Virus record (IMG/VR): IMGVR_UViG_3300050505_000427
DNA: 40,447 bases
Direction: 5' to 3' (one strand)
DNA from: a virus
Part shown: piece by piece, positions 1-40,447 of the stretch
Position numbering within the stretch: position 1 is the stretch's first letter
Layout of the letters: every line of letters starts with the position of its first letter
Position numbers and translations under genes: made by a program
The notes under the pieces: generated by a model
The model's database searches: none
The model's input: the letters and a program-made list of their open reading frames with translations, nothing else
Told to the model about the DNA's origin: nothing

Positions 1-127
1 CTGTCGCGGCCCATGTCGCGGCCCTTGTCGCGTCCCCTGTCGCGGCCCTTGTCGCGGCCTCTGTCGCGGATCTCATGGCGACGTTTATTTTATTTTTTTG
101 TTGCTCTTCTATAAGACAAGTGGCAAG
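1..127. repeat. Terminal direct repeat, exact copy of 40321..40447 (circular-assembly overlap or terminal redundancy)
   Basis: Bases 1-127 are identical letter for letter to the last 127 bases of the window. Confidence 0.97.
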
Positions 128-349
128 AACGCCGGCCATAATAGCCACAAAAGGACTTTGTACGTGTATAATAGTTTTTGGAACGGGTAAATTGGCGGCA
201 GCATATAAACCATCCATAGCTTCCTTAAACTTCACTTTATCATCTTCCGTCATGGCATCCGTATTAAGTATAATCTTAGTCCATTTATCGGCCCATGGCT
301 TTAGTTGGGCTTCATGCTCTGGGGTTAATTCGTATAGTTTTTTCTTCAT
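1..349 (-). CDS. 5' part (N-terminal ~116 aa) of a junction-spanning gene; continues into 39422..40447 (415 aa in total once circularised)
   Basis: The ATG at 349-347 overlaps the stop of the upstream gene (ATGA). The frame stays open down to base 1. The codon phase at base 1 equals the phase at 40321 of ORF 39422..40396. N-terminus: MKKKLYELTPEHEAQLKPWADKWTKIIL... Confidence 0.8.
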   Translation of the reverse strand, partial: MKKKLYELTPEHEAQLKPWADKWTKIILNTDAMTEDDKVKFKEAMDGLYAAANLPVPKTIIHVQSPFVAIMAGVLATCLIEEQQKNKINVAMRSATEAATRAATGDATRAATWAAT

Positions 350-846
350 AATTCCTCCTCCCATTTTCCGGGAGTGCCGTTGATGTAGGCTTGACTTTCG
401 ATGAAAAACTCCGGATGACCAGCTGATAATTCTATGATTAAATCTTCGGGTAAACTTAACCCAGAATAATTGAGCTTCCAAAAAAGTTTTCGATCTTCAA
501 TAAATTGCCGGGGATCACTGTCCACTATATTCCACAATATTCCCCGTTCGGCGCAAAGCACGCGAGGGCCAAAAAATCGGGTAGTAAGGGTCTCTCCGTG
601 GAGGATGCAAAAGTTATCCCATCTGGCCATGGCATTATCTTGTTTCCTGCGGAGGGATGCGGGAGAAAGCTTTCCGCGTTTTGTTGGGCGAGATTCAGGA
701 GGAAGCTTGAGAAAGGCATCAAAAGCCATGTTGATGGCAGCACTGAAACTACAGTCGTTTTCTTTACAGAAGCGATTAATAATTTCGATTCGCTCTGGTG
801 AAAGGCTAACTGACTTGATTTGCTTGAGTTTTTTATCTTTTTCCAT
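346..846 (-). CDS. Hypothetical protein with a possible N-terminal ribbon-helix-helix DNA-binding fold
   Basis: 166-aa ORF. The N-terminus KSVSLSPERIEIINRFCKENDCSFSAAINMAFDAFLK fits a strand-helix-helix pattern. Its stop overlaps the next start (ATGA). Confidence 0.7.
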   Translation of the reverse strand: MEKDKKLKQIKSVSLSPERIEIINRFCKENDCSFSAAINMAFDAFLKLPPESRPTKRGKLSPASLRRKQDNAMARWDNFCILHGETLTTRFFGPRVLCAERGILWNIVDSDPRQFIEDRKLFWKLNYSGLSLPEDLIIELSAGHPEFFIESQAYINGTPGKWEEEL

Positions 847-857
847 CTTAATTATTT

Positions 858-887
858 ATTTTCACATAAGGGGGTAGGCCGTGTCAA
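858..887 (-). promoter_or_regulatory. Candidate sigma70-type promoter for the RHH-like/repeat-protein operon
   Basis: On the minus strand: TTGACA (887-882), 18-nt spacer, GAAAAT (863-858). A T-rich tract lies upstream. The ATG at 846 is 11 nt past the -10 box. Confidence 0.4.
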
Positions 888-1008
888 TAAAAAAAATACT
901 GAGAGAAGGGGGGTGGGGGTCTAGCAGAAATTAATAATTAATCTTTAAGCGCATGAAATTACAAGGAAAAGAGCTGTTTTTGGCTTATTAATCGCTAAGT
1001 AGGCGTGA

Positions 1009-1437
1009 TTATTCACATTCACGGAGAATGCGAGAGAATAGCTTTCCATGGTCTAACCCCGCGACATGGAGCATCTCGTGGCGAATAGTCCGTTGATAGT
1101 CTTGCTCGCCAAACCAAAAGCATGCTTCAAAAGCAAGAGGGTTAGTGTTTAAGGCAATGATAGGCTTCCCTAGATAGAACGTGACGCCACAGATCTGTAG
1201 CTCATTATTCGGCGGACGAAAAGCAGGAAAGCGATAGAGGTCCTCGTGGAGGACAATCACACTAGAAAGCTCTTTCAGCCTTCGTTGAGCCTCCGCGGGA
1301 ACCAGAGAACAATTCCCGAAATCAAGGATCGCCTCAATAATAGTAGTCTCCTCAAAAGGGGTCGTTCCAAACTGTGGCGGACTGAAGACCAGATATAGCC
1401 AAATGGCTATAGGGCTCAAAAATAGAAAAAGTTTCAT
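1009..1437 (-). CDS. Small secreted metzincin-like zinc metalloprotease (paralog 1)
   Basis: 142 aa with a hydrophobic N-terminus MKLFLFLSPIAIWLYLVF. HEMLHVAGLDH (1048-1080) matches HExxHxxGxxH exactly. Confidence 0.65.
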   Translation of the reverse strand: MKLFLFLSPIAIWLYLVFSPPQFGTTPFEETTIIEAILDFGNCSLVPAEAQRRLKELSSVIVLHEDLYRFPAFRPPNNELQICGVTFYLGKPIIALNTNPLAFEACFWFGEQDYQRTIRHEMLHVAGLDHGKLFSRILRECE

Positions 1438-1682
1438 TCCCCCAGTACCCGCAACCGCACAATAGCCGGGATAAGAATTAGACTTCCCTCATCGTCATCA
1501 CGGTTCTCACTAGAGACCCAATGAAGAAGCTGGACGACGCCTTCTTCCTCATCAACAACCGAAAGCCATCCATTTACTTCTATAAAAACCGGATCTATAT
1601 CTGCGCCACCGATAACATGATCTTTAATCTGTAAAACCACAAAGTGGCCTCGCGCTTTCCTAAGAGCCTTTAGTGTGACCAT
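1434..1682 (-). CDS. Hypothetical protein
   Basis: 82-aa ORF. A GGAGA Shine-Dalgarno sequence lies upstream of the ATG. ATGA overlap with the downstream gene. Confidence 0.7.
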   Translation of the reverse strand: MVTLKALRKARGHFVVLQIKDHVIGGADIDPVFIEVNGWLSVVDEEEGVVQLLHWVSSENRDDDEGSLILIPAIVRLRVLGE

Positions 1683-1894
1683 TTTGTCTCCAATTTTTTG
1701 ATTTTAGCATACGTACTAAAAACGCCGTCATCTTCCAGCCGAATCCATAGATCATCGTTAACATCCACCAGAGCCTCGCCCTCATCCAAAACTTGATACA
1801 GGGACTGATGGAAAAGACTGCTATTAAGAAGGATAAGCTTATACCCAATCTCAAACTTATAGCTCGGGTTCTTCTTTTGCTTCTTAAACACCAT
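1670..1894 (-). CDS. Hypothetical protein, first gene of the minus-strand accessory operon
   Basis: 74-aa ORF with a 13-nt overlap with the next gene. Preferred over the alternative-frame ORF 1660..1959. Confidence 0.6.
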   Translation of the reverse strand: MVFKKQKKNPSYKFEIGYKLILLNSSLFHQSLYQVLDEGEALVDVNDDLWIRLEDDGVFSTYAKIKKLETKWSH

Positions 1895-1914
1895 CCGAAA
1901 AGCCTATCATAAAC

Positions 1915-1943
1915 TTGACACTCCCGCAAGCATTTGTTAAGCT
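1915..1943 (+). promoter_or_regulatory. Candidate early sigma70-type promoter
   Basis: TTGACA (1915-1920), 17-nt spacer, TAAGCT (1938-1943). The ATG at 1950 is 6 nt downstream and has no Shine-Dalgarno sequence. Confidence 0.5.
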
Positions 1944-1949
1944 CTTTCC

Positions 1950-2117
1950 ATGGACCCATACAAACTCTACGCCCTCGGCCTCTTTATCTCTTCCCTCAGC
2001 AGCGCTCTTAGCCTCTTCGGCGCAGTCACCGCAGAAAATGCACTAGACTATGCCAGAATAACCTGGAAAATCCATGCAGTCTTTTCTTTCCTTTTTCTCG
2101 CGGCGATCTTATGGTAA
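1950..2117 (+). CDS. Small membrane protein (55 aa)
   Basis: My own translation: MDPYKLYALGLFISSLSSALSLFGAV...FSFLFLAAILW, with two hydrophobic segments. Its stop overlaps the next start (ATGGTAA). Confidence 0.5.
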   Translation: MDPYKLYALGLFISSLSSALSLFGAVTAENALDYARITWKIHAVFSFLFLAAILW

Positions 2118-2332
2118 TATCCCGCAAAACATGGTGCCCGTACTGTAACGGCACAAACTGGATCCGCCCCCTAGCCCACACTCGCTATATGACCACCCTC
2201 CAACATCTCTGTCTATCTTGTGGCTACTGTCGCCAAACGGTAGTCGCCACCAATGGCCGCCGGGGTGTCGCCAAGGACAAGCTAACCGACATGGATAAAA
2301 AAATCCTTGGCAACGTCTCTTTTTCGCGGTAA
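2111..2332 (+). CDS. Zinc-ribbon protein
   Basis: 73 aa with CPYC...CLSCGYC cysteine pairs. Confidence 0.65.
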   Translation: MVISRKTWCPYCNGTNWIRPLAHTRYMTTLQHLCLSCGYCRQTVVATNGRRGVAKDKLTDMDKKILGNVSFSR

Positions 2333-2341
2333 GCTCTCGGT

Positions 2342-2869
2342 ATGGAAAAGAAACTATCTAATAACCGCAAACACTTCGTCCATCTCTTGGTTCCTCCCGT
2401 TCCCGGCGATGCATTCAACATTGCTAGGCTTCCCCTCGAAGCAATTGCCTTCAGTCTCAACCACATCAATCGCTTCGCTGGCTCAGCCGGATGCCTTGAC
2501 GTGCTTACCCACTCCATTCGCGTCTATGAAATCGTACGAGACAGAGGCGGCGACCGCTCCCAGCGCCTTCAGGCTCTTCTCCATGATGCAGCCGAAGTTG
2601 TAATCGGGGATATCCCCAGCCACGTTAAACATTCCTGTAATCAAATCGAAGCCATTGAAGCCTTTCACTTTACTCGTCTCATGGAAGAATACAATTTACC
2701 GACTCTCTTAGACCCACTCGTCAAGCAAGCTGATAACGAAGCCCTTGTCGAAGAAAAAACCATGATCGAAGCCATGCGCCTCTATAGCAAGCGCAAATTC
2801 CCACAGCGCTACCGAGACCCCCAAAAGCTGTGGCTTGAACTCATGGAATACAATCTTACTAGAGCCTAG
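2342..2869 (+). CDS. HD-domain phosphohydrolase (YfbR/5'-deoxynucleotidase-like)
   Basis: 175 aa. Contains VLTHSIRV, then ALLHDAAEVVIGDIPS (HD motif followed by a downstream D). Confidence 0.8.
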   Translation: MEKKLSNNRKHFVHLLVPPVPGDAFNIARLPLEAIAFSLNHINRFAGSAGCLDVLTHSIRVYEIVRDRGGDRSQRLQALLHDAAEVVIGDIPSHVKHSCNQIEAIEAFHFTRLMEEYNLPTLLDPLVKQADNEALVEEKTMIEAMRLYSKRKFPQRYRDPQKLWLELMEYNLTRA

Positions 2870-2870
2870 A

Positions 2871-3179
2871 ATGGCAAAGAGGCATTTCTTTCTCTTCCGA
2901 ATCCCTAGCGACCAAGAACAACAATCCTACGGTCTACCCCGCCTATGGTGGCCGTTTCCTGCGGAAACGATAGTGGAGCTTATCGAGAATGATCTTCTTT
3001 ACTACGTAAACTCGCCGACCTATGACCGAGCGCTCTCCAAGAACTCCATAGACACAATCCGTGAGGCTCGCGCTTCACGTCTCTGCAAGTGCTCTGCCAA
3101 ACTCATGACCCGTGCAATGCTTCTAGACGAAAAACCTCACGATAGCTTTTGTCCCCTCACTACCCTAAAGGTTCTCTGA
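2871..3179 (+). CDS. Hypothetical protein
   Basis: An internal ATG 2 nt after the upstream stop was chosen over 2835. TGATG overlap with the next gene. Confidence 0.65.
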   Translation: MAKRHFFLFRIPSDQEQQSYGLPRLWWPFPAETIVELIENDLLYYVNSPTYDRALSKNSIDTIREARASRLCKCSAKLMTRAMLLDEKPHDSFCPLTTLKVL

Positions 3180-3640
3180 TGGAAAAGTTTGTCCACCCCG
3201 AAGGCCCCTCTCCGGCCCTTATCATGCTCATAGGAGAAGCCCCCGGTCGCCTAGAGGCCTCCCTCGGCCGTCCTTTTATAGGCTCATCCGGGCAACTTCT
3301 CCGCCGCGCCCTTTCAGACGCAGGCTTTTCCGATAATGAATGTCTCTTCGCAAATACCATAAACTTCCGCCCGGCCAACAACCGAACCCCCACTCCCGAT
3401 GAAATAGCCCTCTACCAAGACGAGCTAATAGCACACTTCTTACTGGCGCAGCCGCGGATTCTCATTTGCCTAGGGCGCACCGCCAGAGAGGCAATACAAA
3501 AATGGCCGCTTCACTTCCTAAAGATGCCTAAAATAGTCTCCTTCTTTTACCACCCTGCCTACGTCCTCCGCAGGCGCCGCCGAGAGCTAGCCGCCTGGCG
3601 AGCGAGCTTTGCCCGTCTCGCGCAAGAACTCGCCTCATAA
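3179..3640 (+). CDS. Uracil-DNA glycosylase, family 4 (phage-type)
   Basis: GEAPGRLEASLGRPFIGSSGQLL (motif A) and YHPAYVLRR (motif B-like). Start taken at MEKFVHPEG. Confidence 0.85.
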   Translation: MEKFVHPEGPSPALIMLIGEAPGRLEASLGRPFIGSSGQLLRRALSDAGFSDNECLFANTINFRPANNRTPTPDEIALYQDELIAHFLLAQPRILICLGRTAREAIQKWPLHFLKMPKIVSFFYHPAYVLRRRRRELAAWRASFARLAQELAS

Positions 3641-3682
3641 AACTTCTTGACAGAACCCCCGGCCCTGTGTCATGCTTAATTC

Positions 3683-4057
3683 ATGAACTTCTCACGCCCT
3701 CTAGATGCTTTTCTCGCGGCCACGGCAATCATGCTCTGGATTATCGCCATAGCGGTCCTAATGACCCTCCGCATGCCTAGCGACGACGCTCCCGCGCGCA
3801 GCACCTTCCCAACCGATGACCCAATGAAGAAGGTCTTTAGCTCCACCAGCGGCATCTATCTCTTCACTGGCCGGGAAGTCGGCGGCTGCACCCCAAACGG
3901 CATTCTATTTAAAGAAGTCTCAGGCCCACATTTCGGCCCCCAACTCCACAAAACTAGTCTCTGCGTGCAAGCGGCCAGCGTCATAACCCTTAATCTAAAC
4001 GATCCAAATGTTTTTTTGGAGGGAGATCACATCGGCACAGGCCAGAGTGTCCACTAA
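3683..4057 (+). CDS. Membrane-anchored hypothetical protein
   Basis: 124 aa with an N-terminal TM segment AFLAATAIMLWIIAIAVLMTL. A TTGACA box lies at 3647-3652 upstream. Confidence 0.6.
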   Translation: MNFSRPLDAFLAATAIMLWIIAIAVLMTLRMPSDDAPARSTFPTDDPMKKVFSSTSGIYLFTGREVGGCTPNGILFKEVSGPHFGPQLHKTSLCVQAASVITLNLNDPNVFLEGDHIGTGQSVH

Positions 4058-4058
4058 C

Positions 4059-4256
4059 ATGCCAGACAAATGCCAAAAGCATAATTGCCCTCTAAAGCCC
4101 CTTCTCACAAGTTTCTTTTGCCCGGAATGCGAGGACGAAGCGCGAGTACAAAAAGAAATAGACTCCATGCTCGCGGAAAGCCTCATCGAGCTAGAAGAGC
4201 TCGATAAGATCAGCCCAAGGCCCGCTAATTGGCCCTACAACAAGGGGAAAATATGA
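4059..4256 (+). CDS. Small Cys-containing hypothetical protein
   Basis: An internal ATG just after the upstream stop was chosen over 4008. Contains CQKHNC...CPEC. Confidence 0.55.
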   Translation: MPDKCQKHNCPLKPLLTSFFCPECEDEARVQKEIDSMLAESLIELEELDKISPRPANWPYNKGKI

Positions 4257-4372
4257 AAAACTTTATTCGTGAAATGGCAGAGTTATATTTCTTTATCGCA
4301 ATTATGTTAATTGTTTTAGGTGGCGCCGTTTTGACCGGCTACAAACTCGCGCATCTTTTGGGGCTTCTATGA
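4253..4372 (+). CDS. Small single-pass membrane peptide (39 aa)
   Basis: My own translation: MKNFIREMAELYFFIAIMLIVLGGAVLTGYKLAHLLGLL. ATGA overlaps at both ends. Confidence 0.4.
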   Translation: MKNFIREMAELYFFIAIMLIVLGGAVLTGYKLAHLLGLL

Positions 4373-4797
4373 CCTCTCAACAAATCGATAGTCTAAAGCC
4401 GGGAGATACCTTTACTTTCCCGGAAAAAAAAGCCCTGATTCTAAATGGCTTTATATTAAGTCCGAATTTGCCCGGTATGTATTTTCCTAGCCATAGCAGC
4501 TTTATCTCAGATAATATCATTGGCGAAATGGTTATCGTCGAATTTATCGATCAAGGATCGATTTATTTTTGTAAGTATGGAAATATTAGTATAAAAGACT
4601 CGGTCTCAAAATCCTGGTTAAAACTTTTATTTAATTCTCTCCCTATTAAAGAAAGAAAAGAGCTTAAATACTGCACCTGCAGCGCCATGCTTCACAGCGC
4701 AGTCCGAAGCGGAACCGTCTCTCTAACCAACGCCGCACATGACACTTTCTGCGCCTACTTCCGCCACGGAGAGTCTAATCATACGAGGATAAAATGA
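4369..4797 (+). CDS. Hypothetical protein
   Basis: 142-aa ORF, coupled at both ends, lying in an AT-richer segment. Confidence 0.65.
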   Translation: MTSQQIDSLKPGDTFTFPEKKALILNGFILSPNLPGMYFPSHSSFISDNIIGEMVIVEFIDQGSIYFCKYGNISIKDSVSKSWLKLLFNSLPIKERKELKYCTCSAMLHSAVRSGTVSLTNAAHDTFCAYFRHGESNHTRIK

Positions 4798-5090
4798 AGA
4801 AGCCAAACTACAAAACCCTAATCGATAAAGACAAAGTTATTGCTGAGGCCGTTACGGCAGATCACCTAGACTTAGATTTCTTTAAAAGCGCCTGGGATCA
4901 AGTCCAATTAACTAACTTAATTCTCGCTTTCAATGAGCTAAACATCGCAACGGCAACAGTCGTTGCAACGCCCAACCAAGATCACGAAGACTGGCACCAC
5001 GCGAGCCTCGTCGTATTTACCTCTCGCCTAACGGAAATTCTCGACCTTTGGCTCTATCGGGCCCAAGGAGGAAGAAAAAAAAATGAGTGA
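4794..5090 (+). CDS. Hypothetical protein
   Basis: 98-aa ORF with an ATGA overlap with the upstream gene. Confidence 0.65.
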   Translation: MKKPNYKTLIDKDKVIAEAVTADHLDLDFFKSAWDQVQLTNLILAFNELNIATATVVATPNQDHEDWHHASLVVFTSRLTEILDLWLYRAQGGRKKNE

Positions 5091-5253
5091 AGCTCAAAAC
5101 AATTTATCCAAGCCCTTCTCTCCCGAAAATGCAAGCAGCTTCGTCACCGAGAGGCGTGCGGCTCGGGAAGCTATCTCTCGCCGCGCCGGGCAGAAAAAGA
5201 AGAAAAAAGTTAGCCTCCTGGAACAAGTTCTACAGGAAACCCCAAAGGTATGA
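5083..5253 (+). CDS. Small basic hypothetical protein (56 aa)
   Basis: My own translation: MSEAQNNLSKPFSPENASSF...KKKKKVSLLEQVLQETPKV. A GGAGGAAG Shine-Dalgarno sequence lies upstream. ATGA coupling to the 5250 gene. Preferred over track ORF 5087..5272. Confidence 0.45.
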   Translation: MSEAQNNLSKPFSPENASSFVTERRAAREAISRRAGQKKKKKVSLLEQVLQETPKV

Positions 5254-5936
5254 GTCTCACCTGCCAAGATAAGGATAAAAACGATTGGCGCTGGTACACG
5301 GATAGCGACGGCGCTAACTACATTAGCGTTACCAGTGTGCTAGCACACATTATCCCAATCGAACTCAAACGATGGTTCATCCGCACCCCCGCAGAGGAAA
5401 TCGATGACAAGTCCTTAACCGCAGCGGACCACGGAACCACAATCGCACGAGCCCTCGAAGATAAATTTAAACATGGCCTAGATAACAAACTCCCCGAGCT
5501 AGACGCTCTTTCCACTCTCTTGGCGGCAAACAATCTAAAGATTGTAGACGTAGAGTTTCCAGTACACAGTTCGCAGTATGGCTTCGCCGGTAGAGTGGAC
5601 ATGCTCCTAGAACATACCGCCTTTGACGGCCGGATCCGTAGGATCCTGGGGGATCTCAAAACTGGCCGCATGCTATCTCCCACCACCGGCTGGCAACTCG
5701 CTGCCTACAGGCAAGCCTACAACGAACTGCACCCTCTCGAACCGGTAGAAGGCTATTGCGCCATCCATCTGCCCCGCCATCAGCCCGAAAAGGGAAAGGT
5801 CTTTCATTACGAGCACCTAGATTTTTGCTTCCATGCATTTTTATCTTGCCTTCAAACTTTCAAAGGCCTATACTGGACTAGACTCTCAAAGCTAGGGTGG
5901 CCATGGCTAGAGAAAAATATATTTGAAACGGAGTAA
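5250..5936 (+). CDS. PD-(D/E)xK nuclease (RecB/Cas4-like phage exonuclease)
   Basis: GRVDML...GDLKTG...QLAAYRQAY fits the D...(D/E)xK...QxxxY motif order. Confidence 0.75.
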   Translation: MSLTCQDKDKNDWRWYTDSDGANYISVTSVLAHIIPIELKRWFIRTPAEEIDDKSLTAADHGTTIARALEDKFKHGLDNKLPELDALSTLLAANNLKIVDVEFPVHSSQYGFAGRVDMLLEHTAFDGRIRRILGDLKTGRMLSPTTGWQLAAYRQAYNELHPLEPVEGYCAIHLPRHQPEKGKVFHYEHLDFCFHAFLSCLQTFKGLYWTRLSKLGWPWLEKNIFETE

Positions 5937-5938
5937 CA

Positions 5939-6655
5939 ATGCCAATTAAACTTGCAGACGTATCTTCCCAGCAACCGCTTCCTCTCCGTCTCCTTCAAAT
6001 CGGAGACACTGGAACCGGCAAAAGCCTTCGCGCAGCCGATGCCACCCGTTGGGGCCGCGTTTACTTCTTTGATTTCGACGGTAAAATGAAAATCCTTGCC
6101 GATAGCCTTCCAGCGGCACAAAAGGCACTCATAGACTTTGACACTTATACCGATGTCGAAAGTGCGATCCGATTCGCAGACTCTCTTTTAAAGGATTGCC
6201 CTTATCAAACCATCGTAGTCGATACCATCAGCGTCTTTAACGAACTAGCCGAAGAACACGCAAAAGTAAAAGGAAAAATCCCAATCGATGGCAAGCTTAG
6301 TTATGAGGGCTGGGATTACATTCGCAATCTCTGCAACGAACTTTACTTCAAACGCCTGCATAAACTTCCCTGTAACGTTATCGTTAACTGCCACGTAGAA
6401 AAAAGTAAAGATCTCGAGGGCAAGGAAGTTCTCGCCGCCGCAGGCCGCGGGAGCTTTATTAACGGTCTCCCACGCCGTATGACCGATGTGCAATATCTTG
6501 CCTTTTCCGGCGGTAAATACGTTGTAAAGGCAAAGAAAAGTGAACGGATAGCTACTAATAGCTTTGTCGCCCCAGAGTTTGTTGACGCTCTCGGCAATCT
6601 AAAAGTCCTTGACCTAAGTGTCTTCGACGGCCGCGTTATGACGGAGAAAAAATAA
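5939..6655 (+). CDS. Sak4-like RecA-fold ATPase (AAA_24 type)
   Basis: Walker A GDTGTGKS and Walker B IVVDTIS. Typical neighbourhood: nuclease upstream, SSB-like downstream. Confidence 0.8.
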   Translation: MPIKLADVSSQQPLPLRLLQIGDTGTGKSLRAADATRWGRVYFFDFDGKMKILADSLPAAQKALIDFDTYTDVESAIRFADSLLKDCPYQTIVVDTISVFNELAEEHAKVKGKIPIDGKLSYEGWDYIRNLCNELYFKRLHKLPCNVIVNCHVEKSKDLEGKEVLAAAGRGSFINGLPRRMTDVQYLAFSGGKYVVKAKKSERIATNSFVAPEFVDALGNLKVLDLSVFDGRVMTEKK

Positions 6656-6753
6656 TGGATTTATTTTTTGAATGTGTACTTACGGCACTTCTTGTAGGTA
6701 TATTGTCCGACAATTTTACCAGTTATTTAATCCGAACAAAGAGAAAGAAATAA
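6655..6753 (+). CDS. Possible 32-aa membrane peptide
   Basis: MDLFFECVLTALLVGILSDNFTSYLIRTKRKK. TAATG overlaps at both ends. Very short. Confidence 0.3.
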   Translation: MDLFFECVLTALLVGILSDNFTSYLIRTKRKK

Positions 6754-6995
6754 TGCCTGATATTACCTTGCGCTCCGGCGAAAATTGTCCCCTCAAAGAC
6801 AGTTGCTATCGCCACGTTGCATATCCTGAAGAGTGGCAATCATATTTTTCAAGTGCTCCCTACAACCACGAAACAAAAATCTGTAATTATTTTTGGGCGC
6901 TCTACGAAAAAACCTTGCAAGTTCCAGAGAAACCTGTTAAGGTTTCAGAGTGCAATAAAGCACACAAAAAGAAAAAAGGAAACAAAAGAAAATGA
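6753..6995 (+). CDS. Hypothetical protein with a Lys-rich tail
   Basis: An internal ATG was chosen over 6672. ATGA overlap with the next gene. Confidence 0.55.
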   Translation: MPDITLRSGENCPLKDSCYRHVAYPEEWQSYFSSAPYNHETKICNYFWALYEKTLQVPEKPVKVSECNKAHKKKKGNKRK

Positions 6996-7531
6996 ACTAC
7001 TCATTCCAAGATCCACAACTCTCGGCTGAAGAGATAGCAGCCCTCTCCGCCGAAGCTCCAAAAAGAGAACGTGAGCTCGCCAAGCCAGGTCGCTACGCGA
7101 TGACCGTAAAACGCATTAGCGCGCGCCAGATGGGCTCCACTGGAAAATTCAAAGCAGAAATTTTTCTCGTCCACGCAGATGCAGAAAATCGTGGTCTAAC
7201 GGGCGCCTCACTCGTCCTATTCCGCGCTAAGGATAGCACTGTCAAGAACAGTAGTGTGACCCAGCGCTTCCTCAAAGTACTAGGCCAATCAGCCGGTATT
7301 AACGATGAAACTGCGCTTCACACCATGACTTGGGCGCCAGACACATCCGCTGAAGCCGACGAGTATGGCAGCGTTCCAGCCGCAATTGGCATTAACGTGG
7401 GCGGAAACTATGAAGCCCTTAATCTAGAGGGCGTAACCGTTCTCGCAGACGTTGATGTTGAGACCTTTACCCGTCGCGATGGTTCAGACGGCGAAAAGAA
7501 TATCATTAAGCGTATTAGCACAGTCCAGTAA
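6992..7531 (+). CDS. Putative ssDNA-binding protein (DUF669-like)
   Basis: 179 aa directly downstream of the Sak4-like ATPase. The N-terminal pattern PGRYAMTVKRISARQMGSTGKFKAEIFLV resembles DUF669, from memory. Confidence 0.5.
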   Translation: MNYSFQDPQLSAEEIAALSAEAPKRERELAKPGRYAMTVKRISARQMGSTGKFKAEIFLVHADAENRGLTGASLVLFRAKDSTVKNSSVTQRFLKVLGQSAGINDETALHTMTWAPDTSAEADEYGSVPAAIGINVGGNYEALNLEGVTVLADVDVETFTRRDGSDGEKNIIKRISTVQ

Positions 7532-7563
7532 TTGCTCCGCAATTACCCTGTGCTTTCCCCCGA

Positions 7564-7596
7564 GGACACCCGGTTAATCCCCCTTACCGGGTGTCC
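7564..7596 (+). terminator. 10-bp perfect stem-loop between the SSB-like and polymerase genes
   Basis: GGACACCCGG (7564-7573) pairs with CCGGGTGTCC (7587-7596) around a 13-nt loop. There is no clear U-tract, so terminator function is uncertain. Confidence 0.35.
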
Positions 7597-7626
7597 CTCC
7601 CCTAGAGGGGCATAAAAAGAGACCAA

Positions 7627-9945
7627 GTGTTCTATATAGTAGCCCCTAACACTCATCTCCTAACCCCCTGGCTCCGCGCAGCCGGCCTTCGCGACAGCGA
7701 CTTTAGCTTTACCACCAGCCCACAAAGCGGCCACATAAATCTAATCGTAGACCGCGATAAAGATCACTGCTACCTCTTAGAACAACCCTTCAGCACTATC
7801 CTTATCCACTGCCCCGAACCGAGTACCCTCTTCCAAGACCCAATTAACGAACTTTTCATCCAGACCGCAATCGCTAAGGCTAAGGCTATCGGTTTAAAAG
7901 AGCCCTACACTCGTTTCCAAGAAACCACAAAGGTACTGCGTACCTTTGATGACCTAGAAAATCTCTTCGCGATCTTGCAATCGCAGTCTAATATAAGCCT
8001 AGATATAGAACTCTATGAAGAAGAGATCAGTGCCATAGGCTTTGCCTACCGCAGCGGAAGTGAAACATATCACGGCTACTCTATGCCCCTCATGATCGGA
8101 ACGGAGAGTGCATGGTCCCCCGAAGAAGAAGAGTTTTTTTGGACACAGCTCGCGCTTCTCTTCGCAAAACCTAATTGTACCTGGATATTTCAAAACTATA
8201 TCTTCGATTGCCTGTGGCTAGCACGGCTAGGGCTTACCCCAAATGGAGACATTATCGATACAATGATAATGGCACATCTATGGAATCCAGAAGCCCCTAA
8301 GTCGCTTCGCGACTTAGCCCGCTTATACTTGTTCTGCGATCCCTGGAAAGATCAAAAAAGCTGGGTCGCAACAGATAGCCTCTTCGAGTACAACGCTAAA
8401 GACGCTACCCGCACCCTTGCCATACGCGATGTACTAGACACCCTTCTTGCCGAAGACTCTCGCCGGGCCTTTTACTACGGCCACCTCATGCCCCTCAGCA
8501 AAGAAGTCCTCAATCTCTGCATTCGCGGCCTTGTAGTAGACCACCAGGCCCTCGCCGAAATGAAAGCTTCGCTTATCGCCCAGGTAAGAGAAACCTTTTT
8601 CAAAATGCAGGCTATCTACACACCCCAGCTTCCTCCAAAAGTCCAGCATTTGCTTCGCAAAGGAAAGATCCGCCCGGGTAGTAAATACTTTACAAAAGAC
8701 CTAGAGGGGAACTTTATTGCCTGTCGCATTTCCCCCACCCTAACATCTATTAAAAAATTAGGCTTTCCTGTCTACGAGCGCATAGAAAAACCTCAGATTT
8801 TTCGCCCAAGCTCTACCAAACAGGTACAAGCCCTTCTCAAACAGGCCGGCATTCGTTTGCCTCGCAAACGCAGTAAAGCGGGCAAAGAAGGTGTCGAGAC
8901 TACCGACAAAAAAGCACTCAAGAAGATTCAAGCCAAGCAAGGCAACAAGAGCGCGCTTCCCGGAGAGCTTCTCGCCTTCCGTTCCGCAGCAAAGCTCCTT
9001 ACTAGCTATGCCTACGTAAAGCTAGACTCAGATGGTCGCCTCCATACCAGCATTAACCTTACAGGCGGCAAGGATACAAGCGAAGGAGCCGATGAGAAGG
9101 ATAGCGGCGGTGGCGGAACCGTTACGAGCCGTTTCTCTAGCCAAGCCACTCCCTGGGGTACTGGCTTTAACATTCAAAATATTCCAAAAAGCTTTCGCCA
9201 CATCATCATTCCCAGTCACCCGGACTGGGTGCTCTTAAGCCTTGACTTCAAAGCCGCAGACCCTCACGTAGTCGCGTGGCTCAGTGGAGAAGACAAGATG
9301 CTAACCGCTATGGACCAGCCTGGCGGCGACTTGCATAGCCTAACGGGAAGCGCAATCGCAGGCTTTAACATCCGCGAAACAGAGGGCTTTGACGCGGACA
9401 CTAACCCCTTTCGCAAAAAAGGCAAAGCCGCCAACAACGGCCTTAACTATGGCATGCAACCTAAAAAGTTTGCAGTCGAGGCCGGGATGGACCTTACCGA
9501 AGCCGAGAGAATCTTTGATCTTTATTTCAAGCTCTACCCGGGCATAAAAGACTGGCACAAACGCACGCAAGCAGAACTTATCAAGACAAAAACTATCTCG
9601 ACCCCCCAAGGCCGCAAAAGGCGGTTCTATGGAAACTACTATGACTACTACAGCCGAATAAAGCTTGTCCAAGAAGCTCTAGCCTATGTCCCTCCCACAG
9701 TAGTAGCAGACTGCGTTAACATGCTTTGGCTACGCCTCGTAGCCGCCGAAAATGTCCCGGAGTTCAACGTCCTTAATCAGATCCATGATGCCTTGCTCCT
9801 AGAGTGTCATCGCGAGAGCATACCAGAACTGAAAGTCCTAATTAATAAAACGATATCTGAAATAACCTTCCCCTGCGGGCGCTATGAACGCTGCGCTTTC
9901 ACTGTCGATATAAAAACCGGCCCAAATTGGAGAGATATTAAATGA
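7627..9945 (+). CDS. Family A DNA polymerase with an N-terminal 3'-5' exonuclease domain
   Basis: Exo motifs SLDIELYEEE, NYIFDCLWL and YNAKDA. Pol motif A LLSLDFKAADPHV, motif B RKKGKAANNGLNYGM, motif C NQIHDALLLE. GTG start. Confidence 0.92.
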   Translation: MFYIVAPNTHLLTPWLRAAGLRDSDFSFTTSPQSGHINLIVDRDKDHCYLLEQPFSTILIHCPEPSTLFQDPINELFIQTAIAKAKAIGLKEPYTRFQETTKVLRTFDDLENLFAILQSQSNISLDIELYEEEISAIGFAYRSGSETYHGYSMPLMIGTESAWSPEEEEFFWTQLALLFAKPNCTWIFQNYIFDCLWLARLGLTPNGDIIDTMIMAHLWNPEAPKSLRDLARLYLFCDPWKDQKSWVATDSLFEYNAKDATRTLAIRDVLDTLLAEDSRRAFYYGHLMPLSKEVLNLCIRGLVVDHQALAEMKASLIAQVRETFFKMQAIYTPQLPPKVQHLLRKGKIRPGSKYFTKDLEGNFIACRISPTLTSIKKLGFPVYERIEKPQIFRPSSTKQVQALLKQAGIRLPRKRSKAGKEGVETTDKKALKKIQAKQGNKSALPGELLAFRSAAKLLTSYAYVKLDSDGRLHTSINLTGGKDTSEGADEKDSGGGGTVTSRFSSQATPWGTGFNIQNIPKSFRHIIIPSHPDWVLLSLDFKAADPHVVAWLSGEDKMLTAMDQPGGDLHSLTGSAIAGFNIRETEGFDADTNPFRKKGKAANNGLNYGMQPKKFAVEAGMDLTEAERIFDLYFKLYPGIKDWHKRTQAELIKTKTISTPQGRKRRFYGNYYDYYSRIKLVQEALAYVPPTVVADCVNMLWLRLVAAENVPEFNVLNQIHDALLLECHRESIPELKVLINKTISEITFPCGRYERCAFTVDIKTGPNWRDIK

Positions 9946-10103
9946 TTCCCTATGACAAGACGCCACTAGGCGACGAAGCAACCATTCAATTTATTCCTTT
10001 TGGCGAGAACCAGGAATTTCATCTCCGCGATGGCAGCGGAAGCTGTGTGATTCTCACGCTGGAAGAACTCTTGCGATTAAAGGACCTGCTATTGCAATTA
10101 TGA
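9942..10103 (+). CDS. Small hypothetical protein (53 aa)
   Basis: My own translation: MIPYDKTPLGDEATIQFIPFGENQEF... ATGA overlaps with both neighbours. Confidence 0.5.
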   Translation: MIPYDKTPLGDEATIQFIPFGENQEFHLRDGSGSCVILTLEELLRLKDLLLQL

Positions 10104-11278
10104 CACTTCTCGAAAAATGGAATAAGCTCCTTTCCGATTACAAATGGAGCTCTCTCTATACTAGCTGGGCTTTCCTCGCATGCGTCTCCGCGCTCCTGGA
10201 ACGTCGCTGTTGGTATAATGGTCAGATTCTTGGCAGAATCTATCCTAATCTTTATGTGGTTCTTGTAGGCGGCGCCGGTAGCGGCAAGACAACAGTCGCA
10301 GAGAGGGCAACTGAATGGCTCTTGGAAGGCCTGCCAAATCAACCCATTCGTAGCAGCAATGTCTTAACGCCAGCAGCCTTGATTAAAGAGATGAAACGTT
10401 CTTATGACGAAAAAGGTTTCCGCACGGGCACTTCCTGCCTCTTTACCTACAGTAGCGAGCTTGGACTCTTTATCAAGGACATCGGCGGCGGGGACATCAT
10501 AGACTTACTGATTGATTTCTATGACTCTCGCCGTCCCGGGCAACTTTGGACAAAGACTCTTATCAAAGACGGCAAAACCGAGATAATGAGTCCCCAGCTT
10601 ACGCTACTGGGATGTACTACCCCAAACTGGATCCAGCGCACGCGCCTCATCGATACCGCCGGAATAGGCTTCACGGGGCGCACCATTTTTTGCCACGAAG
10701 ACCTGTTTAGCCCCCGCCTTTCCCGCTTCCCGCAGGTAGACCAGGAGCTGCTAGCGCAGCTCCGAGACGAAATGAAAAGAATCTCTCTCTTGGAAGGAGA
10801 GTTCATAGTTATGAACGGCGCCCAGGCGGAGCTAGACAGCCTAGTCGATGAAATCAACCATTGGCTCTCTGAGCATCGAAATAGCGATGGTATCTTCCAT
10901 GCCTACATGGGCCGCAAGCTAGCAAATATTCTCAAGGTCTCCATGCTCCTTTCTGCCTGTCGCAATAATGAAAGAATTATCCTAGGTGAGGATGTCTCTC
11001 TCGCCAAAGCCTTATTCAAGGCTTTGGAGCCAAATCTCCTTAGCGCTTTCGGGACGACTATAAAGCACAAGGATGAAAGTCTCATGCAGAACATTATGAC
11101 CAAGTTCTCGTATGGAGATGAAATGAGCGAAGCTAAGCTCGTAGCACTTTTTGAGATGGAAGGCCAGAGCATACCCATAAACCAAGAATATCTCTCTTCT
11201 ATAGACGGCCTCCGCGTCCTCGGCCGTTTGCAAGTTGACATCCGCAATGGTATGCGATACTTTAAGAGGATACGCTAA
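10100..11278 (+). CDS. P-loop NTPase, DUF3987-like (putative replicative helicase)
   Basis: Walker A VVLVGGAGSGKTTV. 392 aa, located in the replication module. The family assignment is from memory. Confidence 0.55.
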   Translation: MTLLEKWNKLLSDYKWSSLYTSWAFLACVSALLERRCWYNGQILGRIYPNLYVVLVGGAGSGKTTVAERATEWLLEGLPNQPIRSSNVLTPAALIKEMKRSYDEKGFRTGTSCLFTYSSELGLFIKDIGGGDIIDLLIDFYDSRRPGQLWTKTLIKDGKTEIMSPQLTLLGCTTPNWIQRTRLIDTAGIGFTGRTIFCHEDLFSPRLSRFPQVDQELLAQLRDEMKRISLLEGEFIVMNGAQAELDSLVDEINHWLSEHRNSDGIFHAYMGRKLANILKVSMLLSACRNNERIILGEDVSLAKALFKALEPNLLSAFGTTIKHKDESLMQNIMTKFSYGDEMSEAKLVALFEMEGQSIPINQEYLSSIDGLRVLGRLQVDIRNGMRYFKRIR

Positions 11279-11279
11279 T

Positions 11280-12020
11280 ATGGATACAAACAAAAAACCC
11301 CGTATACTCTTTTTTGACGTAGAGACGACACCCGTTAAGGCGTGGATCTGGCGAACCGGCAAGCAAGTCCTACGACATGATCAAATTGTCGAGGGCCAGA
11401 AGTTTGATATTATCTGCATAGCTTATCGTTGGCAGCATTCCCCTAAGATTTATTCTCTGCAATGGAATCTGGCCAAACAAGATTCCAGTAAAATGATAAA
11501 TGACTTTGCGAAAGTTATAGAGAGCGCGGATGTTGTCATCGGGCAGAATAGTGATAGCTTCGACATTAAGCAGATAAACACTCAGCGCTTGCTGCACCGT
11601 CAGCCTCCTATCTCATGGCCAACTAGCGAAGACACTCGCAAGCAGATTAAAAAGCATTTTTATGTCACCAGTAGCAGTCTAGAATACATGAGCAAACTCC
11701 TTACTGGCAGCGGAAAAGATAAAATGGCTTTTCAGGACTGGATAGATATTATAGATAAGCACTCCGCGCTCGCGCTGAAAAAAATGGTTCGCTATTGCAA
11801 ACGCGACGTTCAAAAGCTATACGAGGTATGGAAAAGAATTGCTCCCTATGTCACCATCAAGGCCAGCCGCGCAGTTATTGCCAACACCGGGCAAGAGGCT
11901 TGCCCCAGCTGTGCCAGCAAGCTAACGCGTAAATACGGTTTTAGGGTGACGCGAACGGGAAAGAAACAAAGAATGCAATGTTACAGCTGCGCGCATACCT
12001 TCGAGTTGGCTAGTAGCTAA
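11280..12020 (+). CDS. Stand-alone DEDD 3'-5' exonuclease (RNase H-fold) with a C-terminal zinc ribbon
   Basis: FFDVETT, GQNSDSFD and YCKRDV match Exo I, II and III. CPSC...CYSC lies at the C-terminus. Start at MDTNKKPRILFF. Confidence 0.75.
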   Translation: MDTNKKPRILFFDVETTPVKAWIWRTGKQVLRHDQIVEGQKFDIICIAYRWQHSPKIYSLQWNLAKQDSSKMINDFAKVIESADVVIGQNSDSFDIKQINTQRLLHRQPPISWPTSEDTRKQIKKHFYVTSSSLEYMSKLLTGSGKDKMAFQDWIDIIDKHSALALKKMVRYCKRDVQKLYEVWKRIAPYVTIKASRAVIANTGQEACPSCASKLTRKYGFRVTRTGKKQRMQCYSCAHTFELASS

Positions 12021-12304
12021 GCTTTTTCTTTCTTATCCACTCGATCCATCCGTCCCCCGCAGTCTAGAATAGACTGCACGTCCTTATTCTGGCGATTTTT
12101 TCTACGATAACACTCTCTTCGCAGCCTCGTGCCCTTGTGAAGGGGCTTATCTTCTTTAAAACTTGCATCATAGTATTCTGCTACAAATTGGTTCAAAAAT
12201 TCCTTTTCCTTGGCGGAGAGCCTCTCGACATAGTCAAAATCCCATTGCCATTGATGATTCCTGGGAAGCGCTTTCTTTTTTAAGTATCTGTTTTTCATGC
12301 CCAT
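12017..12304 (-). CDS. Hypothetical basic protein, a lone minus-strand gene between the replication and packaging modules
   Basis: 95-aa ORF, convergent with the exonuclease gene and overlapping it by 4 nt. Confidence 0.6.
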   Translation of the reverse strand: MGMKNRYLKKKALPRNHQWQWDFDYVERLSAKEKEFLNQFVAEYYDASFKEDKPLHKGTRLRRECYRRKNRQNKDVQSILDCGGRMDRVDKKEKA

Positions 12305-12334
12305 TTGACAAGCCTATAGGGCTTGTGCTAACTT
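12305..12334 (+). promoter_or_regulatory. Candidate promoter for the packaging/virion operon
   Basis: TTGACA (12305-12310), 18-nt spacer containing the AAGCC/GGCTT inverted repeat, TAACTT (12329-12334). An AAGGAG Shine-Dalgarno sequence lies at 12357-12362. Confidence 0.4.
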
Positions 12335-12362
12335 AACTAAAGTTACCATAATCCTAAAAGGA

Positions 12363-12671
12363 GTGTCAACTTTGGTTACCAAGTCCCCCACAACCCAGAA
12401 TATTATCAATGATTTAACTAAGATGCTAAACGGCTATAAGACCACACAAAGGTTGCTCCGCAGAGGCTTTTTCAGCGGACGCGATGCCATGGATATCGCT
12501 TCGCTAAAGCATTTTTATGAGGTCTTGATTGCCAGTACAAAACATACCCTCGCGGAACAGCAAGCTATTGCCGATCAAGTGGCTGCCGTCGATAGCCTTG
12601 AAGTCATTCCCATGCAAGAACCTGTTGTAGAGGTTGCGACAAATGAAAGCTCGCCTACTGCAAATAGCTAA
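12363..12671 (+). CDS. Hypothetical protein
   Basis: 102-aa ORF with a GTG start. The in-frame TTG at 12372 has better spacing from the AAGGAG. Confidence 0.6.
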   Translation: MSTLVTKSPTTQNIINDLTKMLNGYKTTQRLLRRGFFSGRDAMDIASLKHFYEVLIASTKHTLAEQQAIADQVAAVDSLEVIPMQEPVVEVATNESSPTANS

Positions 12672-12990
12672 CTTCCTGCGCCTCCTCGACGAAGACGGCC
12701 TTGCCTCTCTCTCAAATATTGCTGTTATTGTGGTCCTTATTAAAATGGCTTTTTCAACAAGTATCTCGCTAACTGAAGCCGCAGCCCTCCTAACGGTCTT
12801 GGGCGCCTATAACTTCCGCCATTGGACCCGCGCTCGCGGTAAAGATGTCTCCACGGCGAACGCCAAGGCGTTCGCTGAGGCCTACCAAGCTCTCGCGGAG
12901 AGAGTCGCGACCGCCGAAACAGAACTCTCGAAAGTAAAGCTCTTGCAAGGATTAAGTAGCGATGGACTCGGATTACCTCAAGACAGCTAG
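12634..12990 (+). CDS. Membrane protein, hypothetical
   Basis: Contains two hydrophobic segments (IAVIVVLIKMAF, AAALLTVLGAY). The start is uncertain (12634 or 12643). Confidence 0.55.
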   Translation: MRQMKARLLQIANFLRLLDEDGLASLSNIAVIVVLIKMAFSTSISLTEAAALLTVLGAYNFRHWTRARGKDVSTANAKAFAEAYQALAERVATAETELSKVKLLQGLSSDGLGLPQDS

Positions 12991-13222
12991 ACGGTTACAC
13001 CGTTTAGTCGAAACCCAGATAGATGCCCTCGAAAAGATGGCCGGCGACAAGCTCTTAGCGGTCGAAGACATCTCTCGCATGGAAACCCTTGTCAAAATTA
13101 TTGCCATTCTCGCAGAAAAGATTAAGCCTTCGTCTAGCGGTCGCCGCCCGCTTGGCAAACGAATCAAGAGCGAGGACCTGCTTCGTTATGCTTCCGACGA
13201 CGATAACGACCCTGTAGGCTAA
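12962..13222 (+). CDS. Possible small terminase subunit
   Basis: 86-aa helical protein immediately upstream of the large terminase. Called on position only. Confidence 0.3.
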   Translation: MDSDYLKTARRLHRLVETQIDALEKMAGDKLLAVEDISRMETLVKIIAILAEKIKPSSSGRRPLGKRIKSEDLLRYASDDDNDPVG

Positions 13223-13228
13223 TCCCAA

Positions 13229-14632
13229 ATGCCTCGTTATAGCAAAAAAGAAGCTCGCGAACTTAGCTGGTATCGAGGCGATCTGCGCTACAAACTCAAA
13301 CCCCATCAGCGCCTTATAGAAGAAGCCTTTCGACAATCTAAGAGTTTGCTTTTTTACGGAGATTGCTCTCGTCGCACAGGCAAGACTTTTTGGGCCGCCC
13401 TTAAGTGCGTAGAGTGGGCCCTCACGTGCCAGAACCCCCTGCCTCGCATCTTTTATGCCAGCAGTACCAAAACCGGCCTCAAAAAATTTGCCATCCCAGC
13501 TTTCGAGATGATTCTTGCCGATTGCCCCGAAGAACTCAAACCCCGCTGGAAAGTAAGTGAGCTTACCTATACCTTTCCCCATAACGGAGCTGAAATCCAG
13601 CTTATTGGCCTAGACGTTAATCCTGAGGCTGGCCGCGGTAACAACGCAGACCTCTATGTTTTTGAGGAAGCCGGTTTCATAGACAAGTTAGACTATCTAT
13701 ACAGTAGCGTTGTGACCCCGATGACAGCGACTCGTCCCGGCGCACGGGTTATTATGATTTCCACGCCACCGTCCACTCCCGCACATCCTCTTACGACAAC
13801 CTTCCTGCCAAAAGCTCTCGCAGAGGGTAGTTATATTCTCTTGACAATCGACGATAACACTATGCTCTCTCCAGCGCAAAAAAAGGTTCTTCTCGAAGAG
13901 TGTCTTACTGAAACCGAGCGCCTGCGCGAATACTATTGCCGCCATGTCACAGACGAGAGCCTCAGTCTTTGCCCAGAGTGGTCCCCCGAGCATGAAGTCG
14001 AGCTATCTCGCCCTGCCTACTTTAAGCAATTGCATCGTTACGTAGCCATGGACCTGGGAACGAAAGTAGACCTCACGGCCATTGGTTTCGGCTGGTACGA
14101 CCGCCTCACAAGAGTCTTCTATCTAGAGCAAGAAGACTCTATTAACGGGCCAGCTATGACCACCATCGCACTGCGGGATATGGTTAGAAAGCACGAGAAA
14201 GCCATTTGGGAAGGGCTAGAACCCTATCGCCGTGTCGCAGACAATGATAATCCCCTACTGTTGCAAGATTTAGGTAGCCTCCATGGGCTCCATTTTGTTC
14301 CCACGGGGAAAGATGAGCTAAAGGCCATGGTAGATCAGGTCCGAGTAATGGTAAAAGAAGGCCGCATTAAGGTAAATCCCAAAACCTGCCCCAAAACCAT
14401 AGGCTGCCTTCGCTATGGCGTTTGGGATAAGCATCGCAAACGCTTCGGGCGCTCCGCCGCCTATGGCCATTTCGATCACTTTGCTATGCTTATGTATCTA
14501 ATTAGAAACATTGACCTCTATGGCGGCGATCCCATCGCAGAGCCGGGAAGAACTAAGCAGGCAGCTAAGGACCGGAAAGAGCTTGAGATTGCTTTAGAAG
14601 ACATGAGTGGGATCTTTGAGGGAACAGAATAA
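13229..14632 (+). CDS. terL: Terminase large subunit
   Basis: Walker A-like GDCSRRTGKT and Walker B-like DLYVFEEAGF. 467 aa, directly upstream of the portal gene. Confidence 0.85.
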   Translation: MPRYSKKEARELSWYRGDLRYKLKPHQRLIEEAFRQSKSLLFYGDCSRRTGKTFWAALKCVEWALTCQNPLPRIFYASSTKTGLKKFAIPAFEMILADCPEELKPRWKVSELTYTFPHNGAEIQLIGLDVNPEAGRGNNADLYVFEEAGFIDKLDYLYSSVVTPMTATRPGARVIMISTPPSTPAHPLTTTFLPKALAEGSYILLTIDDNTMLSPAQKKVLLEECLTETERLREYYCRHVTDESLSLCPEWSPEHEVELSRPAYFKQLHRYVAMDLGTKVDLTAIGFGWYDRLTRVFYLEQEDSINGPAMTTIALRDMVRKHEKAIWEGLEPYRRVADNDNPLLLQDLGSLHGLHFVPTGKDELKAMVDQVRVMVKEGRIKVNPKTCPKTIGCLRYGVWDKHRKRFGRSAAYGHFDHFAMLMYLIRNIDLYGGDPIAEPGRTKQAAKDRKELEIALEDMSGIFEGTE

Positions 14633-14652
14633 GGGAGCGCCGTCGTGCTCCC
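14633..14652 (+). promoter_or_regulatory. Stem-loop GGGAGC/GCTCCC between the terminase and portal genes
   Basis: 6-bp stem with an 8-nt loop. The 3' arm plus flank GCTCCCTG recurs at 24749-24756. Confidence 0.4.
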
Positions 14653-14664
14653 TGGGAGTCTTCA

Positions 14665-16569
14665 TTGTCAGACAAGTATTTTGCATCATTGCCGGCCTAC
14701 GATCTTATTGACGAGTTAGTTCTGCGTAAGGAGCGATATTATCGCTACCTGCATGAAACGGGGCGCACAGAGCTGCTACGCAAGGTCTATAATTTCACTA
14801 ATAAAAGTGCCTTCAAACGCGGTAGCCTCTCCCGAAGCGGTAACCTGGGCCAGTATGTTAACATAAACGTAAACCACTTTAGAAATCTCATAGACCATCG
14901 CAAGAGCCTTCTCGTAAACCAACGCCCCGCCTATGACCCAAAGGCCATTAACACAGACTATAAGTCCATGGCGCAAACCACCATCGCTAGCGGCCTTTTA
15001 GACTACTATAGCCGCGTGGAAAAGTTAGAACGTTACCAGGCCGAGACTGCGGACCTGGCGATCCGCTATGGAGAAGGGTTTTTATACGGGGGATGGAACC
15101 CAAGCGGCGGCAAGGAATACGGTCGACATCCTGAGACTGGTGCTATTATCTATGAAGGAGACCTTGAGTTTGGATCCTATAGCACTTTCGATGTCATAAG
15201 AGATATTCACTACCGCAAAGCTAATTGTGACGAGTGGATCTTGCTTCGCAAGAGAGCTAATAAGTTTGAGATCGCCAGCCAGGCGGGTCTCTCCGAAGAG
15301 ACAAAAGAAGAAGTAATTCAAGAGAGCTATAGCGAGTTCCAGGGATTTTTAACCGATTTCGTTATTCGTCGCTTCTACGACAGCCCTACAAATGAACTCA
15401 TAAATAAATGGTGCTTTTATCATAAGCCTACCCCGGCCATGCCACAGGGAAGAATATTGGAGTTCACGGAAGGAGGCATTCTCTTATTTGACGGCCCGCT
15501 TCCTTACCGCAGCCTTCCCGTGATCCGCATGAGCGCGGGAGAGATGGAAGACTACATTTACGGCTATAGCAATACCTTTGATCTCGTCCCTCTCCAAGAA
15601 GCCATAGACAAGCTCTATAGCGTAGCGCTAACCAATAACGCTACCTTTGGCGTCCAAAATATTGCCATGCCCCGCGGAGCCGGTCTCACAGTAAGCCGTC
15701 TTGCCGGCGGTCTTAACCTTGTAGAGTTCGATCCCAAAGCCGGCAAGCCTGAGCCTCTTCAGTTAACTGCTACGCCAGTAGAACTCTATAACCTGATTGC
15801 AGTTTTAGAGCAAAAAATGGAAACCCTCTCGGGGATTAATAGTGCAGCCCGGGGCGAACCTGAGAGCAATCTCCGCAGCGCAAACAGCGTGGCGCTTGTC
15901 CAGACAATGGCCATTCAATTTGCTCAGGCCCTTCAGCTTAGCTACGTCCAGATGCTAGAGGACAGCGCTACCATGGTCATCCAAAATCTTCAAGACTATG
16001 CCAGCACCCCACGCGTCGCGCTCATTAGCGGAAAAAACAACAGCACCTATCTACAAACATTTAAAGGCGAAGACCTGGCAGACATCCATAGAGTAGTCGT
16101 TGACATGGGCAATCCAGTTATGAAGACCCTTGCCGGTCGCACCGACGCGGCCAATAGCCTCTTACAGTATAACCAAGTTAACGCCATGCAATATCTAGAG
16201 GTCTATAAAACTGGTAACTTGGAAGTGATGACGGAGGGTCCGCACGCACAAATGATGGGAATTCGTAAGGAAAATGAGATGCTTATGGCGGGTAAGAAAC
16301 CCCGCGCTCTCTCAATTGATAATCATGAATTGCACATTTTAGAGCATAGCACCGTTACTAGCGACCCGGAAATTCGGGAGAATGTTGCGATTCTTAGCCC
16401 AACATTGGAGCATATTGCCGAGCACCAGGCCCTTTTAGCGCAGCAACAACCGCCTATGCAAATGTCCCCGGAACAGAATAAACAAAAGCCTTCTCAAAGT
16501 GAAGGAAATCCCGCTATGTCTAGTGGTCCTGGAGCAATCCAACCGCCTAGCACAGCTCCCAAGGAGTAA
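14665..16569 (+). CDS. Portal protein
   Basis: 634 aa directly after terL. TTG start 6 nt after GGGAG. Q/P-rich C-terminal tail. Confidence 0.75.
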   Translation: MSDKYFASLPAYDLIDELVLRKERYYRYLHETGRTELLRKVYNFTNKSAFKRGSLSRSGNLGQYVNINVNHFRNLIDHRKSLLVNQRPAYDPKAINTDYKSMAQTTIASGLLDYYSRVEKLERYQAETADLAIRYGEGFLYGGWNPSGGKEYGRHPETGAIIYEGDLEFGSYSTFDVIRDIHYRKANCDEWILLRKRANKFEIASQAGLSEETKEEVIQESYSEFQGFLTDFVIRRFYDSPTNELINKWCFYHKPTPAMPQGRILEFTEGGILLFDGPLPYRSLPVIRMSAGEMEDYIYGYSNTFDLVPLQEAIDKLYSVALTNNATFGVQNIAMPRGAGLTVSRLAGGLNLVEFDPKAGKPEPLQLTATPVELYNLIAVLEQKMETLSGINSAARGEPESNLRSANSVALVQTMAIQFAQALQLSYVQMLEDSATMVIQNLQDYASTPRVALISGKNNSTYLQTFKGEDLADIHRVVVDMGNPVMKTLAGRTDAANSLLQYNQVNAMQYLEVYKTGNLEVMTEGPHAQMMGIRKENEMLMAGKKPRALSIDNHELHILEHSTVTSDPEIRENVAILSPTLEHIAEHQALLAQQQPPMQMSPEQNKQKPSQSEGNPAMSSGPGAIQPPSTAPKE

Positions 16570-16573
16570 TTAA

Positions 16574-16897
16574 ATGCCCGAGATTTTAGGACAACCCAAA
16601 ATAGACCAAAATAGAACGTTATTGGAAACTACCAGTGCCGTTAGCTTGGCCGTAGACGTTACCAACATAAAAGATGCTTTCATAGTAGTTCACTATGGCG
16701 CAAACGCTGGGGGCAATATCAAGCTACAGGCCAGTGATGAGAATGTCTCGGCAAGCTTTTCCGACATAACTACCGCTACCACGGCCGCAGATGTTGCCGG
16801 GGGTTCGGTTCAGTGGAATGTAATCGGGTTAATGTCAAAATATGTCCGTATTATCGTCCCTGCCAGTGCTGCGACTCGCGTCGTCATGCAAGGCTAA
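16574..16897 (+). CDS. Small virion-module protein (beta-rich)
   Basis: 107-aa ORF. By eye it resembles the C-terminus of the 19189..20493 product. Confidence 0.6.
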   Translation: MPEILGQPKIDQNRTLLETTSAVSLAVDVTNIKDAFIVVHYGANAGGNIKLQASDENVSASFSDITTATTAADVAGGSVQWNVIGLMSKYVRIIVPASAATRVVMQG

Positions 16898-16909
16898 TAG
16901 GAGTCCCTA

Positions 16910-19147
16910 GTGGCAACCAATGTTTTTAAGCAGATTAATCTAGACCTGCTAACCCCAACTACCGTTGGCGATGACCTCGGCAATCACACTGCTACGCAAG
17001 ACTTCCATCTAGACGGCAACGCGGTACGGACAGACGAAGCTGATGGCGCTAGCGCAATCGGGTTCCAATTCCAGACTGATAATGCCCTCGTGACAGACGG
17101 TAGCATCTTGCTACAGCTTAATAACATGAGTGATCTTTTTCTACAGGCTCGCCGTGGCAGCAGCGACGCGACCTCTTATTGGAGCGCCGATGACAACATA
17201 ATTGAGCTTGCTAGTAAAACCGGGACTATTCAGGGCTTTATTATCCCAACCGATGACCAGGGATTAATAATCGGGAACATCGCAGATCTCAATCTCACGT
17301 TTGCTAATGCAAGCGCGGATCAAAGTTACTATGGCGCCTTTACCTCTCAGCCTTTTGTATCCCAGCTAGATATTACCGCTAATAAAAGTGGCGTATCCGC
17401 GGGAATGCACGTCGATGTAAGTGGAACCTACGGACAGGTCAGTCTCACCGGAGATCAGCTCCAAGTAGGATTCAATATCGTAACACTGCAACCAACGGGC
17501 ACGACTGCTGATAAAGATCGCCTTCAGGATTTAGTGTCTGCCGTGCACTCTTCTGGTGGCGGTATCATTCAACTCTCGCAAGGTCTTTATGATTTAGACG
17601 ATGGGGTTGTTTTTAGCAGCATCAATAACGTAACGATTCGCGGCGCAGGACGCGCCACACGCCTTACCGCTACCGGCGGTGGAACCGGGGCTATGATCGA
17701 GTTTGCCGGTACTAGCGACCTTGTCGACCAGCCTTTAAATAATTTTAGTCGCGGCGCGACCAGCGTGTTTACCACGACAGCAGCTGCAGCGGGACAAGTA
17801 GGCACCGGCGATACTCTTTTTATTGTAGGTACCGATAGTGTGACAGGGTATAAAGAAGGCTTTACGGCTCGTGCATCGGCTAATGGTAATGGGGGGACGG
17901 GCGAGATCACTTTGGTAAACCCCGCTCCGATGGGCTTTACCGGAGGATTGCTAGATAATCCTAGTGCAAACAAATTTAATCGCTTAGAGAATTTACAGCT
18001 AGAGCCCGCAGGCACCTACGAACAAATTATCTTAGCGCGCTACAGCGATCATCTAGAGATTAGGGATCTCAATATTGAAGGCGAAGACGTGGCTCTCACA
18101 GGGACCGCTACTGATGGCATTAGCATGGTAGCTACTTTTGACACTCTCATAGAACGCGTTACCATTTCGAATCTAGACGGCTGTCGTGCGATAGCTTGCC
18201 GAGCGGCGATGACTCCTATTGTTCGTGGATGCAAGATCTATTCTAACAACAATAGCAGCACAGGCACGACCCCACAGGCCGCGATTCTCTTAGGTGTCAA
18301 TGCATATGGAGGTCTTGTAGAAGGAAACTTTATCCAAGGCGGCAAAGGAGATGGTGCAATCGTACTGGATGCCGGCGCGCACAATGTAACGCGCACTAGG
18401 GTTAGAGACAATGAAATTCTCTATCGCCCCACCGGACAGGGCATTCAAGTTAACGGCGGCTACCAAAATAGCGTTGAAGGCAACGACATTCGCAGTTGTA
18501 TCAGCGGGTCAAGCGGCTTCGGAATCTTGGCGAACATGAAAGATGGTTCTGCCTGCGATAACACAATTGTGGATTGCTCATGGGGAATTGTCAGCAATAT
18601 CTCGGGTGGAAATAACGTCCGCATCAATGATAATACATTAGAGCGTATTGACCAGCAAGGAATTTATTTGAACAATGGAGCGGATAGCGCAATCTGTGGA
18701 AACGATATCCGAACAGTAAACAACAGCGATGCTATCGGTATCGATAATAGCCAACGGGTAAGTTGTGTTGGTAACACCGTTAACTTTGCTCCACGCGGCA
18801 TTCGCGTTTATGATGATAGCGATGACGTGACCGTAAACGGTAACACGGTATTTGATACCACAAGCGGCATATGGGTTGATGGTAGCGCGACGGTCCCGAC
18901 TAACGTTGTAATCGTGGGTAACCTCGTGAGAACGGCTACCACCGGCATTCGCCTGAGCGCCTGTCAGGACTGCGCTGTGACTAGCAATCGCGTAGACAAC
19001 GCCACTACTGGCATTAAACTGGAAGACAATACCGGAGTTTGCGATAACAACCTTGTCGACCATAATAATATTCGTAGTAACATTACGCCTCTATCCGATA
19101 CCTCTACCGGCGTGAATAATCAGAAGCTTAGCAACCTAGTTGCCTAG
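16910..19147 (+). CDS. Tailspike/depolymerase with a right-handed parallel beta-helix (pectate-lyase fold)
   Basis: GGGIIQLSQGLYDLDDGVVFSSINNVTIRGAG is followed by many GN-I/V-containing repeats (NTIVDCSWGIVSN, GNDIRT, GNTVN, GNLVR, SNRVDN). GTG start after GGAG. Confidence 0.8.
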   Translation: MATNVFKQINLDLLTPTTVGDDLGNHTATQDFHLDGNAVRTDEADGASAIGFQFQTDNALVTDGSILLQLNNMSDLFLQARRGSSDATSYWSADDNIIELASKTGTIQGFIIPTDDQGLIIGNIADLNLTFANASADQSYYGAFTSQPFVSQLDITANKSGVSAGMHVDVSGTYGQVSLTGDQLQVGFNIVTLQPTGTTADKDRLQDLVSAVHSSGGGIIQLSQGLYDLDDGVVFSSINNVTIRGAGRATRLTATGGGTGAMIEFAGTSDLVDQPLNNFSRGATSVFTTTAAAAGQVGTGDTLFIVGTDSVTGYKEGFTARASANGNGGTGEITLVNPAPMGFTGGLLDNPSANKFNRLENLQLEPAGTYEQIILARYSDHLEIRDLNIEGEDVALTGTATDGISMVATFDTLIERVTISNLDGCRAIACRAAMTPIVRGCKIYSNNNSSTGTTPQAAILLGVNAYGGLVEGNFIQGGKGDGAIVLDAGAHNVTRTRVRDNEILYRPTGQGIQVNGGYQNSVEGNDIRSCISGSSGFGILANMKDGSACDNTIVDCSWGIVSNISGGNNVRINDNTLERIDQQGIYLNNGADSAICGNDIRTVNNSDAIGIDNSQRVSCVGNTVNFAPRGIRVYDDSDDVTVNGNTVFDTTSGIWVDGSATVPTNVVIVGNLVRTATTGIRLSACQDCAVTSNRVDNATTGIKLEDNTGVCDNNLVDHNNIRSNITPLSDTSTGVNNQKLSNLVA

Positions 19148-19151
19148 CCAT

Positions 19152-19180
19152 TTGCATTTCTGCTATGCCTAGGCTATAAT
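19152..19180 (+). promoter_or_regulatory. Near-consensus sigma70-type promoter inside the virion module
   Basis: TTGCAT (19152-19157), 17-nt spacer, TATAAT (19175-19180). The ATG at 19189 has no Shine-Dalgarno sequence. Confidence 0.5.
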
Positions 19181-19188
19181 AGGCCTAG

Positions 19189-20493
19189 ATGTCTTCCAAT
19201 ATTCTAAAGAATCTTGATAGAATTGTTCAAATAGCCGGAGAGAATGGCGAGTTAATTGCCTCTGATTCGGGCGCCCTTAAAGTAAGCGTAGAAGGCGGTA
19301 CCGCTGGCCACGTTATCATAGATAACGCAGAGCTCGCCGTCGAGATCAGTGCAAGTGACGGCGATAATATTGCAATCGTCCGACCAGACGGCAGTAACCC
19401 ACTTTTACCTAATGCAGATGGATCCCTGAATGTAAATATAAGCGCAGCCAGTGTTACCGTTACCAATGCCGCAGGCGCGAGCGCCGTTAATGTGCAAGAC
19501 GGAGGCAACTCGTTAACCGTAGACGGTACCGTTGGTATAAGCGGAAGTGTTGCCGTAACAGGCCCCCTAACCGACGCGCAGCTTCGCGCAACTGCTGTGC
19601 CAATCAGTGCAGCGTCGCTGCCCCTTCCAAGTGGCGCAGCCACAGAATCAACTGTCTCGACCCTTCTTCTCGATAATACTTTTAAGGCGCGCATTAATGC
19701 GCTCGGGCAAAAGGGAATGGCGGCCTCAACACCTGTTGTCATTGCATCTGATCAAAGCGCTGTTCCAGCTTCCCAGTCCGGGACATGGAACATTAATAAT
19801 ATTAACGGAGCTATTAGTCTTCCAACTGGTGCCGCAACCCAAGCAACTCTCGCCACTCTCTTGCTTGACTCGACTTTTACTTCTATGTTTCCATCCTTTG
19901 GCCAGAAAGCAATGGAGGCTTCATTACCTATCGCCATTGCATCCGATCAAAGTTCGATCCCCGTCACGCAATCAGGTACTTGGAATTTGACGAATATAAG
20001 TGGGACAGTTTCGCTACCAACGGGGGCCGCCACGGCTGCTAACCAGGCCACAATGGTCACCTCTCTTAGTAATATCGATGCAGGCACGCCAGCAGCCCTT
20101 GGACAGACAACTATGAGCGCTTCGATGCCAGTAACAATCGCCTCTAATCAAACCTCACTTGCAACAACTGCTGCCTCCGCTAACCGCCAAGATACCTATA
20201 CCGGGACCGCAAATGGGACAACCATTAATGCCTCCACGGCTCCGCTTAAGGCTTTCTCCTTGCAAGTTAAGGGAACTGGTGCCGCAGCAACAAGTTGGGA
20301 TGTGCGCCTTGAGGGTAGTCTTGATAACGCCAACTTTACACAAGTCTTGCAGCACACGAATGTGGACGGAGATGGAGCCGTAAAGTTTAGTGGCGCCTCT
20401 TTATCTCCTGCGCTTTATTTTCGTAGTCGCTGCGCAGGGCTCACGCTTGGCAGCGCTACTAATATCGTCGTCACTATCCTTGGAGTCGAATAA
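19189..20493 (+). CDS. Fibre-like virion protein with three 65-aa tandem repeats
   Basis: 434 aa, rich in Ala/Ser/Thr/Gly. The repeat LP(S/T)GAAT...GQK.M..S.P..IASDQS..P..QSGTWN..NI.G..S occurs three times. Confidence 0.75.
   Translation: MSSNILKNLDRIVQIAGENGELIASDSGALKVSVEGGTAGHVIIDNAELAVEISASDGDNIAIVRPDGSNPLLPNADGSLNVNISAASVTVTNAAGASAVNVQDGGNSLTVDGTVGISGSVAVTGPLTDAQLRATAVPISAASLPLPSGAATESTVSTLLLDNTFKARINALGQKGMAASTPVVIASDQSAVPASQSGTWNINNINGAISLPTGAATQATLATLLLDSTFTSMFPSFGQKAMEASLPIAIASDQSSIPVTQSGTWNLTNISGTVSLPTGAATAANQATMVTSLSNIDAGTPAALGQTTMSASMPVTIASNQTSLATTAASANRQDTYTGTANGTTINASTAPLKAFSLQVKGTGAAATSWDVRLEGSLDNANFTQVLQHTNVDGDGAVKFSGASLSPALYFRSRCAGLTLGSATNIVVTILGVE
19624..20160 (+). repeat. 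Tandem 195-nt (65-aa) coding repeats: two full copies plus one partial copy
   Basis: Repeat starts fall at aa 146, 211 and 276 of the protein. Confidence 0.85.
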
Positions 20494-21068
20494 TGAGCAC
20501 ACAGGCCCAGCCAGTTTACTTAGTCAGTCCCAATGCAACAGAGCCAAAAACGAGGCTTGGGTTATATTTTTACCAAGCTGGCAATTTCACAGTCCAAGCG
20601 AGCGCCCACGGGGCAACTGCGGGTTTTTTCTGGCTCATTAATCCCGTTGGTTCTGCGGTACAGGTGAGAATAAAGCACATCGATTGTGTTAGCCAACTTA
20701 CTTCGGCCCTTGTAGCGACAAGTGCGCCAAGAATTACTGTTGAAAGAGTGACCTTTACAGGCACAGCTAGTGGGGCAAGCGTTACGCCGGCGAAACAGTT
20801 CTCAACAGATGCTGCTAATGTCAGCTCTCTACGGACTGCCTCAACGGGGCTATCCTTAAGTGCCGGCGCGGCCGCATTTGCTTTCCTCCCTATTGCCAGT
20901 GCAACAGCGGTTGGCTATAATCCCGCGACTTTTATTAGTATGGATAATGCCGCAACAGATGCTCTTGTCCTTACTGCCGGCGAAGGAATCGTCATGCGGC
21001 AACCAGATGCAGGCACTGCTAGCGATACGAGAAAGCTTACCTTTAATATTATAGTGGAAGAGCTGTAA
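20493..21068 (+). CDS. Hypothetical virion-module protein
   Basis: 191-aa ORF with a TAATG overlap with the fibre gene. Confidence 0.65.
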   Translation: MSTQAQPVYLVSPNATEPKTRLGLYFYQAGNFTVQASAHGATAGFFWLINPVGSAVQVRIKHIDCVSQLTSALVATSAPRITVERVTFTGTASGASVTPAKQFSTDAANVSSLRTASTGLSLSAGAAAFAFLPIASATAVGYNPATFISMDNAATDALVLTAGEGIVMRQPDAGTASDTRKLTFNIIVEEL

Positions 21069-21070
21069 AG

Positions 21071-21217
21071 ATGGCTAAGATTATCCTACTCAAGCCAAAT
21101 GCAAAGAAGATTCGCCGCTACGGCTGGAAAGATCGCCTGCGTCGCAACAGCAAGCCAATAGGCTTGCTTCGAAGACTTTGGCGGTTCCTCACCGGAAAAC
21201 GACTTAACTTGCGCTAG
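21071..21217 (+). CDS. Possible very basic 48-aa protein
   Basis: MAKIILLKPNAKKIRRYGWKDRLRRNSKPIGLLRRLWRFLTGKRLNLR, with 17 of 48 residues Lys or Arg. Confidence 0.35.
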   Translation: MAKIILLKPNAKKIRRYGWKDRLRRNSKPIGLLRRLWRFLTGKRLNLR

Positions 21218-21387
21218 TCCTTTTCATCTCGTACGCAAAAAAGTTCTTCCGCCTCGCTATGCTGCTTCTCTTTCCGTAACGCAATCAGTAGCAGTTCTTG
21301 TTGCGTCTTCATTAGAATCTCTTTTTCACGGTCAGTTAGTGCAGCTTTTGCCGGTGCGGTTTTGCGGAGTGTCTTGAGACTATCCAT
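21214..21387 (-). CDS. Cassette ORF j (57 aa), hypothetical
   Basis: MDSLKTLRKTAPAKAALTDREKEIL... GGAG upstream. It shares a palindromic CTAG stop with the convergent plus-strand ORF. Confidence 0.45.
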   Translation of the reverse strand: MDSLKTLRKTAPAKAALTDREKEILMKTQQELLLIALRKEKQHSEAEELFCVRDEKD

Positions 21388-21598
21388 CTAGTGCTCCGTA
21401 TAGTTCTTCAAAGACCAGATAGGTGCTAGTAAGATGCTTGAGCAAGAGACCTTTACTCTCACACTTCGCAAGGAAGTCTAGGATGAAAGCGTCAAAGTCC
21501 TCGGGATCTGTCGCTAGACACCATTCATCGAGTTCCGCTCCGCGTACCGCCACTTGGATCTGATTGCGAAGCAAGTCTTTAATGTTTTGTAGGGTCAT
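21380..21598 (-). CDS. Cassette ORF i (72 aa), hypothetical
   Basis: GGGAGGA Shine-Dalgarno sequence upstream of the ATG. Confidence 0.65.
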   Translation of the reverse strand: MTLQNIKDLLRNQIQVAVRGAELDEWCLATDPEDFDAFILDFLAKCESKGLLLKHLTSTYLVFEELYGALDG

Positions 21599-21812
21599 TT
21601 TTATCCTCCCGCTTGTTTACTAAATTAAAGGCTTCGATGAGAGTCGAAGCTGCAGTTTGCATTTGAGCCTCTGAAAATCCCGCATTCCATGCTGTCTCAA
21701 CCATCAGTTGAGAAGCAACCATCCCGCATTCTTTTATAGAAAGACCGTGAGACGCGAGAAGCTTATGGATCTCGTCTACGACAGTTAAGATCATTTCAGG
21801 ATTGCGTTTCAT
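21579..21812 (-). CDS. Cassette ORF h (77 aa), hypothetical helical protein
   Basis: ORF overlapping both neighbours. Confidence 0.6.
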   Translation of the reverse strand: MKRNPEMILTVVDEIHKLLASHGLSIKECGMVASQLMVETAWNAGFSEAQMQTAASTLIEAFNLVNKREDKNDPTKH

Positions 21813-22005
21813 TTTCTTTTACCCTGTCTAGGCAATCTAGATACATATCATCTAATACCATTCTTAGTTTTTCTGGCGTTTTGAATACACGCGCCATTAA
21901 TTCTATGAGCATAGCCGACAAAATTATTCCTTGATCGCCTTCAGTCAAAAAATACTTATCGAATACCTTTTCGATACCTTTCATTGCTAGTTCCACATTT
22001 TTCAT
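21796..22005 (-). CDS. Cassette ORF g (69 aa), hypothetical helical protein
   Basis: AGGAGG Shine-Dalgarno sequence upstream. Confidence 0.65.
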   Translation of the reverse strand: MKNVELAMKGIEKVFDKYFLTEGDQGIILSAMLIELMARVFKTPEKLRMVLDDMYLDCLDRVKENETQS

Positions 22006-22013
22006 TTTTCCTC

Positions 22014-22187
22014 CTAGTGTAGGTCTATATCTTCGTCTAGTCCTTTTTTATGCATCCACTCGTCTATAAACTCGGCGCGGTTATGGATTACCCGCGGGCG
22101 CAGCCAGCGCCTCTTAACTCGCTTATAGACATCTGCTGCCCCGAAGAGGGCAAAGATGACCATTAGAATGAAGCCAACGATTTCCAT
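22014..22187 (-). CDS. Cassette ORF f (57 aa), N-terminal single-pass membrane protein
   Basis: MEIVGFILMVIFALFGAADVYKRVKRRW... Starts directly after the upstream stop. Confidence 0.45.
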   Translation of the reverse strand: MEIVGFILMVIFALFGAADVYKRVKRRWLRPRVIHNRAEFIDEWMHKKGLDEDIDLH

Positions 22188-22406
22188 TTAAAAGGGCACC
22201 TTATTACCGTCTTCATATTCCGCCGCGCATTCGCACTCATAGCAAGTAATTGGATTGCGATCCGTGGGAACAAACTCAAGACCACACTCGCGACACTTCG
22301 CAACAGTTAATTGCTTTTGGAAGCCGTCGAGACGATTATTTAAAGCCTGCAGGCCGTCGATTAGGTCATCGAGAATACGTAGTAAAATCTTAGTGTTGGT
22401 ATCCAT
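22188..22406 (-). CDS. Cassette ORF e (72 aa), zinc-ribbon protein
   Basis: CRECG...CYECEC. AAGGA Shine-Dalgarno sequence upstream. Confidence 0.65.
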   Translation of the reverse strand: MDTNTKILLRILDDLIDGLQALNNRLDGFQKQLTVAKCRECGLEFVPTDRNPITCYECECAAEYEDGNKVPF

Positions 22407-22419
22407 CTTATTTTCCTTT

Positions 22420-22581
22420 CTATAAGTCTAGCAGGTTTGCTTGCCAGTTGTCTAGAATTTCTTGCGTTCTTCGTTCAATAGCAATGGTCTCGCTAATAAT
22501 GCCATATGTTTCAATGAATTCAGCTAGCTGCATATCCTGGATCTCCGTGCAGGCTTGCTCGAATGCGCGTTCCCAAGTCAT
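22420..22581 (-). CDS. Cassette ORF d (53 aa), hypothetical
   Basis: MTWERAFEQACTEIQDMQLAEF... GGGAG upstream. ATGA overlap with ORF c. Confidence 0.5.
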   Translation of the reverse strand: MTWERAFEQACTEIQDMQLAEFIETYGIISETIAIERRTQEILDNWQANLLDL

Positions 22582-22688
22582 AAATCACTCCCGCTGAAAA
22601 GGAAGATCAATACTAGGATAGTAAAGAAGACACCCAGAAATGGAACGAGGAGCTTGTAGATAGCAAATATGGCGAGCCAGGTAAGCAT
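22578..22688 (-). CDS. Cassette ORF c (36 aa), hydrophobic single-pass peptide
   Basis: MLTWLAIFAIYKLLVPFLGVFFTILVLIFLFSGSDL. AGGAG Shine-Dalgarno sequence upstream. TAATG overlap with ORF b. Confidence 0.45.
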   Translation of the reverse strand: MLTWLAIFAIYKLLVPFLGVFFTILVLIFLFSGSDL

Positions 22689-22798
22689 TATTTTGTCTCC
22701 TGCTTCACGTAGTAGAGAAACCATCCGATGACCGCGAGGACGGGAACAGTCGCGAGTTTGAATGCGAAGGCCACAAAAGAGATTGCGATGGTAATCAT
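22688..22798 (-). CDS. Cassette ORF b (36 aa), hydrophobic single-pass peptide
   Basis: MITIAISFVAFAFKLATVPVLAVIGWFLYYVKQETK. Starts 1 nt after the stop of ORF a. Confidence 0.4.
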   Translation of the reverse strand: MITIAISFVAFAFKLATVPVLAVIGWFLYYVKQETK

Positions 22799-23188
22799 TT
22801 ATTTGCCCTTCTTAATCTTTATAGCAAGCATAGCCGCGGCTTTAAACTTGCTATATTGCCGTATAGAGCGACTGTATTTTATTGCATTACAAATCATTCG
22901 ATCTTGCTCGACCAAATATCGCTTTAAACCGTTGATTGAAAGATCATTCACCAAACTCTTTGCGATTTGCTCAATTTCACTCATTCTAACTTCCCTTTTA
23001 ATGCCTCGTGGGCTTTGTTCTAATTGATTCATTAAAAATTGCATAATCTCTTGTGGATCTTGAGTATATTGCTCATCTGCGTCTTTGGTCAATTGATACC
23101 ACAAAAACAACTCGCCATCCTCGATTACAAGCTCTGCGGGGACTTCGCCATAGCCCGTTTCAAAGAGTCCTGTTGCTAAGAGCTTCAT
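22799..23188 (-). CDS. Cassette ORF a (129 aa), hypothetical; first gene of the cassette
   Basis: The ATG at 23188 is preceded by GGAAGGA. The track ORF extends to a GTG at 23317 that has no Shine-Dalgarno sequence. Confidence 0.6.
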   Translation of the reverse strand: MKLLATGLFETGYGEVPAELVIEDGELFLWYQLTKDADEQYTQDPQEIMQFLMNQLEQSPRGIKREVRMSEIEQIAKSLVNDLSINGLKRYLVEQDRMICNAIKYSRSIRQYSKFKAAAMLAIKIKKGK

Positions 23189-23319
23189 TGTCTCGGTCCT
23201 TCCAAGATAACTATTAAGAGTCTGATTAGTGTTTCCATGTCTGTTAGAGAATGCATAAGCTGTGCCGAAAGTGGCAGTTGATTTCATTGGCGTTTTTGTG
23301 ACCCCTCGGCGCCACACTG

Positions 23320-23415
23320 GTAACGATAGTTACATGCGCGCTAGCGCCGCAGGGATAACGCTTTGATCTAGTTAGGCTTTGCCTAATTGCAACTTTAGTT
23401 ACCCTGGGGTAACAT
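23320..23415. promoter_or_regulatory. Divergent promoter/operator candidate region
   Basis: The palindromic hexamer TTGCAA (23387-23392) can serve as a -35 box in both directions. On the plus strand a 17-nt spacer leads to TAACAT (23410-23415). Inverted repeats: GTAAC-gata-GTTAC (23320-23333), TTAGGC-ttt-GCCTAA (23372-23386) and GTTACCC-tg-GGGTAAC (23398-23413). Confidence 0.45.
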
Positions 23416-23498
23416 AAGTTCCGATGGGTATGGGACAATGGTATGGGTTGGAAAGAGAAACAGCAACTCTTATGCCAATCATTATCGGTTTTTCGCTT

Positions 23499-23535
23499 GC
23501 AAGAATCATGCCAATCAAATTGGCATACATCTTGC
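23499..23535. promoter_or_regulatory. Nested 37-bp palindrome (operator or RNA hairpin)
   Basis: Outer arms are GCAAGA (23499-23504) and TCTTGC (23530-23535). Inner arms are ATGCCAAT (23508-23515) and ATTGGCAT (23519-23526). A further ATGCCAATCA copy lies at 23472-23481. Confidence 0.45.
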
Positions 23536-23677
23536 ATCATGCAATTTCTATGCCACTCCTCCTGGCAGGCCCGTTAGCGAGTGGCGATGTGGGGTTGGGG
23601 GTTCACACACTCGTATACACAAAGACTACTTTTTCATCTACTTAACACCGCATTTGCACTACTTTTTTTTAACAAAT

Positions 23678-23702
23678 ACACCCAGTGGGGCAGACTGGGT
23701 GT
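23678..23702 (+). terminator. Terminator-like hairpin upstream of the scaffold/capsid operon
   Basis: ACACCCAGT (23678-23686) pairs with ACTGGGTGT (23694-23702) around a 7-nt loop. It is followed by TTCTATT. Confidence 0.45.
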
Positions 23703-23815
23703 TTCTATTAAAAAAGGCATTATTATCGTAAAGCCGATAACAGAACTCTCCAAACGATCTCTCCCAGCTACCGCAGCAAGGTGCCGCGGCGCGGGGCGAA
23801 AAGGAGTACCAAACC

Positions 23816-24706
23816 ATGTCCACCCCCAGTCCAACACCCGCTGTCCAAGAACAACCCCCCATAGAAACCCCATCTGAGGCCCCTGCTAGCCCCAAGGTAA
23901 ATGCTGAGGGTAGCATCCCAGTCGTAGAAATGCCTAAAGAAGCTCCCAGGCGCCTTAAAGTTAAGGTTAACGGGAATGAGCAAGAAATTGAAGAGGCCGA
24001 ACTGGTAAGAGACTACCAGCTTAAACAGGCCAGCTATGCCAAGATGCAAGAAGCCGCGGAAATGAAAACTAAGCTCATGGAGATTATCCAGATCCTTAAA
24101 ACCGATCCAAAACGTGCACTTAGCCATGAAATGGTCGGCGTCGACGTCCGCAAGTTTGCCGAGCAAATCCTTGCTGAACAGCTTGAAGAAGACCTCATGG
24201 ACGATAAGGATAAAGCCCTCAGAGCGAAAGAACGCGAGCTCGAAGAGTTCCGCCAGCGGGAGGCAAAGCAAAAAGAAGCCGAGCGCCTGCAAGCCGAGGA
24301 AGCGGAAATGCAGCGGCACTTCGAAACCTATAAGAACCTGGTTAACAAGGCGGTTGCCTTGACGGGAACTCCCGGGAGTAAAACTCTTTATAATCGCATG
24401 ATTACCTATCTTCAAGCCGCAGAGCACAGTGATATCCTCCCATCTCCGGAAGAGCTTGCGCAGGCGGTTATGGAAGAAGATCGTGGGTATTTCTCGGCAG
24501 TTTCCAAGGACTTGCCTATGGAAAAGCTGGCAGCCCTATTGGGAGAAGATACTTTAAAGGCTCTCAGGAAATGGGATAGCGAACGGATTGGTAAACAGGT
24601 TGCTAAATCCCAAGAGACTGGTGAAAAGCGCCCAGCTAAGAAGACCTCTAAGAAGGGTCATAGCTGGGATGAGATGATGGAAACTCTTCGCGATAAGTAT
24701 AAATAA
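23816..24706 (+). CDS. Scaffolding protein
   Basis: 296 aa with a Pro-rich N-terminus and a highly charged coiled-coil core (EELEEFRQREAKQKEAERLQAEEAEMQ). Immediately upstream of the capsid gene. AAGGAG Shine-Dalgarno sequence. Confidence 0.7.
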   Translation: MSTPSPTPAVQEQPPIETPSEAPASPKVNAEGSIPVVEMPKEAPRRLKVKVNGNEQEIEEAELVRDYQLKQASYAKMQEAAEMKTKLMEIIQILKTDPKRALSHEMVGVDVRKFAEQILAEQLEEDLMDDKDKALRAKERELEEFRQREAKQKEAERLQAEEAEMQRHFETYKNLVNKAVALTGTPGSKTLYNRMITYLQAAEHSDILPSPEELAQAVMEEDRGYFSAVSKDLPMEKLAALLGEDTLKALRKWDSERIGKQVAKSQETGEKRPAKKTSKKGHSWDEMMETLRDKYK

Positions 24707-24737
24707 ACCGCAAACAGAATCTCCTAGACGAAATGCC

Positions 24738-24756
24738 CAGGGAGCTACGCTCCCTG
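24738..24756 (+). promoter_or_regulatory. Stem-loop CAGGGAGC/GCTCCCTG between the scaffold and capsid genes
   Basis: 8-bp stem with a 3-nt loop. It shares GGGAGC...GCTCCCTG with the hairpin at 14633. Confidence 0.4.
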
Positions 24757-24872
24757 CTAGCTGATATCGTTCCTACGCCTTAAGGAGCCGGCAATGGTGC
24801 CCCTCTCCCGCGGAGGCATAGCATATTTAACCAGCAAAATTATTAGCGGACAGAATCCGCTAGGAGAAAAAA

Positions 24873-26141
24873 ATGGCAGCAGAAGTAACTTTAGAACAGT
24901 TACAGGGTATGGCCAAAGAAGTCTATGCAGATAGCTTCGAGGACCTTATTCCGGAACATGTTTATCTATTAAAAATGATCCCTTTCAAAGAATCCGAAAA
25001 ACTCGGCTTCGCCTACAACGAACCCGTTGTGGTTAGCGAGTCTCAAGGCGTGACCTATGGTGGCCCAGAAGACGACGCAATGACCCTTAATCCCCCGATT
25101 GCTACCTCGACCCGCAATGCGCGCGTTCGCGGCAGTCAAATCGTGGCTCGCGATCAAATCGGCTACAAAGCAGCCGCTTCACTCGTAGCGAAAGGCCCTA
25201 AAGCTTTCGTTAACGGCACGGAGCATGTTATTCGCCAGCTTCTCAAGACTTCAACTCGTCGTTTGGAGCTTATGCTCCTGTACGGCGGCTCGGGTCTCGG
25301 TGTGGCAGCGTCTAGTGCTAACCAAGCGGCTACTAAAACCCGTATTACCATTCAAACTAAGCAATGGGGTCCGGGCATTTGGGTGGGTATGAAAAATGCT
25401 CAGCTCGATGCTATCGATAACACAGACGCGGTGATTAACACCACGGGTCCATTGACTGTGGACAAAGTCGACATGGCCAATCGTAAGCTTGACCTAACCG
25501 GCGCAGCCGCGGACATCGCAGCTCTGGATACAGAGATTGCGGCGAATCCCAATACCGTGAGATTGTTCTTCCTGGGCGCTTTTGAAAAAGAAGCTCTTGG
25601 TTTGGATAAAATCATCACGACCAGCGGAACGCTGTTTGAGATCGACAATACAGTCTATGACCTGTTTCAAGGTAACCAATTCGACGCGGGCGGCGCAGCT
25701 CTTAGCTTTACCAAGTTAAGCAAGGCTGCGGGTCAGCTCGTGCCGTTTGGTGTGGAAGGTGACTTGCTCGTTATGGTTAGCCCAGCGACCTGGGAAAACC
25801 TAAATAATGACGAGGCCGGCAGTCGGCGTTATGATAGCTCTTACAAGAGCCGTCTGGCGGAAAAAGGCGTAGAGGCAATTGATTACCATTATCAAATGGG
25901 CGTCATGAGCGTTATGTCACATCCGTGCGTTAAAGAAGGCGAAGCCTTCATGGTCAAAAAGAGTGCTCTTAAGCGCGTTGGCGCTCAAGAAATCTCGATG
26001 AAAAATCCTGGCAGCGGCGATAGAATTTTCTTCGACCGTCCAGAGAATAGCTCATTTGAGATCCGCACCTATTGCGATCAGGCTATCTTCAGCGATCATC
26101 CATCATGGTTGCTCAAGATCATTAATATCGTTAATAGCTAA
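24873..26141 (+). CDS. Major capsid protein (HK97-fold expected)
   Basis: 422 aa following the scaffold gene. AGGAG Shine-Dalgarno sequence. A strong hairpin lies downstream. Confidence 0.85.
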   Translation: MAAEVTLEQLQGMAKEVYADSFEDLIPEHVYLLKMIPFKESEKLGFAYNEPVVVSESQGVTYGGPEDDAMTLNPPIATSTRNARVRGSQIVARDQIGYKAAASLVAKGPKAFVNGTEHVIRQLLKTSTRRLELMLLYGGSGLGVAASSANQAATKTRITIQTKQWGPGIWVGMKNAQLDAIDNTDAVINTTGPLTVDKVDMANRKLDLTGAAADIAALDTEIAANPNTVRLFFLGAFEKEALGLDKIITTSGTLFEIDNTVYDLFQGNQFDAGGAALSFTKLSKAAGQLVPFGVEGDLLVMVSPATWENLNNDEAGSRRYDSSYKSRLAEKGVEAIDYHYQMGVMSVMSHPCVKEGEAFMVKKSALKRVGAQEISMKNPGSGDRIFFDRPENSSFEIRTYCDQAIFSDHPSWLLKIINIVNS

Positions 26142-26157
26142 TCGCTATGCGATTAAG

Positions 26158-26179
26158 GGGGCAGGCGCGAGCCTGCCCC
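26158..26179 (+). terminator. GC-rich hairpin after the capsid gene
   Basis: GGGGCAGGC (26158-26166) pairs with GCCTGCCCC (26171-26179) around loop GCGA. The U-tract is weak. Confidence 0.45.
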
Positions 26180-26243
26180 TACACTCAGATACTCTAGCAA
26201 ATAGAGTCTCTCAATGTAGTCAAAAAAGGAGTCTTACGCCAGT

Positions 26244-27350
26244 ATGCCTACGAATCTTACCGTTAATGGACAAACCTTCGCATACCCCGTTCCCCGTGAT
26301 GAAAATTGGGGACCGGCCGCTACCGGCTGGGCTAGCGCAGTCACGGCGCTAATAGCGCATCTGCGTTCGCCGGGAACGCCTTTGGCGTCCACCGGCCAAA
26401 TTCGTTTCAGCAATGCTGATAGCATTGCATGGCGCAACTTCACCAACACGCTAAACATGGAACTCTTCGTTGACAGCAACGATGATCTTATCTTTAACGA
26501 TGGCACCACGGATATTAACCTAACGCTCGCGGCCGCGGGCAACGTCCAGAACAACACCGGTAGCACAGACAATGCAATCGCACGCTACGATGGCACGGGG
26601 GGAACTGTTATCCAGGATAGCGGAGTCATCATCGATGATAGCGACAATGTCTTGGTACCTGGCTCCATAACTTTTAGTGCCGACGCAGTGGACCTTGCTA
26701 AAGCCCTAGTTCCCATTGGCACGGTAGTGCCGCATTATGACTTTAACGGAGACCTAGTCCCTGATAGTACCTACTGGAAACCTTGCGACGGCGGAACCTA
26801 TACCATTGGCGGCAGTAGCCGCGTTACCCCTGACCTAAGCGGGCGCTATATTGTTGGCTTTGGCACGGATGGCGGCGGCGATAACCACAGCGCGGCGTGG
26901 GCGACGACTCCTGTCGGTAATGCCGGGCATACTGTTGATCTCTCGCATACTCATACTTTAGCACATACGCATCCAGTAGATCCCCCAAGCACAAGCACTA
27001 GCAGCAATGGCGCCCATACGCATGACGAAGGAAGTCTATATGCTCAGATTGGTCTGCCTTCAACACCAACAACTCGCTTAGACTTTTTTGAAGTAACCGG
27101 GCTAAGCGCGTGGAACTCAACACGGCGTTGCGCAGTTACGAACGATGACTCCGGAGCCGGCGGTGCATTCACGGTCGGGATCAAGGTAGACGGTACTACC
27201 GCTAGCAACGGCGCACATACACATACCGTAGATATCGCCTCGTTTACCAGTGGAGCGGCCAGTACCAGTGACACAGGGACTGCACTTAGCTCGACCCAGA
27301 GCATCCAACCGAGATCCATTAGATTTCGCTTTTACATGAGGGCAAAGTAG
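26244..27350 (+). CDS. Tail fibre protein with a phage tail-collar domain and His-x-His motifs
   Basis: VPIGTVVPHY...WKPCDGG...TPDLSGRYIVG (collar-like). HTHTLAHTHP, GAHTHD and GAHTHTVD. C-terminal QPRSIRFRFYMRAK. Confidence 0.8.
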   Translation: MPTNLTVNGQTFAYPVPRDENWGPAATGWASAVTALIAHLRSPGTPLASTGQIRFSNADSIAWRNFTNTLNMELFVDSNDDLIFNDGTTDINLTLAAAGNVQNNTGSTDNAIARYDGTGGTVIQDSGVIIDDSDNVLVPGSITFSADAVDLAKALVPIGTVVPHYDFNGDLVPDSTYWKPCDGGTYTIGGSSRVTPDLSGRYIVGFGTDGGGDNHSAAWATTPVGNAGHTVDLSHTHTLAHTHPVDPPSTSTSSNGAHTHDEGSLYAQIGLPSTPTTRLDFFEVTGLSAWNSTRRCAVTNDDSGAGGAFTVGIKVDGTTASNGAHTHTVDIASFTSGAASTSDTGTALSSTQSIQPRSIRFRFYMRAK

Positions 27351-27357
27351 GCTTAAT

Positions 27358-27609
27358 ATGTTTGGTTGGACTAAACCTAAAATAGATCAAAGCTGCCCAG
27401 ATTTTTGGACTGTACAGATCGAGTATCTGAACGGGAAGAGTGAGGCTCTTCAAGTCGTGTGGCAAAGTAGTCTTAGCGAGATAATCGCTTTCCGCACGAC
27501 AGATGATACGTTTGTTTATGTTCCGCGTAGCAGCGTAAGCGCGCTGCGGATGGATAAAGCCTACACCCAGATTATTGAAATGAATAAGGAGAAAAAAGAT
27601 GGAAAGTAA
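27358..27609 (+). CDS. Hypothetical protein
   Basis: 83-aa ORF. Confidence 0.6.
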   Translation: MFGWTKPKIDQSCPDFWTVQIEYLNGKSEALQVVWQSSLSEIIAFRTTDDTFVYVPRSSVSALRMDKAYTQIIEMNKEKKDGK

Positions 27610-27772
27610 AAAACGCTCTGCCCTGGATCGCGTTAGAGATTTTTTTCTAGGTCACGTAGAGAATCCCATGGAAGAGGTTCGCAAAGCAGAACCTTGTTAT
27701 GACCGCAATGGCAACGAGCTCTCGCCTGAAGAGTGCGCCGCAAAGCGCAAAAAAGAGGCAGAGGCTGAGTAA
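27599..27772 (+). CDS. Small hypothetical protein (57 aa)
   Basis: MESKKRSALDRVRDFFLGHVENPMEE... TAATG overlap with the next gene. Confidence 0.45.
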   Translation: MESKKRSALDRVRDFFLGHVENPMEEVRKAEPCYDRNGNELSPEECAAKRKKEAEAE

Positions 27773-28713
27773 TGAGCCGCTTTACGACAGATAAGCTAGT
27801 TAGCGACATTCGCAGACGCGGTTCTATCCCCGAGACCCCGCAAACGCCTAGTGATGACGAACTAATAGCTTTTATGAATGATGCACAGGACTTGGCATTG
27901 ATTCCGGCTGTTCTCGCAGCAAAAGAAGAGTTTTTCGTCGCGAATAAAGACTATACCATTGGCAGCGAGCGAGAATTTATACTGCCAGAGCGAACCCTGG
28001 GACAGCGCCTGCGCATGGTTCAGATCCTGGATGCTAATGGTCATGTCATCTCGCATCTTCCACGCTTTCAACCTGAGATTGGCCAGAGTTTTAATAGCAA
28101 CAGTATAAATGGCTTTCTAGCCGTTAACCGTGTGGGCTATATGTTCGAGGCCAATAAGGTCATTCTACTAGGCAGCGGCGACCAAGCCGGGCCTACCTTG
28201 CGACTGAAATATTATAAACGCCCCGGTTATCTAGTCAATCTTGTAGAGGCGGGTCAGATTGTATCGATTGATCCCATGACCGGAGAGATTCAGCTGGATA
28301 AAGCGGTTTCTAGCTTTGTGCCTGGCGCAATAGTGGATGTGATTGCCCAGACGAGTCCCTTTGACACTACCGCAGAGGATATTGCGATAGTTACTGCCGC
28401 AGGCTTTGCGATTGAGATCTCGCCTGCGACGGCCGCAACACTGGCCGTAGGAGACTGGGTTTGCTTGGCGGGAGAAACAGTTATCCCCCAGTGGCCTAGA
28501 GAACTACACCCGCTGTTCATCCAGTATACCTTAATGAAAGTTCTTGACAGTCTCAACAGAGGGCAGATGAGTCAGGCGATGGCAAAAGACTTTGAGCTTC
28601 TTATGGGTAATCTTAGTCTTTACATTGACGATAGGGACGATGGTAGTCCGCAGGTCATTCGCACCGAGGATGGCCTTTTCGATTACTTCGACGATGCATG
28701 GTACAATCGCTAA
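27772..28713 (+). CDS. Virion protein, putative tail tubular protein A/adaptor
   Basis: 313 aa immediately upstream of the gp12-like gene. Called on position only. Confidence 0.4.
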   Translation: MSRFTTDKLVSDIRRRGSIPETPQTPSDDELIAFMNDAQDLALIPAVLAAKEEFFVANKDYTIGSEREFILPERTLGQRLRMVQILDANGHVISHLPRFQPEIGQSFNSNSINGFLAVNRVGYMFEANKVILLGSGDQAGPTLRLKYYKRPGYLVNLVEAGQIVSIDPMTGEIQLDKAVSSFVPGAIVDVIAQTSPFDTTAEDIAIVTAAGFAIEISPATAATLAVGDWVCLAGETVIPQWPRELHPLFIQYTLMKVLDSLNRGQMSQAMAKDFELLMGNLSLYIDDRDDGSPQVIRTEDGLFDYFDDAWYNR

Positions 28714-31109
28714 AGCTTACCATTCAGGGACTTTACAGTCACCCCAACCCGCTAAGTAATGTTCCGCAGGGCGCCCTGACGATAGCGGATAATCTTGTTA
28801 TTGATCGTCCTGGTGAGGCCAGCAGTCGCAGAGGACTAAAGCAATTTAATCCTACTCTTACGGGCATCAAAAAGTTCTATAGCTTCGTAGGTAAGCTCTT
28901 GGCCCTTACGGCCACCACACTCTACCGCGATAATGCTAGCGCATGGACTTCAATTGGGAGCTTGGCTGCGCCAACGGGTGCCATAAAGGTAAATAGTTTC
29001 CAACAAAACCAGGCCATTCATTTTCTTAGTGATGCCGGTAGCAAAGTTCTCGATAGCCTTACTGGAAGCCTGACTGCTAGCGGTGTCGCGCCAGCTATTG
29101 AGATAACCGGTGCGCTTAGCAGTGCAGGAAGCGGATTTTTTACAAATAATACTCAAGTCGCGTATCGGGTCGTGTTTGGCCGCAGAGATGCGAATGGGTT
29201 TCTCTTGCTGGGTGCGCCAAGCGCGCGGCTCGTCATGACTAACACTAGCGGTAGCGCGGATACTACCGCTATTACCTTCTCTCTCCCTAGTGCGCAGCTT
29301 TCTACGGATCATTTTTGGCAGCTCTATCGGAGCTTTGTCTCCGTGAACCAGACTGCTGACCCAGGTGATGAACTACAGCTCGTTATTGAAAAGCCCATTG
29401 CTAGCGGCGATCTCACGGCTGGCCTAATAACCTTTACTGACACAAGAGCGGAAGCGGATCTAGGAGCGCTACTCTATACTAGTCCCTCGCAGGATGGTAT
29501 CGCTCAAGCTAATCGCCGGCCTCCACTGGCTGTGGATGCGGCTGAGTTTAAACAATGTGCTTTCTATGCCAATACTAAGCTTAGACCCAATATCGAAGTC
29601 ACGCTAATTGCCCAACCGACTATTAATGATACTTTTGTTATTACCCGGGGGGTCTCGACCTTTACCTATACCGCTAAGGCACTCGAAAACGTTGCTGCGC
29701 ATCAGTTTGCCATTGGCGCGACCTTGGCAGCAACAGTAGAGAGCCTGATTCGTGTGATTGCTCGAGATACGACGAACAAAAAGGTTTTTGGATACGCCAC
29801 AGATGGGGCCACTGTGTTTTTTGAAGCCGCGGAGTTCGCGGATACTTTCTCGCTCTCAGTGACCGGAGCGACGATTGCCTTTAATCTGGCTACTATGGTT
29901 AGTAGTTCCGATGAGCATAACAATCGCGTTTATATTTCGCGGCAGGGGTTGCCTCAGGCAGTTCCTACCATTAGCTTTTTAGACCTGGGCTCTAGCCGCG
30001 CAGCGGTCTTGCGGGTGATCGCTAACCGCGATGCTGTGTTCTTTCTTAAGGAAGACGGGATCTTTAGAGTAACTGGATTTGGGCCGGATAGCTTTGTGGC
30101 AGAGGTTCATGATAGCACGCTCTTTTTACGTGGACCGGAGACAGCGGTGCTGGTTGATAATAGCATTTTTTGTATGACCACGCAGGGACCAGTAGCAATT
30201 GATCTTAGTGGAAAGACTTTTATAGGTCGCCAAATTGAAAGCGAGTTGCTACAGAGAAGTCAGCTTAGTAACTTTACTTCTCTGGCATATGGGATTAGCT
30301 ATACCAGCGATAGGAAGTATATGCTAGCCATGCCGGCAACGGCGAGTGAAACGGTTCCTAGCGAGATTTTTGTTTATAGCTATCTAACGGGAGCGTGGAC
30401 CAAATGGCCTCTTAGCATGCGCCAGGGACTCGTTCATAGTGAACTTCTTTATCTCGCTCGCGCAGCGGATGACCAAGCGCTTCAAGAACGCAAAGCCTTT
30501 ACTGATTTTGATTTCGCAGACGATGAGTATACCGTGAATATAACTGGCGTGAGTGGGGACGAAGTCACTGTGACAAGCGTTCCGACGGGAGTGGTAGTAG
30601 GGATGACGCTGGTCCAGGGATTTTTAGAGGATGTGATTGTAGAAATCGTGGGAACAACTCTTACCTTGCGACATAGCTATGTTTGGAGTAATGGCGCGGC
30701 AACCGTTTACACGCCTATTCTCAATAAACTTATGTTCTCAATTGAAGCGATGGATAACCCGGGGGTTGTAAAACAACTCAGTGATGCAAGTTATCTTTTC
30801 CGGGATGCGCGGTTTGATACTGCCACGGCCCTCACGGCAAGTAATTTTAGCAATGGGACTGCAAGCTCGACGTTAGAGAGTCCCTCTAAGGGACCGTGGG
30901 GATTCTTTCCTTGGGGTGAAGCGCCTTGGGGCGGACTCCCGGGCGGGTTCCAGGCGCTACGGATGTATTTCCCGACTGCTGTTAATATGGGGCATTGGTT
31001 TGAGTTTGGCCTGGAGCTAGAGCAAGCTTTTAATGCATTCTCCTTCCTCGGCATGAGCGTGACCGCGGAAGTAGGCTTCACAGACTTTAGGATTAGCCGT
31101 GGTCAATAG
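28698..31109 (+). CDS. Tail tubular protein B-like (nozzle)
   Basis: 803 aa. The N-terminus QGLYSHPNPLSNVPQGALTIADNLVIDRPGEASSRRG resembles the T7 gp12 N-terminal pattern, from memory. Confidence 0.6.
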   Translation: MVQSLKLTIQGLYSHPNPLSNVPQGALTIADNLVIDRPGEASSRRGLKQFNPTLTGIKKFYSFVGKLLALTATTLYRDNASAWTSIGSLAAPTGAIKVNSFQQNQAIHFLSDAGSKVLDSLTGSLTASGVAPAIEITGALSSAGSGFFTNNTQVAYRVVFGRRDANGFLLLGAPSARLVMTNTSGSADTTAITFSLPSAQLSTDHFWQLYRSFVSVNQTADPGDELQLVIEKPIASGDLTAGLITFTDTRAEADLGALLYTSPSQDGIAQANRRPPLAVDAAEFKQCAFYANTKLRPNIEVTLIAQPTINDTFVITRGVSTFTYTAKALENVAAHQFAIGATLAATVESLIRVIARDTTNKKVFGYATDGATVFFEAAEFADTFSLSVTGATIAFNLATMVSSSDEHNNRVYISRQGLPQAVPTISFLDLGSSRAAVLRVIANRDAVFFLKEDGIFRVTGFGPDSFVAEVHDSTLFLRGPETAVLVDNSIFCMTTQGPVAIDLSGKTFIGRQIESELLQRSQLSNFTSLAYGISYTSDRKYMLAMPATASETVPSEIFVYSYLTGAWTKWPLSMRQGLVHSELLYLARAADDQALQERKAFTDFDFADDEYTVNITGVSGDEVTVTSVPTGVVVGMTLVQGFLEDVIVEIVGTTLTLRHSYVWSNGAATVYTPILNKLMFSIEAMDNPGVVKQLSDASYLFRDARFDTATALTASNFSNGTASSTLESPSKGPWGFFPWGEAPWGGLPGGFQALRMYFPTAVNMGHWFEFGLELEQAFNAFSFLGMSVTAEVGFTDFRISRGQ

Positions 31110-31485
31110 TAAGCTTCCCACGCATAGAAGGATATTTAAAGGCGACCTTGGTCCAGAGGCGCCAAGCTGGATAGATAAGCTTCTTTATCCTTTGAATGCG
31201 TTTATGCAAGCAACAGTCGCACTATTGCAGGGCAGAATTGAGATAGAAGAGAATGTGAAGGCTCGTTTTATGGATATACAAGTAAACGGGACAAATTCTA
31301 GCTTTTCGTTTATCAATCCTCTTGATCGCTCGCTTAGGGGACTGATTTTAGTTCAGGCCTCTGGCCTGACTAGCGGGAATGCCATTGGCGTTAGCCAGTG
31401 GATTGAGGTAGGCGGGCAGATTATTGGAACTATCGAGGGGCTAACTGCGGGAACAGACTATACTTTGAGTTTACTGGTGTTTTAA
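31099..31485 (+). CDS. Hypothetical virion protein
   Basis: 128-aa ORF. GTG start 6 nt after AGGA. Confidence 0.55.
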   Translation: MVNSKLPTHRRIFKGDLGPEAPSWIDKLLYPLNAFMQATVALLQGRIEIEENVKARFMDIQVNGTNSSFSFINPLDRSLRGLILVQASGLTSGNAIGVSQWIEVGGQIIGTIEGLTAGTDYTLSLLVF

Positions 31486-31847
31486 TGGATATCAGACTTT
31501 ACGAATCGGAGAGAGATTACGCGACGCTAGCGGAATGGTACAGAGAATATGGCTCTAGGGTACCTGCCCCGGAGGATCTTCCGTTACTGGGCGTTGTCTG
31601 CGACAGCGCTATGATGTTTTTGAGGCTTGCGGAGGGCAAGATTGGTCTGCTAGAGGCCGTTGTAGTGAAGAAAGGAACAGAAAGGGATGAGGTCTTAACT
31701 GCGCTGCTAGAGGCAATCCACGCGGTAGCCAAAGCTAATGGCCTGACGCGTCTGCTAGGCTATAGCAAGATCCCAGCGCTTGTAAAACGCGCTGAGGACC
31801 TGGGTTGGACCGTAGCTCCGCATAAACTTCTTACCATAAGGGTATAA
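31485..31847 (+). CDS. Hypothetical protein, possibly with a GNAT-like acetyltransferase fold
   Basis: 120 aa. LLEAVVVKKGTERDEVLTALLEAIHAVAKANGLTRLLGY loosely fits the GNAT beta4-alpha3 region. TAATG coupling. Confidence 0.35.
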   Translation: MDIRLYESERDYATLAEWYREYGSRVPAPEDLPLLGVVCDSAMMFLRLAEGKIGLLEAVVVKKGTERDEVLTALLEAIHAVAKANGLTRLLGYSKIPALVKRAEDLGWTVAPHKLLTIRV

Positions 31848-31848
31848 A

Positions 31849-32811
31849 ATGAGTGATTTTACAGATTTATTAGGCCCTGTCGGTGATGCCTACACGAATC
31901 TAACCGATATCGTTACGCAACCTCTCGGAATTAGCGAAAGTGAACAGGCTAAGGCGCTAAAAAGAGCGGGGCGATCGCTGGAACAGATCCAGGCTCCTAC
32001 TCTCACTCCGCTAGAACTTGGCTCTGTGGGGGATTATAGAGATTTTATGGCCCCGCAAGGCCAGAGCGCTCTTACAAATGCTTCGCCAGAGGCTAAAGCG
32101 GCGCAACTAGCGGCCCTTCAGCGGTTACAGCAAGAGAGTCAGCTTGGTACGGCCCTTACTCCGGAAGAACAGGCTAATCTCGCTAATGTTCGGGCGCGCG
32201 AAGCGACCGTGCAACAGGGCGAACGCGGGGCAATAATGCAAAATGCTGCGCAGCGGGGGCTTGGCAGCAGTGGACTAACCCTAGATTCGCTATTGCGTAG
32301 CAACCAAGCGAGTGCCGCGAACAGATCGCTTGAAGATGTGAACATAGCCGCGCAAGCGCGTCAGCGTGCGATGGATGCTCTTTTGAATAGTAGCACGCTA
32401 GCGGGCAATATTCGCGGGCAGGATTATCAAGCGGCCGGGGCACAAGATGTCATTAATCGTTTTAATGCTGGATTGATGAGTGATGCGGGACAGCAAGAGC
32501 TTGCTAAGAGACAGCAGATCGAGAACCTTAATCGTGCGGCTAGGAATGATCTTCCACTGCAACAGTATCAGCTAGACTTTGGCCGGAGACAGGATATTAA
32601 TGCGCCGAATATTGCTGCGGGGAATGCTAGAACAAATCAATTGACGGGTGCTTTTGATCGAATTGCTAATTTTGCTACCGGCGTTGCAACGGGCGGCGCT
32701 AGTGGAATGGTAAAGCCTGGATATACCCCTACCATGCCCACCGATACACTAGAAAATATTGCACCAACTTATCAAGGTATGGGTAGAAAATTTAATATTG
32801 GAGGCTATTAA
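31849..32811 (+). CDS. Internal virion/ejection protein candidate
   Basis: 320 aa, Gln/Ala/Asn-rich, downstream of the tail tube genes. Confidence 0.5.
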   Translation: MSDFTDLLGPVGDAYTNLTDIVTQPLGISESEQAKALKRAGRSLEQIQAPTLTPLELGSVGDYRDFMAPQGQSALTNASPEAKAAQLAALQRLQQESQLGTALTPEEQANLANVRAREATVQQGERGAIMQNAAQRGLGSSGLTLDSLLRSNQASAANRSLEDVNIAAQARQRAMDALLNSSTLAGNIRGQDYQAAGAQDVINRFNAGLMSDAGQQELAKRQQIENLNRAARNDLPLQQYQLDFGRRQDINAPNIAAGNARTNQLTGAFDRIANFATGVATGGASGMVKPGYTPTMPTDTLENIAPTYQGMGRKFNIGGY

Positions 32812-32812
32812 A

Positions 32813-33853
32813 ATGCCAACGTTAGATGAACTTTTACAACAGCAAGCGGCGTTGCAGCAAGAGGCTGGGCAGGCGGCACCCGCTAAACCAGCTCCCTTGG
32901 GAGGTTTTGCTCGTGGTTTGGTTGGAATGACTGCTGGTCAGGCCGGGCAAAATCCTGCGGAAGCGGTTTTGCGAGTGGAAGCTGAGAGACAGGCTCCATA
33001 TAAGGAAGCTCTCGCAAATAAATTGCAGAGCGTTTCGACTAAGATAGCGCTGCAACAAAAAGAAGAAGATTCAAACCCCGAGAGTGGGCGGAGTCAGATT
33101 GCTCAAACGGCTTGGCTTAAGGCAGCGCTTCCTATTGCCCAACAGTTAAAGATAGACCCCAAGATTATGGAAACATATGCTACCGGACGCTCTCGCCTGC
33201 AGCTGCAGACGGAGAAACCTTATGAAGCAATCCTTCAAATTGCTAAGATGCAAAAAGAGAAAGAAAAGTCTAGCGTGGCCGCAAGTAATGACTATGACAA
33301 AGCAGCTAACGATGTGGGCAAGGCCGCTATGGCCGCGGTGGCAGGGGGCCGTGGGACTACTCAAACCGTAGGACGGTCTGTGAAGAGGGTTCAAGATGCG
33401 GAGAATATGCTACAACTTCTTAATCGCGCGATGACAACGAAAGATATTACTCCGGATAGTCCGCTGGCAACAGAATTGGCAACGGGGATAGCCTCGCTGC
33501 TGAGTGGCTCGAATGCTCCGGCGGAAAGTACCATTAGACATCTTATTCCCAAGACTGCGCAGGGAAGCCTTGCTGATATGAAACAGTATGTGACTGGTAA
33601 TCCGCAGCAATTTATTACGCCTGGACGGATGCAACAGATGAAACATACTCTTGAGAGAGAGCGGGCTTATTGGGTGCATCAACGGGAGAATTTTGGTAAA
33701 GCCTATAAGGCGTCCGTGAGTCATCACTTTAAAAGATTTCCCGAACTTGAGAAGCAATTTGATGCCACGATAGAGAGTGCGGTTAAGGAAGAGAATCCAG
33801 AGGCTAGTGATAATAGCCCAACTGTGGACACGCTTATCGGAAAGCTGAAATAA
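32813..33853 (+). CDS. Internal virion/ejection protein candidate
   Basis: Start taken at MPTLDELLQQQ, 2 nt after the upstream stop. 346 aa. Confidence 0.5.
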   Translation: MPTLDELLQQQAALQQEAGQAAPAKPAPLGGFARGLVGMTAGQAGQNPAEAVLRVEAERQAPYKEALANKLQSVSTKIALQQKEEDSNPESGRSQIAQTAWLKAALPIAQQLKIDPKIMETYATGRSRLQLQTEKPYEAILQIAKMQKEKEKSSVAASNDYDKAANDVGKAAMAAVAGGRGTTQTVGRSVKRVQDAENMLQLLNRAMTTKDITPDSPLATELATGIASLLSGSNAPAESTIRHLIPKTAQGSLADMKQYVTGNPQQFITPGRMQQMKHTLERERAYWVHQRENFGKAYKASVSHHFKRFPELEKQFDATIESAVKEENPEASDNSPTVDTLIGKLK

Positions 33854-35278
33854 ATGCCAATTGATAGAGAATATGCGAAACAGGTCTTTAGCGCTTTGCA
33901 GGAACGTGGGAACGATATGCAAGCTTTGGGAAAAGAGCTTGACAGGCTAGACCCTGCGCAGCAAGAAGAGTTTATACAGAAAGCGGGCGCGAAGGTTGGC
34001 TTGTCGGCCGTGCCGGCTGCCGCAGAAACGCCTAAAGCTGTTTCCAGTGAAGATATTCAAAAGATTAGGCAGCAAAATAAAGAACCCCAAGAAGTTCTAT
34101 ATACTCCGGAACAAATGGCCTCGCCAGAGGCCGGAGGTTTTGTGAGCGGTTTGACTAGTGGTATTGTGCCGAAGCCAGCGGGAAGTGGTTTGGGAAGCGA
34201 ATTTGCGGGTCAGATGGTCCAGGGGGCTATTTTACCGGCTAAAAAGGCCGTGGATGCGGCTACAGGGGCCATTAGCGGGTTTACCAGTACCCAAGGGTCT
34301 ATTCCACAGAAACTTGCAGGGGCTGCGGGTGGGGCGTTGTTGAGCCTGGGGTTTGGAATAGCCGCACGAGGAGCGGGAAAGTTGCTAGCCGGAGCGGGTG
34401 AGTTGCCGGAGAAAGCGGCGAGGCAGGCGGTAGGTGTTAATAGCGCGGAGCTGACGAGATTTGCTAAGAAGGGGACTAAGATTGGAAGTGAGACGGCGAA
34501 TGAGGCGATCTCAACGTTAAAGCCGAGAGGGTTATTTTCGAAAGGGACAGAGCCTCGGGCTATTCAGGAAAGTGTTTTAGGGATAAAGGATGCTGCGGGA
34601 ATGGAGTTAGATGGTCTTTTTGCTCAGCTTGATGCGAGTGGTTTCCGCGTGTCAGGGGAAGAATTGTCTAAACCTATTCGCGAGGAACTTGATAAGCTTG
34701 TTAAGTTTCAGGATGTATTTCCGGAAGAGACTAAGAGGCTGCAGGCTTTTGTGGAGACAATGTCCAAAGAGCCAGAAGTGAAAGCTAGTGAATTGCGGAA
34801 TTTGTATCAAACCTTCGGGGACCGCGCGTTTGATGCGCAGGGGAATGTGAAGGATGAGGTAGCTTTTAATATCTGGAAGAGTTTAAAGGATGCGACGGAT
34901 AATATTGCGGGTCAGGTTGGGGGCGATACTGGGAAAGCGATTGCTGAGGCAAATAAAACTATCTTTTCGGCGCATAAGATACTTCCTGGGCTCGCGAAGA
35001 AAGTGGCGGCAAAGGAGGGTGCTCCACTTGTGGGGATTATTTCGTCGCCGCTTAAGACTGCGGGAAAAGCCGTTGAAGAGGGAGCTGTTGGCAAGCTGGT
35101 AGGGAGCGCCGAGTGGATCCAGTCTAATATTAAGAAGCTAGGGAAGTTTTCGTTGCCTCTGCAGCAGGCGCTTAACCGCGGGGCGCGGAGCGTGGCTGTG
35201 ACGTGGTATCAACTGATGCAAAATCCGGAGTTTAATGATAAGGTCAATGAGTTAGAAATTAAAGAGGGGACAAAATAA
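33854..35278 (+). CDS. Internal virion/ejection protein candidate
   Basis: 474 aa, Ala/Gly/Lys-rich. Starts at the base following the upstream stop. Confidence 0.5.
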   Translation: MPIDREYAKQVFSALQERGNDMQALGKELDRLDPAQQEEFIQKAGAKVGLSAVPAAAETPKAVSSEDIQKIRQQNKEPQEVLYTPEQMASPEAGGFVSGLTSGIVPKPAGSGLGSEFAGQMVQGAILPAKKAVDAATGAISGFTSTQGSIPQKLAGAAGGALLSLGFGIAARGAGKLLAGAGELPEKAARQAVGVNSAELTRFAKKGTKIGSETANEAISTLKPRGLFSKGTEPRAIQESVLGIKDAAGMELDGLFAQLDASGFRVSGEELSKPIREELDKLVKFQDVFPEETKRLQAFVETMSKEPEVKASELRNLYQTFGDRAFDAQGNVKDEVAFNIWKSLKDATDNIAGQVGGDTGKAIAEANKTIFSAHKILPGLAKKVAAKEGAPLVGIISSPLKTAGKAVEEGAVGKLVGSAEWIQSNIKKLGKFSLPLQQALNRGARSVAVTWYQLMQNPEFNDKVNELEIKEGTK

Positions 35279-35279
35279 A

Positions 35280-35501
35280 ATGGCGGGCGAGAATGGGTGG
35301 AGCGAGTATAAGATCCACGTTATGAGTGAAATTCAAGAGTTAAAAGAGAGCCAAAAGGATATGCATGCCCAGCTTAGCGAAATTTCAACACAATTGACAG
35401 GGTTTAAGACGAGCCAGAAGTGGGAAGCGCGGATACTGAGTGCTTTTTGGGGTTTGATTGTGCTGGGAATTAATTTTATTGTTGGTAGGCACCATCAGTG
35501 A
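35280..35501 (+). CDS. Tail-anchored membrane protein (XhlA-like architecture; holin-associated candidate)
   Basis: 73 aa with an N-terminal coiled-coil-like region and a C-terminal TM segment ILSAFWGLIVLGINFIV. Confidence 0.5.
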   Translation: MAGENGWSEYKIHVMSEIQELKESQKDMHAQLSEISTQLTGFKTSQKWEARILSAFWGLIVLGINFIVGRHHQ

Positions 35502-35839
35502 ACTGGAAATGGTTAATAGCTGCGCTATTAATTGGCTGCGCGGCGGGTTATTGGCTCGCAGATTCGCGTAAGATTAAGACCACTGATACTACTACCGTAG
35601 ACACCGTGGTGACTAAGCCGGATGGGACGGTCGTGAGGCGTAAGAAAGTTATTGACAGGAGTAAAGAAGAGATTGTCAAGCGCCTGCCGGATTATTCTGT
35701 GAGCTTGCTTATGCCTATTGATAGGCTAGATAGACCGATTGTGAGCGTGCAGAAAAGATTGCTGGGGAATGTGTATGGCGGGGTTTATTATGATTCCCGA
35801 GAGAATGCTGGCGGTATTGGCTTAACCGTGCTATTCTAA
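35498..35839 (+). CDS. Envelope protein, spanin-like candidate
   Basis: N-terminus WLIAALLIGCAAG (lipobox-like LIGC, or a signal anchor). C-terminus GIGLTVLF with alternating hydrophobic residues and a terminal Phe. Confidence 0.45.
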   Translation: MNWKWLIAALLIGCAAGYWLADSRKIKTTDTTTVDTVVTKPDGTVVRRKKVIDRSKEEIVKRLPDYSVSLLMPIDRLDRPIVSVQKRLLGNVYGGVYYDSRENAGGIGLTVLF

Positions 35840-35843
35840 GAAG

Positions 35844-36356
35844 ATGGATAATGCGGGTAAATATATGTCACGATTGCGTATATTGCTTTGTAAGTTTTGT
35901 GGAATGATGACAAGTACGGACAGGTGTCCAGCTTGTCTGCGTAGTAGACAGTGGGTCTCTCTGCAAGAGCTTCTTGGGGGGCATGATAAAGAGCCAGAGC
36001 ATGCAGTGGAATTGACTGCCGAGGTCCTAACTAATCTTGCTATTCTTGGCGAACGCGTTAACAAACTGCTTAGCTGGGCGATGCCCTTGCTTCCGGAGTT
36101 TGAGTGCGTGGTGACGAGCGGGTGGAGGCCGGAGAGTTATAACAAGGCTATTGGAGGGGCGCCGGGTTCGAAGCATATTCGCGGGATGGCGGTTGATATT
36201 CTTGACGAGAAAGGCCTTTTGAATGGCCTGCTGAAACAGAATGTTAAGAAGCTTGAGGAACTGGATCTAGCGATTGAGGCGAGGGAAGCGACGCCGAGCT
36301 GGTGTCACATTCAAGTGGGCGCGCCGAAGAGTGGTCATCGAGTTTTCTTTCCGTAG
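35844..36356 (+). CDS. Peptidase M15-type zinc peptidoglycan hydrolase (endolysin) with an N-terminal zinc ribbon
   Basis: SGWRPESYNKAIGGAPGSKHIRGMAVDI...WCHIQV provides an H/D/H ligand pattern. CKFC...CPAC lies at the N-terminus. Confidence 0.8.
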   Translation: MDNAGKYMSRLRILLCKFCGMMTSTDRCPACLRSRQWVSLQELLGGHDKEPEHAVELTAEVLTNLAILGERVNKLLSWAMPLLPEFECVVTSGWRPESYNKAIGGAPGSKHIRGMAVDILDEKGLLNGLLKQNVKKLEELDLAIEAREATPSWCHIQVGAPKSGHRVFFP

Positions 36357-36366
36357 GAGGATAAAA

Positions 36367-36531
36367 ATGCCCTTGAAGAGTGGAACAAGTAAAGAGACTT
36401 TTAGTGAGAATGTAAGGCGAGAGATCGGGGCCGGTAGGCCCCAGAAACAGGCCGTGGCGATTGCCTATAGTGTGAAGAGAAAGGCCATGAAGAAGCTTAG
36501 AAAGCATTATAGCGAGAAAGAAGGATATTAG
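36367..36531 (+). CDS. Small conserved basic protein (54 aa)
   Basis: An ATG after GGAGGA was chosen over 36274. The motif GRPQKQAVAIAYSVKRK resembles a widespread small phage/bacterial protein, from memory. Confidence 0.55.
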   Translation: MPLKSGTSKETFSENVRREIGAGRPQKQAVAIAYSVKRKAMKKLRKHYSEKEGY

Positions 36532-36532
36532 G

Positions 36533-36805
36533 ATGAGATTGATGTTATTGACTGTGGCTTTGTTGGCGTTTGGGACGAGCGTAATTGCGCAAGAGGCGCC
36601 GCAGGATGAGGGCAGGACGCTGGCACAACAGCTTCAAGAGGGGATTCAAATGTTTGGTGCGTTGTGCGCGCCGATTGGGGCGAGTATTTGCGTGGATCAT
36701 TGTTTGCTGAAGGGGAAAGAGTCTACAGGTAAGATGGCTGTGGATTTGAGAGCGAATGCCCTTTATTGTGAGTGCCAGGAGCTTAAGGAAAAGCGGACTA
36801 GCTAG
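36533..36805 (+). CDS. Secreted Cys-containing protein
   Basis: Signal peptide MRLMLLTVALLAFGTSVIAQE. Five Cys residues in the mature part. Confidence 0.6.
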   Translation: MRLMLLTVALLAFGTSVIAQEAPQDEGRTLAQQLQEGIQMFGALCAPIGASICVDHCLLKGKESTGKMAVDLRANALYCECQELKEKRTS

Positions 36806-37089
36806 CTAGGAAGTCGAAAGACTAACCAATCATTGTAGCAGTCGCTCCATTCAATGCTAATGTCATTTCCGTATACTGCGTAGAGCCACATTATTAATAA
36901 AGCCGAATTGTTTGTGTAAACGTCGAGTTGAACTGGCCAGTAGAAGCCGAGAGGACTTAAGTGCTCTACTAAAGACAAGAATCCTTTTCTCGGGCAGATA
37001 CGCTCTGGCGGAAAGTTCACTAGAAACCTCTGTTTAGGCTGGCCCAAACAACTGCCAGAATAGTTGCGACGAATACCAATAGCATGCAC
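36802..37089 (-). CDS. Doubtful ORF (95 aa, GTG start)
   Basis: Only a GTG start and no Shine-Dalgarno sequence. It competes with a coupled 27-aa hydrophobic ORF at 37020..37103 in another frame. Confidence 0.3.
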   Translation of the reverse strand: MHAIGIRRNYSGSCLGQPKQRFLVNFPPERICPRKGFLSLVEHLSPLGFYWPVQLDVYTNNSALLIMWLYAVYGNDISIEWSDCYNDWLVFRLPS

Positions 37090-37099
37090 TCTGTGGCGG

Positions 37100-37225
37100 T
37101 CATAGTTTGCTCGGGGGCCAAGATTGAATTATCTCGGGGGTTAGGACTTCATTCTTGGCGGGCTCTGTGGCGGTAGACTCTTGCTTAGGCGTATCTGACT
37201 TTATTTCTTGTGTGTTCTGTGACAT
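37100..37225 (-). CDS. Possible 41-aa ORF
   Basis: MSQNTQEIKSDTPKQESTATEPAKNEVLTPEIIQSWPPSKL. Starts 5 nt after the upstream stop. Confidence 0.35.
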   Translation of the reverse strand: MSQNTQEIKSDTPKQESTATEPAKNEVLTPEIIQSWPPSKL

Positions 37226-37229
37226 AGCT

Positions 37230-37460
37230 CTATCTTTCCCTTCTCGTGAGCTTACGAAGAGCGGCGTCAAATTTTCTGCGGGCTTGACGGGCTAGGTCTT
37301 GCTCATATCTAAATTGATCGCAGATGTGGTCCCAGTCGTCGTTAACGATGGGAGAGAGGGAAAAGAACTTTTCATCGCAGTTGGTGCAGATGAGGGCATA
37401 GTTGCTTTCATAACATAGAAAGCGAAGCAAAGTGCCGTAAGCACAGGTATGGCATCTCAT
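37230..37460 (-). CDS. Zinc-ribbon protein
   Basis: 76 aa with CHTC...CTNC. ATGA overlap with the upstream metzincin gene. Confidence 0.6.
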   Translation of the reverse strand: MRCHTCAYGTLLRFLCYESNYALICTNCDEKFFSLSPIVNDDWDHICDQFRYEQDLARQARRKFDAALRKLTRRER

Positions 37461-37924
37461 CTGAAAGTCTCGCGGGCAGAGTTTCCGGCGCCGGGTCCGA
37501 GACAGGTGTCGAGAATGCCGGCCATTTCGGGGCCGTGGGCGAAGCCTGCGATGTGGAGAAGTTCATGCATCATGACTGCATTTTTGGGGCAGACAATGTC
37601 TGCTTTTGTCTCGTCTAGTTCAATGGTATTGCTGAAGGGATGGGCCATGGCGCAGACCTTTTTATTTTCCTCTGTTTTTGGGAGAGGTTGGAAAGAGGGA
37701 GGGGCTATTACCATATGGGTAGTTAGATAGTCATGGTTGATGGGCCAGCCGGCGCGGAAGAACTCACAGGATGTTAATTTAAGACTCATGCGGACGACTC
37801 GATCTTTAATGATCTTGGTTTGTTCTTGAGACCAGCCTTCAATTTCTAGGCTGGGCCCTACTTGAGCCACGGCAGGGTTAAAAATTAAACAGCCTAGTAA
37901 AACTAACATAAGTAGAGAGCTCAT
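37457..37924 (-). CDS. Small secreted or lipoprotein metzincin-like zinc metalloprotease (paralog 2)
   Basis: 155 aa with signal MSSLLMLVLLGC (lipobox-like). CAMAHPFSNTIELDE. HELLHIAGFAH (37535-37567) matches HExxHxxGxxH. Confidence 0.7.
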   Translation of the reverse strand: MSSLLMLVLLGCLIFNPAVAQVGPSLEIEGWSQEQTKIIKDRVVRMSLKLTSCEFFRAGWPINHDYLTTHMVIAPPSFQPLPKTEENKKVCAMAHPFSNTIELDETKADIVCPKNAVMMHELLHIAGFAHGPEMAGILDTCLGPGAGNSARETFR

Positions 37925-37930
37925 TTCCTT

Positions 37931-37959
37931 AGAATATCCTATCTTGATATTATTCGCAA
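37931..37959 (-). promoter_or_regulatory. Candidate promoter for metzincin paralog 2
   Basis: On the minus strand: TTGCGA (37959-37954), 17-nt spacer, TATTCT (37936-37931), then AAGGAA and the ATG. Confidence 0.45.
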
Positions 37960-37980
37960 GCCTTTTGTAAGGCCATAGCC

Positions 37981-38532
37981 TTATTTCTTCTCCAACAAAA
38001 CTCTATCATCCGTTCCGACGCCCGTTAGGACGTAGCAGACTACAAACATGAAGTTACAGAGGGCGTGGGCCTCATGAGAGAGGCCGCTTTCGGGGTCAGT
38101 GGTTTCGCCATTTGCTATGGCGAGCAAATGGCGGCGCCAAGAGTTAAGCACTCTAGAGAAGGCCATGCCGTTAGTATAATTTAGGCTAGCATACTTTTTT
38201 GCACCGAAAGAAAGAACCGGAGAAATAATTGAAGCAATTAGTTTAGCAGAAGTTTGCCAAACTTGTTGTAATGAACTAACATCATCATAATAAAACCATT
38301 GATTAAGCGCATTATCCGCGCCGTCAAGCAATTGACGCGGATTAATGATTCCTTGTCTCCAAACCTCCGGGTGAATATGGTGCAGCTCGGGCTTGCCGGT
38401 GTCGTAGCGGAGAGCTTCAATGGTATGGGCATGGCTTCCTAACGGAGGAATTTGTTGAGTATGACAGCCGCTGTCCTCACATTCTTCTATGTAATATCCT
38501 TTGTCTCCCGTATTTCCATACCATACACACAT
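37981..38532 (-). CDS. MazZ-like dATP/dGTP diphosphohydrolase-domain protein
   Basis: YDTGKPELHHIHP...FGAKKYASLNY...RRHLLAIANGETTDPESGLSHEAHALCNFMFVV matches the remembered family pattern D.GK...Ga.KY...RH...GE..D.ESGL.H..HA.CN. Confidence 0.65.
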   Translation of the reverse strand: MCVWYGNTGDKGYYIEECEDSGCHTQQIPPLGSHAHTIEALRYDTGKPELHHIHPEVWRQGIINPRQLLDGADNALNQWFYYDDVSSLQQVWQTSAKLIASIISPVLSFGAKKYASLNYTNGMAFSRVLNSWRRHLLAIANGETTDPESGLSHEAHALCNFMFVVCYVLTGVGTDDRVLLEKK

Positions 38533-38552
38533 TTACAGATTCTCCTCTTTGT

Positions 38553-38777
38553 TTATTCTGAAAGGCGATGAATTTTATATAACTTTGCGCTCATTTTTCT
38601 AATTTCCTTGTCTGCGGACTTTAAATCATTTGTTAAAAAGTTAATAATAGCGTACAATACGTCTACTTCGATCTTACCTTCAAAGTACATGGATGAGTCA
38701 GCACCTTTTGCTATATCATAGATTTTTACTTCCCAAGTATTACTCCCTGTAATAAACTTAGCTCGTCTTTGGCTCAC
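38553..38777 (-). CDS. Hypothetical protein
   Basis: 74-aa ORF with an ATGA-type overlap with the upstream gene. Confidence 0.6.
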   Translation of the reverse strand: MSQRRAKFITGSNTWEVKIYDIAKGADSSMYFEGKIEVDVLYAIINFLTNDLKSADKEIRKMSAKLYKIHRLSE

Positions 38778-39070
38778 AAATTCTCCTCTATCCAGTCGGC
38801 TATTTGTGAGAACGACTGGCTGTTATCATAATATAACCCCGTTCCATCATTTTGGCAAATTAATTTTTGTTGCTCTTTGTTGGAAATTTTACAAGTTTTA
38901 AGCATAGAAGACGTTAACTCTGTATCTCGGGGATAAATGGTTTGCCTAGTAATCTCACAAAGAACTCCTAAGCAACAGTAGTAATGATTCTCAAGAAGTT
39001 GCCCCTGGCCCTGCTTAAAATCCCCGCTCCGTAGTGCGTCTACCCACATCTGTTTTATTTCTGGGTGCAT
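38774..39070 (-). CDS. Conserved phage hypothetical protein
   Basis: 98 aa. The pattern WVDALRSGDFKQGQGQL...YCCLGVLCE is recognisable from other phage proteins of unknown function. Confidence 0.65.
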   Translation of the reverse strand: MHPEIKQMWVDALRSGDFKQGQGQLLENHYYCCLGVLCEITRQTIYPRDTELTSSMLKTCKISNKEQQKLICQNDGTGLYYDNSQSFSQIADWIEENL

Positions 39071-39408
39071 TAGTCAAGCACTGTTCGGCTACGGCGAGTC
39101 AGCAGATCGCGTTCACGTTGTGGGTTAATCTCGTAGACTCCCGGGGGGATAATGGCGACTTCGTGGCCACTATGGGCTTCGGTGCCATGAACAAGCTGCG
39201 TTGTCTCTGTTACGCGAAGTAAGTTGCCCGCTGCGAGGGCGTTGCCGAATAACTCAAACTTTCCGCCCATGATTGTATGAGGATTCCCGGTTTCGCCGGT
39301 TGCGACTATGCCGGTTAGGTTTGCCGAGGCCTCTGGCCGGCGGTCTTCGGCCAATTCACGAATGATGACTTCTCCTTGAACGATTACTTTTAGTTTCTTT
39401 GGTCTCAT
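39070..39408 (-). CDS. Conserved small beta-barrel (cupin-like) phage protein
   Basis: Start taken at MRPKKLKVIVQGEV after AAGGAG. GETGNPHTI...LVHGTEAHSGHEVAIIPPGVYEINPQRE. Confidence 0.65.
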   Translation of the reverse strand: MRPKKLKVIVQGEVIIRELAEDRRPEASANLTGIVATGETGNPHTIMGGKFELFGNALAAGNLLRVTETTQLVHGTEAHSGHEVAIIPPGVYEINPQRERDLLTRRSRTVLD

Positions 39409-39421
39409 TGGTTTCTCCTTT

Positions 39422-40447
39422 TTAGCTTTCGCTAATGATTTCATATTTACTAGTGTCTATTCCCATGGTTGCGAGGCGCACTAGCTCTGCGTTATCGCAG
39501 TCTGTTGGCACAAGGCCGAACACGTTTTGAAACTCTTCGGGCGTACGTGGTACACCTAAAAATGTTTCCTGTTCTTGGAGAGTATCATGCCAGGTGACTT
39601 TTAGCAAGCGAATATTTTCATTGTCGTTAGGTAGACGCACTTCCCAAAGCTCGATTGGCTTTGTGCTGCCGCGCGTCGAAGGTGCGCTTGATATAAATTT
39701 GCCATTTAGCGCGCGCACTAGATCATCAAAGCCGCCGCGCATGTTACGAAGTACGGCCATGCGAACATCATTATTTGGCTCTGCTAGCAATTCTTTAGCA
39801 TTTATGGGTTTTTCAATATATTTAGCAGGTACGAAAGTACCATTGAGTGCGTAAAGGGCACTGCCATCGCGCCATTTTTTAAAGGGACCCGTGGTACAGT
39901 GGGGTCTATTTTGAGCGTTCATTTTGATATACTCTGGACGGTCAGATACTATAACAAAGTCTCGATGCATAAAACGAGCACCCCCATATATTTCTGCATT
40001 TTTATAATGACGCCATTTCTCATAAATTGGAAGGTTTAGACCCACTATATCATCGAAAAAAGAATAAAAAGAGGTCGACTGAGACCATTCATTTCCAAGA
40101 TGTAAGAAATCCCATACAGAAGAAAACTTTTGTAATACATTTTTAAAATTTTTACCTTCGAAAGATTCAAAAATATGTTTAAGATCCTCATTATTTAAAA
40201 AACCAGTATAAAAGGTATTTAAGTCTGTCGCGGCCCTTGTCGCGTCCCCTGTCGCGTCCCCTGTCGCGGCCCCTGTCGCGGCCCATGTCGCGTCCCTTGT
40301 CGCGGCCTCTGTCGCGGCCTCTGTCGCGGCCCATGTCGCGGCCCTTGTCGCGTCCCCTGTCGCGGCCCTTGTCGCGGCCTCTGTCGCGGATCTCATGGCG
40401 ACGTTTATTTTATTTTTTTGTTGCTCTTCTATAAGACAAGTGGCAAG
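39422..40447 (-). CDS. 3' part of the junction-spanning gene: tetrapeptide-repeat segment plus a C-terminal domain resembling DUF6745
   Basis: The ORF has no stop between 40396 and the window end. It contains the repeat ATEAATRAATGDATRAATWAAT... The C-terminal motif FVIVSDRP...RPHCTTGPFKKWRDGSALYALNGTFVP matches my memory of the DUF6745 family. Confidence 0.85.
   Translation of the reverse strand, partial: LATCLIEEQQKNKINVAMRSATEAATRAATGDATRAATWAATEAATEAATRDATWAATGAATGDATGDATRAATDLNTFYTGFLNNEDLKHIFESFEGKNFKNVLQKFSSVWDFLHLGNEWSQSTSFYSFFDDIVGLNLPIYEKWRHYKNAEIYGGARFMHRDFVIVSDRPEYIKMNAQNRPHCTTGPFKKWRDGSALYALNGTFVPAKYIEKPINAKELLAEPNNDVRMAVLRNMRGGFDDLVRALNGKFISSAPSTRGSTKPIELWEVRLPNDNENIRLLKVTWHDTLQEQETFLGVPRTPEEFQNVFGLVPTDCDNAELVRLATMGIDTSKYEIISES
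40226..40393. repeat. 12-bp tandem array, 13 units plus 1 degenerate unit, consensus TGTCGCG[G/T]CC[C/T][T/C/A]
   Basis: Units counted directly from the sequence. Units 9-14 are also present at 2..73 because of the terminal duplication. Confidence 0.95.
40321..40447. repeat. Terminal direct repeat, exact copy of 1..127
   Basis: Identical to 1-127. It covers the last 6 units of the 12-bp array plus 54 bp of unique sequence. Confidence 0.97.

Follow-up and report, generated by a model that had tools for sequence, protein, structure and literature searches.

The window analysed here, a 40,447-nt stretch of viral DNA, carries two minus-strand genes, p1 and p2, whose products combine a hydrophobic N-terminus with a complete HExxHxxGxxH motif close to the C-terminus. 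Features of both genes and of the reading frames next to them are listed below (position, strand, description and, in brackets, the basis of the assignment where one applies):

346..846, minus strand: 166-aa protein with a weakly ribbon-helix-helix-like (RHH-like) N-terminus (synteny, weak profile matches)
1009..1437, minus strand: p1, 142-aa mini-metzincin-like protein of subfamily A with exactly four Cys (ORF)
1375..1437, minus strand: p1 residues 1–21, hydrophobic signal-like or anchor segment (Kyte-Doolittle, codon comparison)
1309..1311, minus strand: p1 invariant Cys43 (alignment)
1189..1191, minus strand: p1 invariant Cys83 (alignment)
1120..1122, minus strand: p1 invariant Cys106, directly N-terminal to the active-site helix (alignment)
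1048..1080, minus strand: p1 residues 120–130, HEMLHVAGLDH, with the putative zinc site H120/H124/H130 and the putative general base E121
1015..1044, minus strand: p1 residues 132–141, short helix ending in invariant Cys141 (alignment, AlphaFold2 prediction)
1434..1682, minus strand: 82-aa ORF, translationally coupled to p1 (ATGA, with the p1 start over its stop)
37230..37460, minus strand: 76-aa CxxC...CxxC ORF, overlapping the p2 stop in an ATGA and absent from public gene calls
37457..37924, minus strand: p2, 155-aa paralogue of subfamily B with four Cys plus a lipobox-like Cys12
37862..37924, minus strand: p2 residues 1–21, putative signal peptide with a lipobox-like VLLGC and an alternative AVA/Q cleavage site
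37535..37567, minus strand: p2 residues 120–130, HELLHIAGFAH

A sequence-only reading of this DNA had described p1 as a miniature secreted metzincin-like protease encoded by a phage, paralog 1 of 2. ORF and translation confirmed the 142-aa frame at 1009..1437 with HEMLHVAGLDH at residues 120–130, and the second gene named in that reading carries its own version of the motif at the same residue numbers. In p1, 12 residues lie between the third His (H130) and the C-terminus. The signal-like N-terminus that had been noted corresponds to residues 3–18 (LFLFLSPIAIWLYLVF), whose highest Kyte-Doolittle mean over 11 residues is 2.23. The extended HExxHxxGxxH motif occurred twice in the six-frame translation of the window versus 0.003 times expected per window (300 shuffles), while plain HExxH was found four times versus 2.4 expected; the extended motif alone is therefore non-random.

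The identical p1 protein is present on public 40-kb contigs. Comparison with a variant of 85% nucleotide identity yielded a dN/dS of 0.06 (47 synonymous vs 13 non-synonymous codon differences), and codons 1–20 differed from the L010 variant by four synonymous and no non-synonymous changes. We conclude that p1 is a real, strongly constrained phage gene. It shares 27% identity over its length and the positions of four Cys with p2, and the BLASTP alignment of the two was limited to the C-terminal 22 residues (E = 1e-5).

When 1.84 billion proteins were scanned exhaustively with HMMER, six relatives besides p1 and p2 emerged (eight in total), and a scan of JGI metagenomes added one further member, a 91% variant. 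All homologues reside on phage-like contigs with tightly packed gene arrays and other genes in common with this phage; the labels miniature, phage-encoded and paralog 1 of 2 were all borne out. Scans of IMG/VR with family alignments and of GTDB genomes with the family alignment returned no relatives, and word-indexed searches with p1, p2 and the eight-sequence profile gave no additional homologues. None of the members matched a Pfam, NCBIfam or PHROG family above threshold; queries with single sequences against Pfam, PHROGs, NCBIfam and PDB sequences produced nothing, or motif-only matches below threshold. Absent from Pfam, NCBIfam and PHROGs and represented by some nine sequences among billions, the family is at present invisible to annotation pipelines. 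Judged from these searches, it is previously undescribed and very rare, and so far found only in phage-like DNA.

The extended motif of metzincins, MEROPS subclan MA(M), HEXXHXXGXX(H/D), is present in p1, p2, all eight aligned members and the 91% variant. Conservation in homologues had been named in the sequence-only reading as a point on which the proposal could fail, and here it held up: H120, E121, L123, H124, G127 and H130 are invariant in 8/8 members, which are 21–38% identical to p1, and are kept in the 91% variant. Also invariant in this alignment are C43, C83, C106 and C141. Past the third His, where members have 12–31 residues, about 11 of them conserved, the consensus reads G/S/E followed by x[FML]xx[ILV][LIM]xxC. 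Residues 132–141 form the sole element of p1 in this region, with conserved hydrophobic positions at 134 (F/M/L), 137 and 138. No invariant Met follows H130: the alignment shows none past the third His in p1, L010, P0003, P0004, P0007 and P0006, and subfamily A lacks any Met in this part of the protein. Since no Met is conserved there, the structural hallmark of metzincins is missing, and for want of a Met-turn we refer to the family as metzincin-like and not as strict metzincins. The earlier remark that little room is left for a Met-turn and a C-terminal subdomain agrees with this picture.

The ends of the window overlap by 127 bp and it therefore represents a circular assembly of 40,320 bp. 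Because the assembly is circular, p1 and p2 do not sit at opposite genome ends; on a differently permuted public contig they belong to a single module and share a strand, with ~3.3 kb between them. This accessory module is oriented leftward, and the replication, structural and lysis genes point the other way. Its second-to-last gene, p2, ends ~650 bp from the convergent lysis cassette, which comprises genes for an M15_3 endolysin and for a 90-aa protein with a signal peptide and six Cys. Both p1 and p2 are located outside the cassette and on the opposite strand to it, and no spanin-like genes were recognised. The 82-aa ORF coupled to p1 has neither a signal peptide nor a family match. On the other side of p1, separated by a 160-bp gap with a promoter-like site, lies the gene for the 166-aa protein, a homologue of which follows p1-type genes in 4/4 loci that extend far enough. 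The N-terminus of this protein gave matches to CopG (E = 0.065) and to Pfam RHH families (E = 0.01–0.07), all below threshold. Searches of cultured phages (megablast, tblastn) revealed no close relative, with a PolA identity of at most 26%, and neither IMG/VR scans with PolA and TerL nor a GTDB genome scan with TerL found relatives. As for the podovirus label used in the sequence-only reading, the portal gave a P22-like match that stays below threshold; the genome also encodes a beta-helix tail protein.

Every family member has a hydrophobic signal-like N-terminal segment. In four of them (p2, P0005, P0006 and P0008) a lipobox-like Cys occupies the same alignment column, and most subfamily A members carry −3/−1 signal-peptidase sites. 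The L010 variant and P0003 read SPA/QFG, a −3/−1 site, whereas p1 reads SPP; here Pro flanks the expected cleavage point at −1/+1 and a canonical −3/−1 site is missing, and p1 may stay N-terminally anchored. The lipobox of p2 is only 11 residues from the start, with no basic residue ahead of it. For the term secreted the support is indirect and comes from the hydrophobic N-termini of all members, the lipobox-like Cys in four and the four invariant Cys. The invariant Cys ahead of the active-site helix precedes the first His by eight residues in p2 (C112/H120), P0005, P0007 and P0008, by nine in P0006 and by 12–14 in p1 (14), P0003 and P0004.

AlphaFold2 reached a pLDDT of 40 with p1 and p2 alone; a usable model needed the eight-sequence alignment, with which p1 was predicted at pLDDT 89.3 and pTM 0.80. 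The model comprises helix 27–41, three strands, helix 111–125 carrying HExxH, and the C-terminal helix 132–140. The active-site helix ends near the invariant Gly (G127), and the third His (H130) lies in the following turn. The predicted fold resembles a minimal zincin type in which a three-stranded sheet is combined with a backing helix and with the active-site helix bearing H120/E121/H124; the C-terminal subdomain is predicted to be reduced to one ~10-residue helix ending in Cys141. With ~11 conserved residues after the third ligand, a substrate cleft would have only a rudimentary S1′ side. The top PDB fold matches (3E11, YbeY, MMP-1, anthrax lethal factor, MMP-13 and NleC) are nearly all zincin-type, and a viral structure library returned SprT-like, IrrE-like and viral MMP-like proteins, all weak; individually the fold matches are non-significant (best E = 0.05–0.17, TM ≤ 0.45). 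The structural check suggested in the sequence-only reading did not refute it: the model puts the putative zinc ligands on helix 111–125 and in the next turn, with fold matches short of significance.

We consider it probable that p1 and p2 represent a new family of mini-metzincin-like zinc peptidases that are exported, stabilised by disulfides and directed at the host envelope. From their sequences, the proteins would be exported via Sec, p1-type proteins being cleaved by signal peptidase I or left N-terminally anchored and p2-type proteins becoming lipoproteins. In the cell envelope, the compartment we infer them to reach, the four Cys would be oxidised to two disulfides. The three His would bind one zinc ion and peptide bonds would be hydrolysed with E121 as the general base. 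The conserved F/M/L at position 134, together with the C-terminal helix held by a disulfide, could substitute for the absent Met-turn and C-terminal subdomain. In well-studied phages, the exported products of such accessory modules are typically exclusion or receptor-masking factors. Given this and the location of both genes in the accessory module, we propose, more speculatively, that the most likely job would be to cleave a host envelope protein, be it a receptor, an outer-membrane or a periplasmic protein, leading to a superinfection block or envelope remodelling. A soluble or anchored copy and a lipid-anchored copy would reach different compartments. A literature search turned up nothing relevant on phage periplasmic metalloproteases in superinfection exclusion.

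An exported zinc peptidase could instead be aimed at the cell wall or lysis pathway and not at a receptor, cutting peptidoglycan stem peptides, Lpp/OmpA-type wall anchors or a phage or host lipoprotein and thereby sensitising the envelope to the phage endolysin. The Listeria Mtz/Tim system, with its sensitisation to phage lysins, offers a precedent (PMC8235301). The short distance between the end of p2 and the convergent lysis cassette and the lack of recognised spanin-like genes also fit. We nevertheless regard a wall or lysis target as unlikely, considering that both copies lie outside the cassette on the opposite strand, that the adjacent genes include no TIMP-like or lipoprotein partner and encode proteins without signal peptides, and that the phage already has an M15 enzyme; moreover, HExxH enzymes are not usual peptidoglycan peptidases. 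Similarly low odds apply to a zinc-binding but non-proteolytic exported protein, which might mask or jam a host envelope component as a pseudo-protease or binding module, or hydrolyse a non-peptide substrate, with the motif kept for metal-dependent folding or binding. A mini-Glu-zincin without detectable activity has been described, and M94 is listed as hypothetical (PMC3890501). The Met-turn and C-terminal subdomain, both of which shape the substrate cleft, are missing in p1 and p2. Known exported accessory or early phage proteins, too, mostly act by binding, not cleavage. What argues against a non-proteolytic role is that Glu121, the three His and the Gly are invariant among proteins of 21–38% identity, whereas pseudo-enzymes usually lose the catalytic residue first.

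The recurrent 166-aa neighbour and the fact that some of the weak fold matches were to IrrE-like and SprT-like proteins of viruses raise the idea of an ImmA/IrrE-type regulatory protease on the cytoplasmic side that cuts the adjacent RHH-like regulator as an anti-repressor switch, its N-terminus being merely a membrane tether. This appears quite improbable to us: neither Pfam nor PHROGs gave a match to Peptidase_M78/ImmA (PF06114) at E ≤ 10, the four invariant dispersed Cys and the lipobox signals of the sister subfamily fit an extracytoplasmic protein, and p2-type genes lack an RHH-like neighbour. The gap and promoter-like site between p1 and the 166-aa gene also speak against a switch, and the synteny of the two may simply mirror phage relatedness. 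Least probable of all is a YbeY-like metal-dependent endoribonuclease. YbeY has a metzincin-like fold and the motif HGSLHLLGYDH (H114, H118 and H124 of 155 aa), and so resembles the family in size, motif position and motif flavour; it also gave the highest TM-score among the PDB matches (1xm5, TMq 0.45), and PF02130/TIGR00043 matched 3/8 members at E ≥ 0.012. All these profile matches were, however, far below the curated thresholds, hhalign gave a probability of 17% over 19 columns, and YbeY has Gly/Ser where the family has the invariant Glu121; in addition, YbeY is a cytoplasmic RNase with no signal peptide and no conserved Cys. On the basis of the hhalign result and the invariant Glu121, a YbeY-like RNase was rejected.

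Returning to an exported envelope peptidase, a bolder version is possible, though we advance it tentatively: p1 and p2 may be phage-restricted, catalytically active exported mini-metzincins on the smallest His-His-His zincin scaffold known (~115–120 aa mature), with one disulfide-stapled helix replacing the C-terminal subdomain and Met-turn, and the two differently anchored paralogues may cleave host envelope proteins such as the phage's own receptor. If true, this would amount to proteolytic superinfection exclusion or envelope takeover, neither described so far. The need for a Met-turn and C-terminal subdomain in three-His zincin sites has long been debated, and active members would provide a natural experiment on it and would also lower the size limit known for metzincin-type peptidases. 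The accessory modules of an uncultured phage lineage would gain an exported effector that is an enzyme, and a compact, secreted, disulfide-stabilised protease scaffold could be of practical interest.

Among known zincins, meprin/astacin gave the best sequence-level match when the family profile was compared with PDB sequences (E = 0.0045–0.01), and the alignments from HMMER and hhalign include the Cys ahead of the active-site helix. With hhalign, the probability for astacin (the sequence used is identical to 6SAZ/1AST) was 82%, covering only 23–24 residues around the motif. In searches with astacin PF01400, p2 reached 11.5 bits over residues 111–130 only, short of the 22.5-bit cut-off, and p1 showed no match; across the family, 2/8 members matched, below threshold (best E = 0.06). 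Astacins (M12A) are secreted and have two disulfides and a C-terminal Cys right after the last helix. Cys84 of astacin lies eight residues before His92, as does the invariant Cys before H120 in p2, and the match also takes in HExxHxxGFxH. In contrast, the family has no HExxRxDRD extension, no Met-turn of the SxMHY type with Tyr as a ligand and no C-terminal subdomain of ~100 residues, and astacin was not among the top 50 fold matches of the p1 model. A 'mini-astacin', with the C-terminal subdomain deleted and both disulfides kept, was considered and not established: hhalign supports 23 columns only, the register of the Cys differs between greedy and global alignments, and astacin is absent from the top fold matches. 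At ~115–120 aa, the mature family protein is smaller than snapalysin, which we take to be the smallest characterised metzincin, in keeping with the initial estimate of a size at or below that limit. No Pfam or PDB sequence match to snapalysin was obtained. Snapalysin (M7; 1KUH/1C7K) is likewise secreted, at ~130 aa, and its C-terminal subdomain is essentially one helix, but it has a conserved Met ~10 residues past the third ligand that the p1/p2 family lacks (PMC3890501).

Mini-zincins (M94, PF06262/DUF1025) provide a minimal zincin scaffold of ~113 aa, as in Acel_2062 (3E11) and TTHA0227 (2EJQ); Acel_2062 sets the precedent, its motif lying close to the C-terminus and its fold lacking a Met-turn (PMC3890501). 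The p1/p2 family is likewise minimal, its motif is also close to the C-terminus, and it has no conserved Met. A C-terminal aromatic residue has been proposed to substitute for the Met in mini-zincins (PMC3890501), comparable to position 134 (F/M/L) here. 3E11 was the top PDB fold match of p1, though a weak one (E = 0.17, TM 0.32–0.38), and 2EJQ was also among the matches. PF06262 matched no family member at E ≤ 10. The third ligand is Asp in mini-zincins (HEXXHXXGXXD) and His in the p1/p2 family. Mini-zincins are intracellular, acidic, cellular proteins (~500 bacterial homologues) without a signal peptide or conserved Cys (PMC3890501), whereas in the p1/p2 family the N-termini are of the signal or lipobox type, four Cys are invariant, and all members found are on phage-like contigs. 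For none of the other mini scaffolds known has peptidase activity been demonstrated (PMC3890501).

Mtz of Listeria, a secreted metzincin of prophage origin, has the lipoprotein Tim as its cleavage target and makes cells sensitive to phage lysins (PMC8235301). p1 and p2 have no detectable sequence relation to Mtz; a tblastn search against phages returned nothing relevant. Mtz also differs in having a Met-turn (AIMLD), a TIMP-like lipoprotein as substrate partner, Gram-positive prophages as its context and a CI/Cro-type switch (PMC8235301), whereas p1 and p2 have neither a Met-turn nor a TIMP-like partner gene. The likeness lies in a phage-associated, Sec-exported protein with an HEXXHXXGXXH/D motif that acts on the cell envelope (PMC8235301), and Mtz/Tim is the clearest precedent for phages carrying exported metzincin-type enzymes.

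Translation of the window confirmed two leftward open reading frames with the extended zinc-site motif HExxHxxGxxH at identical residue numbers:

1009..1437, minus strand: p1, 142 aa, HEMLHVAGLDH at residues 120-130
37457..37924, minus strand: p2, 155 aa, HELLHIAGFAH at residues 120-130

Only 12 residues follow the third His of p1, and residues 3-18 are strongly hydrophobic, so that the sequence-only reading, which had described a signal-like N-terminus, a zinc site close to the C-terminus and a second gene with the motif at the same position, was correct on each of these points. In six-frame translation, HExxHxxGxxH occurs twice in the window, i.e. only in p1 and p2 (0.003 per window in 300 shuffles); plain HExxH occurs about as often as chance predicts (4 found versus 2.4 expected from shuffles). 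The two proteins share 27% identity in a global alignment, including four common Cys positions, and their BLASTP match is confined to the last 22 residues (E 1e-5).

The p1 gene is real and constrained. A variant on a JGI metagenome contig (L010) shows 85% DNA and 91% protein identity to p1, with 47 synonymous and 13 non-synonymous codon differences (Nei-Gojobori dS 0.82, dN 0.049, dN/dS 0.06). Codons 1-20, which encode the hydrophobic segment, contain four synonymous and no non-synonymous differences, indicating that the N-terminus is translated and constrained as well. An ATGA overlap joins each gene to a neighbour: the 82-aa ORF upstream of p1 shares its stop with the p1 start, and the p2 stop overlaps the start of a 76-aa ORF.

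Word-indexed homologue searches with p1 and p2 returned nothing beyond the query proteins themselves. An exhaustive HMMER search of 1.84 billion cluster representatives with a profile of both mature parts (E <= 1e-3) yielded eight proteins, namely p1, p2 and six others (142-177 aa). Ten columns of the eight-sequence alignment are invariant (C43, C83, C106, H120, E121, L123, H124, G127, H130, and C141; p1 numbering). Loss of the motif in homologues, one of the grounds on which the sequence-only reading was said to fall, is thereby disposed of. Conservation beyond the third His is limited to x-[FML]-x-x-[ILV]-[LIM]-x-x-C; no conserved Met follows that His in the alignment, and six of nine sequences have no Met there at all. 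Subfamily A (p1, the L010 variant, P0003, P0004, and P0007) has exactly four Cys and a plain hydrophobic N-terminus, in most members with a -3/-1 cleavage site such as SPA|QFG or AVA|S (SPP in p1 itself). Subfamily B (p2, P0005, P0006, and P0008) has a fifth Cys at a common lipobox-like position (VLLGC, TLNGC, TLVGC, LSLGC). No family member scored above threshold in Pfam, NCBIfam or PHROGs.

All six homologues lie in short arrays of closely spaced genes on one strand, among them genes of phage type (ClpP, PD-(D/E)XK nuclease, DnaB, PolA, integrase, methyltransferase), and several of these contigs have other genes in common with the window. A ClpP-family protease gene lies in the same early-type array as the mini-metzincin-like gene on two contigs (L008 1162..1767, directly upstream and overlapping; L009 4345..4911); the window phage has no ClpP.

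AlphaFold2 gave a pLDDT of 40 from two sequences and of 89.3 (pTM 0.80) from the eight-sequence alignment. The latter model comprises, in p1 numbering:

9-18: N-terminal helix, signal-like segment, lower confidence
27-41 and 48-55: helices
60-65, 84-89 and 91-97: strands
100-106: helix
111-125: long helix bearing H120, E121 and H124
then a turn holding G127 and H130
132-140: final helix, directly before Cys141

In this prediction, the elements are ordered as in the N-terminal subdomain of a zincin, and all that remains of the C-terminal subdomain is one helix; the three His would converge and the Cys would pair. Foldseek with the model found no significant neighbour in PDB (best E 0.17) or BFVD (best E 0.05). 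The non-significant top matches in both were almost entirely zincin-type: 3E11 (mini-zincin), YbeY 1XM5 (TMq 0.45), MMP-1, anthrax lethal factor, MMP-13, NleC, PPEP-3, and 2EJQ in PDB, and viral SprT-like, IrrE-like and MMP-like proteins in BFVD.

Positions 1..127 and 40321..40447 of the window are identical, and this exact 127-bp repeat indicates that the assembly closes into a circle of 40,320 bp; two ENA assemblies contain the same genome as 40.35-40.41-kb contigs. The plus strand carries the following recognizable genes:

replication type: PD-(D/E)XK nuclease, AAA_24, PolA, DUF3987 helicase/primase-like protein
packaging: large terminase, P22-like portal (below threshold)
structural: beta-helix tail protein, major head protein
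lysis: M15_3 endolysin

Most structural proteins had no match in Pfam or PHROG, and no integrase or repressor families were detected. Megablast against 50,697 phage records gave no match, no PolA/TerL relatives were found in IMG/VR or GTDB genomes, and PolA shares no more than 26% identity with the polymerases of cultured phages; by these comparisons, the phage is very distant from cultured or catalogued phages.

All minus-strand genes form a single leftward module across the window junction, in transcription order:

1-3: 74-aa ORF, 82-aa ORF, p1
4-5: 166-aa protein (346..846), 379-aa DUF6745-like protein
6-8: ORFs of 112 aa, 98 aa (DUF8296) and 74 aa
9: 37981..38532, 183-aa protein, dATP/dGTP diphosphohydrolase N-domain (PF18909)
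10-11: p2, 76-aa ORF (37230..37460)

This order places p1 and p2 about 3.3 kb apart in one accessory module, outside the lysis cassette. The 76-aa ORF has a zinc-ribbon-like CxxC...CxxC and is missing from public gene calls for the same contig. A 12-bp tandem repeat, CTGTCGCGGCCC (about 14 + 6 copies, 40225..40389 and 1..69), lies within the coding region of the 379-aa protein (DUF6745 match weak), where its minus-strand reading gives N-terminal tetrapeptide repeats (ATRA/ATGD/ATEA...); the tract is possibly a contingency or variable region. A promoter-like TTGACA-18-GAAAAT with TG (887..858, minus strand) lies in the 160-bp gap upstream of the 166-aa gene. The lysis cassette ends, after the endolysin, with a gene for a 90-aa protein (36533..36805, plus strand). 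Its evident signal peptide (…VIAQ|EAP) and its six Cys make it a further small, exported phage protein rich in Cys; no gene resembling a spanin was recognized in the phage. Plus-strand genes for an HD-domain YfbR-like 5'-deoxynucleotidase (2342..2869; weak match also to a phage dATP triphosphohydrolase PHROG) and a UDG-superfamily glycosylase (3149..3640) might, together with the PF18909 gene, point to a metabolism of modified bases; no gene of PurZ type was seen.

Taken together, these data support in its essentials the reading of p1 and p2 as miniature, exported, metzincin-like putative proteases encoded by a phage as two paralogues. The proteins would be exported via Sec and form two disulfides in the envelope; given the signal and four Cys spread along the chain, a Cys4 site in the cytoplasm is far less likely. 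H120, H124 and H130 would hold one zinc, with E121 as general base in peptide hydrolysis, and residue 134 may, together with the tethered helix at the C-terminus, prop the metal site instead of a Met-turn. That the catalytic Glu is invariant at 21-38% identity argues for catalysis over mere metal binding, and a zinc-binding non-protease is accordingly improbable. Classically, proteins exported from phage accessory modules serve in exclusion or mask receptors, e.g. T4 Imm/Sp and T5 Llp. Among exported metzincins of phage origin, only Listeria Mtz has been studied; it works on a lipoprotein of the envelope and changes the integrity of the wall (PMC8235301). On these two precedents, we favour cleavage of a host envelope protein as the most likely role. 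Since neither copy lies in the lysis cassette, we speculate that superinfection exclusion or receptor inactivation is somewhat more likely than lysis assistance; a wall- or lysis-directed peptidase is about as improbable as the non-protease.

A regulatory protease of ImmA type with the 166-aa protein as its substrate would draw on a real synteny: the gene for this protein is next after p1-type genes wherever the locus reaches far enough (homologues in L010, L006 and L007 at 81%, 35% and 28% identity). However, the CopG/RHH repressor resemblance of its N-terminal 40 residues is weak (E 0.065) and the p1/p2 family has export features, leaving this role quite unlikely. A YbeY-like RNase, for which hhalign of the family against E. 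coli YbeY (sequence checked against 1XM5) gave 17% probability, is highly improbable.

At the level of sequence, the closest family is that of the astacins. The family profile matched meprins and astacin among PDB sequences at E 0.0045-0.01 over 24 residues, spanning the Cys before the active-site helix, and hhalign against astacin (sequence identical to 6SAZ/1AST) gave 82% probability over 23 columns. Extended astacin alignments fell into inconsistent registers, so that a 'truncated astacin' origin is a lead rather than a result. Closest in architecture are the mini-zincins (Acel_2062/3E11, MEROPS M94, PF06262), which have ~113 aa, a motif adjoining the C-terminus and no Met-turn, the Met position being filled by a C-terminal aromatic residue (PMC3890501). 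Unlike the p1/p2 family, they use Asp as third ligand, are intracellular and lack conserved Cys. Snapalysin, the smallest characterized metzincin, still has a Met some ten residues downstream of its third ligand (PMC3890501), whereas the p1/p2 family has no such Met. With the metzincin motif present and the Met-turn absent, we do not file the family as a metzincin in the strict sense. It belongs to no existing family and constitutes a new one within a known superfamily. It lends itself well to further work by biochemistry and structure determination. What is new is the combination of a mini scaffold that has a three-His site but lacks a Met-turn, probable Sec or lipoprotein export with invariant cysteines, and exclusive occurrence on phage-like contigs at extreme rarity (~nine sequences).

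Follow-up and report, generated by a model that had tools for sequence, protein, structure and literature searches.

The window (the whole stretch of DNA that was analysed, 40,447 nucleotides) comes from an uncultured phage of ~40.3 kb with a P22-type portal. At the junction of the tailspike/fibre genes and the scaffold–capsid genes the minus strand carries, between positions 21214 and 23188, a block of ten ATG-started open reading frames of 36–129 amino acids, and all ten micro-ORFs that a first-pass annotation had listed are indeed present at the coordinates claimed for them. The ORFs are called O10 to O1 in the order of their transcription. The only sister lineage that we found, L012/L013 with ~82% nucleotide identity, is referred to as lineage B and the lineage of the window as lineage A. 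The locus comprises the following features:

23189–23320, minus strand: conserved non-coding leader upstream of O10, 86% identical between the lineages, with long perfect blocks
22799–23188, minus strand: O10, 129 aa, first gene, lineage A only
22688–22798, minus strand: O9, 36-aa hydrophobic peptide
22578–22688, minus strand: O8, 36-aa very hydrophobic peptide
22420–22581, minus strand: O7, 53-aa acidic protein, pI 4.1, net charge −8.5
22188–22406, minus strand: O6, 72-aa acidic protein
22014–22187, minus strand: O5, 57-aa membrane protein
21796–22005, minus strand: O4, 69-aa acidic helical protein, lineage A only
21579–21812, minus strand: O3, 77-aa helical protein
21380–21598, minus strand: O2, 72-aa acidic protein, pI 4.3, net charge −7.4
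21214–21387, minus strand: O1, 57-aa charged helical protein, last gene

On this one strand ORFs cover 98.9% of the block. In the 2,000 first-order Markov simulations which served as chance baseline, coverage averaged 23% and never exceeded 63%. From O10 to O1 the junctions measure 0, −1, −4, +13, 0, +8, −17, −20, and −8 nt, and the start of O8 overlaps the stop of O9 in the sequence TAATG. Purine-rich Shine–Dalgarno-like tracts (GGAAGGA, AGGAGA, GGGAG, AGGAGG, GGGAGGA and others) precede nine of the ten starts; the tract of O3 is weak. The overlapping reading frames and Shine–Dalgarno starts that had been noticed at first sight are thus confirmed. At the distal end the stop codon of O1 shares the palindrome CTAG (21214–21217) with the stop codon of the convergent plus-strand gene p48 (21071–21217), an arrangement which is also present in L012.

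The preservation of the frames in relatives was a check named beforehand, and its outcome favors the genes: eight of the ten ORFs are intact in lineage B at identical lengths, with no frame-breaking changes. For seven of these dN/dS lies between 0.017 and 0.18 (O1 0.07, O2 0.03, O3 0.18, O5 0.017, O6 0.02, O7 0.04, O9 0.16), and for the flanking fibre, p48, and scaffold genes between 0.07 and 0.10. For O8, where dS is saturated, pN is 0.20 versus a pS of 0.85 (pN/pS ∼0.23). Among the shared genes O3 evolves fastest, with 74% amino acid identity, and no gene of the block is better conserved than O5 with 98%. Substitutions are enriched at third codon positions in each shared ORF tested (pooled P = 1.9e-21; O8, P = 0.004; O9, P = 0.016), with O6 being omitted from this test because of a one-codon indel. 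These substitution patterns show that purifying selection on the eight shared ORFs is as strong as on the neighboring structural genes. Because of the low dN/dS values and the third-position enrichment the eight ORFs, including both 36-aa membrane peptides, are on comparative grounds to be taken as true protein-coding genes under selection.

Very short ORFs without database relatives could in principle be chance ORFs or mis-annotations, at least those of 36 aa, and O8 was missed by the gene caller on the lineage-A assemblies. Independent gene calling on other assemblies nevertheless counts in favor of the ORF chain, and on L013 both O8 and O9 were called as genes. Furthermore, the coverage of the block exceeds the simulated maximum by far, frames and lengths are kept at the divergence of the two lineages, dN/dS is well below 1, and all shared ORFs that were tested, including O8 and O9, show codon periodicity in their substitutions. 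Judged by this comparison, mis-annotation can practically be dismissed for the eight ORFs that both lineages share, and we give it next to no chance for the block in general. The remaining ORFs O4 and O10 are supported by their Shine–Dalgarno sequences and their coupling and, in the case of O10, by remote homologues (see below).

Upstream of O10 the leader is non-coding, because its mismatches are distributed 6/8/5 over the codon positions. In view of these upstream A/B differences without codon periodicity a 172-aa GTG-start form of O10 was rejected. A 48-aa start of O8 was rejected as well, O8 of lineage B being limited to 36 aa. The leader holds the Shine–Dalgarno sequence GGAAGGA, and a TTGCAA block is strongly conserved beside the divergent late operon. 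Thus, the dedicated upstream control region proposed in the first-pass annotation exists at least as a strongly conserved non-coding leader. It has to be counted against a control region of its own that the only minus-strand promoter-like site common to both lineages (TGGAAA-16-AATAGT, 23237–23210) is weak, with 8/12 matches, and that promoter-like matches are no more frequent in the region than expected by chance (4 versus 5.2). A structured RNA leader was rejected (z = 0.63), Rfam yielded no family match, and a promoter motif common to other operon starts was not found. No terminator is present at the 3′ end of the operon, where the stops of the convergent genes overlap, and this counts against the explanation given below as well.

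The two lineages differ by the gain or loss of single genes. O4 and O10 are absent in lineage B, in which their neighbors adjoin each other directly. Both indels run exactly from ATG to ATG, so that the following gene uses the ribosome-binding site that is already in place. The A-specific segment of O4 (21813–22005, 193 nt) is flanked by the 9-nt repeat AAAATGAAA, and O10 is an exact 390-nt ATG-to-ATG indel relative to L012. The microhomologies of 9 and 5 nt correspond to the overlaps of the BLAST segments (9 and 5 nt). Except for a promoter-like match at chance level within O10 (TTGACC-18-TATACT), neither O4 nor O10 brings along separate signals. The two genes also deviate in base composition: the GC content is 0.35 for O4, 0.39 for O10, and 0.43 for the block versus a gene mean of 0.489 (SD 0.035), and O4, as the most AT-rich gene of the genome, is followed by O10. 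They are thereby shown to be compositionally foreign and, being the most AT-rich genes in the genome, are probably recent insertions in lineage A; with two lineages and no cassette-bearing outgroup, insertion in lineage A and deletion in lineage B are separable by base composition only. The suspicion that the cassette might be an indel hotspot is borne out insofar as two genes differ by gene-precise indels between only two known lineages.

Database searches gave few hints to the function of the proteins. None of the ten ORFs has a significant match in Pfam, PHROGs, NCBIfam, or PADLOC, in line with the first impression that no product could be named. In PADLOC, which covers known defence systems, the best match was O3 versus PDC-M64C with a non-significant E value of 0.037. 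No PHROG virion, structural, or chaperone family is matched, and no known anti-defence relatives were found among the PHROGs, Pfam, and PDB sequences, which are general and not anti-defence-specific libraries. A word-indexed protein search with O6 and O2 retrieved the proteins themselves or lineage B only, and lineage B is the only relative of O2 that was found. With the AlphaFold2 (AF2) models of O10 and O6, Foldseek retrieved nothing at E ≤ 0.001 from either PDB or BFVD. The phage shows no DNA similarity to catalogued phages, and a search with its 191-aa fibre protein returned only unrelated phages with a common fibre domain. As far as these searches reach, the cassette is built entirely from protein families without known function.

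Only for O10 could a wider family be delineated. The word-indexed search yielded O10 alone, but phmmer against 1.84 billion representatives identified six relatives of its C-terminal half with E values from 6.5e-8 to 2.6e-4. These are small proteins known only from metagenomes and form a rare, unnamed family with the motif DLsxxGLxRYxxEQxRMIxNExKYGRSxxxY in a three-helix domain of ∼60 aa. In the family alignment the residues L, D, L, Y, R, N, R, and A do not vary; in the KYGRS stretch O10 has an S where the relatives carry a G. In the AF2 model (pLDDT 58 overall, 70–87 in the C-terminal domain) residues 65–128 are predicted to form three helices (69–82, 85–104, and 110–128), and the N-terminal half is predicted, with low confidence, to be strand-rich. 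A sequence profile search of the C-terminal domain family against PDB gave no match, and neither did tblastn with O10, P0004, and P0005 against 50,697 phage genomes. IMG/VR was scanned with a degenerate motif as well as with the scaffold protein, O10, P0004, and P0005, again without a match; as a scan query the family alignment proved too variable. Three degenerate-motif matches in GTDB genomes were dismissed as chance matches with stop codons in the surrounding frame.

The other products can be described by their sequence features. The C38xxC41-x13-C55xxC58 arrangement of O6, the CxxC...CxxC protein pointed out before, is zinc-ribbon-like and all of its cysteines are invariant in the sister lineage. 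All Pfam zinc-ribbon matches stay below their cut-offs. The AF2 model of O6 (pLDDT 66 overall) predicts an N-terminal helix of residues 3–40 with pLDDT 79–92, and the ribbon part remains below 50. The paralogy suspected for O3 and O4 is not supported: the BLASTP match (E = 0.05) spans just 14 residues, which differ in register between the two proteins, O4 is also missing in lineage B, and its GC content is 35% versus 42% for O3. A paralogy of O8 and O9 was rejected as well, and neither the rest of the genome nor the distant relatives yielded a paralogue of the cassette ORFs.

The strongly conserved O6 with its zinc-ribbon motif, together with the conserved leader and TTGCAA block beside the divergent late operon, might suggest that O6, O1, or both are regulators that bind DNA or RNA polymerase, and that block and leader switch the divergent capsid operon during development. 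In profile searches none of the ten products matched an HTH, RHH, or other known regulator family, however, and such a switch would need neither ten genes nor membrane peptides nor lineage-variable genes. We regard a regulatory module as quite improbable.

Three proteins appear to be membrane proteins. The GRAVY values of 2.0 for O8 and 1.26 for O9 confirm the two adjacent hydrophobic peptides of the first-pass annotation, and O5 has the predicted N-terminal TM segment (maximal KD19 2.31 at residue 3), followed by KRVKRRWLRPR and a highly conserved C-terminal tail. O9 ends in a KQE(T/A)K tail and contains the conserved aromatic residues of an IGWFLYY cluster. Two coupled peptides of single-TM size that are conserved in both lineages, and a TM segment with a charged cytoplasmic tail in O5, are reminiscent of lysis proteins; O8 and O9, possibly with O5, could then be a holin/antiholin or pinholin-like pair that is placed apart from the endolysin. 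Yet the phage already has a lysis module in which the endolysin (35844–36356), 13 kb away on the opposite strand, is immediately preceded by a single-TM protein of 73 aa (35280–35501) and a lipobox protein. A charged C-terminal tail is present in O5 and weakly in O9 (VKQETK), whereas O8 ends with SGSDL; 36 aa is below the length known for characterised holins; and no holin or lysis family was detected in Pfam or PHROGs at E ≤ 1. A role in lysis timing, which had been offered as the alternative from the beginning, is therefore very improbable.

In the distant relatives L001–L003, which share portal, scaffold, and capsid with the phage, the terminase, portal, scaffold, and capsid genes are contiguous and the cassette is absent, so that the cassette indeed splits the virion module as had been stated. 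In the window the portal gene is separated from the island by tailspike and fibre genes. No integrase or repressor and no lysogeny genes were found in the phage genome, and the phage is apparently podovirus-like and virulent. It encodes a Sak4-like annealase and an exonuclease. The block is neighbored by a skew-minimum region, a possible origin.

Its position between the fibre genes and the scaffold/capsid genes would also suit small assembly factors, and this has to be counted against the explanation given below. The proteins could be chaperones or assembly factors for the neighboring tailspike/fibre or head proteins, the more so as eight of the genes are conserved in lineage B along with the flanking structural genes. 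On the other hand, the block lies on the opposite strand and faces the fibre operon, their stops overlapping. Three of the products are micro-proteins of the membrane, the presence of two genes varies between close lineages, the whole block is missing in distant relatives with the same portal, scaffold, and capsid, and no PHROG structural or chaperone family is matched. We consider helpers of morphogenesis unlikely. The view that the island holds accessory genes, unlike those of the virion, is supported.

Taken together, we suggest that the block is probably a swappable, moron-like accessory operon which is read leftward, is translationally coupled, and acts on the host. The operon would be read from its own control region at 23189–23400, presumably at another time than the virion genes around it, as these face the operon with no terminator in between. 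O4 and O10 may have been inserted in lineage A, perhaps aided by the phage annealase and exonuclease; such SSAPs favor recombination between short, diverged sequences (PMC5499656, PMC8093625). The products would comprise three membrane-inserted micro-proteins (O5, O8, and O9), four small acidic soluble proteins (O2, O4, O6, and O7, with O6 combining a coiled coil and a zinc ribbon), and three others, and would act on the host cell and not in building the virion. Likely roles are host takeover, the blocking of a defence or a surface machine, or the exclusion of other phages. Against the host-directed reading it must be counted that no homology or fold ties any of the products to such a function.

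A more far-reaching speculation, to which we assign a rather low probability, is that the site upstream of the scaffold gene is a recurrent docking site for a backward operon in podoviruses with P22-type head modules. Such a site would work as an integrase-free cassette array that captures ORFs singly, start to start, via microhomology at the junctions (in our case AAAATGAAA and AATGA), with newcomers inheriting ribosome-binding site and promoter. The phage's own annealase could drive this process, the skew minimum may favor it, and the cargo would be counter-defence or exclusion micro-proteins.

For an uncultured phage ten unannotated micro-genes, two of them of only 36 codons, can now be regarded as true genes under selection. 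The comparison of the lineages gives a single-base view of how an operon gains or loses one gene with the neighbors undisturbed. Some ten new families of small proteins, among them three micro-proteins of the membrane and a rare domain family, become candidates for screens for host takeover, exclusion, and counter-defence.

How does the block compare to known systems? Phage morons were reportedly a subject of Juhala et al. in 2000. Morons (PMC3594210; definition restated in PMC10914365) are, like the block, extra, non-essential-looking genes between conserved neighbors that are absent from relatives, and O4 and O10 share with them the deviant, AT-rich composition and the occurrence in a single lineage. 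By analogy, the block may also share host-directed roles such as superinfection exclusion, as with HK97 gp15. Morons are, however, single autonomous promoter–gene–terminator units that are mostly expressed from prophages, whereas the block is a coupled operon of ten genes without terminator in a phage without lysogeny genes, and its new genes were placed from ATG to ATG without signals of their own. Thus, of the moron-type island proposed initially, the accessory, variable, and AT-rich genes stand, the operon structure, the missing terminator, and the missing lysogeny genes do not agree with it, and the classical moron label fits only loosely.

The acr-aca anti-defence operons likewise are short phage operons of very small, acidic ORFans with fast turnover and an own upstream control region. 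In the block no HTH/RHH autorepressor gene and no similarity to catalogued proteins were found, and it differs further in its three membrane peptides. A functional analogy, and no more than that, may be drawn between O9 and PfsE of the Pseudomonas filamentous phage Pf4, a hydrophobic peptide of 30 residues which excludes other phages through a conserved aromatic cluster, YxWGW, acting on the inner-membrane machine PilC (PMC8764522). O9 is similarly short (36 aa) and hydrophobic and has its conserved IGWFLYY cluster; it differs in having no sequence relationship to PfsE and in the type of phage and host.

Dense, overlapping small ORFans with high turnover, many of them acidic host-takeover proteins, are characteristic of the hyperplastic or early regions of T4- and T7-type phages. 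The block resembles these regions in its density, its overlaps, and its turnover between close relatives. As a rule, such regions are located early in the genome and are co-directional with it, whereas the block is inverted within the virion module. It is no new kind of system, as dense and fast-changing blocks of small ORFans are standard in phage genomes, and it adds a clean example to the phage accessory islands.

The window represents a complete phage-like genome from a circular assembly, as bases 1-127 are repeated at 40321-40447. Its replication genes encode an exonuclease, a Sak4-like annealase, a DNA polymerase, a primase and a polymerase exonuclease subunit, and neither an integrase nor a repressor was found in it. 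The setting of the cassette is as follows, with more virion genes and the lysis module located 3′ of the capsid gene:

13229-14632, terminase
14665-16569, P22-type portal
16910-19147, beta-helix tailspike
19189-21068, two fibre-like proteins
21071-21217, plus strand, p48, 48-aa basic protein
23189-23815, ORF-free stretch of 627 nt between the cassette and the scaffold gene
23816-24706, scaffold
24873-26141, capsid

In the sole distant relatives found (capsid ~35% identical) the terminase, portal, scaffold and capsid genes are contiguous, and therefore the portal-scaffold interval of 7.2 kb, including the cassette, is lineage-specific. The distant relative L004 (positions 1-11272) has its terminase-portal-scaffold unit in the opposite orientation to the capsid gene, with ~5 kb of small ORFs separating the two; rearrangement of the portal/scaffold/capsid junction has thus occurred in more than one lineage. 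Calculated over the entire genome, cumulative GC skew reaches its minimum in 23001-24000, where the ORF-free region (23189-23815) lies, and the skew of plus-strand genes runs from -0.05 to -0.27 at the far left and from +0.13 to +0.32 at the far right; this minimum beside the cassette could be the site of a replication origin or terminus, or else a boundary between mosaic segments. Two AT-rich plus-strand genes at 4369-4797 and 6672-6995 (GC 0.40 and 0.38, mean 0.49), for which no family match was found, may be extra acquired accessory genes within the replication module.

The cassette consists of ten consecutive minus-strand ORFs (21214-23188; 36-129 aa), all with ATG starts, listed here in order of transcription with the dN/dS value from the comparison with the sister lineage B:

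22799-23188, minus strand, O10
22688-22798, minus strand, O9; 0.16
22578-22688, minus strand, O8; dS saturated, pN 0.20, pS 0.85
22420-22581, minus strand, O7; 0.04
22188-22406, minus strand, O6; 0.02
22014-22187, minus strand, O5; 0.017
21796-22005, minus strand, O4
21579-21812, minus strand, O3; 0.18
21380-21598, minus strand, O2; 0.03
21214-21387, minus strand, O1; 0.07

The junctions from O10 to O1 measure 0, -1, -4, +13, 0, +8, -17, -20 and -8 nt, and an SD-like purine-rich tract precedes nine of the ten starts. ORFs on one strand cover 98.9% of the block, compared with a mean of 23% and a maximum of 63% in 2,000 composition-matched simulations. As ORF chain, junctions with SD tracts and coverage agree, the anatomy described in the first-pass annotation is correct.

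Copies of the region in the independent assemblies L008 and L014 are 100% identical, and the gene caller predicted nine of the ten ORFs on these assemblies. The decisive evidence for gene status comes from lineage B (L012, JGI 3300010401, and L013, ENA ERZ27256645), which is ~82% identical to the window at the nucleotide level over 20766-24264. O1, O2, O3 and O5 to O9 are all open in lineage B and equal in length save for a one-codon indel in O6. Their dN/dS values compare with 0.07-0.10 for the flanking fibre, p48 and scaffold genes. Differences between lineage A (the window phage with L008 and L014) and lineage B are in excess at third codon positions in each shared ORF tested (P 0.016 to 4e-9; pooled by codon position 46/28/139, P = 1.9e-21), O6 being excluded from this test owing to its indel. 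The shared ORFs are thus genes under selection; this holds also for O8 and O9, both of 36 aa and both called as genes on L013. A longer in-frame form of O8 is not used, as lineage B limits O8 to 36 aa. O5 (22014-22187) stands out by its low dS of 0.44 and a nucleotide identity of 92.5%, with dS of 0.9-2.0 in neighbouring genes, which reflects either a recent exchange of this segment between the lineages or an added nucleotide-level constraint within O5. The plus-strand p48 (21071-21217; dN/dS 0.10) is a real gene with an extremely basic 48-aa product, MAKIILLKPNAKKIRRYGWKDRLRRNSKP... L012 and L013 are not identical, with 28 differences among 2405 positions, a sign of microdiversity inside lineage B. 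In two further assemblies (L009 and L010) the capsid protein is identical to that of the window, though the nucleotides are only 91% identical.

Precisely two of the ten genes, O4 and O10, are missing from lineage B. The block offers an unusually clean view of gene gain or loss from start codon to start codon. The O4 segment (21813-22005, 193 nt) extends from the O4 ATG to the O3 ATG and has the direct repeat AAAATGAAA (9 nt) at its borders. Lineage B has the same AGGAGG Shine-Dalgarno sequence, which there leads directly into O3. The O10 segment (22799-23188), a 390-nt ORF with its stop codon, is bordered by AATGA. The conserved leader with the GGAAGGA SD sequence is present in lineage B too, where it leads directly into O9. 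These microhomologies correspond to BLAST segment overlaps of 9 and 5 nt. Since the lowest GC contents among the genes of the genome are those of O4 (0.35) and O10 (0.39), against a gene mean of 0.489 (SD 0.035), recent insertion in lineage A is tentatively favoured over deletion in lineage B. The Sak4-like annealase and the exonuclease of the phage would be candidate drivers of this flux; this class of enzymes has been reported to generate phage mosaicism and to act on short, diverged sequences in recombination (PMC5499656, PMC8093625).

Two elements upstream of O10 are conserved between the lineages, a near-perfect stretch of ~130 nt at 23189-23320 and the block AACTAAAGTTGCAA at 23387-23400. 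The former is highly conserved yet has no codon periodicity, and thus is a non-coding leader; for the same reason (mismatches 6/8/5 over the 130 nt) a 172-aa form of O10 starting at GTG was rejected. Neither a significant RNA structure nor an Rfam match was found for the leader. The only promoter-like minus-strand site common to both lineages is TGGAAA-16-AATAGT (23237-23210), a weak candidate matching 8 of 12 positions and located ~15-20 nt upstream of the SD sequence; promoter-like matches across the region are not above chance. Within O10 lies TTGACC-18-TATACT (10/12; 23063-23092, minus strand), which is the region's best sigma-70-like match and points towards the cassette genes downstream. 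Were it real, the inserted O10 would have brought an internal promoter; the number of such matches is at chance level. At the other end, the TAG stop codons of O1 and the convergent p48 overlap in the palindrome CTAG (21214-21217), likewise in lineage B, and there is no terminator at this junction, which suggests that the convergent operons might be separated in time. A hairpin with a 9-bp stem at 23678-23702, upstream of the scaffold gene, resembles a bidirectional terminator and is found in lineage A only; at this site the sequence of lineage B is unrelated and includes a 22-nt insertion.

None of the ten products was matched in Pfam, PHROGs, NCBIfam or PADLOC, and the block is built wholly of new small-protein families. 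O2, O4, O6 and O7 are acidic (pI 4.1-4.8). In O5 an N-terminal TM helix precedes the stretch KRVKRRWLRPR, and the tail of the protein is nearly invariant between the lineages. O6 carries an invariant CxxC-x13-CxxC motif, modelled with low confidence, and a long helix (residues 3-40) that is predicted with confidence. O10 is modelled with a C-domain of three helices and, at low confidence, an N-half rich in strands. Foldseek gave no match for the O10 and O6 models, and O10, O6 and O2 have no relatives beyond both lineages in an index of 5.8 billion proteins. A phmmer search run exhaustively against 1.84 billion representatives related O10 residues 65-128 to six metagenome-only proteins (62-103 aa, E 6.5e-8 to 2.6e-4), with the common motif DLsxxGLxRYxxEQxRMIxNExKYGRSxxxY. 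This family has no relative in Pfam, PHROG or PDB, no member among catalogued phage genomes or in IMG/VR, and carries 'hypothetical protein' as its sole name. The proposed paralogy of O3 and O4 was not supported, nor was that of O8 and O9, which we also considered. O8 and O9 are hydrophobic 36-aa peptides, O9 with a conserved IGWFLYY cluster. That they form a holin set, as had been offered as an alternative, is a weak explanation: a 73-aa single-TM protein and a lipobox protein are encoded within the lysis module itself, immediately upstream of the endolysin, and no charged tail is present in O8.

The reading that the evidence supports best is a flexible accessory operon outside the virion, an accessory-gene island and as such an ordinary kind of phage element. 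What the first-pass annotation observed is confirmed and refined, and its interpretation is supported in part. A role of the products as assembly helpers is a less likely alternative, hard to reconcile with the inverted orientation, the membrane peptides, the gene turnover and the lack of the block in relatives with the same head genes. Most likely the small membrane and acidic products of this accessory operon would act on the host cell in takeover, counter-defence or exclusion, a function that we infer, as we do its timing. The block is similar to moron accessory regions (PMC3594210) in position, composition and turnover. However, it does not have a promoter and terminator for each gene, which define morons (PMC10914365), and signs of lysogeny were not found in the window phage. 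With acr-aca operons the block shares small acidic products, but it is devoid of an Aca-type regulator. PfsE of phage Pf4, a peptide of 30 residues, blocks type IV pili via an aromatic cluster (PMC8764522), and O9 may be compared to it as a functional analogue rather than a relative.

What the first reader, a model, noticed from the sequence alone, without database searches (positions are those of the whole stretch)
40226..40393. 12-bp tandem array in which every difference between units changes an amino acid
On the plus strand the unit is TGTCGCG[G/T]CC[C/T][T/C/A], present 13 times plus one degenerate unit. On the coding (minus) strand each unit reads NNG-G[C/A]C-GCG-ACA, which is X-(A/D)-A-T. 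X is R (AGG), G (GGG), W (TGG) or E (GAG). All four third-codon positions are invariant across the 13 units. The only variable nucleotides are first and second codon positions, so no difference is silent. This is the opposite of neutral drift. It implies recent homogenisation of units combined with either selection for diversity at one residue per repeat or a nucleotide-level constraint on TGTCGCG. There is an alternative reading. Fourteen phased direct repeats are followed directly by a T/A-rich tract at 40394-40440. That arrangement resembles iterons plus a DNA-unwinding element, as in lambda ori inside gene O. The array may therefore also be an origin or a protein-loading site. The in-frame 12-nt steps would additionally make it a slippage-prone length-variable locus.
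Basis: partly seen in the sequence, partly recalled or inferred. Interest (0 to 1): 0.78.

Follow-up and report, generated by a model that had tools for sequence, protein, structure and literature searches.

The report
Hypervariable tetrapeptide-repeat module in phage protein
The 12-base repeats are real and encode a fast-changing four-amino-acid repeat inside an early phage protein, the kind of module one mycobacteriophage is known to use to tune its escape from a bacterial defence; they are not a replication origin.

Summary
The array (40226-40393, 14 units of 12 nt) is real. It is not at the start of a gene. The window is a circular assembly cut inside the array (1-127 = 40321-40447). The true ORF starts at 349 on the minus strand, crosses the junction and stops at 39422 (415 aa). 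It has an N-terminal sub-domain, 14 copies of X1-X2-Ala-Thr, and a C-terminal DUF6745 domain. The 'T/A-rich tract' is coding.

Every difference among the 13 regular units does change an amino acid, but in this array alone that is not significant (P about 0.13-0.25). It becomes robust across 73 homologous arrays. Variation sits at unit nt 1, 2 and 5, while silent sites are uniform within each array yet differ between arrays. TGTCGCG is therefore not a conserved DNA motif, and the iteron/origin reading is not supported.

An otherwise near-identical genome carries 5 units instead of 14. Distant homologues carry other tetrapeptides (xxQL, xSSL) at the same site, with the same Arg / aromatic / acidic / small palette at X1.

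The closest known case is mycobacteriophage Tweety gp54, a tunable counter-defence protein. It shares the repeat design but not the flanking domains. Function here is inferred. Verdict: a new variant of a known kind.

The parts
40226..40393 (-). Array of 14 x 12 nt encoding aa 93-148, [R/E/G/W]-[A/D/S]-Ala-Thr. Unit consensus on the coding strand: NNG-G[C/A]C-GCG-ACA.
1..127 (.). Exact terminal overlap with 40321-40447, of the kind left by a circular k=127 assembly. Positions 1-73 are the same DNA as the last 6.1 array units. The non-redundant genome is 40320 nt.
   Evidence: The sister contig L001 is 40212+141 nt.
128..349 (-). 5' part of the true ORF (aa 1-74). The ATG is at 349-347, preceded by GGAGGAGG, and overlaps the TGA of ORF 346-846 (ATGA).
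   Evidence: The N-terminus MKKKLYELTPEHEAQLKPWADKW is conserved in all homologues. The identical 415-aa product was called on another contig (P0001).
39422..40447 (-). 3' part of the same ORF: aa 75-415 plus the stop at 39422-39424.
40394..40447 (-). The 'T/A-rich tract'. It codes for aa 75-92, LATCLIEEQQKNKINVAM: the end of the hydrophobic helix and the linker before the array. The ATG at 40396 is the internal Met92.
39425..40225 (-). C-terminal domain (aa 149-415), DUF6745 / PF20530.
39070..39408 (-). Conserved partner gene: a 112-aa all-beta protein with an invariant His triad and an invariant C-terminal Asp. It is adjacent to the DUF6745 gene in all 14 DUF6745 loci (13 at E <= 1e-11, L086 only 1.4e-4) screened with an HMM and in 59 of 81 loci by blastp clustering.
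346..846 (-). Upstream gene of the same leftward operon (166 aa, no family hit). It is translationally coupled to the repeat protein.

Best explanation
What it is. The array is the coding sequence of a hypervariable tetrapeptide-repeat module, [X1-X2-Ala-Thr]x14. It is inserted between the N-terminal sub-domain and the C-terminal DUF6745 domain of a 415-aa accessory protein. That protein is encoded in the leftward (early-type) operon of a ~40.3-kb podovirus-like phage.

Shown:
- The ORF, the domain order and the family-wide presence of such arrays at this exact site.
- Uniform silent sites within each array but different ones between arrays. This is the signature of concerted evolution by unit duplication and deletion.
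- Variation concentrated at codon 1 positions 1-2 and codon 2 position 2.
- A recurrent X1 palette of Arg + aromatic (Tyr/Trp) + acid (Asp/Glu) + small (Gly/Ser), whatever the codon context.
- Different arrays in genomes whose flanks are otherwise identical.

Inferred mechanism. Slipped-strand mispairing and unequal recombination between the 12-nt units keep changing unit number and order, always in frame. With so few units and such fast turnover, neutral (silent) variants drift quickly to loss or fixation. Protein-level selection keeps the units different at X1 and X2.

Inferred function. This rests on analogy with mycobacteriophage Tweety gp54, which has the same repeat design but non-homologous flanks. 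The array would be a mutationally tunable element. It would set the geometry or interaction surface of a protein engaged in phage-host or phage-phage conflict (counter-defence). It probably acts together with the adjacent small His-triad protein.
For: ORF and architecture.

Family-wide arrays: 76 of 82 sequences examined (81 fetched loci plus the window) have xxAT arrays of 4-72 units. All inspected homologous proteins have them.

Per-position variation: the mean minor-allele fraction per unit position is .48 .39 .08 | .08 .27 .06 | 0 0 .02 | 0 0 .03. Thirteen different Ala-Thr hexamers are used between arrays. In 57 of 74 arrays no two unit types differ silently.

Palette: in NNC arrays, Arg occurs in 44/49, Tyr in 42/49 and Asp in 40/49. 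In NNG arrays, Arg occurs in 12/12, Trp in 11/12 and Glu in 8/12.

Distant homologues with other constant parts follow the same rule. prophiGD102-1 gp38 has 46 x NGG-G[A/G]C-CAG-CTC. MW202476 has 28 x NNG-AGC-AGC-CTC, with exactly the window's four X1 codons.

Rapid change: window versus L001 shows 4 SNPs in 21 kb but 14 versus 5 units. L002/L011 and L005/L006 have 100% identical 750-nt flanks but different arrays. P0016/P0019/P0042 and P0034/P0039 are further cases.

Neighbouring X1 residues: opposite charges are enriched (z = +4.9) and identical residues depleted (z = -3.7).

The known analogue: Tweety gene 54 has 49 x NNG-NNC-GCC-GCA, varying only at nt 1, 2, 4 and 5. Pham et al. 2007 described the same third-position invariance and copy-number differences of 48/26/15 (PMC2884959). 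gp54 is a tunable counter-defence whose escape mutants gain or lose repeats (PMC9262239; PMC8549241).

Conserved partner gene.
Against: - No experiment bears on any DUF6745 protein, and no paper mentions the family.
- The flanking domains are not homologous to gp54. gp54 has no Pfam hit, and hhalign gives probability 48% over 23 columns. The functional analogy therefore rests on the repeat design and on the gene's accessory, early position only.
- There are no PADLOC hits and no fold match in the PDB for either protein.
- The structure of the repeat is unresolved. AF2 draws two helices there, but at pLDDT 35-48.
- Arrays come from short-read assemblies that often break in them. Individual copy numbers, and the 5-unit allele in particular, could be assembly-dependent.
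- The shuffle test on neighbouring residues ignores block duplications.
Confidence: 0.72

Rival explanations
1. Iterons plus a DNA-unwinding element: the array is a phage replication origin or protein-loading site embedded in a gene, as in lambda ori inside gene O.
For: There are 14 phased direct repeats next to an A/T-rich stretch. The GC skew changes sign in the 38-40 kb / 0-2 kb region. One homologue lies three genes downstream of a RepA-like initiator gene (prophiGD102-1).
Against: - The DNA motif is not conserved. Homologous arrays use 13 different Ala-Thr hexamers, and distant ones use CAGCTC or AGCCTC instead.
- The same phage carries 5 or 14 copies, and the family range is 4-72.
- The spacing is 12 bp, not a helical-phase spacing.
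- The A/T-rich tract is coding.
- The array lies at the cumulative-skew maximum. The minimum is at about 22-26 kb.
- The pattern of variation tracks codon positions, which a DNA-binding site would not do.
Confidence: 0.03
2. Targeted hypermutation: a dedicated mutagenic mechanism (DGR-like retrohoming or a site-specific mutator), rather than selection, generates the changes at X1/X2.
For: Variation confined to codon positions 1-2 with a fixed third base resembles the AAC/AAY design of DGR variable regions. Arrays differ between genomes with identical flanks, including A/D swaps between adjacent units (L005/L006).
Against: - No reverse transcriptase is found in the window among the ORFs screened. 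Half the genome has precomputed Pfam hits, ten large ORFs of the other half were scanned, and neighbouring small ORFs were scanned.
- There is no template copy of the array anywhere else.
- The adenines of the ACA/ACN Thr codon never vary, which contradicts adenine-specific mutagenesis.
- The X1 palette is strongly non-random and equivalent in NNC and NNG contexts. This points to selection on the protein.
- Recombination between misaligned units can explain the A/D swaps.
Confidence: 0.05
3. A passive low-complexity spacer: a disordered or helical linker of arbitrary length and no specific role, whose pattern comes only from purifying selection plus codon bias.
For: The site tolerates anything from a non-repetitive ~70-aa linker (Ma-LMM01 ORF174) to 72 units. 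Decayed arrays exist. AF2 confidence is low there. Pham et al. noted that such repeats are common in unstructured proteins.
Against: - If X1/X2 were merely unconstrained, four-fold silent sites (nt 9, 12) should vary as much as nt 1, 2 and 5. They vary 10-25 times less.
- Codon bias cannot explain this, because all Ala and Thr codons are used across arrays.
- The Arg / aromatic / acid palette recurs in nearly every array.
- Identical neighbours are depleted, although tandem duplication should create them.
- In Tweety, changes in repeat number have a strong phenotype.
Confidence: 0.12
4. Assembly artefact: the array, or its copy number, is produced by the assembler at the contig ends.
For: The contig is cut inside the array, where the chance expectation is 0.7%. 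The 168-nt array exceeds k=127. 34 of 75 related viral contigs, and three other contigs of this same phage, end in the array.
Against: - 58 nt of unique sequence beyond the array also overlap at the two ends.
- An independent assembly (L097) gives the same last 11 units in the same order.
- The identical 415-aa product is on another contig (P0001).
- Arrays of 29-49 units occur in isolate genomes and cultured phages: Novosphingobium mangrovi HK4-1, prophiGD102-1 and Tweety.
- So the array is real. Only the exact unit number of long alleles, and the authenticity of the 5-unit allele, remain open.
Confidence: 0.05

Closest known systems
Mycobacteriophage Tweety gp54 and its Cluster F homologues Che8 gp57 and PMC gp51: the 'tetrapeptide repeat protein' (Pham et al. 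2007, PMC2884959). Function from Dedrick et al. 2017 Nat Microbiol, as summarised in PMC9262239 and PMC8549241.
   Same: - A 12-bp in-frame unit with two constant and two variable residues: NNG-NNC-GCC-GCA in Tweety, NNG-G[C/A]C-GCG-ACA here.
- Third codon positions invariant, with variation at first and second positions.
- Copy number differs between close relatives (48/26/15 there, 14/5 here).
- The array is central, between unique N- and C-terminal parts.
- The gene is accessory and sits in the early/right-arm region.
- Gly/Trp at X1 are encoded by GGG/TGG in both.
   Different: - The flanking domains are unrelated. gp54 has a ~140-aa N-terminal part and a ~40-aa C-terminal part with no Pfam hit. 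Here there is a 92-aa N-terminal part and a 267-aa DUF6745 domain.
- Constant residues are Ala-Ala versus Ala-Thr.
- gp54 uses uncharged X residues (G/W/Q, S/Y). Here X residues include R/E/D.
- gp54 has no adjacent His-triad partner gene.
- The hosts are Actinobacteria versus (by relatives) Proteobacteria.
- Counter-defence activity has been shown only for gp54.
Bordetella phage BPP-1 / BMP-1 Bbp36 variable region 2 (VR2)
   Same: An in-frame tandem array inside a non-essential phage gene, with 9-20 copies depending on the isolate. Variation is confined to two adjacent residues per unit: GTATAG[YR/ES/EK].
   Different: The unit is 24 bp (an octapeptide). The flanking domains are unrelated, and no DUF6745 partner is present. 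The variable dipeptide changes as a block that includes third positions. Function is unknown.
DUF6745 (PF20530) proteins without repeats, for example Microcystis phage Ma-LMM01 ORF174
   Same: Homologous N-terminal sub-domain and C-terminal domain (Foldseek E 4e-14; tblastn). The same small partner gene lies next to it (E 4e-27).
   Different: At the position of the array there is a non-repetitive ~70-aa linker.
Diversity-generating retroelement variable regions
   Same: Variability is limited to the first two positions of particular codons, and a phage accessory protein is diversified.
   Different: There is no reverse transcriptase, no template repeat and no adenine specificity. Variation is spread over tandem units and accompanied by copy-number change.

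Membership tests
DUF6745 (Pfam PF20530) protein family | Match to the family HMM above the gathering score | tested here: met
   28.9 bits against a cut-off of 27, E 8.5e-7, aa 233-351. 118 of the 120 listed homologues carry a precomputed PF20530.4 hit. There are 1977 cluster representatives at E <= 1e-3.
DUF6745 (Pfam PF20530) protein family | Shared N-terminal sub-domain and adjacent small His-triad partner gene (an empirical feature of the family found here, not part of the Pfam definition) | tested here: met
   The N-terminus is conserved. The partner is adjacent in 59 of 81 loci by blastp clustering and in all 14 DUF6745 loci (13 at E <= 1e-11, L086 only 1.4e-4) screened with the partner HMM, including LMM01 and prophiGD102-1.
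Tweety gp54-type tetrapeptide repeat proteins | Central in-frame 12-bp tandem array encoding a tetrapeptide with two constant and two variable residues | tested here: met
Tweety gp54-type tetrapeptide repeat proteins | Third codon positions invariant within the array; variation at first and second positions | tested here: met
   Window. Family. Tweety.
Tweety gp54-type tetrapeptide repeat proteins | Repeat number differs between closely related phages | tested here: met
   14 versus 5 units with 4 SNPs in 21 kb, with the caveat that both are short-read assemblies.
Tweety gp54-type tetrapeptide repeat proteins | Sequence homology of the flanking N- and C-terminal regions to gp54 (same phamily) | tested here: not met
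   No DUF6745 or any other Pfam hit in gp54. hhalign probability 48% over 23 columns.
Tweety gp54-type tetrapeptide repeat proteins | Counter-defence activity that is retuned by gain or loss of repeats | not testable with these tools
   Known only from experiments on Tweety.
Iteron-type replication origin (lambda ori-like) | Repeat DNA sequence conserved among related replicons as a binding site | tested here: not met
   13 different hexamers for the constant part. Other constant parts in distant homologues.
Iteron-type replication origin (lambda ori-like) | Stable small number of repeats at helical-phase spacing, next to an A/T-rich unwinding element | tested here: not met
   12-bp spacing. 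5 versus 14 copies in one phage, and 4-72 across the family. The A/T-rich tract encodes aa 75-92.
Iteron-type replication origin (lambda ori-like) | Initiator binding and replication start at the site | not testable with these tools
   GC skew gives no support: the cumulative minimum is at 22-26 kb.
Diversity-generating retroelement target | Reverse transcriptase and a template repeat in the same element | tested here: not met
   No RT domain among the screened ORFs. No second copy of the array.
Diversity-generating retroelement target | Substitutions only at positions that are adenine in the template | tested here: not met
   The A residues at unit nt 10 and 12 (ACA) are invariant. In the family counts nt 10 could not vary, because only units that translate to x-x-Ala-Thr were counted.

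The most novel reading that the evidence does not exclude
The DUF6745 protein and its small His-triad partner form a widespread two-gene conflict module: about 2000 DUF6745 C-domain cluster representatives, in phages and prophages with hosts from cyanobacteria to mycobacteria to proteobacteria. Its specificity would be retuned at high frequency by the number and the X1/X2 'code' of tetrapeptide units. The same design and the same Arg / aromatic / acid / small palette occur on a non-homologous scaffold (Tweety gp54). Short tetrapeptide arrays would then be a general, independently recruited evolvability device of phages. In concept this is a recombination-driven counterpart of DGRs.
Probability: 0.3. 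Interest if true: 0.8.

Novelty: new variant of a known kind. Interest (0 to 1): 0.55.

Why it matters
How Tweety gp54 works is, in the words of its discoverers, still obscure (PMC8549241), and it has been treated as a mycobacteriophage curiosity. The same repeat design turns out to sit at one fixed site of an unrelated, much larger family that always has a conserved partner gene. This offers three things:

1. Hundreds of natural alleles from which to read what is selected: a constant dipeptide, a palette of Arg / aromatic / acid, and avoidance of identical neighbours.
2. A testable candidate for tunable counter-defence in phages of Gram-negative hosts.
3. A practical warning. These arrays break short-read assemblies in about half of the contigs, so the genes are systematically truncated and mis-started, as happened in this window.

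Tried and rejected
- Fold search of the full-length AF2 model against the PDB: nothing (best E 2.3). Against BFVD: only another DUF6745 protein.
- Fold search of the partner protein against the PDB: nothing significant (best E 0.43). An HMM search of PDB sequences found nothing for the partner and only Ala-rich compositional hits for the repeat.
- PADLOC models: no hit for the repeat protein, the partner or the upstream gene.
- PHROGs: only unknown-function families, matched through the repeat.
- blastn of the region against 50,697 GenBank phages: no match. tblastn found only two distant homologues.
- Exact-flank searches in viral and metagenome collections, to find more alleles of this phage: no match. 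Exact look-up of P0001: not on record.
- Literature searches for DUF6745 and for repeat strings: nothing relevant. Dedrick et al. 2017 could not be opened, so secondary summaries were used.
- DGR idea rejected: no RT, no template repeat, invariant adenines.
- Transmembrane-anchor idea for the hydrophobic segment aa 66-84: AF2 places it as a confident helix of the N-terminal sub-domain, so I did not pursue it.
- A simple alpha-helix with i/i+4 salt bridges: the charge alternation fits. However, Gly at every fourth residue in many arrays and the uncharged Tweety repeats argue against it as a general explanation. Left open.
- tRNA and Rfam scans of the window: empty.
Full report
**1. The observation**

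Window 40226-40393 contains 14 head-to-tail 12-nt units. TRF gives period 12, 13.8 copies and score 239. A two-unit pattern occurs 18 times against 0 expected, and nowhere outside the array and its terminal duplicate.

On the minus strand the units read RSAT, EAAT, RAAT, GDAT, RAAT, WAAT, EAAT, EAAT, RDAT, WAAT, GAAT, GDAT, GDAT, RAAT. The 13 regular units differ only at unit nt 1, 2 and 5.

The one exception is the degenerate unit, AGA-TCC-GCG-ACA. AGA and AGG both encode Arg, so this unit carries a silent difference from the Arg units.

**2. Gene structure and assembly**

The first 127 nt of the window are identical to the last 127 nt. The window is therefore a circular or terminally redundant assembly of 40320 nt that was cut inside the array. 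The overlap includes 58 nt of unique sequence beyond the array.

The minus-strand frame of the array stays open upstream of the ATG at 40396 and across the junction. It reaches an ATG at 349. That ATG follows a GGAGGAGG motif and overlaps the stop of the preceding gene (ATGA).

The resulting 415-aa protein is identical to a product called on another contig (P0001). Its N-terminus, MKKKLYELTPEHEAQLKPWADKW, is conserved in all homologues.

The array therefore encodes aa 93-148, in the middle of the protein. The 'T/A-rich tract' encodes aa 75-92 (LATCLIEEQQKNKINVAM). The C-terminal 267 aa match Pfam DUF6745 above threshold.

The phage has PolA, a large terminase subunit, a P22-like portal and a beta-helix tailspike-like protein. 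No reverse transcriptase was found among the ORFs screened, and the window has no tRNA and no Rfam match. The repeat gene lies in a leftward operon of small accessory genes.

**3. Is 'every difference changes an amino acid' more than chance?**

For this array alone it is not. Three variable sites all avoiding third positions has P = 0.25. The five inferred point changes all being replacements has P = 0.13.

I therefore fetched relatives. There are 206 homologous proteins, 188 viral contigs of which 80 were kept as loci, and 10 genome loci. Of the 82 sequences examined (81 loci plus the window), 76 carry xxAT arrays of 4-72 units at the same site.

Over 73 arrays, the mean minor-allele fraction per unit position is .48 .39 .08 | .08 .27 .06 | 0 0 .02 | 0 0 .03. 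Every array varies at nt 1, 71 vary at nt 2 and 62 at nt 5. Only 8 vary at nt 9 and 13 at nt 12, which are the four-fold silent sites (P 3e-14 and 8e-9). In 57 of 74 arrays no two unit types differ silently.

Between arrays, the same Ala-Thr is written with 13 different hexamers: GCCACC 15, GCCACG 14, GCGACC 10, and so on. The window's GCGACA appears only 3 times.

Three conclusions follow:
- The conserved entity is the peptide, not TGTCGCG.
- Within each array the units are recent copies of each other (concerted evolution).
- Diversity at X1/X2 is more than 10-fold higher than at neutral sites. This needs diversifying or balancing selection, or targeted mutation.

**4. The X1 palette**

X1 is not random.

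| Arrays with X1 codon | Residues and number of arrays containing them |
|---|---|
| NNC (49 arrays) | Arg 44, Tyr 42, Asp 40 |
| NNG (12 arrays) | Arg 12, Trp 11, Glu 8, Gly 6 |

The same basic / aromatic / acidic (plus small) set is reached through different codons, which argues for selection on the protein.

Neighbouring X1 residues are enriched for opposite charge (z = +4.9). They are depleted for the same charge (z = -4.6) and for identity (z = -3.7), relative to within-array shuffles. Tandem duplication alone would do the opposite. The shuffle does ignore block duplications, so this result is supportive only.

**5. Distant homologues**

Two GenBank phages carry DUF6745 proteins with different tetrapeptides at the same place:
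- Mycobacterium abscessus prophage prophiGD102-1 gp38 has 46 units of NGG-G[A/G]C-CAG-CTC ([G/R/W][D/G]QL). It varies essentially only at nt 1 and nt 5.
- Siphoviridae sp. cta39025 has 28 units of NNG-AGC-AGC-CTC ([G/E/W/R]SSL). Its X1 codons are GGG, GAG, TGG and AGG, exactly the four found in the window.

Cluster representatives add xESV, xxSA[V/T] and xDAV arrays, and also decayed arrays in which the constant residues have drifted.

Microcystis phage Ma-LMM01 ORF174 is a DUF6745 protein with a non-repetitive ~70-aa linker at this site. The site is thus a hot spot where arrays arise, are homogenised and later decay.

**6. Speed of change**

Contig L001 comes from another sample and a different assembler. 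Over 21 kb it differs from the window by 4 SNPs, and inside the gene by 1 SNP plus an in-frame 108-nt deletion. That leaves 5 units instead of 14.

L002/L011 and L005/L006 have 100% identical 750-nt flanks but different unit order and number, built from largely the same unit types. P0016/P0019/P0042 and P0034/P0039 are the same proteins with different arrays.

An independent contig of this phage (L097) reproduces the window's last 11 units in order, which supports the long allele.

There is a caveat. 34 of 75 viral loci, and three of four other contigs of this phage, end inside the array. Short-read assemblers evidently struggle with these arrays. The window's break in the array (chance 0.7%) is part of that pattern. 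Exact unit counts need long reads.

**7. Structure**

AF2 models the N-terminal sub-domain confidently (aa 10-84, pLDDT about 85-97). This includes the hydrophobic segment 66-84 as a helix. The C-terminal domain is also confident. The model has pTM 0.70.

The array is drawn as two helices (90-120 and 124-158), but at pLDDT 35-48, so this is not reliable. If the N- and C-terminal parts form one body, as the match to the repeat-less LMM01 protein hints, the array would have to loop out as a hairpin. This is inference only.

Gly at every fourth residue in many arrays argues against a plain helix. No PDB fold match exists.

**8. A conserved partner**

A ~112-aa gene lies directly next to the DUF6745 gene on the same strand in 59 of 81 loci. 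In the window it is 39070-39408 on the minus strand.

With an HMM, the partner is found next to the DUF6745 gene in all 14 DUF6745 loci screened. These include LMM01 (4e-27), cta39025 (4.5e-24, in an unannotated ORF) and prophiGD102-1 gp37 (5.8e-12). The weakest match is L086 (1.4e-4). It is not found next to Tweety gene 54 or bbp36.

The partner family has 1613 members and no Pfam model. AF2 gives an all-beta fold (pLDDT 84.5). It has invariant His44, His74 and His82 and an invariant C-terminal Asp. Neither a fold search nor an HMM search finds a match in the PDB. Its role is unknown. The strict linkage suggests the two proteins act together.

**9. Comparison with what is known**

Pham et al. 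[quoted passage not shown] They reported a 12-bp unit and invariant third codon positions, with variation at first and second positions. They called this 'consistent with selection for variation'. Copy number was 48, 26 and 15 in three related phages. They noted the resemblance to VR2 of Bordetella phage bbp36 (PMC2884959).

My own count on Tweety gene 54 gives 49 units of NNG-NNC-GCC-GCA, varying at nt 1, 2, 4 and 5 only. That is the window's design with Ala in place of Thr.

Functionally, gp54 is a counter-defence against the Phrann gp29/gp30 toxSAS system and against MichelleMyBell. Escape mutants have more or fewer repeats and 'tune' the specificity, and the mechanism 'remains obscure' (PMC9262239; PMC8549241; PMC7229694).

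The flanking domains of gp54 are not homologous to the window protein. This is therefore not a member of the gp54 phamily. It is a different scaffold carrying the same kind of module. No paper in the searchable library mentions DUF6745 or these repeat strings.

**10. Rivals**

- The origin/iteron reading fails on motif conservation, copy-number stability, spacing, coding status of the A/T tract and GC skew.
- A DGR-like mechanism fails on the absence of RT and template repeat and on the invariant adenines.
- A passive spacer does not explain the excess diversity at X or the recurrent palette.
- An outright assembly artefact is excluded by independent assemblies and by isolate genomes. Only exact copy numbers remain uncertain.

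**11. Verdict**

The origin reading is wrong, and the gene model needed correcting.

The phenomenon itself has been known since 2007. One experimentally characterised example is a tunable counter-defence. What is new here:
- a second, much larger and unrelated protein family carrying such modules at a fixed site;
- an obligate partner gene;
- a convergent residue palette.

The function of this particular protein is inferred, not shown.

Noticed in passing
window 1-127 and 40321-40447: Exact 127-nt terminal overlap, consistent with a circular k=127 assembly. The sister contig L001 is 40212+141 nt (k141). The physical genome ends are therefore unknown, and the contig ends are artificial.
   Followed up: yes
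L006, L011, L017, L020, L023 and others (34 of 75 viral loci); L097-L099: Contigs end inside the tetrapeptide array. These arrays systematically break short-read assemblies, so genes of this family are often truncated or given false internal starts, and long arrays are likely under-counted.
   Followed up: partly
window 39070-39408 (-): Small all-beta protein with invariant His44/His74/His82 and an invariant C-terminal Asp. The family has 1613 relatives and no Pfam model. It is strictly adjacent to DUF6745 genes from cyanophage to mycobacterial prophage. It has no PDB fold match; one JGI record labels a relative as cupin-like.
   Followed up: partly
L093 about 3140-3552 (+) (MW202476.1 about 47876-48288): An unannotated ORF in a GenBank phage record matches the partner-protein HMM (E 4.5e-24). 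It lies directly downstream of that record's DUF6745 gene.
   Followed up: partly
window 37981-38532 (-): 183-aa protein with a PF18909 domain (dATP/dGTP diphosphohydrolase N-terminal, E 1.5e-19) in the same leftward operon. The best PHROG is 'dATP/dGTP pyrophosphohydrolase'; other PHROG hits are oddly labelled 'endolysin; inhibits RNA polymerase'.
   Followed up: no
window 40237-40434 (+) and 40191-40334 (-): Spurious ORFs created by reading the repeat in other frames ((SRPL)n and (GRDR)n). The same happens in most related loci and produces false 'conserved' ORF clusters.
   Followed up: yes
P0009, P0110, P0270, P0282 (homologous proteins): Decayed or alternative arrays, in which the constant Ala-Thr has also been substituted, or xDAV units occur. 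This suggests a life cycle of birth, homogenisation and decay at this insertion site.
   Followed up: partly
window 16910-19147 (+): 745-aa protein with right-handed beta-helix / NosD domains, a likely tailspike. Together with the P22-like portal (14665-16569) and the large terminase subunit (13229-14632), this indicates a podovirus-like virion.
   Followed up: no
window 21068-22728: A ~1.7-kb stretch with no ORF of 80 aa or more and lower G+C (0.44). It has no tRNA and no Rfam hit. Not examined further.
   Followed up: no

What the first reader, a model, noticed from the sequence alone, without database searches (positions are those of the whole stretch)
39422..40447. Junction-spanning 415-aa accessory protein: N-domain, variable tetrapeptide repeat and a DUF6745-like C-domain, coupled to an RHH-like gene
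Once the window is circularised, a single ORF runs from the ATG at 349 through base 1 (equivalent to 40321) to the stop at 39422. It has three parts. The N-terminal part is about 91 aa (LTPEHEAQLKPWADKW...NLPVPKTIIHVQSPF). The middle part is about 14 x 4 aa of repeats. The C-terminal part is about 270 aa and contains FVIVSDRP...GPFKKWRDGSALYALNGTFVP. From memory, this three-part layout matches bacterial DUF6745-family proteins of unknown function, some of which carry SQLx-type repeats with one variable residue in the middle. The gene overlaps the stop of an RHH-like gene (ATGA). It is followed 14 nt later by a conserved cupin-like gene. Together these look like a small accessory operon with its own TTGACA promoter at 882-887. 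No function is known for this architecture, particularly in a phage.
Basis: partly seen in the sequence, partly recalled or inferred. Interest (0 to 1): 0.7.

Follow-up and report, generated by a model that had tools for sequence, protein, structure and literature searches.

The report
Hypervariable tetrapeptide-repeat phage protein with partner
A phage gene spanning the circular junction encodes a DUF6745 protein whose middle is a fast-changing array of four-amino-acid repeats, always paired with a small histidine-rich protein; it resembles, without being related to, a mycobacteriophage protein that tunes counter-defence by changing its repeat number.

Summary
The window is a circular ~40.3-kb phage contig with a 127-bp terminal overlap. 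A 415-aa ORF crosses the junction. An independent contig carries the same gene uninterrupted in its middle.

The protein has three parts: an N-domain, 13.75 ATxx tetrapeptide units, and a C-domain. The units are 12 bp and 75% GC, in a gene that is otherwise 40% GC. The C-domain passes the Pfam DUF6745 threshold narrowly, and relatives pass it strongly.

The array is hypervariable. The sister genome is nearly identical over 21 kb and differs structurally only by 9 units. Many homologues share identical flanks but have different arrays. Variation sits on three non-synonymous nucleotides of the unit, while synonymous sites stay almost fixed.

The conserved partner is not the "RHH-like" gene, which has no support and is not conserved. 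It is the small downstream protein, adjacent in 33 of 39 loci, and Foldseek does not find it cupin-like.

Other DUF6745 phage proteins carry QLxx, SLxS, AVxx or SVxx arrays. Microcystis phage Ma-LMM01 has the gene pair with no array.

The closest functional precedent is mycobacteriophage Tweety gp54. Its array grammar is the same, its scaffold is unrelated, and its repeat number tunes counter-defence. I infer a tunable arms-race module, most likely counter-defence, by analogy only.

The parts
70..349 (-). 5' part of the DUF6745-family gene. It encodes the N-terminal domain (aa 1 to about 93), including the hydrophobic helix at aa 66-85. The ATG is at 349-347.
   Evidence: Translation. AF2 pLDDT is 85-98 over aa 1-80. 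The domain is conserved in all 120 aligned homologues.
1..69 (-). Promoter-proximal 5.75 units of the 12-bp tetrapeptide array. This is the same DNA as 40321-40389.
   Evidence: TRF. The terminal overlap is exact.
40225..40389 (-). The complete hypervariable array as laid out at the window's right end: 13.75 units of GCG ACA NRG GMC, encoding AT-[ERGW]-[AD] (aa 95-150). GC is 0.75, against 0.40 for the rest of the gene.
   Evidence: The sister contig L081 has 9 fewer units.
39422..40224 (-). 3' part of the gene. It encodes the C-terminal domain (aa 150-415) and the stop codon. Pfam DUF6745 matches aa 233-351.
   Evidence: AF2 pLDDT is mostly above 85. phmmer finds 1,978 cluster representatives at E<=1e-3.
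40321..40447 (.). Terminal redundancy of the circular assembly, identical to 1-127.
39070..39408 (-). Conserved partner gene. It encodes a 112-aa all-beta protein of phrog_27831. Family motifs are QGD, GE(v)TGHxH, HEEH, PxGxY, QREY and an invariant C-terminal Asp. An alternative upstream start lies at 39444.
   Evidence: It lies on the same strand within 300 nt of the DUF6745 gene in 33 of 39 loci with both flanks. It is also paired in Ma-LMM01, prophiGD102-1 and cta39025.
346..846 (-). Upstream 166-aa ORF whose stop overlaps the start of the DUF6745 gene (ATGA). It is unverified and not conserved next to homologues.
858..887 (-). Sigma-70-like promoter match: TTGACA, 18 nt, TG-n-GAAAAT, upstream of the 166-aa ORF.
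   Evidence: It matches 10 of 12 positions, but the number of such sites in the region is not above the shuffled expectation.

Best explanation
Shown: the gene encodes a member of a large, mainly phage-borne DUF6745 family. In this family a conserved N-terminal domain and a conserved C-terminal domain flank a tetrapeptide array encoded by 12-bp tandem repeats. The gene forms a two-gene module with a small histidine-rich all-beta protein.

Shown: the array gains, loses and reshuffles whole in-frame units far faster than the rest of the genome changes. Within units, variation is confined to codon 3 (positions 1-2) and codon 4 (position 2). The result is a two-residue variable patch that recurs every four residues.

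Inferred: unit changes arise by replication slippage or unequal recombination.

Inferred: the array is a tuning or specificity element that lets the phage population quickly re-match a rapidly evolving target. The most likely target is a host- or prophage-encoded defence component, which would make the module a tunable counter-defence. This follows the demonstrated behaviour of mycobacteriophage Tweety gp54, where repeat-number changes retune the protein against the Phrann gp29/gp30 and MichelleMyBell prophage defences.

Inferred: the conserved N and C parts, together with the partner protein, carry the core biochemical activity. That activity does not need the array, because Ma-LMM01 gp174/gp175 has none.
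For: ORF and circular junction.

Family membership and size: DUF6745 membership. More than 200 close homologues share the same N-domain, array and C-domain layout. There are 1,978 representatives at 50% identity. IMG/VR holds 279 viral contigs with relatives, against 41 loci among 185,579 species genomes.

Hypervariability:
- L081 is 100% identical over 10.3 kb and has 4 mismatches over 10.9 kb. Its only structural difference from the window is a 108-bp, 9-unit indel in the array.
- Many groups of homologues have 100% identical N and C domains but arrays that differ in unit number and order.
- 32 of the 37 loci whose gene is cut by a contig end start inside an array.

Selection signature over 35 arrays:
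- Mean entropy is 1.53, 1.19 and 1.04 bits at unit nucleotides 7, 8 and 11.
- Mean entropy is only 0.13-0.35 bits at the four third-codon positions.
- Ala and Thr codons differ between lineages, so 'AT' is conserved at the protein level rather than the DNA level.
- Lys is nearly absent at the variable position (12 of 2,873 units) although it is one mutational step from Arg or Glu.

Shared array grammar: two constant residues, then an NGG/NAG codon, then a two-state residue, with third codon positions fixed. This holds for the window, prophiGD102-1 gp38, cta39025 and Tweety gp54.

Tweety gp54 precedent: PMC2884959 for anatomy; PMC9262239 and PMC8549241 for escape mutants.

Partner coupling.

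Genomic setting: the module lies in the early/replication region of a phage with no integrase or reverse transcriptase detected.
Against: - No experiment exists on any DUF6745 protein, and no paper in the library mentions DUF6745.
- The flanking domains are not homologous to Tweety gp54. hhalign gives probability 3.4%, and the two fall in different PHROGs, 3416 and 31813. The functional inference is therefore by analogy only.
- Neither protein matches a PADLOC model. PADLOC covers defence systems, not anti-defence proteins, so this is weak evidence.
- The array is predicted only with low confidence, as helix with pLDDT 42-57. It could be a flexible linker.
- Part of the apparent array diversity in metagenome contigs could come from mis-assembly of repeats.
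- Ma-LMM01 has the pair without an array, so the core function is array-independent and remains unknown.
Confidence: 0.45

Rival explanations
1. The module is a phage- or prophage-encoded defence or superinfection-exclusion system. The hypervariable array would be the sensor surface that recognises proteins of competing phages. The DUF6745 core, with or without the His-rich partner, would be the effector.
For: Some relatives sit next to integrases in temperate elements or in prophages of isolates. Examples are L128, L130, cta39025, prophiGD102-1, Novosphingobium mangrovi and Hansschlegelia zhihuaiae. Diversifying selection on a repeat array is typical of immune sensors. A tight two-gene module is typical of defence systems.
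Against: No PADLOC model matches. The window phage and Ma-LMM01 show no integrase. The module lies among early and replication genes that are expressed in lytic growth. The only experimental precedent for such arrays is a counter-defence protein.
Confidence: 0.15
2. The array is a functionally neutral, slippage-prone flexible linker inserted in a permissive loop. The protein and its partner have a fixed role, for example in replication or nucleotide metabolism, and array variation is mutational noise.
For: Ma-LMM01 gp174 has no array. Some family members have decayed, non-periodic middle regions. AF2 confidence in the array is low. Unit indels are always in frame, so they are tolerated. The neighbours are DNA polymerase, UDG and nucleotide-metabolism genes.
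Against: Within arrays, variation is almost entirely non-synonymous and restricted to 3 of 12 nucleotides, while four-fold degenerate sites stay fixed. The constant residues are kept with different codons in different lineages. The residue alphabet is biased towards R, W, E, G, D and Y, and Lys is avoided. The same grammar recurs on an unrelated scaffold where repeat number has a phenotype.
Confidence: 0.2
3. The 12-bp repeats act at the DNA or RNA level, for example as protein-binding iterons, a recombination hot spot or a structured RNA. The encoded tetrapeptides would be incidental.
For: The array is a sharp GC spike, 0.75 against 0.40 for the rest of the gene. It has invariant third-codon positions within an array, and it lies near replication genes.
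Against: Across lineages the nucleotide unit differs (GCG ACA, GCC ACC, GCA ACT, and entirely different QL, SL, AV and SV units), while the protein periodicity and its position between the two domains are conserved. The array is always in frame within the same ORF.
Confidence: 0.05
4. The array length and the apparent hypervariability are artefacts of short-read assembly of tandem repeats.
For: The window's own contig ends inside the array. 32 of 37 truncated loci start inside an array. The P0002 array equals the P0001 array with an internal deletion between identical ATGDATRAAT segments, which is the outcome a repeat collapse would produce.
Against: Complete genomes of cultured phages or prophages carry long arrays. 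These include Tweety (48 units), Che8 (26) and PMC (15), and prophiGD102-1 gp38 with about 47 units. The L081 array is shorter than its assembler's k-mer of 141 and is therefore spanned. Assembly breaks at arrays are themselves what population heterogeneity would produce.
Confidence: 0.1

Closest known systems
Mycobacteriophage Tweety gp54 (also Che8 gp57 and PMC gp51; phrog_3416): a tetrapeptide-repeat 'tunable' counter-defence protein
   Same: - Conserved N- and C-terminal regions flank 15-48 tetrapeptide units.
- The unit is 12 bp and forms a GC spike.
- The first two residues are invariant. Residue 3 uses NGG/NAG codons (G, W, Q there; G, W, R, E here). Residue 4 has two states.
- Third codon positions are invariant.
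- Closely related phages differ in unit number and composition.
- The gene lies among early, non-structural genes.
- Escape mutants with more or fewer units retune it against the Phrann gp29/gp30 and MichelleMyBell defences.
   Different: - The flanking domains are not homologous: hhalign probability 3.4%, no Pfam domain, and a different PHROG.
- The constant dipeptide is AA there and AT here.
- The C-terminal part of gp54 is only about 45 aa.
- No phrog_27831-like partner lies next to gp54.
- Function has been tested only for gp54.
Pfam DUF6745 (PF20530) / phrog_31813. Examples: Microcystis phage Ma-LMM01 gp174, prophiGD102-1 gp38, Caudoviricetes cta39025 UOF77368
   Same: - The N-domain and C-domain are homologous.
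- The same small partner gene lies next door.
- The module sits in the early/replication region.
   Different: - Array type differs: QL[GRW][GD], SL[GREW]S, AV[RDGS][GD] and SV[RWG][EG], against AT[ERGW][AD] here.
- Ma-LMM01 gp174 has a non-repetitive linker in place of an array.
- None of these proteins has a known function.
Bordetella phage BPP-1/BMP-1 Bbp36 variable region 2 (VR2)
   Same: It is a variable-number in-frame tandem repeat inside an early, non-structural phage gene, and the copy number differs between isolates.
   Different: The unit is 24 bp, an octapeptide GTATAG[YE][RS]. The scaffold is unrelated and the function is unknown.
Diversity-generating retroelements (DGRs)
   Same: They produce targeted non-synonymous hypervariation at defined codon positions of a phage gene.
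   Different: A DGR needs a reverse transcriptase and a template repeat, and it mutates adenines in a single variable repeat. Here there is no RT in the genome. Variation is carried by tandem units that change in number and order.

Membership tests
Pfam DUF6745 (PF20530) | The whole-protein score against the Pfam HMM reaches the gathering threshold of 27 bits. | tested here: met
   The window protein scores 28.9 bits, E = 8.5e-7, over aa 233-351 and profile positions 43-154 of 206. This is marginal. Its homologues P0006, P0079 and P0016 score 186.9, 64.9 and 45.1 bits. The precomputed Pfam annotation is PF20530 for nearly all hits.
Pfam DUF6745 (PF20530) | Structural similarity to another annotated DUF6745 protein. 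| tested here: met
   Foldseek against BFVD matches the Microcystis phage LMM01 DUF6745 protein at E = 2.5e-13, TM 0.52-0.56.
Tweety gp54-type tetrapeptide-repeat counter-defence proteins (phrog_3416) | A central array of tetrapeptide units encoded by a 12-bp GC-rich tandem repeat, with the first two residues invariant. | tested here: met
   There are 13.75 units, with AT invariant and GC 0.75. In gp54 the invariant pair is AA.
Tweety gp54-type tetrapeptide-repeat counter-defence proteins (phrog_3416) | [quoted passage not shown] | tested here: met
   Searches show the same pattern in the window, in 35 related arrays and in gp54.
Tweety gp54-type tetrapeptide-repeat counter-defence proteins (phrog_3416) | N- and C-terminal domains homologous to those of gp54. 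| tested here: not met
   hhalign of A1 against gp54 gives probability 3.4%. gp54 belongs to phrog_3416 and the DUF6745 family to phrog_31813.
Tweety gp54-type tetrapeptide-repeat counter-defence proteins (phrog_3416) | Changes in repeat number alter sensitivity to a prophage-encoded defence. | not testable with these tools
   This needs phage genetics. It has been shown only for Tweety (PMC9262239, PMC8549241).
Ribbon-helix-helix regulators (upstream ORF 346-846) | A match to an RHH/CopG/Arc/MetJ family profile or structure. | tested here: not met
   There is no Pfam hit at E<=1, no PHROG, NCBIfam or PADLOC hit, no PDB hit at E<=10, and no GenBank-phage hit. The structure was not predicted.
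Cupin superfamily (downstream partner 39070-39408) | A cupin beta-barrel fold or a cupin profile match. | tested here: not met
   There is no Pfam hit. The AF2 model is confident (pLDDT 87.6), yet the best Foldseek PDB hit has E = 0.34 and TM about 0.2 and is not a cupin. A profile search against PDB sequences finds nothing. The conserved His/Glu motifs are only reminiscent of a cupin.
Diversity-generating retroelement target | A nearby reverse transcriptase and a template repeat. | tested here: not met
   No RT was found among the ORFs scanned with Pfam or PHROGs, or in the precomputed Pfam annotation of the sister contig. The variable sequence is a tandem array, not a VR/TR pair.

The most novel reading that the evidence does not exclude
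The DUF6745 protein and its His-rich partner form a widespread two-gene phage counter-defence module, with roughly 2,000 clusters at 50% identity. Hosts span Proteobacteria, Actinobacteria and Cyanobacteria. Its specificity would be reprogrammed by a protein-level contingency locus, a tetrapeptide array with a fixed grammar: two constant residues, an NGG/NAG-coded variable residue, and a binary residue. The same grammar occurs on at least two unrelated scaffolds, DUF6745 and Tweety gp54. That would make such arrays a general and previously unrecognised hypervariation device of phages, comparable in role to DGRs.
Probability: 0.3. Interest if true: 0.8.

Novelty: new variant of a known kind. 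Interest (0 to 1): 0.66.

Why it matters
Tweety gp54 has stood as a single curiosity: a phage protein that retunes itself against prophage defences by changing its tetrapeptide-repeat number, by an unknown mechanism. This finding shows the same array grammar in a much larger, unrelated and unstudied family with a strictly conserved partner gene. The family is DUF6745, with roughly 2,000 clusters at 50% identity, 279 IMG/VR contigs and hosts from several phyla. Natural populations of this family show exactly the array turnover expected of an arms-race element.

It also provides tractable models: prophiGD102-1 gp37/gp38 in mycobacteria and Ma-LMM01 gp175/gp174 in Microcystis. With these, one could work out how such arrays function and what they target.

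There is a practical point too. These arrays are systematic break points of phage metagenome assemblies, so many "linear" ~40-kb contigs that end in them are really circular genomes.

Tried and rejected
- A single-sequence scan of IMG/VR with P0001 found nothing. An alignment-based scan was needed.
- Foldseek of the full-length model and of the partner model against the PDB gave no significant match. Sequence and profile searches against the PDB found nothing.
- PADLOC gave no hits. The only NCBIfam hits were low-complexity SD-repeat noise for P0006.
- Neighbour conservation: only the small partner is conserved. The RHH-like ORF and all other window neighbours are not.
- Homology between Tweety gp54 and the DUF6745 scaffold was rejected.
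- BPP-1 Bbp36 VR2 was checked as a possible relative. It has a different scaffold and an octapeptide unit.
- A DGR was rejected because there is no RT.
- Transmembrane anchoring by the hydrophobic helix at aa 66-85 was considered. AF2 places the helix confidently within the fold, and the stretch is only about 14 hydrophobic residues long. This was not tested with a TM predictor.
- A one-unit-per-nucleotide recognition code and G-quadruplex-driven instability were considered. Both were dropped as unsupported, since many arrays use NNC codons without G-runs.
- The Dedrick 2017 primary paper could not be retrieved. The functional statements about gp54 therefore rest on two reviews by the same laboratory.
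Full report
**1. The observation**

The first 127 bases of the window are identical to the last 127, so the window is a circular assembly of 40,320 bp. On the minus strand an ORF starts at the ATG at 349-347, preceded by GGAGGAGG. It runs through base 1 and 40320 to the stop at 39424-39422 and encodes 415 aa.

Exactly this protein is already in the public protein collection as P0001, from a JGI contig of 40,410 bp. An independent ENA contig (L081, k141_5402263, 40,353 bp) carries the gene uninterrupted in mid-contig with the same neighbours. The junction-spanning ORF is therefore real.

TRF finds 13.8 copies of a 12-bp unit at 40225-40389, score 239. In frame the unit is GCG ACA NRG GMC, which encodes Ala-Thr-[E/R/G/W]-[A/D]. 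The array is 75% GC, the rest of the gene is 40%, and the genome is 48.5%.

The contig ends inside the array, and the array (165 bp) is longer than typical short reads. The exact unit number is therefore uncertain.

**2. The genome**

PHROG and Pfam scans identify the following:
- a PolA-type DNA polymerase, a primase, and an AAA_24 protein;
- UDG, a YfbR-like protein, and a dATP/dGTP-diphosphohydrolase-N domain protein;
- the large terminase subunit, portal and major head protein;
- a beta-helix tailspike-like protein and an M15 peptidase.

No integrase or reverse transcriptase was found. The closest cultured relative of the DNA polymerase is only 25% identical. This is an uncultivated ~40-kb phage. 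The gene of interest lies in a leftward cluster of small accessory genes next to the replication module.

**3. The protein family**

The window protein passes the Pfam DUF6745 gathering threshold only narrowly, at 28.9 bits against 27. Its homologues pass strongly; P0006 scores 186.9 bits.

A word-indexed search found more than 200 relatives. All those inspected have the same plan:
- an N-domain of about 85 aa that ends in a small-residue hydrophobic helix;
- an ATxx array of 4 to 83 units;
- a C-domain of about 250 aa.

An exhaustive phmmer search with the C-domain alone found 1,978 cluster representatives at 50% identity with E<=1e-3, and 515 with E<=1e-10.

Relatives are encoded on 279 IMG/VR viral contigs. 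Among the genomes of 185,579 bacterial and archaeal species there are only 41 loci. Many of those are ~40-kb MAG contigs that look like phage. The family is mainly phage-borne.

AlphaFold2 gives a confident model for the N and C parts (mean pLDDT 83.6, pTM 0.76). The array is predicted as low-confidence helix with pLDDT 42-57. The fold has no significant match in the PDB, where the best E is 1.1. It does match the DUF6745 protein of Microcystis phage Ma-LMM01 in BFVD at E = 2.5e-13.

**4. The array is hypervariable and under selection**

(a) L081 is the same phage from another sample. It is 100% identical over 10,336 bp and has 4 mismatches over 10,860 bp. The only structural difference is a 108-bp, 9-unit indel in the array.

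(b) Among 120 homologues there are many groups whose N- and C-domains are 100% identical while their arrays differ in unit number and order. One group is P0034, P0039, P0048, P0082 and P0105, with 24, 27, 23, 13 and 10 units. Others are P0016/P0019/P0042, P0018/P0057/P0067 and P0043/P0050/P0078.

(c) Of the 37 IMG/VR loci whose gene is cut by a contig end, 32 start inside an array. The window's own break is therefore the usual behaviour of assemblers at this locus.

(d) Over 35 arrays, mean entropy per unit position is 1.53, 1.19 and 1.04 bits at nucleotides 7, 8 and 11. These are codon 3 positions 1-2 and codon 4 position 2. Mean entropy is only 0.13-0.35 bits at the four third-codon positions. 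Between lineages, however, the Ala and Thr codons differ (GCG, GCC, GCA, GCT; ACA, ACG, ACC, ACT). The constant 'AT' is therefore conserved as protein, units within an array are kept homogeneous, and the variation that persists is almost entirely amino-acid-changing.

(e) Pooled over 2,873 units, residue 3 is R 28%, W 13%, E 13%, D 11%, G 8% and Y 6%. Lys appears only 12 times, although it is one mutational step from R or E. Residue 4 is A 56% and D 31%. Arrays are mildly acidic, at -0.29 charge per unit.

**5. The real partner gene**

Clustering the neighbours of 74 loci gave a single conserved neighbour, the ~105-115-aa protein encoded just downstream in the window at 39070-39408.

With a profile HMM, 33 of 39 loci that have both flanks carry the partner within 300 nt on the same strand, and 37 of 39 carry it within 1.5 kb. 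Across all 74 loci it is adjacent in 52, downstream in 36 and upstream in 16.

From the partner's side, four of four sampled contigs have a DUF6745-family gene at +1. Two carry long AV[RDGS][GD] arrays, one has only about three such units, and the fourth was identified from its precomputed Pfam annotation alone.

In GenBank phages the partner occurs in 11 records. The two records that matched the window protein are both among them, and in each the partner lies next to the DUF6745 gene: cta39025, where it is immediately downstream and unannotated, and prophiGD102-1, gp37 next to gp38. The other nine are Ma-LMM01 and its relatives. Adjacency was checked only in Ma-LMM01, where gp175 lies next to gp174.

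The partner belongs to phrog_27831 and has no Pfam family. More than 2,165 relatives were found. It has invariant Gly, Glu, Thr and His residues (GE-TG-H-x-H and H-E-E-H) and an invariant C-terminal Asp. AF2 predicts an 11-strand all-beta protein with pLDDT 87.6 and no PDB match. 'Cupin-like' is therefore not established.

The upstream 'RHH-like' ORF has no hit in any library and is not found next to homologues. Its ATGA overlap with the DUF6745 gene is a local feature.

**6. Other array types on the same scaffold**

- prophiGD102-1 gp38 carries about 47 QL[GRW][GD] units.
- cta39025 carries about 29 SL[GREW]S units.
- Other members carry AV[RDGS][GD], SV[RWG][EG] or SA-type arrays, or long decayed period-4 regions.
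- Ma-LMM01 gp174 has a non-repetitive linker.

The array is therefore an insertion at the junction between the N and C parts of a scaffold whose core function, with its partner, does not require it.

**7. The closest known system**

The literature library has no paper that mentions DUF6745. It does describe mycobacteriophage Tweety gp54 (PMC2884959), which has these features:
- conserved N- and C-termini flanking 48 tetrapeptide units (26 in Che8 gp57, 15 in PMC gp51);
- a 12-bp unit that forms a GC spike;
- the first two residues invariant (Ala-Ala);
- variation at unit positions 7, 8, 10 and 11, with third codon positions invariant.

The authors read this as selection for variation. Later work, summarised in PMC9262239 and PMC8549241, showed that defence-escape mutants of Tweety map to gene 54. 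These mutants have more or fewer repeats, and this 'tunes' a counter-defence against the Phrann gp29/gp30 or MichelleMyBell prophage defences. The mechanism is unknown.

I re-derived the gp54 array from the GenBank record. Its codon 3 is GGG, TGG or CAG and its codon 4 is AGC or TAC. The NGG/NAG-plus-binary grammar is the same as in the window (AGG, GGG, GAG, TGG; GCC or GAC), in prophiGD102-1 gp38 (GGG, CGG, TGG; GAC or GGC) and in cta39025 (GGG, GAG, TGG, AGG).

The gp54 flanks are not homologous to the DUF6745 scaffold. hhalign gives probability 3.4%, gp54 has no Pfam domain, and it falls in phrog_3416 rather than phrog_31813. The resemblance is one of architecture and array grammar, not of family membership.

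**8. Most likely mechanism**

Shown:
- a two-gene phage module;
- an in-frame 12-bp array between two conserved parts;
- unit gain, loss and reshuffling far faster than point substitution elsewhere in the genome;
- amino-acid-changing variation focused on two residues per unit.

Inferred:
- Unit turnover arises by slippage or unequal recombination.
- The array is a tuning or specificity element in an arms race.
- The target is most likely a host or prophage defence, making the module a counter-defence. This rests on the Tweety gp54 precedent and on the module's position among early genes of a phage without lysogeny functions.

I put about 0.45 on this arms-race, counter-defence reading.

Rivals:
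- a defence or exclusion module with the array as sensor (0.15);
- a neutral linker in a protein with a fixed replication-associated role (0.2);
- a DNA-level role for the repeats (0.05);
- largely an assembly artefact (0.1 for the hypervariability, not for the existence of the array).

**9. Novelty**

The DUF6745 family is catalogued but uncharacterised. Tetrapeptide arrays of this grammar are known from one small mycobacteriophage family. I found no description in the searched literature of three points:
- their presence in a large unrelated family across phages of several bacterial phyla;
- the strictly conserved His-rich partner;
- the population-level turnover shown here.

I classify the finding as a new variant of a known kind, with interest 0.66.

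Noticed in passing
window 37457-37924 (-) and 1009-1437 (-): Two small ORFs of 155 and 142 aa. Each has an N-terminal hydrophobic, signal-like segment and a metzincin-type HExxHxxGxxH motif (HELLHIAGFAH and HEMLHVAGLDH). They flank the accessory cluster. Neither has a Pfam or PHROG hit.
   Followed up: partly
window 37981-38532 (-); also the UDG and YfbR-like genes, called at L081 6710-7171 and 7481-8008 (probably window ORFs 3149-3640 and 2342-2869): A cluster of nucleotide-pool genes. One protein has the PF18909 dATP/dGTP diphosphohydrolase N-terminal domain (E = 1.5e-19). The others are a uracil-DNA glycosylase and an HD-type YfbR-like nucleotidase. Together they hint at dNTP-pool manipulation or modified DNA.
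   Followed up: no
L059/L060 about 5532-9285: Next to the DUF6745 gene lie several 60-75-aa ORFs made almost entirely of NATx tetrapeptide units, for example MLNKTKDATYNATWNATWNATYNATENATS... They may be array fragments, pseudogenes or mis-assembly.
   Followed up: no
IMG/VR loci L005-L079; JBMOOF010000003.1 (L101 and L116): Contigs systematically end inside these arrays: 32 of 37 truncated loci start within one. One 39.7-kb MAG contig has the N-terminal part of the gene at one end and the C-terminal part at the other. That is the same circular-genome break as in this window.
   Followed up: yes
MW202476.1 47974-48288 (inside L125): The partner gene is present but unannotated in the GenBank record of Caudoviricetes sp. 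cta39025. It lies directly downstream of the DUF6745 gene.
   Followed up: partly
window 16910-19147 (+): A 745-aa protein with right-handed beta-helix and NosD domains. It is probably a tailspike or depolymerase.
   Followed up: no
window 39070-39408 (-) and 39422-349 (-): Both proteins of the window's pair are divergent members of their families. The partner has Asn in place of the first, nearly invariant His of the GHxH motif. The DUF6745 protein has Val at position 239, where at least 90% of relatives have Cys. This suggests the two genes have diverged together.
   Followed up: partly
L131 10777-11706 (Bordetella phage BPP-1 bbp36): The VR2 region of Bbp36 is a GTATAG[YE][RS] octapeptide array in an early gene. 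It is another phage protein with a variable in-frame array on an unrelated scaffold.
   Followed up: partly
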